Assembly (NCBI GenBank): GCA_020137815.1
Contig: CM035360.1
Coordinates: 1,612,001 to 1,676,000 of the forward strand
Direction of reading: 5' to 3'
Source: Hormiphora californensis
Lineage: Eukaryota > Animalia > Ctenophora
DNA length: 64,000 bases
A program made the position numbers and the translations under genes. This document shows positions 1-64,000 of the stretch, piece by piece. The notes under the pieces were generated by a model. It did not search any database and was not told the DNA's origin. It worked only from the letters and a program-made list of their open reading frames with translations. How positions within the stretch are numbered: position 1 is the first letter of the stretch; the number at the start of each line of letters is the position of its first letter.

Positions 1-1433
1 TGGCCCACGAATAATTTTGTAAAACTTAATTTTTTGGACCCGACACTCTAAAGATTTCTATTCACGAGATTTTGTAATTGTACGTGGCACGGTTGTACAG
101 AGTTGTCATATTTGAAACGGTTATACAGAGTTTTCATATTTGAAACGTTCAGTTTATTTCGATTGGAGGAATCTGTCAAGTGTAAGGACAGGTTGGTTAC
201 AAAGTCCGCCTTGAGAAATTAACGGAGCGAGAAGATAAATGATATCCCCTACTTTGAATCAGTCTGACAAGGTTGCTTGTAGCCAGAACGGTGAGGAAGC
301 GCCACTATTTAACCGAAAAAATATAACCTTCACCCATTCAATTAATCAAGCTATCCAATAGCTCTGTTAGATTCAGTTTAATGTTCTTCTCTTTTTATTT
401 TTTCTCTTTCTATACTAGCACTGTTAAACTAGCCCCGCCCTCCATTGGTTATATGTCTCCTACGCATGAAGGTCTTTATAGGTCAAGGAATCGGTATAAA
501 TTATACGATAAACACTTTTCCCTTTTCGTATCTAGATATCTTACGTCATCAGACCTATCAATTTGTTGAAGATAAGACCTTTTAAGGGTTTATTCGCAGC
601 TACTTGTATTATAAAGGACCCCCTATTTGCCGGCCCTGACAAATGTGACAGTCTTTCTAAGTATCACGTGCTGAATGCAGTTGGGGGGGGGGCAGTTTAA
701 TGGTTCAGGTGTTCGACCTACTGTGTGTTTTAAATGACTGGGACTGTTCAAATCGACATAGCGTCAAAAGTTGTGAATATTTTGCTCTGAAATTTTAGGA
801 CAAGGTAGATGGCTACCTGCCATTTATTGTACTCGAATTTCAGCAAAATCGATCCTTCCTGAATGAACCTGTAGCCCAAAAACCTCCTCTAACTTTGAGC
901 GCTCAGATCTCTGCAACCTGATGAGGTAGAGAGCTCAAACTTTCACAATATGTTCATTAGACAATTTACAAACTTTTGGCTGCTTGGTTTGACGATATCT
1001 TTTTTAGTTCCTTCGCAGGAACACGGCAAAGTGGTGTAATTCGGCCTAATTGGGAGCATTTTTGCACTCAGGTATCACGTATCACGTGTCTTACTGGGGG
1101 TAATCAGCCCCCAACAATGTGTTACACCGATTCTGTGATTGCTTCTGAGTGTGGCAAAGTGTGGCGCTTCGTCTGAAATCGTTGACAAGGTCACGTGACT
1201 AGCTGTGGTGCTGAGTGTGGTAGAGCGTGGCGCTTCGTCATGACAAGAGAGAGAGGGAGAGAGATAGTGAGAGAAATAGAGAGAAAGGAAGAGAGTCACA
1301 TTTTCTTCGTCATGACGAGAGAGTTATACTCAGCAGATAGTCATAGAGAGAGCGAATCGGTGACACTATAGTTAGACGTTGTTATCATGTCGAGATGTTC
1401 CACATCTAATCACGTGACCTTTCACCTTGTAAC

Positions 1434-1491
<58 letters not shown>

Positions 1492-1709
1492 TTCGAATCA
1501 AATCAATCAAATCTCCCTCTATCTCCCTCACTTTTTCTCTTTCCCTCTCCTTCTCTTAGCTTGTACTGAGACTGACTTTATGAAAATGAACTGCGTTTTC
1601 TATAGCCAAGCGCTTCGAGTCCGTCTATACTAAAAATTTATTGTGTAGTTGTTTTGACAGTGACTGAGCACAATTTTGACTTATATCAACCAAATCAATA
1701 GTATAGTAC

Positions 1710-4700
1710 CTGTAGTAGCACATCTTGTACATCAGACTGTTATGCATGGCTTTTGAAGCGTCCTTATCCACCTTTGTATTCACCCGTACTGCTGTAGTAG
1801 TCGCTCTCTTTAATGTGTTCACCTGTAGAGAGATGATATTGATAAATTTAATTTAATGATTTATAATAATAATTTAGTTTATTTAGATAAATTCGGAATA
1901 AATTCAAGTGCTAATCAGTATTACTTAGCTTGTAAATTAAGGGATGCTGGTGACAGTTTTAACAAAACTACTCGTTTGGATTTGTAATCATTATATGTAT
2001 TACAAACATTCAGGAATCAGGGAGTGCTACTTAATTACTGCTAATTACCAACTAATTACTGCTAATTACCAACTAATTACTGCTAATTACCTTCAGGAGT
2101 ACTTCCCCCGATTCGAATCATCCAGAGGAACTTGTTAATATCATCGGAGCTGTACCCTGACATACCACCAAATATCACCAACACATAGTCCACATCCAGC
2201 TCCTGATCAAGAGGGTGGGGGGGGGGGGGTTGGTTGGTCATCCTATATTGGTGGGGGCCAGGGTTGGGTAACGGGGCCAGGGTTGGATAACAGGGCCAGG
2301 GTTGGGTAATGGGGCCAGGGTTGGGTAATGGGGCCAGGGTTGGGTAACGGGGCCAGGGTTGGGTAACGGGGCCAGGGTTGGATAACAGGGCCAGGGTTGG
2401 GTAATGGGGCCAGGGTTGGGTAACGGGGCCAGGGGTGGGTAACGGGGCCAGGGTTGGGTAACGGGGCCAGGGTGGGGTAACGGGGCCAGGGTTGGGTAAC
2501 GGGGCCAAGGTTGGGTAACGGGGCCAGGGTTGGGTAACGGGGCCAGGGTTGGGTAACGTAACGGGGGGTTGGTTGGTCAAGAGATGCATGGAAGAGGGGG
2601 GGGGGTTTGGGTTGGTGGTCAAGAGATGCATGGAAGAGGGTGAGGGGATATCATTACTTTTAGTGCCAGTGGGGGGAGAGAGAAACGAGTTCAGTATCTC
2701 AGATCGTATTGACAATTCACAACACCGCAAATTCCAGTTATGTAGGTACGCAGCATTTACTCCCGTTTACTAATACATATATCGATCCGAGAGGTGTATT
2801 AATTTTGCCAACCCTGTTATATCATTGGTTCGTGACCCCGCCCTGTTATTGACGTCACACGGTACATGACCAACGAGCCAATCACGTGAGCACTATTGTT
2901 GTACTTTAATCAATCTTGAATTAAAGTCGGATTTCACATGTACGGTCATTTTGGGGTGACAACTTCAAAAAATCCGACTTTACTAAGGAACCTTGGAACT
3001 TTCGAGCAATCCACGCTCTCTCTTACCCTTAGATAAAGTATCAATCTCACCTGCTCTCTCTTACTCTTAGTTAAAGTAACAATCTCACCTACTCTCCCTT
3101 AGTTAAAGTAACAATCTCACCTTCATAATAGTATAGCTGTGATCCTCCGGACTTGCCATTGCTTGTCCAACTCGGGAAATGTGAGTGTTATTCCAGGTAT
3201 TGTTGTCCACTATAATGGTCCTGAAAACACACATGAGTGTGTTAATTAATTAATTAATTAATAGTTAATTAATAGTTAATAACTAGGGTACTTACTACTT
3301 GTGTAAATAACGAATTGTGAGAAGAATTACTTTCATCTTGAATAATTTGGTAAAGTAAGCAATGTATGTTAAATTGTACACAACAAATTCGCTTATTTTG
3401 CCAAAGTAGTGTTTTGAAATTGTAGCCGTTTGTAACCAATAAATTCTGGCTCATCAAAAGTATATCATTTACCACCCTCCCTGCTTTGTAGATCGGGCAG
3501 TATAAACGTAAGTCGTAGCGAATCAGCTAGCCTTGGTGGGTGGCTTTATATATGCGGAGTTTGATTTGAGTATACATACTCAAATCAAACTCGGCATATA
3601 AAGCCACCCACCAAGTTATTTGTACATGTAGGAATCAAATAACTGGTTAAGAATTTTATGACTTCGGAAGTGGTAAACAGTTATCTAGGTTATGATTGAT
3701 CATACTATTAAGTACTTCCCTGAGGTTAAGAATTGTATGACTTCGGAAGGAATCCCTACTTACATACCAACAACCTCCATACCAACATCCCCCATACCAC
3801 ATAGGTATGGAGGGTGTTGGTATGGAAGCGTTTTGTGAGGTTCAGTGACCTCCATACCAACTCATAGATTATATTTAGAGAGTTGGTATGGAGGGTATTA
3901 AAGTCTCTATAACGCTTCCATACCAACTCGATGCAGCCATACCAACTTGTGAAAATCCTTGATATCTGGGTGTATGGTACTGCCAATTAGAGCTGTCCCG
4001 ATGTACGATTCAATTACACGATTCATATCACGATACGGTATTCAAGTGGCTTCGCTTTGGGTGGGGTGTGCCTTTCACGTACTGAGTGTGTTTAGTTTAA
4101 TGCAATACAAACATAAGATATTACAGGAACTATGTCTTGACTTTACTACAACGGACGAAGCGATAATCCTCCATACATCCACCCATACATCCACCCACTG
4201 GCCACTATAGCCATTCTGATCTCCCCGACTGTCCTCGAGTCATCAGAAATGTGCTCCTCAACCTCTCTCTTCTAATCTTCCTGATTCCCACTTCTTCCAA
4301 AATCCCTCCACGTCGGAGACACTTCAAGATCCGGCACGATACCCAGGACAGCGATGCCTCTCGCATCTGACTCTGTGTTCGGTACCAATAAGGATTAAGG
4401 GTACCTGCACTGGGTATCGTGTATGTCGGTTGGAGTAAGACTGAGTTACTGGGGTCTCGCCTATATTTTCCATCAAGGCTAGCATGAAAATACTATCAGA
4501 ATTATAGACCAATTATAAACCTCCCCTTGCAGCTTGCTCCATCTTTCCTGGTCTTGGTGTCCCTGTAATAGGTGTCTATACCGTGTTACCCAGCCACTGA
4601 AAACTATGGTGCTCCTATAATAGTGGCCTACATTTACTGTTGGTGACATGGACACATGTGCAAGATCGAAGTCAATTTGTGGAAATATACAGGGTGTCCC

Positions 4701-6854
4701 ACTGTCTTTGCGTGACCTGCGATTACTGGTCATGACCGGGTTCCGTCAAATTAATCAAAACTTATCGAAAAATTGGTCAAAATGGTTCTAACAAAAACCA
4801 GTGTTCTAGAGAATTGTCTGGCGAACATCTTAGTTGCAAGATTGACTTTCCAAGTCTTACCAATCGTCAGATATATCGTCGTAAAGTCAAAATTACGTGT
4901 TCATGAAATCCGACCGGGGTTCACGTTTTGAAAAATTCACAAATGCAAAGTTGCTCGGATCACATTGCATTCCTCATAAGAGTTGTGGGAAATTGTCTGG
5001 CGGTCATTTTGGTACCCGGTTTTTTGTCCTAGCTCAATGTTTAGAGTGTCTTATGACTGTCTAAAGACGAAATTCAACCAGCATTTTTGAGGGGATCACG
5101 TGTCATCAACAAATGGGTAAAATGATTTGAAATTTACAAGAGCTTCATTGGAATCGTCTAAGGTTCATTTTGATACCATGGTCTTTTCCATAGCTCTACG
5201 TTTAAGTTGCGTTATGACTGTAGGAACATGAAGATTTTTCTATGCTGAGCCTTAGTTGGTATCGGCTCACAACCCCTAATTAGGTGGCTCGGTGTCGTGT
5301 GTAATCCCATGATAATCAGCACATATCGTCTCAATTTCATCTAGACACTTGACAGGGTTGTTATGACGATTTGGCAAGGCCCCTGTTAATGTGTAGGATA
5401 CGCAAGTGGTCTATCTCAACCCTATCATGCACTAAGATGTTATTCAAGCAGCTATGAGCTTCATAACAGGGCAAAATGCAATGCGATACCTGAGAGCACT
5501 TTTGGGAAAATCCCAGTTCTGACAGTCATAAGACACTCTAAACATTGAGCTAGGATAAAAACCCGGGTACCAAAATGACCGCCAGACAATTTCCTACAAC
5601 TCTTATGAGGAATGCAATGTGATCCGAGCAACTTTGCATTTGTGAATTTTTCAAAACGTGAACCCCGGTCGGATTTCATGAACACGTAATTTTGACTTTA
5701 CGACGATATATCTGACGATTGGTAAGACTTGGAAAGTCAATCTTGCAACTAAGATGTTCGCCAGACAATTCTCTAGAACACTGGTTTTTGTTAGAACCAT
5801 TTTAGTAGTATAGTGTGGACAGTTGGGACCCCTTTTTCGCTCGAATATGTCACCTCCAAATATGGGCATGTCACGTGACACACGTGATGTCATATGACAT
5901 CACGTGACATCACATGACGTCATATGATGTCACGTGATTATGACGTCATGGTGTGACCTTTGTGACGTCACTAGCGCTGACAAGGGATCAGCGGGGTTTG
6001 AACTCGCTACCTTTGTAACAAAAGCCAATCTCTTAGACCATGCGGCCACCGTGCGGCATTAGATCATCACATTTGAGACCTTTTTAAATGCTATAACTTC
6101 ACAATAAGTCCACAGTGATTCTTGCTCCGTTCCTACCCTGTTATTCACTGTTATCTGGTGTTTCTCGTGTGTTCCAAGTATTACAAGAACACATAGAAAC
6201 AGCGAAAGAACACCCAAGAATAAAAATTTGTGGGTTCTCCGATTGCGCTGTAAACTCTATTAATCGAATTAAACATTGAATTTGTAAATAAAAACTTCAA
6301 GAATATCTGTACACATCAAAACGTATGCAAACAATGGTCTCAACCACCCATTTCGAAGAATGTCTTGATTCGCGTGCTATTTCAACTAAATCATCTCTTT
6401 CGATTTCATTCTTTACTTTCATTATATCGTCTTGATCTGCTATGACTTGTGCTGTTTCGAACACCATTGTATTGTTAGATGGATGGAAAAACTTTAATTC
6501 ATCCGTTTCAGTGTTCCTTAATATGTAACCAAAAGCTACATTGACTTTTACAGGTTTTTTGTAATATTTCAGTACTCCACCGAGTTTCCCGGGAATGCTA
6601 TCATAAGGGGAGATTGGAAAATGATACATATCCTTGAGAATCCCTTTCTTGACACTGTGCTTGATGGTTTTCCAGTTTTTGCGATAAAGCGGCTTTACTG
6701 AATCGCCTACGTTCTTCAGAAAATCATCCATGATGGAAATGAAACGGTTCTAAATCTCACTTGTATTTATAGCTAGTGAGAAACTACCTGTAACTACCGC
6801 ATAATTTTAAGTTCTCGCGATATGCTATTAGCAGTCAAGATTATAGTATACCAA

Positions 6855-6888
<34 letters not shown>

Positions 6889-9800
6889 CTCTCTCCCTCA
6901 ATTTCTTTTGGAGACCCCTTATTTATTTAGTGGATGATCCCTTGTTTATACAGATAGAATCTACACTCGAGTTCACTGTATATCTATTTGAGTGCCACCT
7001 TTAGTCCCATGTTCCGCTGATACCTTTCACTCTCTCTCTATCTCTATGTCTCTCTCTCTTATAGTCCACTTTTTTCTAGACAATATGTTATTATTGACAC
7101 ATTCCCGCAAACTTACACTACATCACGTGAACTAGTTTATTCCTAATTTGGCTAGCAAATATCAACAGGTGTCCTCATGGTACCGGAGTCCAGTGCTTTA
7201 GTTACCTTTCTTCATACGTGTGCTCAGTGAGTAACTGGAACAGCTCACACTGCAGCTGTACAGTTGATGTTGCTTGAAAGTCTGAATTCCGGGTGCTATG
7301 ACGCTATGTGCCATATTTCTGTTGCTGTGCTCTATACTGAATAAATGTACAGATACCAGTTTATACTTTGCAGAGCAGAGCTCAGGCTTGACTTTGGAAC
7401 TTATCTTATTTGTCCTTTATTCTTACTGGTATTGACATCTAACCGTGATGCTTACATGACTTTTCACATACATTGCTTTAGATAGTTACGATTGCGGACC
7501 TAAAGCTTCTTCATGTCATAGTATAGAGAGTCTTATAATCGACAACAGCTGAGGATGGCGAGACGGCTCTATCTCCTTTTATTTCTGGGAGTTTTCTTTG
7601 TTCAACCTCAACTATCTCATTTCTTAAATTTAAAGCGAAAGGTGAGATTATGTGACTAATAAATAAACTAATTGTATTGCTATGTAGGATATATTCAAGT
7701 TTATTGTAAGATAAATTTCACTTAAAGTGAGTTTTCTTCTTCAGGGCGATGATGAAGATGATGAAAGGCCTGGACCTTCTTCCTCTCACCACCATGTAAG
7801 CAAGTAGTCTTCAATAAAATTATCCCTATTCAATTTTACCATCAAAGATTCAGTCAAAACAAGATCTACCTTGACTGTTTGTGGTGTACCTCGATCTATA
7901 AGATATAGTAGTTAATGTGTTTTTTTTTCTTTCTTCAGTCCAGCGGCTGTGGAAATGCTGAACCATCAAATGTCAAATCTGTAAGTCCTAGTTCAATATT
8001 TTTGTAAGTTGATTCACGTCCAAACGACGAGCTTCATTCAAACAAGAACCAACTTTCATTTCAGGGGAAACATCGGGCTGTGACCTGCCCACTGTGTGAT
8101 AATACTATCCGGGCGTCACAGCTGGAAAATCACAAAGGAGGGCGCAAGTGCGTTAAGCAGTGTGAAATTTGCACTCGAAGAGTTCCCGGCAAAGACTATA
8201 AGGCTCACAGAGACGAACATCTCATACAGATTCAGCACAGTTTCTCTCACTCTCAACCCAGTCCGACCTCTCCGTTCCAAGCCGTTCAAGTAGATCCAGA
8301 GCTTGAATTGATTTACAAAGAGCACCCTGTTATCCAAACGAGCGTTAAAATAGGCAGGGTAATGGATGTATACAATGTTCAAGTAGATCACCTGAACACT
8401 GGAGAGCTATTAAATTGCTTCAAAAAAGTCTACAGGCATCAAAGAAACGCTTTTAAGCTCCAAATTTCGCTGGGAGTCATCCTGAAACATCAAAGAACTG
8501 GTGAACTTGCCTATTATCGTCCTTCCCAAAATAACCAGCTACTTTTGGACTCTCCAACACTGATAAAAAATTCTGAGGATAAGAGGGCTTTTATTAATTT
8601 GTTAGAAGGAATTGACCTTGAAAAATCCATTAGGCGCCCCTCTACTGAATGGTCTGCAGTTAAAGTGACCAATGTTAGCTTCTACGTGTTTCGACTGAAA
8701 GGTACTGCTATCGGAGGTGGTGTTGAGCTACCAGACCACTTGCTACGGAACAAAGGACTGATTTCTTTAGTGACTTCTAGGAAGACTGGAAAGCCCTATA
8801 GCGATCAGAAATGCTTCTTCCGGTGTCTCGCTCTGCACCAAGGTTCAGACCCTCAGTCGCTTGAAAAGAAGACCAATCAGCTCGTGAAAGAATATTGTAA
8901 CAAGGCATCTATAAAGACAAAGCAGTTTAACGGAGTCTCTCTAGATCAACTTGAGGACGTTTCACGACTTTTTGGAGTAGGAATTATTGTCTATGAGCAA
9001 GATGAGGATAGATCCACGTCTACAGTGTGGCGCTCCATCACCGAAGATAATGCCATGCACGTGAACCTGTTCCAAACTCATTTCAGCTTTGTCCAAGATC
9101 TTGAGAAGTTTTCATCTTCATACAGATGTCTACAATGCGACAAGTTTTTCGACCACCATGGTCACTATAAGAGGCACACGAAAACCTGTGACATGAATGT
9201 GAGAGAAAAGTACGTGGGCGGTACATTTAGTGTGAAACCCACAGTCTTCGATGAGCTAGAGGACTTTGGAGTGGACATACCATCGGAACTACGCCCTTAT
9301 CCTTATCGAGCTGTGTTTGATATTGAGTGCATGCTGACAAAGGAGGTAGACATTGCTGAAACAGATAGGACAAGCTACGTTAACCGTCATCAGTTGGTCT
9401 CCATCTCCGTGAGTTCTAATGTGCCGGAGTTTCAAACCCCAAGATGCTTCGTCCTCAACACACCTGATGGGCAAAAGACCTTAGTCTCAGAGTTCCTGGA
9501 GTACCTTAGGAAAATCAGTGATGCTGCAGCCTGTAGAGTAGGGGAACTGTACCAGGAGTACAACATTGCTGAGGTTGAGGACGATAAAATACAGTCACGA
9601 TGGGAAAATCACGTATCCCAGCTGCCTGTACTTGCATTCAACGGGGCCAAATACGACCTAAATGTTCTACGAGAGTTTCTGTTCCCAATCCTGGCAAAAG
9701 AAGATTCAGTCAGATTCATGATCAAGAAGGGCAGCAGTTACATGGCAATTTGCACAGATCAACTAAAATTCCTGGATATGATCAACTACGTGGCTCCTGG

Positions 9801-12800
9801 TTATTCGCTCGAAAAATTTACCAAAGCTTATGGTGCTAAGGATCGAAAAAGCTTCTTTCCGTATGAATACTTGGACTGTTTCGACAAATTGAAGGTAAAG
9901 AAGTTCCCGAAGTACCAGGATTTCTTCTCGTCGCTAAAGGGAAAAGTGTCACTTGAGCCTAATGTTGGGGAGAGCCTCTCGGATTTAGAGGTCCAGTACA
10001 TCGGTAGACAGCCCAGTAAAGATGATCCGATTTCTTTGAAGGAGATTAGTGAGTTGGGTCAGTTCCGGTATCACCAGCTGAAAGACATGTTTGAAAGGAA
10101 CAAGTGGTGTGTTCGGGACTACCTTATCTACTATAACAATTTGGATACTACTTCGTTTTTGGAGGCCATCGAGAACTTGGTTCAGTACTACAACGCTAGG
10201 GGAGTGGATGTGTTCAAGGATGCTTTATCAGGTAAATTGCTAACGGATATTATCTCGCATAGTAAATAATCAAATATTTTACTAAAATTACTAATAATCC
10301 GTTATAGTTCCTGGGATCGCAGAACGGATTGCCTTCAAGGGGCTGAATAATCGGGATGAGACCTTCCACCTTTTCAACGGAAAAAATAAGGACCTCGTAC
10401 ATCTATTTCTATCAAACAATGTTGGCGGTCCAGCTATCATTTTTGATCGATACCAGGAAGCAGGTATTTGAGATACAGTCAGAACCCGATTTAGTGACCC
10501 CCGATTTAGTGACACCCCGATTTAGTGACATGATAAATTTCCCCCGATATTGCAAATTAACGGTATTTGACCCCGATTTAGTGGCCACCCCGATTTAGTG
10601 ACCAAAACCCTTTCCCCCGAGGATGTCACTAAATCGGGGTCCGACTGTACTCCCAACATTCTACTCTAACTCTCCTAACTAGATTTATACTAACTTCTCC
10701 AAACTCAGATGTAACCAAAATACGCCATGATGATAACGGAAAACTCTGCAAGAAGGTGCTTGGTTTGGATGCCAACGCCCTTTATCTGGGTAAGATCCTC
10801 GGTCAATTTTTTTTGGGTGCTATCAAGCGCCGTAAATTCAATCACTTCTTGAAACGAGTGTTTGCTTTCTCGATTCAAAACTGAAGATAGTATTGTCTGA
10901 TAAATTTCAGCCAGTTACAGCTCAGGATTTAAGCTGCATGCTCGGCTCAAAACCGTAAGAGCCACTGAATAAACACACATGTGTTAGTAACAGACGTAAA
11001 TATTTTTCCAACAGAATGCATGTCGAGGGAAATGCCATGTGGGATGTTCCTAAGACGACGAGCACCAGACTTCATTCTAGAGTACCCTAGCTACACCTCA
11101 AAAGTGGCTATTGAATGGTTAAGCTGGGTAGAAGAAGACCAGGGTATAGAGATCCAACATGCCAAAAACAGCGGTGAGGTGAGGATTGGACCAAGAAAAA
11201 TTCCAGTTGATGGCTTTCACAGGTAATCACATCAACACGCATCTGATCATGTGATTTGATTTCTATATAGCTACCTTTTGCACGCACATTAAATAAAGAG
11301 CTTTGGAATCAGAATAATTATCACAATAATACCGTTAATCAGGATAAAAGTGATTATCTTAGACTAATAATCCATTTCAGAGAGTCCAAAACAGTGTACC
11401 AATTCCACGGTTGCTGGTTTCATGGATGTAGAGAGTGCTTCCCAGACAATCGTGATGTAGAGAAGTCTGGTAGAAAATCCCATGATTTCAACTTCAACAG
11501 AACTCAGAAGGTCACTACCGAACTGGAGAGTCTCGGCTATACAGTAAGTTTTGTACACATGTTACTGTAAGGACAAAGACCGTAGCATCTAATTCAATGT
11601 TCAATCCTATTTTCAGCTGGTTGAAATGTGGGAGTGTGACTGGAAGGAGAGAAGGAAATCCGTTCAGCTGTCAACAAAGCATCTTTACCCCTTCGAGGCG
11701 TCATATCGTCTGACGGAAAAGCAGATTTTGGCTGCTATTCAGAAAGGAGAGATGTTTGGTGCAGCTGAAGTTGACATCAACGTACCCGATAATTTAAAGG
11801 ATAGGTATGAGAAATTCAGCCCCCTAGTAATATCGATCCATTAGACAATCTAATTAAACTTGTTTTAAAATGGTCCAATAGCTAGAATATTTCAGGTTCA
11901 GTGAGATGACTCCAATATTCAAAAATGTGGTGATTACAGAGGATGACATAGGCGAATATATGAGAGATTACATCCGGGAGACTGGGGAGAAGTTCAAGGA
12001 TCGGCGCAACCTAATAGGTTCAATGTTCGCAGAAAAAATTCTCTTGGTCACTCCTCTTCTCAAGTGGTACTTGGACAACGGTTTAGTCGTCACTAAGCTT
12101 CACCAGTTTGTTCAATTCCGACCTGTACGCTGTTTCAAGTCATTTGCAGACAACGTCTCCAATGATCGACGTGCAGGTAAGATATTCAGCACATTTTCTC
12201 ATCTTTATTCTACTTTTGAAGATTATATAAACTTATTTTTAATGAACCTACGCTTTAGGGGATGTAGATCCGAGCAAAGCCATCATTGCGGAGACGTCAA
12301 AGTTAATTGGCAACAGCGTATACGGCCACAGCATCATGCGCAAAGACCGTCATACATCCGTTAAACTCGTTGATCTAGAGAAAGCTAGCAAGTTGGTGAA
12401 TGATCCTCTAATGGTCAGCCTGGAAGAGATGGAAGAGGAGACATTCGAGGTACAATTTTGATGAATAATTGTGACTATATACACAATTATGTATTATTTA
12501 CTTGTTATGGAATAATATTCCACTATCCCCAAGGTTGTTAGTAAAAAGAGAAGAGTGACGTATGATCTACCAGTACATCTCGGCTTCTTTGTCTATTCTC
12601 TGGCAAAGCTGAAAATGCTGAAATTTTATTATGATGTACTCGATCGCTTCATTGATAGAAGTAATTTTGCCCTTCTAGAGATGGATACTGGTGAGAATTA
12701 TATTGGAACTCACCGCCGTAGACGGCTCTCTGCAGCTGAGAACTATCTACGATGGGAAAAATAGACGTGTGGTGATATAAAAAGTTATAATAACTTCTGT

Positions 12801-15800
12801 TTTTCTAGCTTTATTTATTAGAATTTCAAGTGATATAACATTTCAGATAGTTTGTACCTCGCTTTGGCAGGCGACTCTCTGGATGATATTGTGAAACCCG
12901 AGCTCAAAGGAGAGTGGACGGAGATCAAAAAGGAATGGTTTCCGAGGCCTCACAACAAAGCTTACGACAAGAGAACACCTGGTAAGTTCTCTCATTTCAC
13001 TCTTTTCTTTCTATAATAAGCAGATTTTAGACAATTCACAATCATTTATCGAAAATTAAAATTCCTCAGGGTTATTTAAAGTCGAGTATGAAGGGGAGGC
13101 ATTTATCGGGCTCAACGCAAAGTCTTATTTTTGCAAAGGGGACCAGATAAAATATAGTTCAAAAGGAGTGTCTCATACAAATAATCTCTCGTTTGAAGAC
13201 TACAGATCCGTCTTATTGAAACAACCAGTGAAAGATCAGCTCAATCGAGGATTTAGGATGAAAAAGGGAACAATGCACACATACTCTGTCACAAAATCGG
13301 GTCTTAACCACATTTATGTGAAGAGAAAGGTGCTGGAAGATGGGCTTAGGACGACCTATCTAGACATTTGAGAGCTACATCATTATATTTTAGCATGAAC
13401 GACGACTGATTATACAGCTATCGGGATTTATTTAGATATATATTTTCTAATTTATTTTCGAGAAAGTCATAAAACAACTGATTTTATTTTAAAAGAAATA
13501 TACAAATTTAATTATCATATTCTAGACTTGAAATTAGCGATAGCGTTCTCCCAATAATTTGGAATATATTATAAAAGTCTTTGGAGTGATTTAAAAGTAA
13601 CAGTTTGATTTCTTCTAGGCTTTTGCAATCCACCACTCTGATAAGTTTTCTGCCTTTTGCATTTAGACGCTTTTTCTGGGATACGACTAGAGGTACAGCT
13701 CCATATTTTAAGCCAGTAAAAAGATTTTTAATTGCTTTAAGAAGTTTATTGCTACGTGCAATAGATTTAAAACTTTTCAAATCAATCAGTTGTTGTAGTT
13801 CCAAGTAGTTCCGTATACTTTTAGCATTGATTATTGTATCCGAAAACTCATTAAATTTGGTATCATTAAAGTTGGTCCTGAATTCATCGAGTTGTTTTTC
13901 AAACAAATGAATTCTTTCAAGATGTTGCTTTGATTCATTGAGTTTCGATTTGTATAGTCTCTCGTATTTTCGAGCTTGACTATCTCGTTTCTGGTATAGC
14001 GTCTTAAAGTCAATATCAGTCAATGGATCAAATTTTTTCTCGGATTCTTCCTTTTCATCATCAGTTTCATTCACTTCCTCCTTATCTAGAGACGTCTCGA
14101 TTTCCTCATTGTCATCAACTGAGTCATCACCAACTGGCCCCCACTTTTCATGATCATATTTTTCATGTTGAAGAAGATGATAAACTGTTTCGAATTTCAG
14201 GTCACAAACATTGCAGGAATACATTTTTGCGGAAATAAACTTAATAAAAATAGTTCTCCTTTTATACTCGTCACTGTTCCTCGATCAATTTTACTGTTCG
14301 TCTTTGTTCCTACAAGTCGGACAATTCTCTTCCTCTTCTGGGAACACCTTTTCTATGATATCTTCCACTGTTTCTAGATTTTCTTGCAAAAGTTCACGAA
14401 TCACGATCAAAGATTCGTTATCCTTTATCGCATTTATTAGAAGTTCCTCTTCTGGTGTCAGCTCAATCTCTGAAAAATCTGCATTAATTAGATCATTTTT
14501 GAGACCAAAACACTTCAATAGGCTCGAGTATGTCTTTTCATCTTCACTTTCTGGTGAGTCAATCTCATCATCAGACAATTCAGATAATTCCTCAGGCTCA
14601 GAATCCTGGTCAGACTCTGAATCCTCATTCCGCTTTTTATCATCCAAGCGTAGAGCTTTCAGAAACGATCTTGAATTAGACATGATTGGAAATGATAATC
14701 ATGGAAAACATCCCCCTTTTATAGTGTTCCCGGGTGTTCTCTCTATGTTCCGACGTGTTTTTTTAAAAAGCTCTTTTGTTCCTCGGTGTTCCTCGGTGTT
14801 CCTTTCAGGAACCCTTTGATTCCTTGCTGTTCTTTCGATTACATGTTTATTCCTAGGTGTTTCTAACCGTTCTAACGTGTTCTTATGATGTTCCTGTGTG
14901 TTCCCGTGATGCCTGGAACAAGCGAGAAACACCAGATAACGGTGAATAACAGAGTAGGAACACTAGAAATAGATTGCATCACCAAGGAACTGCTAGGAAC
15001 ACCCATAGAGCATACGGAGAATAGACTAGGAACACTTGGAACGATTTTAAGATTCCTATAATTAACAAGGAATAGCTAGGAATGGCTAGGAACGGCTAAA
15101 ACACAGCCAATGTCGCTTGCCAGCTCTAAGCAGTCATTTTAGGTGGTACTGTACAATCTATGTACTGTAGGAATAGCTAGAATATCAATTATCAGGGGAC
15201 TTATTGTGAAGTTATAGCATTTAAAAAGGTCTCAAATGTGATGATCTAATGCCGCACGGTGGCCGCATGGTCTAAGAGATTGGCTTTTGTTACAAAGGTA
15301 GCGAGTTCAAACCCCGCTGATCCCTTGTCAGCGCTAGTGACGTCACAAAGGTCACACCATGACGTCATAATCACGTGACATCATATGACGTCATGTGATG
15401 TCACGTGATGTCATATGACATCACGTGTGTCACGTGACATGCCCATATTTGGAGGTGACATATTCGAGCGAAAAAGGGGTCCCAACTGTCCACACTATAC
15501 TACTCATTTTGACCAATTTTTCGATGAGTTTTGGTTAGTTTAATGGAGCCCGGTCATGACCCAAAATCTCAGGTCACGCAAAGACAGTGGGACACCCTGT
15601 ATTACCACCATACCATCACGAGTACCAACACCCTCATACTGCACTCAACTCAACCTTATAAGGTCTAAACCCTAAACCCCTCGGCCCTCCTAAACCTCCA
15701 TCTAGACCACATAAACATCACCCCTCAAATCTGAACAGAAATAAATCACGTACATACTCATACACCGTCTTCGTACTAACAACTCTTTCACCCTGAATCC

Positions 15801-17360
15801 TCACTCAGTTTGGTTTGTATGGCTGGTTTGAGGTTTCAGGTTTGCTTACTTGCTTTTTATTATGCAAGTATGTAGTTATGTACATACTATATCTTGGTGA
15901 TTTACTTCTGTTCAGATTTGATGGGTGATGTTTAGGATGGGTTTAGGTGGTTTAGATGGAGGTTTCGGAGGGGTTTGGGGTTTAGACCCTAAAGGGTTGA
16001 GTGTGGCATGAGGGTGTTGGTACTACCAACTTCTCTTGTGATAGAGGTAGTGACAAGATGCAATACGTATTACAACACGTATTCCACTAGGCTGAACCGC
16101 CGATAGAAAAACCTGGCATAAAAGGTTACTTGCACAGTGCACCAGCTGTATCGGTAAGAGCTACATCGGAGCCACATTCCTAGGCCACTGTAATAGGAAT
16201 TGTTGGCCGTTGGTTGACGGTAAGACACAGACCACAGTGATATCTTACGTTTGTATTGCATTAAACTAAACACACACAGTACGTGAAAGGCACACCCCAC
16301 CCAAAGCTAAGCCACTTGAATTCCGTATCGTGATATATGAATCGTGTAATTGAATCGTACATCGGGACAGCTCTAATTGGCAGTACCATACACCCAGATA
16401 TCAAGGATTTTCACAAGTTGGTATGGCTGCATCGAGTTGGTATGGAAGCGTTATAGAGACTTTAATACCCTCCATACCAACTCTCTAAATATAATCTATG
16501 AGTTGGTATGGAGGTCACTGAACCTCACAAAACGCTTCCATACCAACACCCTCCATACCTATGTGGTATGGGGGATGTTGGTATGGAGGTTGTTGGTATG
16601 TAAGTGTGGAACCCTTCGGAAGGGGTAAACAGTTATCTAAGTTATGATTGATCATACTATTAATTTTATGACTTCGGAAGGGGTAAACAGTTATCTAGGT
16701 TATGATTGATCATACTATTAATTACTTCCCTAAGGCGAGACTAATCATATCGGGTTATAAAAGTAATTTGTATTAACTATCAATCGTCTGACAAAGTACG
16801 ATTGTATAGAGGGAAAGATAGAGGGAGATAGAGAAAGATAATTTGAAGGATCACTGCGCTGGCACCTTTCCAGCCAACTAATTTCTGTTAGTTTTTGGCA
16901 TAATAAATAGGGTGGGCGGACTCTAGTGCTAACGGACTCTATATCTAAACCCAAGGAGGACTCTATATCTAACCCTAACCTTTACACTAACCCCTCACCT
17001 CGAACCCAAATAACAGCCCTAACACTTCTAAACGAGTATAGAGGCACAGCAAACTCTCGTTTCCGGCCTAACGGCCGAAATCTCGAGTTCGCTTTTCGTG
17101 ATTTTAGCACTAGAGTCCGCTCACCAATAAATAGATAGGACCTGTAAAGAACTGTTTGACCAATGAAGTAAAGCCATTTCGACAGGTTACAGATTTGTAC
17201 TAAATTGTAATGTGGCTGAATCACCAAATTTAAACCAGAATCTTTGACATCTCGATTTAAAATATCTGCATCAATCATGCAGCATGACGGCCCACTTCAT
17301 TGATGATTTTGATAAATCTGGAAAAAGTTTTTTTTGGTGTGGGTTTCTGCTGGAAAGAAA

Positions 17361-17420
<60 letters not shown>

Positions 17421-20400
17421 AGAGAGAGAAAGAGATGATCTAATTAACTGCCAGGTGCAATTACAAGCTCGCTTCACAATTACAGTATATTGGTATGTAC
17501 TGCTACGATTTTTTTATCTTTCTCTAATCTCTTCTCATCTTTTTATCTTTTTTAATCTTTATCCCTTCCTACCTTGTTCATATATCTCAAAAGTGTTCTT
17601 CACAACTGCGCGATTTTACTAATTTTATATGCGCATCTTACTCTATTACTTTATCAAGAACAGTTCTTGTTCTGGATAACCAGTAACTGGTTATCCTGAG
17701 AGCACTTTAGTTCAGAGATTTCTTTGAGATCGACTTTCTTGAGAACTTTCTTTGAGAACGAAATCTGGTGAAATCACTTAACTACGTGGCATTCACTGCA
17801 GGGAGGTTCCTTGTTAAATCGTCTCAGAAGCCAGATGCTCAGCTATAAGTGCCATTTTCTGTTCGGTTAGTTATAGGTTTATAACAGGAGTTCCCGGTAG
17901 CTTCCCCCTCTCTCTCACTGAGAGTCTCAGCGCTCTTAAATTACAAGTAATCTAAACGCTTTCAATTAAATACATAAAGAGCGAATTTCAATTAGGTAAT
18001 CTTATGCAAATTTAAACGAAGAATTATTATTCTGCTCTTTTTTGCTACTATGTAGTGAAGAAAGTTATTAAATCTACACCAAAGTGTGACACGGTTCAAG
18101 ACACACTTCCCCCTTTTCTGTTCTAAAACACCAGTTAGGCACGTGTTAGATGTGTTATGTAGTCTAGCAACAAGATACCTCTTGAATCATCCATTTCCCA
18201 GGCTTACACGGTCGCTTGTAGTGGGAAAACGGTAATGGAAAACGGAGATACAGTAAGACGACGCGCAACCGTGACCAATCAGGGTGCTGAACACATGTAC
18301 TTTTTGCTGCGCGTTATGCAACGTGTGCGTCTCATTACTGTATTTCCATTACGGTAATACGACTACAAGCAGCACTGTTAGTTATATCTGTAGTCTGTAC
18401 CTGTTTGCCATTGCAGTAAGTTGGTATCCGTAATCCCACCAAGACATCACTTTAGCATTTTCCGGGGTGTTGAACTTTAACCAATTATACGCCTCCCTGT
18501 GTGGGGGATATAGTGATTAGTTTAGGTTGGGGGATATCATGTTTTTAGAGCTATTATGATTCTAGAGCTGGTATGTTTTTAGAGCTATTATGATTCTAGA
18601 GCTATTATGTTTCTAGACTCCTCTGCACAGTGCACATTGCACAGGGGAGTCTAGAAAGTAACAAAAAAAAACATATAATTCTCTATTACCTGAAGTCATC
18701 GAATGGTTACATATAATTCTATATTACCTGAAGTCATCGAATATGATCCTGTTTCCATCATGTCCCCTGGCTGCCAGTACGATTGAGGGGGAAGAGTAAG
18801 CCTCACTAGTAACCCATGTGCAATGGAAAACAAAGGTGGTGAGGAAGATACTGACTACTGTAACGATCACTGTTGCAATCTGCGCGGGGGGGGGGGGGGG
18901 GGGGTCAAGATACTGACTACTGTAACGATCACTGTTGCAATCTGCGGGGGGGGGGGGGGGTCAAGATACTGACTACTGTAACGATCACTGTTGCAATCTG
19001 CGGGGGGGGGGGGGTCAAGATACTGACTACTGTAACGATCACTGTTGCAATCTGCGGGGGGGGGGGGGGGGTCAAGATACTGACTACTGTAACGATCACT
19101 GTTGCAATCTGCGGGGGGATATTAACATAGGGTTCGTAACACAGAAAATTCGTTTTCTTTGGTTTTCGTGTAGGGTAAACGTGTTATGTTCTAACCCTCC
19201 TTTAAATTTGTATTTTCGGGCGGAGCTCGCGAAAAGAGGGTCGATCAGCTAGGCAAGGGTAAGCTGTGTTGCGGGGAGGGGGATCAAGATATACAATTGT
19301 TATGTTGCAATCTCTGCAGGAAGTATTCTAAATTAGGGGATAAAATTGCAGACTGGAGAGTATTATAACTTTGTTGTTGAATTGGGTCATGACTATCCAT
19401 GGTTATTTATCCGGTTAACCCCAATTAAAATCCCAATTAACCCCGGAATTTGCGACTATCATGGTTATCATGGCGGCGGGGTTCGATAGAGCTTTTGAAA
19501 TTATTTAATGAAGGTATAAACCTGAGCCTTTCTTGCAATAAAAACTGTTTTTCCATTAGCATTTACATGATAATGCATTTCATGTTCTCGCTTGACTCAA
19601 GATAAAGATACTCTTGTCGTCTTGATCAAGACTTTTGAGTATCTCGTGTTTAAATCCTTTTAGTATAGGCCCAAGAAGAATAGCATGGTTCCATTAAAAA
19701 CTGAGTTGATATATTATATCATGGTTTTTCAAAAGAAAGATCGTTCGCGTTGAACGGTCGTGACCGATATTGAGAAAAGGGTATAGTGATACTATAGCAT
19801 GGTTCCATTAAAAACTGAGTTGATATATTATATCATGGTTTTTCAAAAGAAAGATCTTTGTACGGACGTGACCGATATTGAGATCTCTGCATTTACCAAA
19901 TTACAGTTTCTTACCAAAAGAAAAATTGCAGAAATGAGGCCCCCGATAATTTACCAAATTTACTTTTCCTGGCCAAAAGTCAAATGTGTCATTCATTTGC
20001 ACGGGGCAATTGTGTTAGCTCAAGCCATGGGGACAAGCAAATTTTGAAAATCTTTACAAACTAATTAATTAATTAACTAAATTATCTTACCTCAGATTTG
20101 ATGGGGTAATCACTAGCTTTCTTTTTACCGCTCTTACTGCTAGGTGCAGCTGGTGTTTCACTTTCAATATTCTTCATGTAAATCGCGAGGGTTGTTGAGA
20201 TTCCTAGAAGAGTCAGGGGGGGTTGTTAGGGGGGGTTGTTAGGGGGGGGGGGGGGGGGTTGTTAGGGGGGGGGGGGTTGTTAGAGGGGGTTGTTAGAGAA
20301 AAGGGGGGTTGTTAGGGGGGGGGGGGTGTTAGAGAAAAGGGGGGTTGTTAGGGAGGGTTGTTAGGTGGTTCTTGAAGAAGGTGGTTGTCAGACAATTGTC

Positions 20401-22740
20401 AGGTGGTTGTCAGGAAGTTGTGAGGAAGTGTTTTATGGGTCGAGTTCTCGGTAAAAATGGTTCTGAGAACTCCCCACAAAAAAATGTCATGCTGCAGTTA
20501 TTTGTTGAATTATAAAGTTTATTAATTTAGTTGCAGTGAAGAGACACAAAATCTGACTTCTCTCTTTTTTGTCATTATATTGTGCACAATTAAATGGCAC
20601 CATTTACATTTAGCATTAAATGTCTGTTTCCTCGAGAGAAACATTATAAATAAATTGCATATCATATTTGATAATTCCTTTATTATCATAATATATATCG
20701 TTCAATTTATCTTATCTCGCGTTGTCACCACTAACAACAAATCATTTCCTCAATTTTGGCTGTTTCAATTAAAATACTTTGACAGAATTCAGGTCACGTG
20801 ACTCTCAAATGAGCAGATCAAAGTCGTTATAAGATTAGATTATACAAACTAACTTTCTTAGTTGTGATAGCTTGATGTTTGGTTGAGTCATCTGACATTG
20901 TACATTTAGTTGTCACTTGTCTTAGTTGCCACTTGTCTTAGTTGCAGGAACCGACCGATTTAAGTAAACAACCAATCAGAACTCGTTATTTAGGCCACGT
21001 GACTGGTTATCAGCCAATCAGGGACCAGTATTTCCTGATTCGGTCGGTTCATGCTTAGTTGTCACGTGTCTGGTCGGTCGTTTGCTTCTGTTAATGTTAG
21101 TTCTTTTTCATGTCATAGTGAAAATGTTAAATTCATAAAGATGTCTTAGAAAAGACTGCCCGCTCCGAAACGGATCGAAAGTACCAAATCAAGTCAAATA
21201 GATCTCACCTATTCCACTCATAATGCACATAATAGGAGCCAGAACGAGCATGAGCCGGACCATGACTCCAGCGAAGTAGATACTTGTTATGGAGTAGAGG
21301 ATCACAAAGATGTTTGCATCAGTCAACTCCCTGCATGGGGGCGGGGTAAATTATATATTGGGGGGGTGGGTAAATTATATGTTAATGATCAGTTAGTAGT
21401 CGGTAGTGGGTCTGCGTTAGATCAAGCTCGCCAGTATTATGGTAAGGTGTTGTTGTAAAATTAAGTGTTCGAGCTATAAAAGTAGCTCATATTGGGCGTT
21501 GGATGATATCACGCTGTGCAGTGAGGGTTCTTAGTAGAGCAGTAGAGCAATAGATTGGTAGTTCATGCCGGTAGTGAACTGCACGTGCGTCAGAGATTAT
21601 CTCTATTTTCATTTCTTTCTGGTCTCTGTGCAGAGCACACGAGAACCGCAGTCAGAGCATTGGCCTGACTGCATTAGGTAGAATTACTTTCGTGATATCT
21701 GAAAATGTATTTTCTTTGATTTGTTTATCAAAGATGATAAATCAAAGAAAATAAGCAGTGATGAATAACTGAGCGTACCTGAAGCAGTAGTAAAGACCAA
21801 CGGGGAACATAAAGACAAGAAGTTGAAGATCAAAGTAGAAGCTAGCCCAAGTGGTGGGTTGATGTTCGGAGACGGATGCGATGATTGGGATGTTGTTCTT
21901 GGCGTAGGATGGATCTAGGAGAGAGTAGAATCTGCCAGTCCAGGGTGCGATCTTTCCCAGGAAAGTAGCCACACCGAATGTGAGACCTGTAGGGGAATTA
22001 CGTGGTTGATATAGCTGCCTAGCTCGACCCCCTAGGAGGGAGGGTTAGAACATAACACGTTGTTAGCTGGTAGCATGCCCTGTCATTATAGAGTTAGCCT
22101 GCAACTGCCCGTTCCAAATATAATGTGACAGTTAAGACCCACTCTTCCGATTGAAACATTACCTAATTCCATTACATGTAAAAAGGTTCCAAAACACTCA
22201 ATAAAACAACCCTTTATTCTTACCTGAATCGAAACTATGACACCTCACAGCCACAACCACCTAACAATAAACTGCACCCAATCATTTCTTACCTGCCGCA
22301 GCTAGAGCAATGGTAACAACAGTCCTGAAAAGCACGTTAAAGTTCGTTGTGCTCATGTTGGCCTGGAGATAGGTGACAAAGGCGTAGATCTGGCACAGGC
22401 CAAACACTCCAAGGGCCGCCATGTGTTCAGAGGTTTCAACGGGGGCGAATCCGACGAAGGGGATTTGCATGGAGAGAATGGTACCCACACTATACATCTG
22501 AAAAGAGATGTAACTATTACATCTGAACCGATATTATGGGGGGGGTTATGGGCTAATTCAGTGAAGACAATTGCGAAAGAGGCAAGTTTTTATAATTATT
22601 AATTTGAAGTAGAGTTAATTGGAGGGTTAATCAGGGAAAGTATGTTTTTTGAGATGGAAACATCGGGTGTAAAATCTAATTCTGGTGGATCATCATGAAA
22701 GGATTTACTCTCACACACACACACACGTCACACACACACA

Positions 22741-22809
<69 letters not shown>

Positions 22810-25800
22810 GTTGCGAAAAATTTCGCCAGTCCTTGGCATCTATAACGTAAAAAGGTTCTAGAAAAAAGATTGAGGAAATCTTACCATACATGTTACTACT
22901 TTATTGGACACGGTGCTCCTGAAGGACGGTCAACCTCGACCAGAGCCCCTAGCCAAACCACCGGTTGTGTGACCTAGAGGGGACCTCTGGGAACCGTGGA
23001 GGCTGGAGCACCGGTTAGAAAAATATATGGCTGGGGCCTTAGCCGGAAAATTGATAGAACGATAGCTATCGTTTTTTTCACTTGAACAATACGACCTTTT
23101 CAAAAAATATTCCTTGATCAGCAAGATATAGTGTACCCCCACCTATTTTTTGACGTAGAATCGAATGCCGTTGAAGTCAAATCTCTAAAATGTTGGAAAA
23201 ATGGTGAAAATAGCGTTTTTAGGTGTTTTTTGGTGAAAAAAGCGTTCAAACTGGTACTAGATGATGAGATACAGTCCCAAAAGTATGACAAATCGCTTTT
23301 TTGGGACCTTTTCGCCCTAGAAGCAGATTTTTATGAAAATCTGGTACAGCGCCTATTCTCCGTATACTTTCAAAGAAGGTGAATATTGGTCTAATTTAGC
23401 CAATTTTGAAGAAAAGTCATCCAAAACAGTACTAGATGATGAGATAGGGTCCCAAAAATATGTCTAAGCAATTTTTTGGGTCTTTTTCGCCCTAGAAATA
23501 AATTTGCATGGCGGTCGGATGATATGTTTCCTCTCGGTAGGCCTCTGAAGTAGGTGGAAATAGCCAAAATATAACGATTGCGGCAAATGAATGTGAATAA
23601 ACGTGTACCAAACCCACTTTAGCATCATGTATGACCTATCTCTGGGCTACTGGACTATGCAAGAGCCATACATGATGCTTAAATGGGTTTGGTACACGTT
23701 TATTCACATTCATTTGCCGCAATCGCTATATTTTGACTATTTCCACCTACTTCACAGGCCTACCGAGAGGAAACATATCATCCGACCGCCATGCAAATTT
23801 GTTTTTAGGACGAAAAAGGCCCAAAAAATCGATTAGTTTTATTTTTGGGACACTATCTCATCATCTAGTGCTGTTTTGGATGACTTTTCTTCAAAATTGG
23901 CTAAATTAGAGCAATATTCACCTTCTTTGAAAGTATACGGAGAATAGGCGCTGTACCAGATTTTCATAAAAATCTGCTTCTAGGGCCAAAAGGTCCCAAA
24001 AAAGCGATTTGTCATACTTTTGGGACTGTATCTCATCATCTAGTACCAGTTTGAACGCTTTTTTCACAAAAAAACACCTAAAAACGCGATTTTCACCATT
24101 TTTCCAACATTTTAGAGATTTGACTTCAACGGCATTCGATTCTACGTCAAAAAATAGGTGGGGGTACACTATATCTTGCTGATCAAGGAATTATTTTTGA
24201 AAAGGTCGTATTGTTCAAGTGAAAAAAACGATAGCTATCGTTCTATCAATTTTCCGGCTAAGGCCCCAGCCATATATTTTTCTAACCGGTGCTCCACGGT
24301 TCCCAGAGGTCCCCTCTAGGTCACACAACCGGTGGTTTGGCTAGGGGCTCTGGTCGAGGTTGACCGTCCTTCAGGAGCACCGTGTGGACCTAATATAAGA
24401 GCTGTACTCCACCCCTATAATTGATTTTCTCTCGTATTCCCGTTCCTTTCTCACTTTTAAAATTCAAGGTGGTCGACGACTTCCGTGGAAGTTCATTTTT
24501 TCTTTTAATGCATTTAATGGATGATGGATGATGCAGCATTCTATTAAAGCAAATGATAAATTGATTTCTCCTGCGGGAATGTTATATTTCAATTAAATTG
24601 ATAGATCCCCTCCTTCTGATATATACATGTTTAGCTCTATAGAGTTCTGGGGAACCATTTCAAAATGATCAATATATTGATCATACTTTTGAAAGGGTAG
24701 GGTATTATCTCTACTTTGATGTATTGTGGGTGGCCGGGTTAAATAGCTAGTTCTGTGGTATACTACCACCTGTTTAATGATAAGGCACCGCTAGCTAGGA
24801 GCATTTAGACTCGACACAAGTTGCATACCATGATAGGGGCATTTAGACTAGAGATAAATATACAGCTCGACGCAAGTTGCATACCACCCTAGTACCATGA
24901 TATATGGTTAAATATCTAGTTCTTATCTGTGGTTTACCATGATAAGGTATCGCCAGCTAGAGGCATTTAGACATCGCCAGCTAGGGGGATTTAGACTAGC
25001 GTTAAATAAAGCTCGACATGAGTTGCATACCACCGCTTGTACCATGATAGAAACCACCCTAGGGTTGAGGGTTAGCTCGTCTCTGGCTGTTGTTCATTCT
25101 GGCCTGTGCTGCTGGCTCCTGATTGGCTCTCACATCAACCAATCAGAGCTGCCGCCCCGCCTGCAGTATTTAAATAGCCGGATTTTCAGTCTACGAACCA
25201 CTTCAACTTCATCATCAAGTCATGCTTCCATCGTATGCCTGTTTGAGCTCTTAGCTTGGTTAGGGCTTTTGTCAACAAGCTATTGGGGAGTGGAGACGGT
25301 CCCTAGCCGATACTTTTTCAAGCTGAATCTAAAGAAATCAATGCCACAGATCACCTAACATGTATTTAACCCTGTCACGGCCGTGCTTGGAGCGCAGTAG
25401 CCGGAGACGAGCTAACCTTCAACCCCACTGTGACTAAATCACCCCTATAACGCTCGCGTTGAGGGATAATTACCTTACTTTGTCGAAACTTTATTGCTCT
25501 GGACTTCAGAGTTTGTCGCATTCTTGGCGTTTATTGTTTCCTGTTTTCCCCGTTTTCTCAGTTCAAACACCACAGTTCGGAGTCTGATCTGGCTAGATTA
25601 CATTGTGTTCAGGAACCGATCGGACCAAGTAAACAACCAATCAGAACTCGTTATTTAGGTCACGTGACTGGTTATCAGCCAATCAGGGACCAGTATTTCC
25701 TGATTCGGTCGGTTCCTGTTACATTGTAATCAATAAACTAACCCAGTTACAGTTGTAGCATGTTGTTATCTCCCTTGGCAACGATGGACTGGGAATATCT

Positions 25801-27360
25801 TAGGAAGAATGGGACACTCAATGACACTGTTAACAATGAAACAGCCCAGCAGCAATTCGCTACGGACAGCCTCTATATATATGTGAGTTTTCTCGTTTTC
25901 TAATCACAAGAAAATCACCCTCATTTTCGAACTTTTAGGTTAGATGAGATTTTCCAACCCATTTCCCCCGTTGCAGTTCAGTACGTCCTTTAGTATACCC
26001 TACAACGGGAGCTACGACCGGCTCATGGCGGGGTGTCTCCTCTTCTGCATGGTATACGGGATGATAACCAACACCCTCACCACCACCTTCCTAGCCAAGG
26101 AGCTCCGGAGAATGATCAATAACTCCAGGAGATCCCACACCCAGGGGTTCTTCTACTGTTTCTACCTCATCACATCGATTGTAGACCTAGTGATTAGTAC
26201 AACTGCCTTCCCCGTGGCACTCTCCCTGGCGTTCAATAGGGAACCTGTCCTGTTCGCTAACACTGCGTTTTGCACCTTCTGGGCATTACTCTGGGAGGCT
26301 CTTCCCTTCCTCTCGGTGTTTCTAATCGCCCTTGTAGCAGTGGGCCGTGCCATGACCCTCTTATGGCCATTAGCGGCTGTATCCCGAATAAAACGAGTGT
26401 TCCTCGGTGTGATGTGTTTCTATACTGTGTTCCTGGTCGTCAGTAAGGTGGTTCCGATCTGTTTAAAGTGGGACAAGGGCGGCTGGCACCGTGGTAATCC
26501 ATATCACAAGGACTATCTAGCTCACGGGCACTATAACAAGGATTCGGTGTACTGTTTCGTGTACCCACATGACGTTTACTGGAAGATCAACTCGGTCCAA
26601 TCAGCGGTCCAGTTTGGCCTTCCCGCCATTATTATCCCGGTAGCCAGTGTCACGTGTATTACAGTCATTCTCCGACTGAAGAACACTTGCAAGGCCCTTC
26701 AAATCAAACGGAAAAGTTTCAAGAAGACCTCCACACTGACCGTCCTGATTTTCTGTACAGCCTACATGCTCTGCAACATCCCGGTGTTCATAAATTACAT
26801 CATGTATTCTCGGGTGTGGTTATCTAACATTGCATACGCTAAACTATTCAATACTCCCTACCTGTATTGGTACAGTTGGAGCTTGACTTATGTTGTTAGC
26901 ACATGTGTTAACTCGTGTGTTAACCCTACTATTCTAGTTTCAAGGCTTCCTAAGTTGCGGCAATGGCTGTGGAATCAGTTACTGAAGCAGCCCATTGAGA
27001 TTATTAGTAAGACTTTCTCAAGAACTGTATAGCATGTCTCGAACACCTTATCAGCATTATCTTGAACTCACACCCTAGATCCTATGTGTGGGGGGTCATT
27101 GGCGAGGATAGGAGTGAGGTCAGACCGGACAAAAATATTTGCGTTTATTTCGAAAGTTTATAACCACACGACTCACGAGGCTATCTTTTTATTTAAATTT
27201 TATCGAACTGTATTTATCCAACTACGAAAAAGAAAGAATCAAATTTGTAGGGGTTGGCACGGTTCATATAAATATTTCATTTATTTGTTGTTTGTTTCCT
27301 ATTTCATTCAGCTGCGCTGCTCATTGTAAAAAATAGTTTTCATTTTTTAACGAAAACTAT

Positions 27361-27422
<62 letters not shown>

Positions 27423-30400
27423 TGAATATTAACTCACGATGCAGTAAGCAACGTAGATACGATGAGAGAACCGGCCGGTAATCATCAGAGTCAGTACGTG
27501 TAGGGGAATCAGGTTGATGAGGAACACGTATCCACCCCAGCTAGAAACCTGGAGGAAGTAGAATATTAACAATGGTAATATTGCCCGAGCTAGAACAATT
27601 TGTTGAGTACTACTCGACAAAGAACAATATCAATAGTGTCATCAGGAAAGGGGGACTGAACAAGAAGGGCCAGGGCAGCAAGGAATATTCAGTACAAAAA
27701 CACATGTTTTTAGCCCCCTAGCTCCACAGGATTTAAAGACATGTGTGTCTTCCAATTCACCACGTAACATGCTGCAAGACCTCCAAAACGGGGGGGGAGT
27801 TTGTTACTTTAACTAAGAGAACAAAGACTAACAATGTCCGCCGCATCTAAGTGCCAACTGCTACGTACCATGTAAAAGTAGGCGAGAGCACATGAGAGAC
27901 TCCAGCAGATAGAACCAGTTTTAGAAGCCTTGATCCATGTGTAGTAGGTTAGCAGCATACAGAAGATGGCGATACCTGCCAGGTAGTGAATTGTTCTGAA
28001 TCTTCTGAATCTTCTACTACAGTTTAGTAGAGTCGATAACTACATCGACCTCTCCCAATTGTTCCAGTTTTTGTCACATCTGTTTGGAGCCTCGACACGA
28101 CCTCTAAACAGGTGTTACTTTTTCACAAACTGTTTTCATCTTGGTGTAATCAGCAGTTGAAATTTTGCTGATCATAACAAAAACCTGACTAAATTTTTTC
28201 AACTTGGGGTAAAACCATGGGTGTCAAAAGTTAGCTCTAGGTCCCCTGAGTAACCATCCGGAGACTCTAAGAGATATTTCAAGCCGTTCTCCCGTAATCA
28301 TTAATCCCGGTGGAGAAAAAAATACAATGCGGACGTACGTGAGCGCTGGCAGGCTGTTTACATGTTATTGTATGTCTCTCACTCTCTCTGGAAAAACCGC
28401 ACGTGCCGTTGCGCCGCGCGAGATAACTCTTTCTCAAGGGGGAGAAAAGAGAGAGACGCACATTAACGTTATACATTAAAGTTGAGGTTGTAGGCAATTG
28501 CACGTACGTCCATACTCAAATATGTGCTCTACCGGGATTAATGATTACAGGAGAACGGCTTGAAATATCTCTTGGAGTCTCCGGATGGTTCTATCTATCT
28601 ACGGAGTGCCTGGGCTTGCCAACGGCAAGCCCACATGGGACTATCGCAAAGCGATATCGCCGGCACTAGGAGAATAGCCCCCCTCCCCTCCCCCACCATC
28701 AGGAACTGCCCACAGGACAGGTTCGCATTATAGGTGGCTTCGGGTTCGGGAGGCTAAACTCCTTCGAGAGTCGCAGAATCTTGATTCTTCTTCCCTATTA
28801 GTCTTGGATCTTTGGCTCTGTCTCCCTGCGACAGGTGGGGATGAGTTATACTAATCTTTCTCTTGGTTCTTGAGTTTATTTGCTTTCTCGATTAGCTTGA
28901 TGGCTACCGTGGTGTGATATATTATCGTTTTGCCTAGATCTTTGTACGAAGTTTTGCCGCTTAGTCTCATTCTCTCCGTTTCCAGGATTTCACATTCACA
29001 GATTAGGTGTTTCGCATTTTCTTCTGTTTTAGAGCATAGACTACATATGTCTGTATTCGATTTTCCAATCTTCTTGAGGTAGTAGTTGAACGGCCCTATA
29101 TTTGTGATGAGATGTAGTATGGTTCTATACTTTTTCCTTTGGTTTGCGTACAGTGTCATCTTTTTTGATAGTGAGTTCCATGTTGATTCATTCGTTACTA
29201 GGGTTCTTGTGTGTTTCCCTCCATTTATTAGAAATTGGTTCATGGTTTTTGTTTTGGCTATTTTCGTCGTAGAATTTTTAATATAGCTGTGTGGGATTGG
29301 TATTTGTCTGGTTTCACTGATTGGTTTGCTGCATCCTTCTATGAAACCCGATAGCTGATATAACAGTCGCTTGAAGAATTTGCGCGCACATGATAACCGC
29401 CAGCTGGGAGATTTAACACCCTCCTCGCAGTTTGACAGACCAGTTCCCTATTTCACGCGTTTCTCTTCATTTGAATAACATGCGTGTAAAATTCTAAGTA
29501 TTGAAAATGTGTGTAAACACACAATTCTGTCAACAAAAGAAAGGGGAAACATGTCTGCAACACGTTTCAATGTTATCTCTCTCATAAGGAGTGAAAAGAA
29601 TCACATTCCATTCATTTCTCTCTCTCATTGTCTCTTTTACTGTTCACTACCTCTGACAGTGTGTATTGCCCCTAATCTTTCTCTCTCTTTCTCAAACATG
29701 TTAGGAACAGTAGACACTAAGTCTACACACATTTTCAGGGTATCTGTTGACTATTTACCAGCAGTTCTAGTGTGTTTCACCTTGTGTTGTGTCTCTTATT
29801 TGTGTGTAATTACTATCGGGTTTCATAAAATATGAACGTTTGTTAGCCTATCGCGTTATAGGTTTAAATCACCTCCCCCTCACCCTCGGCTGGCGCCTCG
29901 GGATCGGCGTCGGGATTTAAACCAGTTTAATCGCCCTGCCGGGCGATTAAACTCCAGTTGGCTGTCCCCAGCTCGCGCTGGGAACAGCCAACTTCATAAC
30001 GCGCCAGTCTACAAACGTTCATACTTCATTTGGCAAGTTGGTCAGCTATCTCATTACCTTGGATGCCGATATGTGCTTTGACCCATTTTATTTTCACCGT
30101 ATTGTTTTGTGCTAGTTGGTTGAGTTCCGCGTTGCATTCCTTAATTGTTAAGGAGTCGGAGGTCAGTTTACTTAGTGCACTTATGCTGGCGGCTGAATCT
30201 GATCTGATGTGGATGTGGTGATTTCGTGTCCCATTGTTGTTTAGTTCCTCTGCTGCTCTTTTAATTGCTGTTACTTCGGCTTGGAAGACTGTGCTATAAT
30301 TTGGTAATCTTTCTGAGATATCGATTTCTTGTGTAAGCACTGTGGATTTTGAGTGTGCTCCTAGCCCCGTTTGGTTAGCTTCGTTTTTCGATCCATCCGT

Positions 30401-33400
30401 GTATACTGTTAGTGCATTTTTGTCCTCCTCATCTAGTGTACCTGTTTCCCAGTCTATTGTTGTCTCATAGTATTTCATAAGGGTTTCTTTGGTTGTTTTG
30501 TCTAGTGGGCGTACTGGTAGCTCTAGTTCTTCCCACAACCTGTTGCATGTATGAGCATGGGTATAGTTGGTTAACATACCTTTTTCTTTAGTCCATTTCC
30601 CATTTGCTTTTAGGCGCCCAGTGGTTTCAGTAGCTGTTTTCTCTACGTGGTGTATTATGTCTGTAGTGTTCGTTATGATGTTTAGGTCAGCCCCTGCAGT
30701 GTTAGGGAAGGCACCGGTTGCTATTCTGAGAGCTAACCTTTGCACCGCTCTCAGTTTCTTGGCATTATGTTGTTTATAAATCGCATTTATCCATATTGGT
30801 GCTGCGTACGTTATGAGGGGTCTGATGGTTTGTCTGTAGAGCCATATCGCTACTTTGGGGGATAGTCCCCATGTGGGTCCGATGGCGATGTTGGCTCTCA
30901 TCAGGTTCCTTTTGGCTTTTTTTGTGATGTTATCAATGTGTTTGTTGAAGTTTAGTCTGTTGTCTATCGTAACTCCAAGGAATTTTGTTGTGGTGCTTAG
31001 TTTTATTTCTGTTCCTTCAATGAAGATTGGTTTAAGTACCCATTTCCTTTTTGTGGTGAACATTATCATAGTAGTTTTTATTGCGCTGAGCGAAAGGCCT
31101 TGGTCTTTACACCAGTTGTTTATGTGGTTGAGAGTTGTTTGTGTTCTGTGTCTTATTATCTCTATATCGTCTCCTTCGGCCAGTGATATGAGGTCATCTG
31201 CAAATGCTTGTAGGTATGCTGGTGTGTCTTTGGCTGTGCTTTGTAGTAGGCTATCTAATACAATATTCCATATTAGCGGCGAGAGAATCCCTCCTTGAGC
31301 TACGCCTCTCTTTATTTGGAAGGTAATGTTCTCATTTTTATGTTCAACGTATAGTGACCTTGTTGTTGTCATATCCATTATCCAGTTTATTGTCTTTGTG
31401 TTTATCCCTTTGTTTATGAGGCCCCGTTGGATTGCTTCGAATGATATCTTGTCGAAGGCACCCTCGACGTCTAGGAATACACCTAATGCAAACTGTTTCC
31501 TTTTCATCCTTTTTTCAATCTTGTGAACGATTTTGTGTAATGCGGCTTCTGTGGAGTTAGATTTTCTGAACCCGAATTGTTTATCGTTAAGCTGTGAGTC
31601 TATCTTGTTTTCTCCGGATGGTTACTCAGGGGACCTAGAGCTAACTTTTGACACCCATGGTTTTACCCCAAGTTGAAAAAATTTAGTCAGGTTTTTGTTA
31701 TGATCAACAACATTTCAACTGCTGATTACACCAAGATGAAAACAGTTTGTGAAAAAGTAACACCTGTTTAGAGGTCGTGTCGAGGCTCCAAACTGATGTG
31801 ACAAAAACTGGAACAATTGGGAGAGGTCGATGTAGTTATCGACTCTACTAGTTATTATAGAAATAAGTTGTTATGCCAACCATTGGTTGTCATGACAACT
31901 TAGTTGCCATGACAACCATGATAATCAGTGTACCTTCATTGTCGTAAGATCCAGCGACACTTCGTGAAATATAACCCGGTACAATTGCTATCATGGATGC
32001 AGCAACCAGACCAGCTCCAACACTCTAAAAAAATGGGAAGGCAGGGGGGTCAACACGGGATGCATTCTTCTTTGTCATGTTCTAACCCTGTGTTTACATT
32101 TGCGGAGCTAGCGACAAGGTGGTCGAGCTGGGCAAGGAAGGGTTTAGTAACTACACTTGTACGCTGCTTTTAACAAATTAAATCGAACATTTAGAACTTG
32201 TCACAGCCTGCTAAACTTGACAACTTTCTAGCTTTAACCAACCACCTAGCTCGACCCCATCGAACAAATGTAAAGGAGGGTTAGAACATGAAACCAGTAT
32301 GGTTAGGTGGTCGGTTAGGTGGTTGATTAAAGCTAGGAAGATGTCAAGTTTAGCAGGCTGTGGCAAGTTCTAAATGTTCAATTTAATATGTTAAAAGCAG
32401 CGTACAAGTACGATTGAATTTGTACAGAGTCATGAGTGGTTAGATTCTAACCACTCATGACACTGTACAAATTCAATTGTAAATGCCAATTAGTTAGTTA
32501 GTTTGATTGATTGATTAATTGATTAGTTAGTTAATTAGTTACCTTGACTTCCTTGGTCAGTAGATAAACCACGATGACAGTAAAGGAGGAGAACATGGGG
32601 GCAAGGAAGACACATACGTTCCTGAAATGGTGGAGGGGGTGACCGGTGAGTAATACAGCTGGGGGCTGAGTGGTTAATAACACAGGGTTAGATTTATAAA
32701 AGAGGGGGTGAGTACTGAGTAACACAGTCGACACAGTGGGGAGTAAGAGAGGTTTTGTTACTCAGAGAGGGGGTGGTAGCTACCTATTACCACTACGCTA
32801 TGTTTCACAGCCGAACGTGATCAAGGTAAGGGAAATCATTGAATTGTTATTTAGAAGAGAACAAAACAAAATGCTGAGAAAGTAAAACGTGAGGTACCTT
32901 CTCAAGTAAAAAACACAAGTATGTACCTGATATTGATGGTAACGTTGAAGAAGTTGAAGACATTGTAGACAGCCGCTGCTGTTACCATAAGTCCTGGATA
33001 GATGGTTCCTCCAATAATCCTACCGAGTGGGTACCATGCTCGGTCATCAAACCAGTTATGGAACTCGTAGTATCCATTCTCAACTAGTTGCTTGGTGGTG
33101 CGGTAGTTGAAGTACCTGGAGAGAGAGGGGTGAGGGTGTGAAATGCTGATATATATATTTTGAAGTGATCCGCTGGAGAGGAAGCTAAAATGAGCAATAC
33201 CCGTCCCTCCCACCCGTCCCTCATTTACAGACCCAGTAAGTATAGAAACAAAGGTACAGTCGGACCCCGATTTACCTGAACCCCGATTTACCGGGAGGAT
33301 AAACTTCCCCCGATATAGGACATTAACGGCATTTGACCCCAATTTGCCGGGCAAAACCCTTTCTCCCGAGCATCCGTGTAAATCGGGTCCGACTGGTATT

Positions 33401-36400
33401 ATACCAGTCGGACCCGATTTACACGGATGCTCGGGGGAAAGGGTTTTGCCCAATAAATAATTGAGCCACGTTTGCAACGATCCATGGAGAGCGGCCACCG
33501 ACCTTAGTGTATGTATGCGCGCGCGTTTCTGTAGATGTCCGCGCCCCCATTTCCAATATCATGTTTCCGCGCCCTACTGATTTGATAAGACCTACGTGTC
33601 ACCTCGGGTCTACATGATGTTGGAGCGAGTGCGTATCGGTAGTCGTGGGGGGGGGGTGAGTCCTGTTAGTGGTAGTCAATAGTCATCCCACAGTAGCAGG
33701 ATATACTTGATTTAGTGACTGTGCACTGTAGGGTGTGCTAAGTGAAAATTTTGTCGACTTGGCCAAAAGGTTAAGGGTAGATATGAAACTATGGACAATT
33801 GTCTACTACATCCTGAAAACGGAATTGGGATAGTGTATGTCAATTACGTGGGCCAGGCGATTAAAAAAGTTTACTTTTTTACCGAAAAAAGGAAAATATG
33901 TGTGTTTTACACCAGTGTTTGGCATGTTCTTGATATCAACTTTTTATGGTCAGGGTCGTGTTCAGCGGTTTGATACCGATCAGAATGGATGTGTATCATG
34001 AAAGTTAGCCAAAGGTCATTTTTGACCTGAAAATGTTCATTTTGGACCAAAAATGTTCATTTTTGACTAAAAATGTTCATTTTGGCCATTTTCTTCAATT
34101 TTGAGAGCTTTTTCATGAACGGGATCGTGTTCAGCAGGTCAAAAGTAGTCGGTTACAACCGGAATTTGGTTTCCGACAAATAAAATCTCAAAAAGTTAAA
34201 ATTCGTCTCAACTGCAAAGTTGCTAAGTTAGACTGTTTTTCGCACGCCCCTTACAAATGTAAAGGGAGGGTTAGAACATAACAACTGCAAAGTAGGAAAA
34301 TGTGCAAGAAAAAAAGATGAAAAAAAAATAAAATTTTCATTATAAAATGGAGTTCTGAAGGTGCAGACTGGAAATAATAGTTGTACTGGTTCTCATGAGG
34401 CGATTCACATGTGTGGTTTTTTCGAAATAACGCCCCAAAAAACATTTTTTGATATGAATATGCCCATATATGGGCATACATCGGCCCACGTAATTGGGCC
34501 AGGGTAGGACTAAAATTTTTTTACCAAATGTTTTAGAATGATCGTAGGAACTCATTCTAGGGGTAAACTTTGTGAAAATTGGATTTGATTTATGAGTTGG
34601 GAAAAATAGCACACCCTGTGCACAGCTGATTTAAAGTGATTTATCAAGCTGGCAGCTGCAAGATAGACAAAGAGTGAAATACAATGAGAATGGAAACAGC
34701 TGGTGTCATACAAAAAGAAACAGAGATTTGGAGATTGATCTACATCAATGGAATAAATGGAATCTTTAAAAATAAAAATAAAAGCTTATCTAAATCTTTA
34801 GAAACTGAAATTCTACTTTCTATAATCTGTATTGGATAAATATTATTTCGTTGTATGCATTGTTTTATTTGTAAAAACTAAACTCTGTCTCTCAACACAA
34901 TTAAACTAAACTATACGATGTTATGTTCTGACCCGACTTTAAATTTGTAAAAGCGTCGATATCTAGGCAAACTATACTATCATAATATGAGTGTTTACTA
35001 AACCGTCAATTCTTTCTTCTTCACACTTTCTTCTTTCACATCACAAGAGGATAAACATCCTTCACATAATGTTGGCAGTTGTTAGTTGTAACATCGTAAT
35101 CTAATCTGACTCTGTCCACACTATTTGCAATGTCAAACAACTCCTTTAAACTGTACTGCCTGCCAAGACGACTCCAGGTACCCGAATTACACTCTCCATC
35201 CATTCCTTCCAGTACAACCGGGCCGTTGCTCGTCAGGCACCGACTGTCTTCTTCTTCTTGGAGGCCGTCACTTCTTGCGTCGAGACGAAGGGCTGGATCC
35301 AAAGGGTTTCCGTTACTCGGTAGATTCGTAGTCATTCTCTTCACCCAAACCCGTGACATGGTCTTGTTTTTACAAATTGCCAACGCCGCATTTTTGATGG
35401 AACCGTATACAATGCTCAAAGTTAGTTTAGACGGGCCAATTGAAGATCCACGAGCGCATCCACTACCTGTATTACCGAATTGCGCTATGAAATAGCAGTC
35501 AATGTCCATGTCATCTTCGCGACCACGAACAACCAATGCCCAATGCTTTGCACTGTGACCGAGCTTACTATAGGACAATTTGTTCACAGGACCTGATCGA
35601 GAGAGCTGGGAAGCCCAAACTGCCTTGCGAGTAAACACAATGGACCGATATTGAGGATCATCGATGTTTTCTTCAGTCAACTCTGTCACTTTTTTCGGGC
35701 TTACCAGGGTTTCTACATTCCTATCCTGCCAGATGATGCTTCCTTGGTAAACCACCCCGACCAACCCAAGAGCACCAAAGGTGCAAATAGCGGCTACAAT
35801 TGCCACAGGAAGTGCCATGTTTAGAGTAGTCCGTAGTATTATTTTATGAAAGGTAAATAATAAATATATCTCATACGATGAGCAACAGTTTCAAACAAAA
35901 AAGAACGAAGTTAGTCGTTACTATGCGAGTGTTGCATAAACAAATTGAATTAATTATAGCAGTTTGTCGGGTGTTAGATACTGAGAGGTGACCTCAGCAG
36001 TCAAACATATGAACTAGGTAACAGCCCAATATTTATGTAAGCCCAATAGGTTTGAACTGTCTCCGAAATCCCATTACATAATTTGTTTAGCGACAGCTAA
36101 GCCCAATAATGACACTAAAACTGATTCTGAGACTCAATTTCTCAGTAACAGAATATGATATTCCCTCCCTTTCAACCTTTTTTCGTCTACTCTCTCCATA
36201 CTAGCGACAAAAGTGTTGGAGCTTGTTATGGAAAACATCCTTGATCCTAATCAGCGAAAGTAGTAATATGGTCAGTTGATCACGGATGAAATTACCATGT
36301 TGTGCTAACACTTAAATTTTATGTCGATAATTCATAATTTAATGTCATTTAAGTGTGTGATTTATGAACATGAAACAATGGTAGAAATTATGAAATGCAA

Positions 36401-36818
36401 ACCCCCTATGATTGACAACTACCCCATTTCACCCGCTATCAAGGGTGGTAGCCCAAATATATAACCTGTACCCCACCCCCACCAACACCCCCTCCAACCC
36501 CACCCTTGTACCCCACCCCTGCACCCCAGTTCCCACCCTCTAGAGTCTAGAACTTACGGATCGAACTCGTGGATGACACTTTCAAAACGAAGAACGGAGA
36601 ACAGTCGTACTGAAAACGCTGAAAAATTGAATTCGTTACAAATAAATTGCACTAATAATTTAAACTACCAAATCAATTAAAAGATTGATCTCCTCCAAAT
36701 ACTTGGATGACTTACACAGAATGCAGGCTACAGAAAGAATGGTCATCTGTACCAGCGTCTCCTTTTTAGCTTGGGAGAGGGTTGCTATACCCATCCTCTC
36801 CAGTAGCGTCTTGGCCAT
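1710..36818 (-). CDS. STT3A: Oligosaccharyltransferase catalytic subunit STT3 (STT3A-like), 16 exons in window, C-terminus continues beyond position 1
   Basis: Exons 36818-36716, 36618-36558, 33115-32927, 32621-32543, 32024-31934, 27975-27869, 27548-27438, 22497-22293, 21986-21779, 21330-21209, 20203-20091, 18879-18728, 18496-18401, 3220-3121, 2202-2091, 1822-1710; all GT-AG and phase-compatible. Motifs [69 protein letters not shown]. One extra base near 1773-1775. Confidence 0.95.
2254..2558. repeat. 19-bp G-rich minisatellite (CGGGGCCAGGGTTGGGTAA)n in an STT3 intron
   Basis: About 16 tandem units visible directly; explains the Pro-rich ORF 2083-2730. Confidence 0.9.
5804..6111 (+). repeat. 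Left TIR of Polinton-like element
   Basis: Reverse complement of 15197-15504; no mismatch noticed by eye. Confidence 0.95.
6297..6731 (-). CDS. 144-aa stand-alone paralog of the pPolB N-terminal (terminal-protein-like) domain
   Basis: Intronless ORF with TATAAATA at 6771-6764; aligns by eye over its whole length to the pPolB segment encoded at about 8290-8700. Confidence 0.8.
   Translation of the reverse strand: MDDFLKNVGDSVKPLYRKNWKTIKHSVKKGILKDMYHFPISPYDSIPGKLGGVLKYYKKPVKVNVAFGYILRNTETDELKFFHPSNNTMVFETAQVIADQDDIMKVKNEIERDDLVEIARESRHSSKWVVETIVCIRFDVYRYS
7555..13371 (+). CDS. Protein-primed family B DNA polymerase (group-2 Polinton type), 14 exons, about 1402 aa
   Basis: Exons 7555-7641, 7745-7795, 7939-7980, 8065-10231, 10308-10463, 10709-10789, 11015-11222, 11381-11543, 11617-11804, 11896-12176, 12259-12449, 12534-12690, 12847-12981, 13070-13371 join in frame (4209 nt). 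Exo motifs FDIE, FNGAKYD, YNNLD; VGGP; motif A DANALYL; motif [10 protein letters not shown]; motif C MDTDS; KGV. The first three exons are less certain. Confidence 0.92.
10476..10647. mobile_element. TA-flanked MITE inside pPolB intron 5
   Basis: TA|CAGTCAGAACCCGATTTAGTGAC ... GTCACTAAATCGGGGTCCGACTG|TA; related copy at 33257-33395. Confidence 0.85.
13508..14224 (-). CDS. 238-aa element ORF: C2H2 zinc finger, acidic linker, coiled coil, basic helical C-domain
   Basis: CNVC-x12-HEKYDH finger; TATAAAAG at 14266-14259; convergent with pPolB. Confidence 0.75.
   Translation of the reverse strand: MYSCNVCDLKFETVYHLLQHEKYDHEKWGPVGDDSVDDNEEIETSLDKEEVNETDDEKEESEKKFDPLTDIDFKTLYQKRDSQARKYERLYKSKLNESKQHLERIHLFEKQLDEFRTNFNDTKFNEFSDTIINAKSIRNYLELQQLIDLKSFKSIARSNKLLKAIKNLFTGLKYGAVPLVVSQKKRLNAKGRKLIRVVDCKSLEEIKLLLLNHSKDFYNIFQIIGRTLSLISSLEYDN
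14291..14683 (-). CDS. 130-aa highly acidic element ORF, unknown function
   Basis: Intronless ORF, TATAAAAG at 14723-14716, C-terminal CPTC. Confidence 0.65.
   Translation of the reverse strand: MSNSRSFLKALRLDDKKRNEDSESDQDSEPEELSELSDDEIDSPESEDEKTYSSLLKCFGLKNDLINADFSEIELTPEEELLINAIKDNESLIVIRELLQENLETVEDIIEKVFPEEEENCPTCRNKDEQ
15197..15504 (-). repeat. Right TIR of Polinton-like element
   Basis: Reverse complement of 5804-6111. Confidence 0.95.
15251..15325 (+). promoter_or_regulatory. tRNA-like Pol III A/B-box module inside the TIR (mirror copy 5983-6057, minus strand)
   Basis: A-box-like TGGCCGCATGG (15260-15270) and B-box-like GAGTTCAAACC (15303-15313) within a T-arm-like stem AGCG...CGCT; acceptor stem does not pair. 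Confidence 0.5.
18847..19118 (-). repeat. Five tandem copies of the STT3 exon-12 splice acceptor plus first 33 coding nt
   Basis: Unit on minus strand: (C)nGCAG|ATTGCAACAGTGATCGTTACAGTAGTCAGTATC ([11 protein letters not shown]). Confidence 0.9.
20945..21053. mobile_element. 109-bp hAT-type MITE (other copies 25610-25718, 50872-50980)
   Basis: CAGGAACCGACCGA...TCGGTCGGTTC(A/C)TG termini; 8-bp TSD CTTAGTTG at this copy. Confidence 0.8.
22909..24384. mobile_element. 1.48-kb foldback element with CACGGTG...CACCGTG ends, Chapaev-like
   Basis: About 720-bp inverted arms, 4-bp TSD TGGA, no coding capacity. Confidence 0.8.
25784..27032 (+). CDS. Rhodopsin-like orphan 7TM receptor nested antisense in STT3 intron 7
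   Basis: Exon 1 25784-25882 (NGT, NDT, NET sequons) joins in phase 0 to 25977-27032; seven hydrophobic segments, TM2 Asp (IVDL), TM3 Cys, CNIP in TM6, NSCVNP in TM7. Confidence 0.88.
28591..31610 (-). mobile_element. 5'-truncated non-LTR retrotransposon with RT, RNase H and C-terminal CCHC finger (R1/LOA/I-group type)
   Basis: [45 protein letters not shown]...HLICEC; (TAGA)n tail; 13-bp TSD TCTCCGGATGGTT. Confidence 0.93.
29340..30028. mobile_element. About 690-bp non-coding insertion interrupting the LINE ORF, possibly of tyrosine-recombinase (Crypton/DIRS) type
   Basis: LINE frame resumes on either side (ADQLAK / EGCSKP); ends TATGAAACCC...CGTTCATA with internal complements at 29813-29843; CCCTCGGCTGGCGCCTCGGG hairpin. 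Confidence 0.7.
33257..33395. mobile_element. MITE related to 10476-10647
   Basis: CAGTCGGACCCCGATTTAC ... GTAAATCGGGTCCGACTG, followed by a partial inverted copy to about 33452. Confidence 0.75.
35036..35818 (-). CDS. 260-aa permuted papain-like (LRAT/PPPDE-type NlpC/P60) protein nested in STT3 intron 2
   Basis: Intronless ORF with N-terminal hydrophobic helix, KHWALVV and [12 protein letters not shown] motifs (His before Cys). Confidence 0.75.
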   Translation of the reverse strand: MALPVAIVAAICTFGALGLVGVVYQGSIIWQDRNVETLVSPKKVTELTEENIDDPQYRSIVFTRKAVWASQLSRSGPVNKLSYSKLGHSAKHWALVVRGREDDMDIDCYFIAQFGNTGSGCARGSSIGPSKLTLSIVYGSIKNAALAICKNKTMSRVWVKRMTTNLPSNGNPLDPALRLDARSDGLQEEEDSRCLTSNGPVVLEGMDGECNSGTWSRLGRQYSLKELFDIANSVDRVRLDYDVTTNNCQHYVKDVYPLVM

Positions 36819-37031
36819 GGTCTAGATAGAAGTCGTTTTGAATATAATAGTAATACTGGAACTAAGTTAAATGCAGTTGTAAAGAGTTAAAAAGAAATTA
36901 ACAACATGGAATAATAGTCGCCAGCAACTGTTATATAACAAATATAAAACACACATCAAGAAAGTGAGATCATTACTTTTACTAAGGAGAGCAAAAGAAA
37001 GATTGTTACATTAACTAAGGTGAGATTTCCA

Positions 37032-38070
37032 TCAGGACTCTCTATTAGGGTTCATTTTCTCAACAACACCAATATGCTCCTGTAGTTCACTTTTCAAGTT
37101 ACACAACTCCACAGATCGAGCAATCGCTGAGCGGAAACGGGTTTGGGCGTGTTGGAGAGAGGTCGGCGAGAGGAGACCAAACCAGTTTAGAGGATCGTCA
37201 GCTAACTTTATCAGCTCTGAAATAAAGATACCGTTTATATTTTAGTTCCCTTATAATTACTTGTATACGGTTTACCCGATGGTGCGAGAAACCAATCACT
37301 CTAGCGTGGCGGCCCGCCTGGCGGGGGCCGGGGGATGGTGGGGCTATATTCCACCTGTGGCAGGCGGGACCCATTCTTTGTCTCCGAGGTCTAAGGAAAA
37401 GTTCCTCAGCCCCCGAGACTCAGAATGGGTCCCCACCACAAGTAGGAAGGAGGGGAAATAGTTTTCATTGGGAAATCCTGGATCTGGATATTACTCACCT
37501 TCCTTTTTAGCCTCTTTTTCTTCGCTTTCAGTATCTTTTTCTTTCTTATCAGCATCACTTTCCTTCTTATCATTCTCTGTGACAGCACTATTCCCATCCT
37601 TATTTTCCTTATCTTCTTTCTTCTTATTACATGTTCTCTTCCTCAATTTGGGTTTCTCAGGTTCAACATATTGTAGGAAGAGTTTGTTGTCTGTGATTGT
37701 AACCGTGGTGATAGCTCTTACTTCGTGAACCCCGCTACTTGGCAGTCGATCTGTCGTTACAGATTCAAAACCTGAAATCAAATAGTTAGAAGGCGTAGTT
37801 GCAGAAGTGGATGAGTTGCAAGAAAAGTTTGAGGCAGTGGAGAGAGAGAAAGTAACACAAGTAGTCTGCCTGTGATACAAGTTACAACGGGAACCTACCA
37901 TTGATGTAAAAAAAGAAGTGTCACACTTTGTTACCTGAACGAAGGTTTGCCTTGCTAATTAGCATGTGGCCCTCCTGGATTAGCGTACAAAACTCAGTAA
38001 GAAGGTCTTCGTAGGCAGACAATTTGTCCAGTGTTTCTAGAACTGCCTCATCATTCTTCTCACACGTCAT
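37032..38070 (-). CDS. CCDC115: V-ATPase assembly factor CCDC115/Vma22, 3 exons, 197 aa
   Basis: Exons 38070-37935, 37771-37499, 37216-37032 in frame; EGHMLISKA N-terminal helix and signature DPLNWFGLLSPTSLQHAQTRF. Confidence 0.85.
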
Positions 38071-38327
38071 CCTAATAAGTGTAGCAAATTAGCAATAGAT
38101 CGACTGCTAAACCAACACCAGTTTGCGTGACGGTATCTGATAGATAATCATAAGCACTAATCAATAACCCCAAACCAAACCAAAACAGCCAGCCCGTCTC
38201 GACAGATTGTTAGTAATGTAAATCATACATTTAATATACCACTTTCTAGTGTAAATAACGGTGTCCGTATTGATAGCCAACGCTATACGACCACACACAC
38301 TTCCTAAAATGGTTAGCAATGGATTAT

Positions 38328-39855
38328 GGAAGCCGGAAGACACCCAGGTTTTTAGTTTTTTTACTTTGGCCTACACTGCAGTCCCCCCTCACGTCAAAAA
38401 CGGGCACACTAAGGGGTCTACGTTGGTGCTACAAACCCTATTGAGAATGGGCACGGTTATAATCTGGGTGCCTTGCAGCCTGTTTACAGGTGCACGCTAT
38501 CAAAAGAGTACACTTAGACCGACTTTTTTCCAACGGCTATAGCCACGCAACCACATGGCCAATTTGAGTAAACTAAACGGCAACTGATAGAGAATCGATA
38601 GCCCTAACCGATAACCCCAAACCAAACCCTAACCAGACCCTAACGGATAGCCCTAACTCGTCGTGCGCGCTAAAACTACGAATTGTTAGCAATGAAAGGC
38701 ACCCAGATTTTAACGTTTTTCCGGCCAGCGTTAAAATCTGGGTGTTTTGGGAGTGCTGACAAACGGTTTTTTAGGGTTAGGGCTAAAGTAGGGTTAGGGT
38801 TAGGGTTGGGGTTAGGGTTGGGGTTAGGCCTTGACATTCCCTACCAGATAAACTTTGAATCAGCCAAAACGGTTGAGTGGTTTGGCGGTTAGAGCCATTT
38901 TAGTGAATCAACTTTTTTGGCAGCGCGCACCTGTAAACAGGCCTCCAAACACGGGCGCGATTATAATCTGGGTGCCTTGCAGCCTGTTTACAGGTGCGCG
39001 CTACCAAAAGAGTACACTTAGACCGACTTTTTTCAAACGGCTATAGCCACGCAACCACATGGCCAATTTGAGTAAACTAAACGGTATCTGTTAGAGAATC
39101 GATAGCCCTAACCGATAACCCCAAACCAAACCCTAACCAGACCCTAACGGATAGCCCTAACCCGTCGCGCGCGCCAAAACTACGAATTGTAAGCAATGGA
39201 AGGCACCCAGATTTTAACGTTTTCCTCCAAACACCCAGATCGCCGGCCAGCGTTAAAATCTGGGTGTTTCGTAAGTGCTGACAAACGGTTTTTTAGGGTT
39301 AGGGCTAAAGTAGGGTTAGGGTTAGGGTTGGGGTTTGGGTTGGGGTTAGGCCTTGACATTCCCTAACAGATAAACTTTGAACTAGCCAAAACGGTTGAGT
39401 GGTTCGGCGGTTAGAGCCGTTTTAGTGAATCAACTTTTTTGGTAGCGCGCACCTGTAAACAGGCCACCAAACACCCAGATCGTAACGGCGCCCCAGATCG
39501 CCCCGTTTTCCCATGCCGCGATGCACCCAGCACTGCGCGCACCTGTAACGCACGGCAGAGCATAAAGAGGGTTCTTTCGCGCGCCACAGTGCATTTTGAC
39601 ATGACCAGGGTGTCCGGTTCACCCAAAAAATTGTGTGTGCGCGCGGAGAATTTTTTTCTCGTGATCAAAAAACTTCCACCGTTTCTTTCCATTTTTCACA
39701 GGAGTTCAGAAATGCTTAAAATCGTTCAAAAGCGCCTTATAATGCCAGAAATCTTCAACCCCCGCCGGGGCTTGCAGCCCCTGGACCCTGCCTGCGGGGG
39801 CTCTGCCCCTACGCCCCTGGACCCTGCTTGTGGGGGATTTCACGCCCCCAATTAA
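38328..39855. repeat. Non-coding repeat with about 540-bp internal tandem duplication and opposed CCCTAA/TTAGGG tracts
   Basis: 38460-38940 recurs at about 38964-39462; degenerate TTAGGG runs at 38771-38828 and 39293-39350. Confidence 0.7.
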
Positions 39856-40013
39856 TGCTTTATTCTTTCGGACAGTTTTCGCTAACAAGTAACAACACAC
39901 AGTGACTGTTGTCTGTGCGTCCAGCGTCGATTTGGTTGATGGCCTATATTTTCTAATGTTTAAATACCAAAGAGATTCAAGATTTATATGCCTTTTAGCA
40001 AAATGTTACGATA

Positions 40014-50827
<10,814 letters not shown>

Positions 50828-51266
50828 TCACTTTGAGACACTCTTTGAACGCTTAATTTATGTCTGTGTGTCCGGAACCGACCGACACAAGTAAAGAACC
50901 AATCAGAACTCGTTATTTAGGTCACGTGACTGGTTATCAGCCAATCAGGGGCCAGTATTTCCTGATTCGGTCGGTTCCTGTTGTGTGTCTGTCCGTGTGT
51001 GTGTGTCTAGTGCCATTTCAAGAAATACCCCCGCCCTGTTTTATTGCCCGTATCATCATTCAACAAAGTTATACACCAGCATTCGAAGTACAAGTCGATT
51101 AGGGACTTACAAACTTTTTGTCCAACATACAGACCAAGTTCACAGCTCAGACACAAGCTAAAAGTGAGCAGGTTAAGAGAGCAGAACATTTTACAGGATT
51201 AAGATTTATTACATGATATATATATTATCTGTTGCTGTTAAAGATATTTTGTGAGTCATGAGGAAA

Positions 51267-51327
<61 letters not shown>

Positions 51328-51487
51328 GTCTGTAAGTTTGTGAGATAGTTATACGAAGTTTATAAAAAGGTTGTTGGTTTTGATTGGATGAGAATAATAT
51401 ATATCTACTGTTTTTTGGCGAGTATCAGTTGTCTATAGGATTGGTTTCCGTTCTTTCTGGACTAAGACTGATGTCTAGCCTAAAGTA

Positions 51488-52364
51488 CCGTGTGCGGCAA
51501 AAAAAATGCCCCCCCTAGACCACCATAGTTGCCGATGTGGTGGAGAGCTGTAACTTGGCAGGGTTGCTCCACTATGTCTATCTTGATCCTGACAGAAAAA
51601 TCAGAGCTCTAGCTCAAAATTCATTTTTTTGATAGGAATGAACATTGTCATTCATTCCAAGAAAAAAATATTTTCGGTCCAGAATTCAAGCAATTATCTT
51701 TGGCCATCGATTAGCTTTCCAATGTGACCAAGATCATCTAAATTGGGCAACCACAAGAGACACAGTGTCATGTTTCTTAAAGTTAGTCAGGTCATGTGAT
51801 CTTCACCGAATCGTTGATTATCCGGGATTGCTAATCGAGCCAATGGGCAGAGGAATCTCGTATCACGGCCGCTAATGAGGTATGTGTACCAATACAGGGT
51901 AATGTGATTCGAGGAAAGAGGACATTTATCAAAGAGCTACAGATCTCATGACCAATCAGCATCGTCATCCCTCATTAGTAGCCGTCATACGTGATTCTCT
52001 ACCACTTAGACCGATTCGTAATACTGAACACTCAACGATTCGGTGAAGATCACATGACCTGACTAACTTTAAGAAACATGACACTGTGTCTCTTGTGGTT
52101 GCCCAATTTAGATGATCTTGGTCACATTGGAAAGCTAATCGATGGCCAAAGATAATTGCTTGAATTCTGGACCGAAAATATTTTTTTCTTGGAATGAATG
52201 ACAATGTTCATTCCTATCAAAAAAATGAATTTTGAGCTAGAGCTCTGTTTTTTCTGTCAGGATCAAGATAGACATAGTGGAGCAACCCTGCCAAGTTACA
52301 GCTCTCCACCACATCGGCAACTATAATGGTGGTCTAGGGGGGGCATTTTTTTTGCCGCACACGG
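51488..52364. mobile_element. TA-flanked foldback element (Tc1/pogo-like ends)
   Basis: TA|CCGTGTGCGGCAAAAAAAA ... TTTTTTTTGCCGCACACGG|TA, about 330-bp near-identical arms. Confidence 0.85.
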
Positions 52365-53183
52365 TAGTATGGGACACTAACTGTGGTATTCGCAAAAATG
52401 TACGGCTCACACATGGAATAACATGTGTAATCCGTACATTATTTGTGTGTACCACGCTAGTGCCCCCTACGGTTAGTTCGGTAATGGGAAACTTGTCAAG
52501 GAAAAGTATATACATTGTATATGTATTGTACCTTCGAGCAGACAGACATATGTTTTCCCGTTAGCTGCCCAGTATTATATTCGTGTAATAGTGCTGACTT
52601 ATTGATAAAGGGTGGTATTGTTAAAGCTGTCATTTTGTAGCCCGGGTTCGGAGTGTGGTGGTGATTAATTTTTGAAAAAGTATTGGGCGATATATAAAAT
52701 CACTGTTATACCCAGCTGCCACACACCATTATTATTATTATCATGAAAATGAGGAGACAATACAAATCTGTGAAAGGTGGTCAATTTTTATTCAATAAGA
52801 TGTAAAAATGAGATGTTCATGTTGACCATCTTCTCAGCTAATTTGGTTCTTGGTTAAATATGACGAGATATAGCCCCAGTCGTTTTTGCACACATCGTAT
52901 CCGAGTTTGTCTAGTTTGCACACGACCCTTCTTCACTTTCACTCAGAAACTGAGATAATTGAAGAAGGGTCATGTGCATCTAGGAGGCAAATCCGTTTTG
53001 TTGGGGGGTATTATGTCAGCTCATTGAAATGTCTATCCGTCAAATGTGTCCTTAATTTTCATTTTGAAACCTTGAAATTGAGTTTGTTTCTATTTGTACC
53101 GGAAGGAAGGAAGGGATAAACATGGATTGGTACTGTGTCAATCTCCATGTATGATTTCTCTCCCTCCCTCTCTAAGTCTCCCA

Positions 53184-53271
<88 letters not shown>

Positions 53272-53849
53272 GCTATCTTCACGGGGGTCCTACGGATCCT
53301 GGAGAGACTGAGAGTGTGTACTGTGATGAAGCACTGCACACACAGCTTGTTACTGCTGCAGTTCTCACACAGTGACTCACAGTGTGTGTACATGAGTTCT
53401 GACTTCTGTGTCCCTTGATCACTATCAGTAACTTTTTTAGTTTTTGTACTTTTAGTAGTTCACTAGGTAGTTGTCCGTTTCCGCTGCCCGTACCGGGTAC
53501 TCAGAGATGGTCGACTGAAGTGTATTTGTCCGTCCATTTACAATCACGAACTCTGAATGGTTCAAGTTCGGTTTGTCTTTGTAAGTGCGTGTAATGTGTA
53601 TCAAGTAAATCGAGTAGTATGTTTAAACATAGGCAGTTTAGGAAAATTTCCTTCTTAAAAACTTGTCACATTAATTTGTATCGGGGGTGCTTTGATTAGG
53701 ATCGATTGAAGTGAATAAAATCGTCATCAAGCAAGATTGACGAAGTGAAAAATTCCCGCTCGACTGAGATCGAGATTCGAGAACAGATTTGTTGAGCTGT
53801 GTGTGTTACTTGTGCTAGTATGGTGGTTGCACTCTTGCACCGCTCTACA

Positions 53850-53952
<103 letters not shown>

Positions 53953-54170
53953 CTCTCTCTCTCTCTCTCTCTCTCTAGTGCTTGCTAACCAATGCAACAA
54001 TCCCTCTCTTGATCCTCTCTCTTTCTCATTCTAGCAGTGAACTCGAATTAGGCCTGCTTGTTCAAATATGATTTAGAGATAGAACTAGCGTGTGTGTGAT
54101 TTGAAAATACTACCTCGAGTGCAATTTATTAAATTCATTGTTCATTGAATATATATTTGGATTGCATCAG

Positions 54171-57100
54171 AGCTTTGAGGACAGCAGAGCACGCGATCGG
54201 TTCGATATTAATCACCTATTCATCCCGATTAATCAACTGTCTCAGTCTGATATTGCCTCTTTTATCTTTGGTGGGAGTGGGACAATTGACATGTTTGTGA
54301 AACCCGTGTCCCAAGTTTGGCATGGCAATCGACATGACAATGAAATGATCTAGCGTTTACGTGACATTTAGATTCTACGTCACTCTGTCACTCGATGTAC
54401 ATTGTACACCCATAACAACTCCCCAGCAGCACATTGTACAGGAAGCTGTTTATATAGGAGATATGAGTGAAATTTCCCACCAGACCTCTGAGGTTGCTTC
54501 CAAACCGTCTGGTGCAAGCGTCATATTGAACGAAATCATCAGGAAACACTTTAAGGTACGATTTGACTGATCATTACCGGGTATCAAGCTCTGAAAGTTA
54601 GCATTATCCCCATAATTTCTAACTCAAATGCTCACCAGTCACCATGGCCCTCATTGTCCCGTTATGTGATCTCCCATAGTTACTAATCCCTGAATTTATA
54701 TTGTTTCAAGTTGCTAATCTCCGTATTTATTTCAGGGGTTTACAGCTTGTCCACTGACCTCACCACACCGGTTCAACACCCTGACTGTGCTGGGGAAATT
54801 CGCTAAAATCTGGCACCGTCCCTATCTGAATAGGGCAAACAACCTGTGCTATGTCCTAGATAACTTGAGTAACCATATCCTGTACGCTGAGGGTCCTCTA
54901 ACCGTCTCCAAATCATCCCCGACACGGTTATTTGTGAGGTATGTTGTCCCCAAATCATCCCCGACACGGTTATTTGTGAGGTATGTTGTCTCCAAATCAT
55001 CCCCGACACGGTTATTTGTGAGGTATGTTGTCTCCAAATCATCCCGACACGGTTATTTGTGAGGTATGTTGTCTCCAAATCATCCCCGACACGGTTATTT
55101 GTGAGGTATGTTGTCTCCAAATCATCCCCGACACGATTATTTGTGAGGTATGTTGTCTCCAAATCATCCCCAACACGGTTATTTGTGAGGTATGTCGTCT
55201 CCAAATCATCCCCCACACGGTTATTTGTGAGGTATGTTGTCTCCAAATCATCCCCGACACGGTTATTTGTGAGGTATGTTGTCTCCAAATCATCCCCGAC
55301 ACGATTATTTGTGAGGTATGTCGTCTCAAAATCATCCCCGACACGGTTATTTGTGAGGTATGTTGTCTCCAAATCATCCCCAACACGGTTATTTGTGAGG
55401 TATGTTGTCTCCAAATCATCCCCGACACGGTTATTTGTGAGGTATGTTGTCTCCAAATCATCCCCGACACGGTTATTTGTGAGGTATGTTGTCTCCAAAT
55501 CATCCCCGACACGGTTATTTGTGAGGTATGTTGTCTCCAAATCATCCCCGACACGGTTATTTGTGAGGTATGTTGTCTCCAAATCATCCCCGACACGGTT
55601 ATTTGTGAGGTATGTTGTCTCCAAATCATCCCCGACACGGTTATTTGTGAGGTATGTTGTCTCCAAATCATCCCCGACACGGTTATTTGTGAGGTATGTT
55701 GTCTCCAAATCATCCCCGACACGATTATTTGTGAGGTATGTTGTCTCCAAATCATCCCCGACACGGTTATTTGTGAGGTATGTTGTCTCCAAATCATCCC
55801 CGACACGGTTATTTGTGAGGTATGTTGTCTCCAAATCATCCCCGACACGGTTATTTGTGAGGTATGTTGTCTCCAAATCATCCCCGACACGGTTATTTGT
55901 GAGGTATGTTGTCTCCAAATCATCCCCGACACGGTTATTTGTGAGGTATGTTGTCTCCAAATATCCCCGACACGGTTATTTGTGAGGTATGTTGTCTCCA
56001 AATCATCCCCGACACGGTTATTTGTGAGGTATGTTGTCTCCAAATCATCCCCGACACGGTTATTTGTGAGGTATGTTGTCTCCAAATCATCCCCGACACG
56101 GTTATTTGTGAGGTATGTTGTCTCCAAATCATCCCCAAAAAAGAACCTGATGAGAGCCAATATTGCTATCGGACCCACATGGGGATTATCCCCCAAAGTA
56201 GCGATATGGCTCTACAGACAAACCATCAGACCCCTAATAACGTACGCAGCACCCATATGGATAAATGCGATTTATAAACAACACAATGCCAAAAAACTGA
56301 GAGCGGTTCAAAGAATGGCTCTCAGAATAGCAACCGGTGCCTTCCCAAACACTGCAGGGGCCGACCTAAACATCATAACAGACACTACAGACATAATACA
56401 CCACGTAGAGAAAACTGCTACTGAAACCACTGGGCGCTTAAAAGCTAATGGGAAATGGACTAAAGAAAAAGGCATGCTAACCAACTATACCCACGCTCAT
56501 ACTTGCAAACGGGTTTTGGAAAAACTGAGCTCCAGTAACCCCATTAACAAAACAACAAAGAAACTCTTAGGAAAGACTATGAGCAAAAAAGACGGGAAAC
56601 AGGGACACTAGACTAGGAAAAAAATGCACTAACGGTATAAAAATTTGATAAAAAAACAAACTAACCAAAAGGGGGGCGGGGGCACACTCAAACTCGGAGC
56701 TTCACAGGGAATCGTATCTCGAAAACCCAAGTTTACTGACAGTCTTTCCAAGCCAAATAACAGCGTAAAAAGAGCGCAGAGGCACTTAACTAATGGGTAC
56801 AAACCCAAAACATCCCATCAATCAGACTCCAGCCGCCAGCATAAACGCACTAATAAACAGACCTCAGATTCCCTTTAAAAATTAAAAAAGCCGCGGAACT
56901 CAACCACTAACAAAAAATAGGTGAAAAAAAAATGGGGCAAAGCACTTCGGCTCCAAGGTAAAGAGCGCTGACCAACTCGCCAAAAAGGATGCAGCAAACC
57001 CAAACAATGAAACCAGACAAATACCCCTCCCACCACACATTAAAAATTCCACAAAGAAAAAAGCCAAAACAAAAACCGAAAAAAATTTTTTCAAAAAGGG

Positions 57101-58906
57101 GGGGAACACCAAGGGAAAATTTGTAAATAGTGAATCAACTGGGAAATACTAACAAAAAAGATGGGACTGTACGACAACAGCTACCCCAAAAAGATTTGGG
57201 AAATCCAACACGGCCCCATCAGTCTATCACTAAACAAAAAAAATGCAAACACCAACTTGAATGTGAAATCCCGGTAGCAAAAGAAAGAGACTAGCGGCAA
57301 AAATTCATACAAGACCTAGGCAAAAACGATAAAAAAACCACCCCCACGGTCCTCAACATCGAGAAAACAAATATACTAAAAAACCAAGAAAAGACTAGAA
57401 GAACACATCCCCCGCCTGTCGCAGTGTAAAAGAGTCAAAGATCCAAGACTCAGGACAGAAGAACCAAGAGACTGGATCCAAGACCCAGGACAGAAGAACC
57501 AAGAGTCTGGTTCTCTCTGGAGTCTAGCCTCCCGAACCCGAAGCCACCTATAATGGAACCTGTCCTGTGGTCAGTTCCTGATGGTGGGGGAGGGGAGGGG
57601 GGCTATTCTCCTAGTGCCGGCGAAATCGCTTTGCGATAGTCCCTTGGGGGCTTGCCGTTGGCAAGCCCAGGCACTCCGTAGATAGATAGAGATAGATCCC
57701 CGACACGGTTATTTGTGAGGTATGTTGTCTCCAAATCATCCCCGACACGGTTATTTGTGAGGTATGTTGTCTCCAAATCATCCCCGACACGGTTATTTGT
57801 GAGGTATGTTGTCTCCAAATCATCCCCGACACGGTTATTTGTGAGGTATGTTGTCTCCAAATCATCCCAGACACGGTTATTTGTGAGGTATGTTGTCTCC
57901 AAATCATCCCCGACACGGTTATTTGTGAGGTATGATAAGCAGACCAATTTGAATTCGATGATCTCTCAGTCCCTTGGCCCCATGGCATGGCGGGCCCCAT
58001 GCATGATGCAAATAATCTCTCTGTAGCTGTACAATTTAGACCCCAAATATCCTACTGTTTGCTCACCCTCCCTCTCAGATTCCACAACGACTGGACAGAT
58101 TTGAAGTTTGTCACTGATTTCAAAGTGATAGATCACTTTGATTACAAAACGAATAAAGTTTATCACGCCGCACTCGATTTTGGTGACGTTACCATCGCCT
58201 CCATCAACCTCGAAACACTCCAGGTACAATTCCAGGCAGGTACAACTGCAGGTACAGCAGGGGTGATCTTACATGGGACAGGTACAACTACAACAACAGG
58301 CGACATGGGGGTGATCGGAATTGTTCCTTGGAGCTTATTGCCTAAACAGACATTCCATGATATTCAGTTTGCTGTACTAGTACAATTGTATACAAACTCA
58401 ACCATTTTACATGATCGTATCAACTTTCTGATCCTCCCTCTCTCCACAGGAGCGACTGTTAACGGCCCGGTTCAGTACTGAACAGTTAGTTCCCGGTCAA
58501 GTGTACCATCTTATACACGCCATAGTGACCTCTACACACCTCAAATTCCTAGGTTTGTGGCTCACACCGCATCTTATTTCTGTGAGGGACGAGGTTTGTT
58601 GTACAACCAAGTTGTTGGAGGCTTGCTCGACCCCATATCACCGAGCCCCGGTTTAAACAAAGCAAGCAGGAGCTTCCGTGTTTTCTAGCAGGCCGCATAT
58701 GATTTTGATAAGTCTATTATCCACGCCATAGTAGTAGTTGTAGTTTGAAATGTCCTCTAGAGGACAGAGGCCTCTGTGGTTTGAAATGTTTCAATTCCAA
58801 TACTCCGTGCAGGTGATTTACAGACGGTGTTCCTGGGAGAGATTCCTGACGATGTCTATGTGACACAATACACCCAACTTCACTCACTACGAGATATTGT
58901 CTGCAG
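54171..58906 (+). CDS. Unidentified multi-exon gene (partial model)
   Basis: Phase-compatible GT-AG exons 54171-54314, 54442-54555, 54736-54938, 58079-58223, 58450-about 58593 and a further exon near 58813-58906; no family recognised, start and stop not found. Confidence 0.5.
54904..57934. repeat. 42-bp minisatellite, about 35 units, split by a LINE fragment
   Basis: Unit GTCTCCAAATCATCCCCGACACGGTTATTTGTGAG|GTATGTT; blocks 54904-56136 and 57696-57934. Confidence 0.95.
56137..57695 (+). mobile_element. Second, shorter 5'-truncated copy of the RNase H-bearing LINE
   Basis: [20 protein letters not shown]... nearly identical to the 28591-31610 copy; same 3' UTR and (TAGA)n tail; middle part degraded. 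Confidence 0.9.
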
Positions 58907-59172
58907 GTAACTCCGAATCATATTGACATTTTACATATCATATTTTCCATGCCATATTCCTTGTTGAGTAACTCAGCAAATGCATATTCCAGTTTAGTTG
59001 TTGAATACTTCAATATCAACTTTCATCAGATAATCGGATTCAATTTGTTGAGTAACTCAACAAAATTCAATGGGGATTCAATGTATTAGATTCAATGATT
59101 CATGTGATCTGTCTGGCGGCGCTTAGATCGCCGCCATCTGACATTATGACATGTTTCAGGGGTGTTACGCGG

Positions 59173-59425
59173 CGTCATACACATTTTCATTTGGAATTTT
59201 CACTTGGAATTTTCATTTGAAAACCATCCACGCGCATGCACGTGCAAGCTTCAAACACAAGTTAGAACCATGGGACCTTCACTAAAGTGATCCTTGGGTC
59301 AAAACAAATAAGTTAGTGAAGGTCCCGTGCTTCTAACTTGTGTTTGAAGCTTGCACGTGCATGCGCGTGGATGGTTTTCAAATGAAAATTCCAAATGAAA
59401 ATTCCAAATAAAAATGTGTATGACG
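59173..59425. repeat. Near-perfect palindrome, 113-bp arms with 27-nt loop
   Basis: 59173-59285 is the reverse complement of 59313-59425 with few mismatches. Confidence 0.85.
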
Positions 59426-59718
59426 ATCTGTTACGTGAAGTAGTCGCGTAGATATTCATGTAGAACAATTGTATATGGGCTCTTTATAAGAGAGAAAATT
59501 AATAAAAAAACATAGATGATACATCAGATATTCTAATCACACACTCCTTGCGTTTCTTCAATGTTCATGGGGCCTTGTACTAATCCCATCGGCGTCTATC
59601 CACCTCTTATCATTGAAGCGGCTTAGAGCACGCTTGGACAATGTTATTGTCCGGATAACGTGAGATGTTGACCGTATAGCTGTTTGACGGATACTATACT
59701 CATACGCCCCAGTAGAGT

Positions 59719-61843
59719 TTAACGCTTCAAGGTAGCGGTCGTGAGACAGCTCCTTAGCGGCAACAGCTCGTGGTACCCCACTTCATCCCTATTCTCTCTA
59801 ATAGCCTGTAACCACCTTCGACGGTAGTATTTGGGTGACACCACACCACCCACATCTAGAGGTGAGGTGAATGGCGTCATCAACCGTCGTTTATGGATAC
59901 CATGAACTCCCTCTTCTGGCTCATCAAGCTCTCTAATAACACCAAATGTACCATTAACTCTTTCAAAACCATAAGCATTTATAATACGAAACTTCTCCAC
60001 CTCGGTGCAATGATCGTACTTCCCGTAGCTCGCCTGAAGATGGGGAGCAATGTTAGAAATGAATGAATAAAATCTGAGAAAGCAAACCGATAGTGGCACG
60101 CGGAATAAAGCATGAATTGAACTTGGTAGCGTGCGACACGTGAAAATGTACAGGCGGTTTGCTGAAAATCAGACTTAACTGCAAATTACAAAACAATTAA
60201 TTTTGTTTACTGAGAAAAGAAACTAACCAGTCGGATGCGGTTGACCTTCCTTCGGCAGTAGGGACAGCTGGACGTCTCACTCCGAACCAAAAGCCATTGC
60301 AACAAACAAGGTGCACAAAAGTAATGGTTACAAATGGTAACCGCGAGCGGGGTTTCAACATTATCAATATCGTCCTGGCAAATTGCGCAAAACAAACTCA
60401 AAGGTCGGAGACCAGTGTCAGGGTGTTTGAATTGCATAATGTACGAAGAGGATAGTCGATGTTGCAACAGATCGTACTTCCCGTAGCTCGTCTGAAGATG
60501 GGGAGCAATGTTAGAAATGAATAAATAAAATCTGATTTAGAAAGCAAACCGATAGTGGCACACGGAATAAAGCATGAATTGAACTTGGTAGCGTGCGACA
60601 CGTGAAAATGTACAGGCGGTTTGCTTTATTTAAAAAAATCAGACTTAACTGCAAATTACTAAACAATTAATTTTGTTTACTGAGAAAAGAAACTAACCAG
60701 TCGGATGCAGTCGACCTTCCTTCGGCAGTAGGGACAGCTGGACGTCTCACTCCGAACCAAAAGCCATTGCAACAAACAAGGTGCACAAAAGTAATGGTTA
60801 CAAATGGTAACCGCCGGCGGGGTTTCAACATTATCAATATCGTCCTGGCAAATTCCGCATAGCAAACTCAAAGGTCGGAGACCAGTGTCAGGGTGTTTGA
60901 ATTGCATAATGTACGAAGAGGATAGTCGATGTTGCAACGATCGTACTTCCCGTAGCTCGTCTGAAGATGGGGAGCAATGTTAGAAATGAATAAATAAAAT
61001 CTGATTTAGAAAGCAAACCGATAGTGGCACGCGGAATAAATAGCATGAATTGAACTTGGTAGCGTGCGACACGTGAAAATGTGCAGGCGGTTTGCTTTAT
61101 TTAAAAAAATCAGACTTAACTGCAAATTACTAAACAATTAATTTTGTTTACTGAGAAAAGAAACTAACCAGTATGGCGGCGCATTGACGCAAATTCAAAA
61201 AAGTAAAAAACATGAAAAAAATACAAAAACATGTTTTGATTTTACTTCAAAAAGTAAAAAACATGAAAAAAATACAAAAACATGTTTCGATTTTGCGTCA
61301 ATGCGCCACGTAAGCCGGCTCAATGGCGCAAAATCATTTTTTTGAAAATTTTGATTTTGCGTTAATGCGCCACGTCGCCGGCTCAACGACGCAAAACATG
61401 TTTTCAAAAATTTTGATTTTGCGTCAATGCGCCGGCCACGTGGCGCATTGACGCAAAATCAAAATTTTCGAAAACATGATTTTGCGTCAATGCGCCGGCT
61501 AACGTGGCGCATTGACGCAAAATCAAAATTTTCGAAAACATTTTTTTTAAAACACGTCTTTTGAAACACGTTTTTTATTTTTTTTTTCATGTTTTTCATT
61601 TTTTTGAATTTGCGTCAATGCGCCGCCATAAACCAGTCGGATGCGGTCGACCTTCCTTCGGCAGTAGGGACAGTTGGACGTCTCACTTCGAACCAAAAGC
61701 CATTGCAACAAACAAGGTGCACAAAAGTAATGGTTACAAATGGTAACCGCGAGCGGGGTTTCAACATTATCAATATCGTCCTGGCAAATTCCGCATAGCA
61801 AACTCAAAGGTCGGAGACCAGTGTCAGGGTGTTTGAATTGCAT
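59719..61843 (-). CDS. C3HC4 RING-finger gene with the RING exon present in three tandem copies
   Basis: CxICQDD...CNHYFCAPC...CPYC at about 61635-61843, 60700-60905, 60230-60440; TATATATAAA upstream (61922-61913); terminal exon 60033-59719. Confidence 0.65.
61172..61630. mobile_element. 459-bp MITE inserted at the donor site of the first RING exon
   Basis: TATGGCGGCGCATTGACGCAAATTC ... GAATTTGCGTCAATGCGCCGCCATA, AACCAG duplicated on both sides. Confidence 0.85.
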
Positions 61844-61952
61844 AATGTACGAAGAGGATAGTCGATGTTGCTGAACGAGAATTGAATTGATTTTGACTGT
61901 GGTTTACTGTGGTTTATATATACTAGCCGAGAGAGAGAGAGAGAGAAAGAGA

Positions 61953-62019
<67 letters not shown>

Positions 62020-62049
62020 TATCTATGTGACAGGTAGATATGTCACATT

Positions 62050-63670
62050 TAGGAGGGGAGGGGGAGAAAAGAAAAAGGGGGGGAGAGAGAGAGAGGAAAG
62101 AGGAAGGGAAAAGAAGAAGAAGGATCAGGTGACGGTAATAAATTTTTTTTTGGGGGCCGTGGGGGGGAGAAAAGGGGGGGGGGAAAAAAAAAGGGGAAGA
62201 AGAGAAGGGGAAGAAGGGAAGAGGAAGGGGAAAAAAAAGGGGGGGAAAAAAGGAAAGAAGAAGAAAAATAAAAAGAGGGAAGGAAAGAGAGGAAAAGGGG
62301 GGAGAGAAGGAAAAGAAATTTAAAAAATTTTTTTTTTTTTTTTTTTTTCCCCCCCCCCCGGGGGGGGGGGGTTTTTTGGGGGGGGTTTTTTTTTTTTTTT
62401 GGGGGGGGGGGGGGGGGCCCCCCCCCCTTTGGGGGTTTTGGGGGGCCCCCTTTTTTGGGGTTCCCCCAAATTTTTTTTTTCCCCCCTTTTTTTCCCCCCC
62501 TTTCCCCCCCCCCAAATTTCCCTTTTTCTTTTTTTCTTTTTTTCCCGTTCTTTTTTTTTTTTCCCCTTTCTTTCCCCGCCCCCGGTTTTCTTTTTTTTTT
62601 TCTCCCCTTTTTTTGCCCTTCCCCCTTTCCTGGGGTTTTCTGGGTTTTAAAAAAATTTTTCCCCCCTGCCCTTTCCCTTTTTTTTTGGGTTTTCCCCCCC
62701 CCCTTTTCCCCCAAAAAAAATTTTTTAAAATTTTTTTTTTTTTTTTTTTTTTCTCCCTTTTGCCCCTTTGGGGCCCCCCCCTTTTTTCCCTTTTTTCCCC
62801 GTGTTTTTTTAAATTTTTTTTTTGCCCCCTTTTTTTTCCCCTTTTGTTAAAACTAAAAATTTTTTTAAAAAATTTTATTTTCCCCCCTGTTTTTGGGTAA
62901 AAATTTTTCCCCCCTTTTTTTTGGGTTTTTTTTTTTTTTTTAAAAAAAAATAAAAGGGGAAAAAAGGGCGGTGGACAGGGAATTAAATTTTAAAAACCCC
63001 CGGGTTTTTGGTTTTTGGGTTTTTCCCCCGGGATTGTTTTTTTTTTCAAAAACAAAAACCCCCTTCCCCCCCCCCCTTTTTTTCCCCCCTTCCCCCAAAT
63101 GTTTTTTATTGCTAAAAACCCTTTTTTTAAAATTGGGGGTTTCCCAAAGGAAAAAGGGAAAGGGAAAATGGGGGGGGTTTTTAAAGGTTTTTCCCCGGGG
63201 GGTTTTTTTTTAAAAAAAAACCCCCCTTTACCCCCCCAAAAAAACCCAAAAGGTTTTTTTAAAAATAAACTTTTTCCCCCTTTTAGTTGGGTTTAAAAAA
63301 AAAATGGGGAAAAGTCTTTCCCCTCCCTTTCCCCCCAAAAGGGGAAAACCCCGGGTCCTTTTTTTTTTTTGAAAATTTTTTAATTAAAAATTTTTTTAAA
63401 AAATTTTTGGGGGGGGGTTTTCCCCCTTTTAAATTTTCCCCCCCAAGTGTTTCCCCCCCCCCTTTTCCCTTTTTAAAAACCCCCTTTTGGGGGTTTCCCC
63501 CAAAACCCTTTTTTGGGGGGTTTTTTTTTAAAATTTTCCCGGGGGGTTTGTCCAAAAAAAAATTTTTCCTTTAAAAAAAGAAAACCTTTATCAAATTTTT
63601 TAATTTTCCATGGGGGGTTTTAAAGGGCTTTAAAAAAATTAATAAACCCTATCGGTTTTTTTTTTTTCCC
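62050..63670. other. Homopolymer-run low-complexity tract, probable base-calling artefact
   Basis: Almost only A/C/G/T runs, starting right after an (AG)n tract and grading back into normal sequence. Confidence 0.8.
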
Positions 63671-63689
63671 GGCTCGTAACCCATCAAAT

Positions 63690-64000
63690 TTAATCACGAC
63701 GACGATCCCGAGGCGTAGCCGAGGGAGAGGCGGAGGGTTTAAACCTATAACGTGCCAGTGGTCAGAGTTTATGGGTTATATACCCTGCTTTAGTTGTTTA
63801 TTTCAAGTATTACACACCAACAAGAGAGAGAACACTAATCAAAACACACAAAGAGAACTGAGAAATAGTTAAAAACACGTCACAATTGAGTGTACACTGT
63901 TTGGTAACAGTTATTAAGCAGTTGCTAAGGAAAGAGAGTGAAAGAAATAGCCTGATAAGGGGCATGTCACAAATAACACAGAGAAAGAGATAGTGAGACA
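63690..64000. mobile_element. Partial relative of the 29340-30028 insertion, opposite orientation
   Basis: GATCCCGAGGCGTAGCCGAGGGAGAGG...TTTAAACCTATAACG matches the reverse complement of 29855-29905. Confidence 0.55.

Follow-up and report, generated by a model that had tools for sequence, protein, structure and literature searches.

Polintons stand basal to adenoviruses, bidnaviruses, and linear plasmids, and it is an open question how a replicon comes to lose its integrase and capsid. An element of 9701 bp in the ctenophore Hormiphora californensis bears on this question, as an intact, recently inserted example that retains the replication module alone. It occupies 5804..15504 of the window, the 64,000-nucleotide stretch of contig CM035360.1 (assembly GCA_020137815.1, positions 1,612,001 to 1,676,000) that was analyzed here. 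The locus thus asks what kind of element keeps a protein-primed polymerase without an integrase, and how its copies are inserted.

The element consists of two TIRs and four genes (Table 1). We remeasured its ends and found, as the initial annotation had stated, that the TIRs match over exactly 308 bp with 0 mismatches, that the termini read AGTAGT...ACTACT, and that CATTTT is duplicated exactly at both flanks as a 6-bp TSD. Without the element and one CATTTT, the flanks form a continuous match to the other arm of a host foldback repeat, which confirms the insertion point; the arm carrying the element is 99% like its partner. The perfect TIRs, the TSD, and the young host repeat supported a recent insertion of the integrase type and, together with the open polymerase frame, back the earlier claim of a recently inserted element with an intact polymerase. 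The annotated layout of one large and three small genes, separated by gene-free gaps of 185, 823, 136, 66, and 513 bp, was likewise recovered, the large gene additionally resolving into 14 predicted exons. The left TIR carries 10-bp palindromic CACGTG-type repeats at about 5875-5957. Matches to Rfam miRNAs in the TIR lay far under the gathering scores, stem from the palindromes, and were discarded. The tRNA-like stretch in the TIR is a weak lead: ARAGORN called it at a relaxed threshold only, which gave 43 calls in 36 sequences, while no tRNA was called in the TIR at the default threshold and Rfam gave no tRNA match. Its combination of A and B boxes was present in 8 of 3000 shuffles.

Table 1. 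Features of the element and its insertion site (positions in the window).
Feature	Position	Strand	Basis or remark
Left TSD, CATTTT	5798..5803	.	Sequence comparison
Left TIR, 308 bp, begins AGTAGT	5804..6111	.	TIR alignment
tRNA-like stretch in TIR, A/B-box-like Pol III motifs	5984..6066	-	Weak lead; mirror copy 15242-15324, + strand
Degenerate subterminal inverted repeat	6129..6213	.	83.5% like 14877-14961
Stand-alone terminal-protein-like (TP-like) gene, 144 aa	6297..6731	-	Paralogue of polymerase N-terminal TP domain
Protein-primed DNA polymerase gene, Vsr-type pPolB2, 1402 aa, 14 predicted exons	7555..13371	+	GT-AG introns, homology
Predicted first exon, encodes a hydrophobic leader like a signal peptide, in frame with polymerase	7555..7641	+	Recurrence in relatives
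Polymerase predicted exons 1-5	7555-7641, 7745-7795, 7939-7980, 8065-10231, 10308-10463	+
Polymerase predicted exons 6-10	10709-10789, 11015-11222, 11381-11543, 11617-11804, 11896-12176	+
Polymerase predicted exons 11-14	12259-12449, 12534-12690, 12847-12981, 13070-13371	+
Host MITE, 172 bp, TA duplication, within intron 5	10476..10647	.	Repeat analysis
ORF-Z, 238 aa, with C2H2 finger, acidic tract, and a helical C-terminal domain that is conserved	13508..14224	-	Homologues
ORF-A, 130 aa, acidic, CxxC at end	14291..14683	-	ORF; DNA-level conservation in organism B
Right TIR, 308 bp, ends ACTACT	15197..15504	.	TIR alignment
Right TSD, CATTTT	15505..15510	.	Sequence comparison

The absence of integrase, capsid, ATPase, and maturation protease genes, also proposed initially, was upheld by two kinds of search, both of which came back empty within the element. 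Profiles for rve integrase, A32 ATPase, MCP, adenain, and penton were built from related Polinton contigs. Within the element, the integrase and penton profiles found no match up to E 10, and the best values for ATPase, MCP, and adenain were E 2.1-3.4; at other loci the same profiles detected adenain (E 9e-24), a 57-aa MCP fragment (1e-6), and penton (1e-6). An intron-aware search of the element with 11 references gave scores of 39-72 as compared to 35-66 in shuffles, while genuine polymerase homologues score 1751-3597 with this aligner. The element shares with autonomous Polintons/Mavericks a pPolB, long AGT-type TIRs, and a 6-bp TSD, but it lacks their rve integrase, falls below their length of 13-25 kb, and, by its predicted introns, departs from their intronless genes. 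The MCP, penton, A32 ATPase, and adenain by which polintoviruses/adintoviruses are defined are missing as well.

All 13 introns predicted in the polymerase gene have GT-AG borders, the joined frame has no internal stop, and introns 4-13 were recovered with three independent references. The exo, A, B, and C motifs are all intact, and the predicted domains follow the order leader, zinc fingers, TP, vOTU, exonuclease, and palm with a Vsr insert. The vOTU domain is assigned by motif (CFFRC at 310 and HFS at 399, with Cys310 and His399 present). The Vsr-type motif FHGCWFHGC lies within residues 915-995, and the homologous stretch in two relatives (L014 and P0030) matches PF03852 (Vsr). The L014 polymerase, which is 40% identical to that of the element, matches DNA_pol_B_2 (PF03175, E 2e-13) and Vsr (E 3e-4). 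No Pfam polymerase family matched the ctenophore polymerase proteins, and no solved structure matched the RefSeq model P0037 by sequence. Leaders similar to that of the first exon precede L002, L007, and the Mnemiopsis model P0060, with phase-0 GT-AG introns keeping the frame in L002 and L007; L006, L031/L032, and P0037 showed none upstream, and L005 is too short to tell. The local alignment of the leaders covers a PGPS stretch only, and its score of 29 was reached by 39 of 2000 shuffles; because this is insufficient for homology, we base the argument on recurrence and frame. One RNA run, picked by guess, gave six short diverged pieces, none spanning a junction, and is uninformative either way on splicing. 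The host MITE within intron 5 showed very high read-contig depth.

We found that eight of the ten core intron positions are common to relatives that are just 36-53% identical, and that these intron-sharing relatives form one clade with ctenophore proteins. The element's own introns showed no similarity to each other. Intron calls in 20 other loci, mostly in a variable insertion or at the N-terminus, were excluded from these counts. As judged from the alignments, the predicted introns are old and common to a ctenophore-associated clade, and they point to host nuclear transcription, unlike that of cytoplasmic linear plasmids. Because spliceosomal introns require a nucleus, a pGKL-like cytoplasmic lifestyle is ruled out for the element; to our knowledge, neither pGKL-type linear plasmids nor bidnaviruses integrate with 6-bp TSDs. 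Intron-bearing members of the clade also carry virion genes: L006 has adenain and MCP, and L031 has penton, which lies with another ORF in the interval from the TP-like gene to the polymerase, further ORFs following past the TP-like gene. Because the element nests among such members, it is a reduced Polinton and not a separate lineage. Thus, the idea of a plasmid- or satellite-type replicon stands with respect to the absent integrase and virion genes, but not as a separate plasmid-like lineage. Three scans of viral contigs yielded 0, 1 (weak, L081), and 0 loci, with no intron-bearing clade member, and a first metagenome scan yielded none; a scan of prokaryote genomes returned one 725-bp contig, likely animal DNA binned there. 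With introns throughout the clade and a polymerase invisible to Pfam, virus finders based on ORFs would miss this lineage.

Among the small genes, the predicted TP-like product is 27% identical to the polymerase TP domain over 133 aa (E 2e-11), carries a serine in the predicted linking loop, and has 38 homologues. By this similarity, the gene is a putative stand-alone duplicate of the TP domain. An alignment-based structure model reached a pLDDT of 90.7, as compared to a poor single-sequence fold (pLDDT 51), and weakly matched the little-finger domains found in Y-family polymerases (Z 4.3-4.9); the best viral match of the protein was an adintovirus protein (E 1e-3). ORF-Z has 28 homologues, including two Pleurobrachia bachei models, and its scores in Atlas searches were all below 0.8. 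Its identification as a homologue of the Polinton pX/core protein was rejected, as profile comparison was not significant (probability 0.8%, E 0.067). ORF-A had no usable match in Pfam or Atlas.

We consider it probable that the element belongs to a ctenophore subfamily of Polintons that is competent to replicate but borrows its integrase. As a reduced Polinton, it likely replicates itself by protein priming, and the integrase of a relative likely inserts its copies, a reading we favor on sequence comparisons. The integrated copy would be transcribed by host RNA polymerase II, and the spliceosome would remove the 13 introns. In the resulting polyprotein, the vOTU domain (Cys310, His399) would cleave off the TP domain. 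Either the fused TP domain or the separate TP-like protein would then act as primer for synthesis at the AGTAGT termini of a linear copy that has been excised. The rve integrase of a full-length Polinton in the same host would recognize the conserved ends, insert the copy, and leave the 6-bp duplication; terminal AGTAGT is common to the integrase-bearing loci L017, L023, and L029. The retained polymerase would permit amplification independent of the helper's replicase. Among the run contigs, neither a helper nor another insertion bearing a TSD of its own was seen, which counts against this reading.

Alternatively, the element could be an ordinary internal-deletion derivative, in which a recent, full-length, intron-bearing Polinton lost the integrase and virion genes of its left arm, at this insertion or not long before, and kept an intact polymerase merely by its youth. 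We give this a small but real chance. Sister-clade members have adenain and MCP beside the polymerase (L006) or a penton gene that separates polymerase and TP-like gene (L031), and the latter interval indicates that full-length sisters could keep extra genes there, which counts against the reading we favor. The same holds for the likely source sample, where single contigs carry the polymerase and show no variants of it, as fits one or few identical copies. However, a deletion needs at least two losses, one on either side of the TP-like gene, that spare every remaining gene; the profile and intron-aware searches found no gene remnants in the element, and the gap between the left TIR and the TP-like gene is no gene scar but in part mirrors the right subterminal region in degenerate form.

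Related copies in sequencing runs bear on the same choice. A 685-nt contig of run X11 (organism B) joins the polymerase 3' end to ORF-Z (13048-13686), and the next spans 13689-14467, about 92% identical to the element. The polymerase-ORF-Z-ORF-A arm is thus present in a second organism at ~8% divergence, and this compact right arm argues against a fresh one-off deletion in a single copy, although the junction of polymerase and ORF-Z could be an original feature of a longer element. A deletion is further disfavored by organism B having the start of the TP-like gene together with 118 bp upstream of it (6600-6849), and by the depth that its contigs show in the bin upstream of the polymerase. No contig among organism B's listed matches bridges the left arm from TIR through TP-like gene to polymerase, as microsatellites cut the contigs. 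Run X7 contains polymerase contigs about 91-95% identical, and run X6 (organism A) contains a window-identical polymerase end and a variant at roughly 92%. Related TIR sequence is found on many further contigs of the same runs, in line with the reading we favor. Among the matches listed (40 of 734 and 40 of 271 rows), coding differences fell at third codon positions in 8 of 8 cases for exon 4, 7 of 8 for the TP-like gene, and 16 of 23 for exon 14, a bias that could partly be inherited from autonomous ancestors.

A split Polinton genome is a less probable alternative, and we regard it as doubtful. The element would be a replication segment, and a polymerase-less partner with matching ends would supply integrase and capsid, each depending on the other. 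In the same runs, diverged contigs are far more numerous in the bins of the TIR, ORF-A, ORF-Z, and the TP-like gene than in those of the polymerase, so that relatives with these parts but without a close polymerase may exist; the stand-alone TP could prime a second molecule, and bidnavirus segments are described with matching termini (PMC8502044). However, summed contig depth is not copy number, partners' polymerases may just be too diverged for the 85% mapping threshold, and in L006 a single molecule carries both polymerase and virion genes. No partner was seen among the run contigs. A polymerase-less unit suggested by TP-like and ORF-Z proteins on equal-sized (2731) contigs was rejected, as chance would produce about one coincidence of this kind on a rough estimate. 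Equally doubtful is an extended version, in which ctenophore Polintons would be split into cooperating units, the element would serve polymerase-less partners, and the polymerase would be made as a precursor that its conserved hydrophobic leader targets to membranes and that its own vOTU protease releases.

Integration without an rve integrase, through the Vsr-type nuclease of the polymerase or host repair, is very unlikely: the FHGCWFHGC motif is present and no integrase is encoded, but the integrase-bearing relatives L014 and L071 have the same nuclease insert, and an exact 6-bp TSD with AGTAGT ends is the signature of rve integrase. That the polymerase is a domesticated host gene is extremely unlikely, since its host-like introns and a signal-peptide-like leader conserved across ctenophore relatives are set against a unit that has perfect TIRs and a TSD and lies within an arm of a young repeat, and against relatives that are many divergent paralogues next to viral genes.

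An element that kept its polymerase while integrase and capsid are gone represents a halfway state that is seldom described for Polintons. In the open literature searched (outside Repbase, subscription journals, and supplements), we found no description of ctenophore Polintons, of conserved introns in animal pPolB genes, or of a polymerase-bearing Polinton without integrase. The intron-split polymerase contradicts the working rule that intact Polinton genes are intronless, and the TP duplication and the conserved hydrophobic leader raise two testable questions, on protein priming and on polymerase localization.

Among known systems, Polintons are defined by polymerase plus integrase (PMC4028283), and the available part of that source describes nine Repbase Polintons that lost MCP, protease, and ATPase in concert, without reporting integrase loss. 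Thus, loss of the virion module by itself is already known, while in our element the integrase is additionally gone. Marine Polintons/Mavericks with Vsr-type pPolB2 have TIRs of 100-1500 bp, TSDs of 5-8 bp, and AGT ends (Jeong et al., 10.1101/2023.08.22.554363); the element resembles them in these features and in the Vsr-type insert, but they span 13-25 kb with integrase, ATPase, protease, MCP, and penton, in contrast to 9.7 kb, none of these genes, and an intron-split polymerase. Intact vertebrate Mavericks are alike in TIRs, 6-bp TSD, and pPolB, but have 7-8 core genes in which, according to the accessible part of PMC8097293 and in agreement with Kapitonov and Jurka 2006, introns were not observed. 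Dinoflagellate eupolintoviral elements likewise bear introns, there introners, most of which are young transposon insertions gained in the host (PMC12166617), whereas those of our element are mutually dissimilar and lie at positions common to 36-53% identical proteins. The predicted domain order and the vOTU residues, by motif, correspond to those of TP-vOTU-Exo-Palm pPolBs in 10.1101/2024.03.18.585575, the available part of which describes no hydrophobic leader on these proteins. The same source provides a precedent for a separate TP gene in a Stylophora polinton; there and in adenovirids TP is split off the polymerase, while in our element fused and stand-alone copies coexist. Last, cytoplasmic linear plasmids of the pGKL type and bidnaviruses are described there as Polinton-derived pPolB replicons without the double jelly-roll module, and the element shares with them both the pPolB and the loss of that module.

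We favor, with moderate confidence, the reading that the element is a semi-autonomous Polinton, whose polymerase transcript would be spliced by the host, whose protein-primed copying would start at the AGTAGT ends, and whose insertion would depend on an integrase supplied in trans. The small gaps around the four genes (185, 823, 136, 66, and 513 bp) were as claimed in the initial annotation, and the claimed lack of integrase, capsid, ATPase, and protease genes was borne out by a profile search, in which profiles from related loci were run on the window and 17 loci, cut into 5601 stop-to-stop segments. The best E value inside the element was 2.1; elsewhere, the same profiles detected a penton and a 57–amino acid fragment of a major capsid protein (MCP), each at 1e-6. 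Nor was a spliced integrase found hidden in the element, as intron-aware alignment with 11 reference proteins scored 39 to 72 versus 35 to 66 for shuffles. Two integrase references lay just above their own four shuffles (68 versus 61 and 72 versus 56), far under real matches, and tblastn across the entire 64 kb gave no match. Our reference set came from metagenomes and comprised the best 80 of 190 confirmed loci that carry a related polymerase. An rve integrase was present in 10 of the 16 ORF-scanned loci (81 of 225 ORFs scanned), several of which additionally carried A32 ATPase, DJR capsid, or adenain.

Features of the window and of related metagenome loci (L numbers)
Feature	Position	Strand	Remark
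Polymerase gene	7555-13371	+	14 predicted exons, 1402 aa, 0 internal stops
TP-like gene	6297-6731	-	144 aa; paralogue of polymerase N-terminal domain, E 2e-11
TIRs	5804-6111 / 15197-15504		
Host foldback repeat	~4687-15602		encloses the element
Foldback arms	4779-5061 / 5521-5803		99% complementary
Outer inverted repeats	3741-4124 / 16237-16622		95-98% complementary
CACGTG-type palindrome arrays	5875-5957		in TIRs; like motifs near L006 left end (L006:390-450)
tRNA-like / Pol III promoter-like stretches	5984-6066, 15242-15324		also L031:2840-2918, L078:8480-8552, L080:5443-5514
Reverse-transcriptase-like ORF	30029-31621	-	label by eye from translation
SH3-like exon	40265-40834	+	label by eye from translation
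Likely membrane receptor ORF	25944-27029	+	label by eye from translation
Uncharacterised frame	42480-43586	+	369 aa
Foldback element	23004-24296		630 bp
Tandem array	54917-58000		42-bp unit
Tandem array	2178-2633		19-bp unit

All 13 predicted polymerase introns are of the GT-AG type and span 73 to 245 bp, with a GC content of 33% versus 44% in the exons. Introns 1 to 3 were placed by splice signals and frame only. The ten core introns were recovered base-exact by a spliced aligner with a Bolinopsis RefSeq (P0037), a Mnemiopsis (P0061), or a distant metagenomic protein (P0032), the last of which gave one extra intron call; against P0037 and P0061, 10 of 10 core junctions fell in ungapped blocks. 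All ten lie C-terminal of residue 781 (chance 5e-4 if uniform, calculated post hoc); one splits motif C, another follows motif A, and relatives have further introns inside motifs A and B. Intron 5 contains a 172-bp MITE with a TA duplication. The protein carries polymerase motifs ([27 protein letters not shown], EMDTDS) and, by motif, a vOTU-type pair CFFRC...HFS and a Vsr-type FHGCWFHGC. In a Pfam search, the ctenophore polymerase proteins were not recognized; the polymerase of locus L014, 40% identical across residues 150 to 1402, matched DNA_pol_B_2 and Vsr. The domain order follows 10.1101/2024.03.18.585575.

The best protein matches were Pleurobrachia bachei gene models (polymerase, 92 to 93%; ORF-Z, 93%; TP-like, 91%), followed by Bolinopsis microptera (54%) and Mnemiopsis leidyi (48%); a ctenophore of the Pleurobrachia type is thus the likely host. 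Of 37 aligned loci, 13 agreed with the window in the position and phase of one or more introns; these represent ~9 distinct elements because some contigs overlap. Eight of the ten core positions were shared (782, 834, 861, 930, 1141, 1205, 1257, and 1302; 985 and 1047 were unshared), and the window positions were absent from all 20 loci outside the intron-sharing group. In a midpoint-rooted FastTree with 46 polymerases (of the 39 loci attempted, 7 were dropped for frameshifts, stops, or a short model), the intron-bearing polymerases and the named ctenophore proteins formed a single clade with local support of 1.0. Judged from these sequence comparisons, the polymerase introns are old. More distant polymerases apparently have one or two introns of their own, near residue ~1157 (L039, L043, L045, and L046, the last from a tblastn break) or ~938 (L009 and L073); one of these is near the intron that the ctenophore clade has in motif B.

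Within the intron-bearing clade, L006 runs from an AGTAGT end through polymerase and adenain (E 9e-24) to the end of an MCP, and L031/L032 carry a penton along with the TP-like gene, which again stands alone, upstream and on the opposite strand. Both lie in the sister subclade, contigs of the window's own subclade being too short to reveal which genes it carries. The intron-bearing loci, all of which are partial, yielded no integrase. Because the clade includes virion-coding members, the element is a reduced Polinton that belongs to an intron-bearing lineage. Separately, L041 (11096 bp) and L042 (8887 bp) represent a pPolB2 element that seems to lack introns and has unrelated Cys-rich ORFs. 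Profile search found no integrase or virion gene in it, and in L041 it seems to be flanked by long direct, not inverted, repeats; it may be a second reduced lineage. In a Cytophagales MAG, a 725-bp contig carries a TP-like gene (L082) that is probably animal DNA in the bin.

At least part of the stretch was found in 12 of 14 listed runs, from organism A (window-identical contigs), organism B (~92%-identical pieces), and one marine metagenome. In the organism A sample that is the likely source, the long contigs that carry the polymerase showed no differences, and their depth, 31 to 41, was like that of the TIR-junction contigs; a second sample of organism A contained both the identical form and a ~92% variant of the polymerase end. 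Organism B yielded pieces of the polymerase, the TP-like gene, ORF-Z, and ORF-A that were about 91 to 95% identical. The displayed coding differences (subsets of 734 and 271 rows) fell at third codon positions in 8 of 8, 7 of 8, and 16 of 23 cases. In X11, a run of organism B, one contig joined the polymerase end to ORF-Z and the next joined ORF-Z to ORF-A. Thus, the compact right-arm order predates a divergence of ~8%, while the TIRs of the window copy match perfectly. The left arm was unbridged in organism B because microsatellites cut the contigs, and the extra genes of L031 sit in the equivalent interval. With the right-arm order older than this divergence, a recent deletion derivative becomes less likely, though with the left arm unbridged we still give it a low probability. 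That the element is one segment of a split genome we hold to be quite doubtful. Diverged contigs were far more numerous in the TIR, ORF-A, and ORF-Z bins than in the polymerase bins, a tally that does not equal copy number and is only a sign that related elements exist.

The element is real, with precise boundaries. Its TIRs, claimed to be mismatch-free, indeed showed 0 mismatches over 308 bp; both start with AGTAGT, and CATTTT flanks both sides as the exact 6-bp TSD. The insertion interrupts one arm of a foldback repeat in the host DNA, and the other arm shows the unbroken empty site. Together, the TIRs, the TSD, and this empty site indicate a recent, integrase-type insertion. Insertion without an integrase is very improbable, and a domesticated gene is scarcely credible. 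The foldback repeat itself sits between further inverted repeats, and this nesting likely reflects stacked non-autonomous DNA transposons. Of the tRNA-like stretches that recur in these Polinton relatives, two passed as tRNA genes with the threshold left at its default; such stretches are possibly small Pol III RNAs.

The TP-like gene has 38 homologues. Its model (pLDDT 90.7) best matched an adintovirus protein (E 1e-3) and weakly matched five Y-family polymerase little-finger domains (Z 4.3 to 4.9), a fold link to terminal proteins that is drawn in 10.1101/2024.03.18.585575. The same paper places the linking residue in the loop preceding the last strand, where both TP copies have a Ser (RPSTEW and RHSSKW). 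ORF-Z has 28 homologues and none was retrieved for ORF-A; at a guess, they encode accessory DNA-binding or chaperone proteins. Predicted polymerase exon 1 combines a basic start, a 12-residue hydrophobic run, a V/I-x-P motif, and then PGPS. This leader pattern recurs in L002, L007, and a Mnemiopsis model (P0060), joined in frame to the polymerase via phase-0 GT-AG introns in L002 and L007, and was not found in L006, L031/L032, or P0037. It may act as a membrane anchor that the vOTU protease cuts off.

Capsid loss in Polintons is already described in PMC4028283; intact vertebrate Mavericks are reported without introns in PMC8097293, and introner insertions in dinoflagellate elements in PMC12166617. 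The combination of features found here was undescribed in our literature search, Repbase and supplements lying outside it. In how it would work, the element resembles a Vsr-type pPolB2 Polinton; unlike autonomous Polintons, it has neither integrase nor virion genes and falls outside their size range.

Follow-up and report, generated by a model that had tools for sequence, protein, structure and literature searches.

Introduction

Polintons (Mavericks) are recognized by terminal inverted repeats (TIRs) that end in (AGT)2 and by a 6-bp target-site duplication (TSD) (PMC8097293). In their polymerase, pPolB, the domain upstream of the vOTU domain, D1, has been assigned as a fused terminal protein (TP) by Krupovic et al. 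(2024; 10.1101/2024.03.18.585575, PMC11161782). According to the same work, the linking residue sits between the last helix and the last strand, the little-finger fold is a DNA-binding fold, known stand-alone TPs bear helical extensions that are proposed to dock on the polymerase, and the role of D1 as a primer is a structural prediction and not the outcome of an experiment on any Polinton. In the published cases, the TP is either part of the polymerase or encoded apart from a polymerase that has none, the latter in adenoviruses and a Stylophora polinton; the text of that work mentions no duplicated, paralogous, or additional TP copy. Passages of PMC12721341, 10.64898/2026.10.13.758929, and 10.1101/2023.08.22.554363 contain no fused-plus-free arrangement, and none was found in the literature searched, the coverage of which is incomplete, including for subscription papers and figures. 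Here, we report a real and conserved variant of this known system from the ctenophore Hormiphora californensis, in which a second, free D1 is encoded beside the retained fused D1, and we consider whether the free protein may act as a primer in trans.

A minimal Polinton with an in-frame polymerase

The window, i.e., the whole stretch of 64,000 nucleotides analyzed (contig CM035360.1, 1,612,001–1,676,000), contains a 9.7-kb unit at window positions 5804–15504 in which the free gene is located. The unit is bounded by perfectly complementary 308-nt TIRs with AGTAGT/ACTACT ends, the left one (5804–6111, plus strand) beginning with AGTAGT and the right one (15197–15504, plus strand; 100% complementary to the left) ending with ACTACT, and it is flanked by copies of the 6-bp TSD CATTTT at 5798–5803 and 15505–15510 (both plus strand). 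The (AGT)2-ended TIRs, the 6-bp TSD, and the pPolB by which a Polinton/Maverick is recognized are all present. Besides pPolB, the gene set of the element consists of three small genes, namely the free gene and those for a C2H2 and an acidic protein. No ORF for an integrase, ATPase, protease, or capsid protein lies between the TIRs, and tblastn with six proteins or protein pieces of these types from related loci returned nothing in the window. The element is a minimal Polinton derivative, and its perfect TIRs and TSD indicate a recent insertion; as it has no integrase gene, we infer that its integration depends on a helper.

The Polinton inserted into an arm of a small inverted-repeat element of high copy number (4687–5803 plus 15505–15602), in the other arm of which the target occurs once (4779–4784), and one contig joins 4687 to 15600, i.e., a version without the whole stretch. 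Elsewhere in the window there are an intronless 362-aa ORF (25944–27032), which by eye resembles a seven-transmembrane receptor, and, at 23004–24385, a 630-nt inverted repeat whose spacer is 33 nt long.

Two further minus-strand genes accompany the free gene. The C2H2 zinc-finger gene (13508–14224, 238 aa) has a homologue just upstream of the free gene in metagenome locus L001; the acidic ORF (14291–14683, 130 aa), which has a TATA box, yielded no family and no match to the acidic gene of L015. By an eye count, Pfam-checked for L011 only, a C2H2 gene on the same strand immediately precedes the free gene in 6/22 loci (L001, L004, L010, L011, L013, and L015), an order that echoes the zinc-finger-then-D1 order at the pPolB N-terminus. 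Loose contig ends from two runs, in which position 6234, downstream of the free gene, is joined to sequence like the end of the zinc-finger gene (~13516–13545), hint at rearranged copies.

The pPolB gene occupies 8065–13371 on the plus strand, with 11 predicted exons that amount to 1342 codons plus the stop from 8065 onward, further 5′ exons being uncounted. At least 10 spliceosomal introns (GT-AG) are predicted from the sequence and from homologues, all of them compatible in phase, and Mnemiopsis gene models match the exons at 40 to 63%. The plus-strand domains comprise the fused D1 (8278–8706), with a candidate linking Thr at 8644–8646; the vOTU protease domain (8707–9108), the Cys (8812) and His (9079) of which are invariant in 30/30 aligned sequences; and motifs Exo I–III and Pol A–C, the polymerase domain containing as an insertion two motifs of a VSR-like nuclease, which span 11206–11430 across an intron (the Pfam Vsr match is weak and was obtained on the homologue P0185, E 0.005). 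Since D1, the candidate linking Thr, and the vOTU Cys/His are all preserved in the in-frame pPolB, we take the free gene to be an extra copy and not a split of the polymerase, in agreement with an earlier note on this DNA, according to which the element encodes a TP-like protein in a fused as well as in a free form. A broken polymerase rescued by a free TP was ruled out on the same grounds, as the pPolB frame is open and neither D1 nor vOTU is damaged.

The second pPolB intron contains a short repeat of very high copy number (~10500–10650), which leaves the frame unbroken. By eye, 14 of the 22 metagenome homologues (P0082–P0103) terminate directly behind one and the same site, D/E-x-x-S-G-K, or, for a second subgroup, behind YYNNR; these common end sites suggest that intron positions are shared in this pPolB lineage. 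The pPolB of L016 is intronless, and intact vertebrate Mavericks are reported to be intronless (PMC8097293).

The free gene and its family

The free gene (6297–6731, minus strand) is intronless, starts with ATG, and encodes a stand-alone TP-like protein of 144 aa, the C-terminus of which coincides with the final β-strand of the D1 fold. The earlier note had aligned this ORF end to end with the pPolB N-region, and the alignment holds over nearly the whole length: BLASTP gives 36/133 identities (27%; E 2e-12), the three segment pairs quoted in that note are present in the sequence, and the Smith–Waterman score of 115 lies far above that of 1000 shuffles (mean 34.4, sd 4.8, maximum 61), by which chance resemblance is ruled out. 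A profile–profile comparison of the free family with fused D1 (HHalign), a check that the earlier note had proposed, returned a probability of 99.9% over 142 columns. The free protein is thus homologous to D1 of pPolB over nearly its whole length. At the DNA level there is no similarity to pPolB, the best blastn piece being 12 nt long with E 1.1, and the 64-kb window contains the ORF only once.

A TATA box of its own was also described correctly: TATAAATA (6764–6771, minus strand) places TATAAA 40 nt upstream of the ATG, and the other two minus-strand genes of the element have theirs at −42 and −40. Among 21 homologous loci, some of which are near-copies, 15 have TATAWA within 80 nt upstream, compared with 8.5% of random 40-nt windows. 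One sequencing run that may derive from RNA gave 4 placed contigs, none of which covers the free gene, a result that speaks neither for nor against its expression or the predicted splicing. The ORF is intact, as had been stated, with no indel among related copies; the variants listed for these copies inside the ORF number 27, of which 21 are synonymous and 6 non-synonymous (expected synonymous share 0.20, p 2e-10), and dN/dS is 0.04 to 0.24 in the 10 unsaturated of 16 listed locus pairs. On this pattern of substitutions the free gene is judged to be under purifying selection. A pseudogene or shadow ORF was ruled out by the synonymous excess, the low dN/dS, and the indel-free ORF.

A search with the free protein gave 38 matches among 47 candidates, mostly of 142 to 152 aa, and 3 pPolB fusions among longer proteins; an exhaustive profile search gave 1595 matches, and in its top 150 proteins vOTU follows directly after 64 of the 152 matched domains. 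The free gene is encoded in 22 of 317 metagenome stretches. Neither Pfam nor PHROG has a family that matches the free protein, and the ESM Atlas gave no usable match. Neither profile found a relative in IMG/VR, where a polymerase scan gave two partial matches, both without the free gene, and no relative was found in the phage collection; prokaryote genomes gave a single match, which lies on a MAG contig of 725 bp and is probably contamination. Two proteins, P0227 and P0239, have two D1-like domains per chain, and in P0227, which has no vOTU and is possibly a domesticated form, these domains are embedded in zinc-finger repeats.

A tree was built from 53 free and 30 fused domains, leaving out two truncated proteins, two near-duplicate loci, and five truncated or broken loci. 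In it, the free proteins form one side of a single branch (100/99); the branch holds when 104 more diverse rows are added (SH-aLRT 94). The free profile scores E ~1e-34 on D1 of the intronless pPolBs P0078, P0079, and P0104 and 5e-24 on that of the neighbour, and a sister relationship between the free family and the neighbour's D1 is weakly rejected (p-AU 0.046, 30 rows, i.e., marginal). The tree branch, the profile scores, and the p-AU value together indicate that the free/fused separation is old, as the earlier note had supposed; the free proteins are best described, from these comparisons, as an old, conserved family of ~145-aa stand-alone marine Polinton proteins of their own and not as a private duplicate. 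What stands of the proposed paralogy is therefore the homology to D1, but not a recent copy of the element's own pPolB: a recent DNA duplication out of the neighbour was ruled out by the missing nucleotide similarity together with the separate tree branch.

Fused and free forms were directly seen in one element only in the Hormiphora window, and 0/22 metagenome loci reach the pPolB N-terminus. This would fit a free gene that came as a passenger from a split-type Polinton by module exchange and that primes for helpers and not for its own pPolB, both forms being together by an accident of mosaicism; a split Polinton is known in Stylophora (10.1101/2024.03.18.585575), and the mean identity of the free family to the neighbour's D1 (0.29) is no closer than to other D1 domains (0.30–0.32). 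We nevertheless consider such a passenger improbable, because the survey of co-occurrence that the earlier note called for, although indirect, points the other way: both forms occur among Pleurobrachia bachei proteins, with 91% identity to the free gene and 93% to the polymerase; separate contigs in a second organism cover the free gene and the fused D1; contig sizes 68,258 and 168,500, which are common to another fused-pPolB cluster and another free-gene clade, indirectly link the two; and in L016 and L022 the polymerase that adjoins the free gene most closely resembles a D1-bearing pPolB of Mnemiopsis. The wider tree places the free branch among fused domains, within a weakly supported group (87) to which the Hormiphora polymerase lineage also belongs.

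Fold and candidate linking residue

The free protein and the pPolB segment 8278–9108 were modeled with pLDDT of 92.6 and 92.3, respectively, and in the models the order of helices and strands is identical over the common part. Among 48,161 solved chains, Y-family little-finger domains account for 9 of the best 16 structural matches of the free model, e.g., 4IR1 with Z 5.7 (rmsd 2.8, 87 aligned), an entry that also belongs to the published TP comparison (10.1101/2024.03.18.585575). A designed protein ranks first with Z 5.8, and none of the matches reaches Z 8, below which, according to the tool, a match can reflect a common arrangement. The little-finger/PAD fold (four strands and two helices) is thus present in the free model with a modest best Z of 5.7. 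Residues 27–142 of the pPolB model match the same little-finger entries (4IR1, Z 4.8) and residues 150–277 match OTU proteases (Z up to 9.3). Taken as models, both share the little-finger fold published for the PRD1-type TP, at modest Z (5.7 and 4.8).

These results reproduce the assignment of D1 (TP) and D2 (vOTU) as given by Krupovic et al. (10.1101/2024.03.18.585575), and the statement of the earlier note that the shared region has been assigned as a fused TP agrees with that source, D1 lying upstream of the OTU-fold domain. In structure searches along the lines that this note had suggested, both models match little-finger entries, but neither PRD1 TP nor adenovirus TP/pTP is among the named structural matches listed for the free model. 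Foldseek against the PDB gave nothing at E ≤0.001 for this model. In viral structure searches with the free and polymerase models, adintovirus, MELD-virus, bidnavirus-like, and mavirus proteins were matched, and for the free protein an adintovirus protein came first (E 1e-4), followed by bidnavirus-like and MELD-virus polymerases. Two uncharacterised proteins of oyster and abalone herpesviruses in BFVD (V9QMP0 and K4JUJ4; E 0.01 and 0.04) also resemble the free protein.

The candidate linking residue, Ser126 (codon 6354–6356, minus strand), is located in the loop R123-H-S-S-K-W128 between the last helix and the last strand. Position 126 is Ser/Thr in 51/53 free and 30/30 fused sequences, and, in the wider set, in 13/16 stand-alone representatives and 59/59 fused sequences; a candidate priming Ser/Thr/Tyr, the retention of which the earlier note had proposed to check, is thus retained. 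Only two columns with a hydroxyl are preserved in all fused and nearly all free sequences, and position 126 is one of them. Ser85, in an SNN motif, is conserved equally and is a second candidate. Two residues before position 126, a Pro is found in 43/53 free members (His in the Hormiphora copy). Free and fused sequences have K62, S85-N86-N87, R123, and W128 in common, and positions that are near-invariant in fused D1 are fixedly changed in the free family (N37 to H, T134-N135 to V/I-C), in which D139 is a new invariant. Because these fixed changes affect near-invariant positions of fused D1, they suggest that the role of the free family may have shifted.

Such family-specific changes are what one would expect if the free protein does not prime and instead binds DNA ends or the D1 site of the polymerase, as a regulator, a competitor, or an end-protecting or targeting factor (for example, in nuclear import or hand-over to the integrase). 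This is the main rival of the primer reading, and we regard it as rather unlikely, ahead of the other alternatives. It is consistent with the DNA-binding nature of the little-finger fold and the basic character of the free protein (pI 9.0), with the missing docking extension, with the varied genes that adjoin the free gene, and with the loss of the linking position in 2/53 close and 3/16 distant members, the latter having Pro there. However, Ser/Thr126 is kept in nearly all members, and a decoy would need no such residue unless it is structural.

The changed positions could also constitute a new chemistry, i.e., a metal or catalytic site of His37, His83, Cys135, and Asp139 that is unrelated to priming. 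Each of the four is found in 53/53 members of the close family, where H37/C135 replace the Asn/Asn pair of fused D1. In the wider set, though, they are kept in only 12, 15, 14, and 11 of 16, respectively, H83 also occurs in 34/59 fused sequences, and no enzyme fold was matched by the free protein in the structure searches; we hold little belief in such a site.

A possible primer in trans

The reading that we favor is that the free protein is a ready-cut primer supplied in trans, for which we see the case as evenly balanced. Each fused pPolB would start one strand only, because its own TP is cut off and stays on the 5′ end; if the fused primer is spent once per polymerase, which we infer from the published cleavage model, a cheap extra supply would be useful. 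The free gene, being short, intronless, and TATA-driven, could yield primer in far greater numbers than the polymerase gene with its length and its 11 exons. The free protein would dock at the normal site of D1, and its Ser126 would receive the first nucleotide at the AGTAGT end; already-processed polymerases could thereby start again. A single, ancient event in a marine Polinton lineage would have given rise to the free family out of the pPolB N-terminus, and the gene would have been kept even in a stripped-down element that lost integrase, capsid, ATPase, and protease genes and presumably borrows the integrase from a helper.

A primer role is favored in that the free protein ends where D1 ends, that it keeps the candidate linking residue, and that it is retained with pPolB in a minimal element. 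As the free gene outlived the loss of virion and integration genes, a role in replication or at the ends is indicated. Counting against a primer are the predicted status of the TP role of D1, the Z values below 8, the lack of a PRD1 or adenovirus TP among the listed matches, the missing C-terminal extension, the fixed changes of the free family, and the Pro at the linking site in distant members. Moreover, with the fused TP and the vOTU intact, a second primer is in principle not required. In favor of a primer, the free gene lies just downstream of the pPolB end in 2/22 metagenome loci; against it, the neighbors of the gene in these 22 loci include an RVE integrase in two, an adenain-type protease in one, and also an ATPase-like gene, so that it is not tied to a replication module.

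More tentatively, and with somewhat less confidence than in the primer itself, we suggest that marine-animal Polintons may prime with a one-shot fused TP and a free, re-initiating one, the duplicated state being an intermediate on the way to adenovirus-type TPs by copying and then losing a domain, not by fission. The locus therefore bears on how a fused-primer polymerase starts again once its primer is spent, and it suggests how adenovirus-style separate TPs could derive from fused ones by way of a duplication. The TP assignment of D1 dates from 2024, and a small, well-folded natural version with a single domain is a simple reagent for tests of priming and of the linking residue; the family is unannotated in Pfam and PHROG, yet widespread in marine data.

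Comparison with known systems

The closest described system is the Polinton pPolB with fused TP-vOTU-Exo-Palm (10.1101/2024.03.18.585575), with which the Hormiphora element shares the little-finger D1, the OTU Cys/His, the position of the hydroxyl, the AGTAGT TIRs, and the 6-bp TSD; it differs from the fused pPolB so described (PMC11161782) by the added free D1 copy. The Stylophora pistillata polinton and adenoviruses are similar to it in that they have a TP in a separate gene. Their polymerase, however, is without D1 and begins at vOTU, whereas the Hormiphora pPolB retains D1 in frame. Adenovirus pTP and PRD1 TP, according to the same source, bear helical extensions, whereas the 144-aa Hormiphora protein is without a C-terminal one: in the model it ends at the last strand, and its N-terminal helix is common to fused D1.

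Marine molluscs and nematodes carry pPolB2 Polintons that contain VSR (Jeong et al., 10.1101/2023.08.22.554363); these have the same VSR-like insertion and a marine animal host. In contrast to them, the Hormiphora pPolB has 10 predicted introns and its element is without capsid, ATPase, protease, and integrase; the likeness is one of features. Finally, the Y-family little-finger/PAD domains have the same four-stranded sheet and two helices (Z 4.6–5.7), but the identity is 1 to 10%, and the free protein is distinct from them in being stand-alone, in its extra N-terminal helix pair, and in its viral context.

Follow-up and report, generated by a model that had tools for sequence, protein, structure and literature searches.

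A comb jelly Polinton with ten or more, probably thirteen, predicted host-type introns in its pPolB gene

A Polinton/Maverick-type element of Hormiphora californensis carries a pPolB gene in which at least ten introns of host type, and probably thirteen, are recognised from the sequence. The element lies within the window, i.e. the whole 64,000-nucleotide stretch of DNA that was analysed. The reading we prefer, with a probability of roughly 0.6, is a compact Polinton whose intron-split pPolB is spliced by the host, and which is copied from its TIR ends and reinserted by a borrowed integrase. For an element of a type usually called intron-free, reliance on host splicing is likely very ancient and has gone along with continued mobility.

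The pPolB gene runs from an ATG at 7555 to a stop codon ending at 13371 and consists of 14 exons and 13 introns. The features that carry the argument are as follows.

7555-7641, forward strand: exon 1, predicted hydrophobic leader, weakly supported
7642-7744, forward strand: intron 1, predicted
7745-7795, forward strand: exon 2, predicted, acidic, with a PGPS motif
7796-7938, forward strand: intron 2, predicted
7939-7980, forward strand: exon 3, predicted, without homology support
7981-8064, forward strand: intron 3, predicted
8065-10231, forward strand: exon 4 (2167 bp), zinc-finger-like region, TP domain, vOTU-like Cys/His, Exo I-III
10232-10307, forward strand: intron 4, phase 1, shared with relatives (spliced alignment, clade comparison)
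10464-10708, forward strand: intron 5, phase 1, shared, containing a TA-flanked 172-bp MITE at 10476-10647
10790-11014, forward strand: intron 6, phase 1, shared, directly after polymerase motif A
11223-11380, forward strand: intron 7, phase 2, shared, Vsr-like insert, in 6/6 covering clade loci
11544-11616, forward strand: intron 8, phase 0, private, absent from 6/6 covering clade loci
11805-11895, forward strand: intron 9, phase 2, private, absent from 7/7 clade loci
12177-12258, forward strand: intron 10, phase 1, common to L047, L037 and 12 ORF-called fragments
12450-12533, forward strand: intron 11, phase 0, shared
12691-12846, forward strand: intron 12, phase 1, in the second Asp codon of motif C (DTDS), common to L042, L047, L036 and six fragments
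12982-13069, forward strand: intron 13, phase 1, common to L042 and L047
13070-13371, forward strand: exon 14, with the stop codon

Recomputing the model reproduced the stop-free 1402-aa frame and the thirteen GT-AG introns of 73-245 bp of the original prediction: the coding length is 4209 nt (1402 codons plus stop), with no stop inside the frame or at the junction codons. Removal of the introns restores the frame, and all 13 have GT..AG ends and pyrimidine-rich 3' ends, as in U2-type introns. Retention would introduce in-frame stops for 12 of the 13 introns and a frameshift for intron 10. The introns have a GC content of 0.24-0.39 (0.44 for the MITE-bearing intron 5) versus 0.37-0.51 for the exons. 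The described layout, with ten introns in the polymerase half and one 2167-bp exon (exon 4) over the N-terminal and exonuclease regions, was found again. Two placements relative to the codons were refined: intron 12 does interrupt the DTDS motif, but inside the second Asp codon and not between T and D (MDT|DS), and intron 6 does follow DANALYL, but within the next codon and not directly.

Introns 4-13 were all recovered by a spliced aligner blind to the model using P0002 as reference, and the same ten were obtained with P0003, P0076 and P0104 (four references in total); with two of the latter three, one extra intron was called in exon 4 at the start of the truncated reference, at a different place each time. 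No indel was present at junctions 4-11 against 8/8 homologs, nor at junctions 12-13 against the 6/8 homologs that reach them. In-frame protein inserts near reference positions 1187-1215 are also called as introns by the aligner and were filtered out, with a filter that additionally drops two true-looking clade introns. Introns 1-3 are predicted by analogy only and are weakly supported. Exons 1-3 gave no alignment to any of the 8 homologs, and a hydrophobic first exon was not found upstream in L042. The locus L047 has the same layout of three phase-0 5' introns and shares a short exon 2 motif, whose score was reached by 2 of 2000 shuffles (28 of 2000 for the comparison with Mnemiopsis), and all three listed differences in exon 1 fall on third codon positions. 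A 2A/StopGo signal is defined by the motif DxExNPGP; this reading of the leader was rejected, as PGP is present and the full motif is missing. In two RNA-type runs no contig crosses any junction: in X13, coverage is confined to exons, with three contigs that could derive from DNA, and X15 contributes a short match to exon 9 and otherwise just ends of related elements.

The identity of the protein follows from its homology to relatives that carry the Pfam polymerase family (PF03175), together with its motifs and its TP profile. Pfam DNA_pol_B_2 itself gave no match on the window exons or on the relatives P0001, P0002 and P0030, and a PDB sequence search gave no match. Exon 4 encodes vOTU-like Cys/His motifs (8803, 9073) and Exo I-III (9313, 9634, 10129), named in part after PMC11161782. 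The catalytic motifs are intact, and 23 of the 33 best-supported coding differences from other samples (532 more rows exist) are synonymous, where 27% would be expected; all listed indels inside the gene fall within introns. The pPolB gene is under purifying selection.

The boundaries of the element (9,701 bp, 5804-15504) were set in the follow-up analysis and are flanked as follows.

5798-5803, no strand: left TSD copy, 6 bp; a single copy is present at the matching site in the host transposon's other arm
5804-6111, forward strand: left TIR, 308 bp, with an AG end; carries the palindromes TGACGTCA and TCACGTGA, three of each
15197-15504, reverse strand: right TIR, 308 bp, identical to the left TIR
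15505-15510, no strand: right TSD copy, 6 bp, completing the pair

The TIRs are perfect 308-bp inverted repeats, long as in Polintons, and the TSD has the 6 bp typical of Polintons/Mavericks, whose TIRs end in AG...CT. The element sits within an arm of another transposon; the empty site is recoverable, and empty-site joints were found in runs X5 and X10. The insertion is young, as indicated by its perfect TIRs, 6-bp TSD and empty site, which supports the suggestion that the lineage is still mobile. In Mnemiopsis and Bolinopsis, several near-identical pPolB loci are found on different chromosomes.

Three further genes, all intact, lie in the element.

6297-6731, reverse strand: ORF-A, 144 aa, putative free-standing TP/D1-like gene, paralog of the exon 4 TP domain
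13508-14224, reverse strand: ORF-B, 238 aa, with a C2H2 finger, an acidic stretch and a coiled region
14291-14683, reverse strand: ORF-C, 130 aa, acidic, no family

ORF-A is 26% identical to exon 4 (E 2e-11) and scores 113 bits against a TP-domain profile built without window rows. Its predicted structure (pLDDT 85) matches the N-termini of adintovirus and bidnavirus pPolBs, and also Y-family little-finger domains (Z 6.0-6.2). On sequence and model grounds, the element carries a second, putatively free TP-like gene besides the TP domain fused in pPolB. The finger of ORF-B has a Pfam zf-C2H2 E of 0.008, below the cut-off; its C-terminus weakly resembles a small basic Polinton protein (E 0.06 with a 4-sequence profile, top of 745 window ORFs), and its Atlas scores were under 0.9. 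Integrase, ATPase, protease and both major and minor capsid genes gave no tblastn match in the element or in the 64-kb window, the queries being 524 locus ORFs plus the capsid domain of P0149 (for the integrase, the rve+chromo ORFs of L011, L026 and L038). Only 1.4 and 1.8 kb remain outside the pPolB gene and the TIRs. The element thus lacks the retrovirus-like integrase, packaging ATPase, maturation protease and capsids of an autonomous Polinton/Maverick.

Comparison with relatives indicates that the introns are old. The pPolB falls together with proteins from Mnemiopsis and Bolinopsis (support 100) in a clade of 11 out of 63 rows with an SH-aLRT of 100, and of 25 out of 118 rows in a larger tree (100/99). 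L037, L042, L045 and L047 are placed with comb jelly hosts from the tree only, and searches for related loci found none in viral contigs and none in a first metagenome scan. Of the ten introns in the polymerase half, eight (the DTDS intron among them) recur with identical codon position and phase in divergent relatives, where unrelated sequence fills them. The pPolBs of these relatives differ from the window protein to the same degree as the named comb jelly proteins do (~45-47% identity), which supports the proposed long co-evolution with the host nucleus. Sites 701, 750, 777, 847, 1121, 1173 and 1221 (P0002 numbering) are present in both the window and L042, and site 1074 in both L047 and L019/L036; these pairs span both sides of the clade's main split. 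The clade contains 17 sites in all, seven of which are seen in relatives and absent from the window gene. With eight sites shared, introns 8 and 9 private and seven others in relatives, the introns are old and turning over, which is compatible with mobility. Without its MITE, intron 5 measures 71 bp; introns 5 and 6 together are ~220 bp shorter in organism B, and the MITE is tolerated in intron 5. A skew towards the polymerase half (post hoc, P 4e-4 if introns were placed uniformly) marks the window gene but does not hold throughout, as L042 and L065 carry introns in the N-terminal half. Outside the clade, 13 of 73 loci carry one or two introns, so introns in Polinton pPolBs are not confined to this lineage.

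In the preferred reading, host RNA polymerase II would transcribe the pPolB gene and the host spliceosome would remove its introns constitutively. The TP-vOTU-Exo-Pol polyprotein would prime on a terminal protein, either its own fused domain or the free-standing ORF-A product, and the polymerase would likely copy the excised element from its inverted-repeat ends. A retrovirus-like integrase is likely supplied in trans by other Polintons as candidate helpers, none of which was seen; this is suggested because a 6-bp TSD is the mark of such an integrase, and three uninterrupted, integrase-linked pPolBs, from intronless Polintons, are recorded for comb jelly assemblies (supplement, PMC10748475). 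At least eight introns would already have been present in the clade ancestor, with gain and loss ongoing. Copying from DNA to DNA includes no reverse-transcription step to purge introns, which would allow them to accumulate over long nuclear residence. We tentatively consider a broader, less probable version: an ancient, unreported comb jelly Polinton lineage, spliced in the manner of host genes from a time before the main groups of comb jellies diverged, with at least eight ancestral pPolB introns and ongoing gain and loss (17 sites), whose compact satellites would keep replication genes only and borrow integrase and capsids from intronless Polintons. The small 5' exons would then encode an optional hydrophobic leader at the TP end that, after vOTU cleavage, may anchor the linear DNA under replication to a membrane, with the free TP copy serving as primer.

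The strongest competitor, though on balance improbable, accepts the introns as real and old and takes the 9.7-kb copy for a recent internal deletion of an autonomous, intron-rich Polinton with capsid and integrase, its genes intact because it is young. In the Mnemiopsis gene model P0149 a double-jelly-roll capsid domain (Atlas) follows the C-terminus of a pPolB from the same family, so the compact form could be such a deletion; in related elements (L011, L026, L038) the pPolB gene has integrase, ATPase, protease and capsid genes nearby, and perfect TIRs speak for youth. Yet the last pPolB exon likewise adjoins ORF-B in organism B (~93% identical), a second sample of organism A covers 30 of 30 element bins and organism B 29 of 30, none of the loose ends listed lies at an internal junction, and ORF-A, ORF-B and ORF-C are intact.

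It was also proposed that splicing gates polymerase activity. The regulated version, which we regard as unlikely, holds that the host or the element keeps one or more introns, such as that in DTDS, in most cells and that alternative 5' exons switch between leader-bearing and leaderless polymerases. The Drosophila P element is a precedent for gating by intron retention; retention of any intron would inactivate the protein, the DTDS site is kept across the clade, and the Mnemiopsis annotation gives one gene with isoforms of 1439 aa (leader) and 1325 aa (no leader). However, the splice sites are ordinary, seven other sites are equally kept, and sites differ among families. Moreover, 31 of 47 clade introns lie in AG|G, TG|G or AG|A contexts, as an insertion preference would produce. 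Retaining any of the introns would destroy the protein, and G|G-type insertion sites together with detection bias already lead one to expect introns within conserved motifs. The proposed gate is unsupported, and a special meaning of the DTDS position was rejected.

A domesticated host gene of Polinton origin that gained introns like any host gene would share the intron density and purifying selection seen here; this reading is already largely refuted by the identical 308-bp TIRs with TSD around the gene, its place in another transposon's arm, the existing empty site and the multi-locus relatives. Insertions in a decayed pseudogene with GT-AG ends by chance would agree with the missing RNA junctions and are scarcely credible given ten exact in-frame junctions, stop-free exons and the same sites holding unrelated sequence in divergent relatives.

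Animal Polintons/Mavericks (eupolintoviruses, adintoviruses) share the long TIRs, 6-bp TSD and TP-vOTU-Exo-Pol pPolB with our element (PMC11161782, PMC8097293), and the window pPolB is 32-38% identical to uninterrupted pPolBs. Intact vertebrate Polintons have 7-8 intronless ORFs, whereas the comb jelly element has 10-13 pPolB introns in 9.7 kb and no integrase, ATPase, protease or capsids. Polinton core genes are described as intronless in PMC8097293, and this pPolB departs from that description. Dinoflagellate eupolintoviral elements likewise contain spliceosomal-type introns (PMC12166617), introners that are repeated, mostly young and ~25% in coding regions. In contrast, the pPolB introns are unique sequences (one intron-intron match, 19 bp) at old shared positions in one core gene. 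An introner origin was rejected, no intron family being found in the gene, the window or the clade loci apart from the MITE in intron 5 and one family sampled three times. A free-standing TP gene also occurs in a Stylophora polinton and in adenoviruses (PMC11161782), where TP is split off pPolB, whereas the comb jelly element has a free TP-like gene plus a fused TP.

No main-text report of an intron-rich pPolB or of comb jelly Polintons was found; Repbase, most subscription papers and bioRxiv supplements lay outside the search and may mention multi-exon POLB. New here are the intron density and the shared ancestry of the sites; introns in pPolB as such are not unique. ORF-based surveys miss the gene, as had been foreseen, because its longest ORF has 753 aa and the element has no integrase. 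Loci entered the survey of Jeong et al. 2023 only with a tBLASTn match of 650 aa, an ORF of 900 aa and an integrase close by, and Bellas et al. 2023 used prokaryotic gene calling since endogenous viruses 'do not contain introns' (PMC10120064). A mobile comb jelly lineage thus falls through survey filters, and the range and age of Polintons are under-counted. The introns tie the element to nuclear transcription, which would make a cytoplasmic cycle dependent on giant viruses less likely for this lineage. With old, new and lost introns next to each other, a multi-copy, fast-evolving element that is copied without reverse transcription offers a tractable system for studying intron gain and loss, and the shared sites provide characters for testing vertical versus horizontal spread of Polintons.

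The pPolB gene (a DNA polymerase of family B that is primed by a protein) was modeled from an ATG at 7555 to a stop at 13371 with 14 exons and 4209 bases of coding sequence, equal to 1402 codons without an internal stop, interrupted by 13 GT-AG introns of 73-245 bp each. Retention would produce in-frame stops for 12 of the 13 introns and a frameshift for the remaining one. Homolog alignments were indel-free at junctions 4-11 in 8/8 rows and at junctions 12-13 in all 6 rows reaching them. A spliced aligner written for this analysis recovered introns 4-13 with a Mnemiopsis protein and also with three uninterrupted references from outside the comb jelly clade (the pPolB group holding the window, Mnemiopsis and Bolinopsis proteins and related loci), two of which gave one extra, inconsistent intron call at the truncated reference start. 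This support is independent of the gene model of the original prediction. The stop-free model with 13 introns and 1402 codons therefore holds and is independently supported for introns 4-13, while neither homolog alignment nor spliced aligner gave such support for introns 1-3. Intron 12, predicted to split MDT from DS, does fall within DTDS, where it interrupts the codon of the second aspartate in phase 1.

One oligo-dT metatranscriptome contained three contigs on pPolB exons and just beyond the stop, none of which spans any pPolB junction; since this RNA evidence is thin, we infer splicing rather than observe it. The idea that splicing gates polymerase activity found no support in this analysis. 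In exons 1 and 4, 23 of the 33 listed differences from other samples were synonymous (expected 27%), the list comprising the best-supported rows, with 532 more differences beyond them. The listed indels within the gene were located in introns. Intron 5 contains an inserted 172-bp MITE. In organism B (a source of sequencing-run contigs, ~93% identical), introns 5 and 6 with their surroundings span ~220 bp less.

The closest proteins were P0030, an EukProt gene model with 98% identity across exon 10, and those of Bolinopsis and Mnemiopsis, with 45-47% overall identity, which makes a comb jelly host very likely. Both of these species have several near-identical loci spread over different chromosomes. 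Placed in a pPolB tree, as originally suggested, the polymerase grouped with comb jelly proteins: one clade (SH-aLRT 100) united the window with the three named proteins and with seven loci from metagenomes among 63 rows, i.e. 48 spliced reads (the window and 47 loci picked by hand out of 80) and 15 proteins. A matching clade of 25 rows (support 100/99) appeared in a 118-row tree built after dropping 14 near-duplicates and short matches. Hosts of the metagenome loci were assigned from tree position only.

Spliced alignment of relatives, the comparison proposed for intron positions, bore fruit, as eight window sites recur at the same codon and phase. Metagenome locus L042 has 10 introns over its aligned length, 7 of them matching the window in codon and phase, and L047 has 9, of which 8 are common with the window; taken together, they carry introns 4, 5, 6, 7, 10, 11, 12 and 13. 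Within the clade, intron 8 is missing in 6/6 and intron 9 in 7/7 covering loci, and relatives have seven sites without window counterpart, giving 17 sites in total (L019, L036 and L040 counted as a single family). Same-site introns of different families are unrelated in sequence. The 21 ORF-called clade fragments agree with this: 12 of them break off where intron 10 sits and 8 at site 1074 (codon of the Mnemiopsis reference P0002), and six further clusters among 150 listed terminate at the intron-4 site. At DTDS, 6 of 103 scorable matches break off inside the motif and 97 continue through (17 unscored); five of these six are the closest ORF-called matches to Mnemiopsis. The clade's main split has eight intron sites in common to its two sides, and by parsimony at least 8 introns are therefore probably ancestral, the call of gain or loss at single sites depending on where the tree is rooted. 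The clade's introns are old and still changing. In L040, the motif A aspartate would be split by an intron called at reference 770, which lies seven codons ahead of the usual 777; sites 750 and 777 are missing in this family.

Of the 73 loci that lie outside the clade, 13 carry one or two credible polymerase-half introns, some of which may be frameshifts, mostly at two adjacent motif B sites; introns in animal pPolBs are thus recurrent. Among the loci examined, at least 8 introns per gene were seen in the comb jelly clade only.

Loci with introns at the motif B sites
Site 1073: L031, L032, L034, L041, L007, L080
Site 1074: L048, L057, L064, L065

Both sites recur in several animal Polinton clades, and 1074 in phase 1 also in the comb jelly clade, where it is either very old or a parallel gain. 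L065 has several additional introns in its TP/vOTU half.

At the 5' end, L047 has three phase-0 introns before its long exon, the same layout as the window. The leader encoded by the first exon of L047 is hydrophobic and clearly resembles that of a Mnemiopsis isoform (0/2000 shuffles); the Mnemiopsis annotation includes isoforms with and without leader. Window exon 1 is as hydrophobic, yet not alignable, and the match is confined to the exon-2 motif (score reached by 2/2000 shuffles against L047 and 28/2000 against Mnemiopsis). L042 yielded no such exon, and a hydrophobic start also occurs in 5 other long pPolBs among 92. The leader is a real lead, for the window copy a putative one. In P0081, a pPolB outside the clade, residues 1-30 comprise a hydrophobic stretch and, after it, a motif resembling canonical 2A/StopGo, which suggests possible ribosome skipping at the beginning of a Polinton polymerase.

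The gene lies in a Polinton/Maverick-type element of 9,701 bp, whose two 308-bp inverted repeats are identical and flanked by a 6-bp duplication. The element sits within the right arm of a second transposon with inverted repeats; the left arm of that transposon keeps the single target copy, and contigs from two sequencing runs bridge the empty site.

Features of the window (3741-16622 comprises three nested elements)
3741-4124 and 16237-16622: outer inverted-repeat pair, enclosing the TIR element
4687-15602: TIR element, one arm of which holds the Polinton-type element
5804-15504: Polinton-type element
5871-5970: repeated TIR palindromes TGACGTCA, TCACGTGA and TCATATGA, which we liken to ATF/CREB and E-box sites
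6129-6220: further imperfect inverted repeat, 92 bp, internal to the TIRs
23004-24296: 630-bp inverted repeat, arms 97% complementary, 33 bp spacing
25944-27032: presumed GPCR-like gene, single exon (translation by eye)
28851-31621: presumed non-LTR retroelement, RT and RNase H (by eye)
32902-33558: presumed STT3-like exon with MITE of the intron-5 family (by eye)
40265-49014: presumed Src-family kinase exons (by eye)
42480-43589: presumed LINE ORF1-like gene (by eye)
54900-56600: tandem array, 42-bp unit
61900-63000: G/A/T low-complexity runs, resembling poor-quality sequence

Beside pPolB, the minus strand of the element carries three short ORFs. One of them, ORF-A (144 aa), is paralogous to the exon 4 N-terminal domain (113 bits to the profile of that domain); its predicted fold (pLDDT 85) matched adintovirus and bidnavirus pPolB N-termini (1 match with E below 0.001) as well as Y-family little-finger domains at a middling Z of 6.0-6.2. 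Krupovic et al., in the portion consulted, compare polinton TP domains to the latter (PMC11161782). In L038 (4574-5362) and L039 (4559-5362) the TP domain is a separate ORF upstream of the vOTU-polymerase ORF, which may be a division as in Stylophora or else a frameshift. Domain, structure-atlas and profile searches assigned no firm family to ORF-B and ORF-C, and integrase, ATPase, protease and capsid ORFs of related elements had no match in the element or the 64-kb window. The ends, target duplication and polymerase are those of a Polinton, while integrase and virion genes are missing and the polymerase gene is not intronless; we therefore class the element as a non-autonomous variant derived from a Polinton rather than as an autonomous one.

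The integrated element would be transcribed and spliced by the host, and its polyprotein, with the TP, vOTU, exonuclease and polymerase layout described in part of PMC11161782, would start at the ends of the excised linear element and copy it, with fused or free TP as primer. Reinsertion would require a retrovirus-like integrase from outside, as implied by the 6-bp duplication and by none being encoded in the element; uninterrupted, integrase-linked pPolBs, found in 2 of 4 comb jelly assemblies according to the section consulted of PMC10748475, are candidate helpers. One Mnemiopsis gene model places a capsid gene after a pPolB of the clade's family, so autonomous intron-rich members probably exist. 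The same model would fit the compact 9.7-kb form being a recent deletion of a longer autonomous element, which we consider unlikely; against it, the final exon continues into ORF-B in organism B too.

Introns were not seen in intact vertebrate Polintons (Barreat and Katzourakis, PMC8097293) and are assumed absent by Bellas et al. (PMC10120064), in the parts covered, in contrast to the window pPolB. The nearest case in the published portions seen, introners in dinoflagellate eupolintoviruses, is young and repeated (PMC12166617). The covered sections of PMC8502044, PMC11071296, PMC11131425, PMC5718144 and 10.64898/2026.10.13.758929 yielded nothing on spliceosomal introns in pPolB, and a literature search, with the founding 2006 paper and Repbase outside it, returned no report of a comb jelly intron-rich lineage. 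The original prediction that ORF-based searches miss this lineage agrees with the filters of Jeong et al., as far as described in the part consulted, which would exclude the window gene. The observation is real, correctly described and more than a one-off: this Polinton lineage is deep, mobile and rich in introns, its intron turnover can be measured, and it escapes standard surveys.
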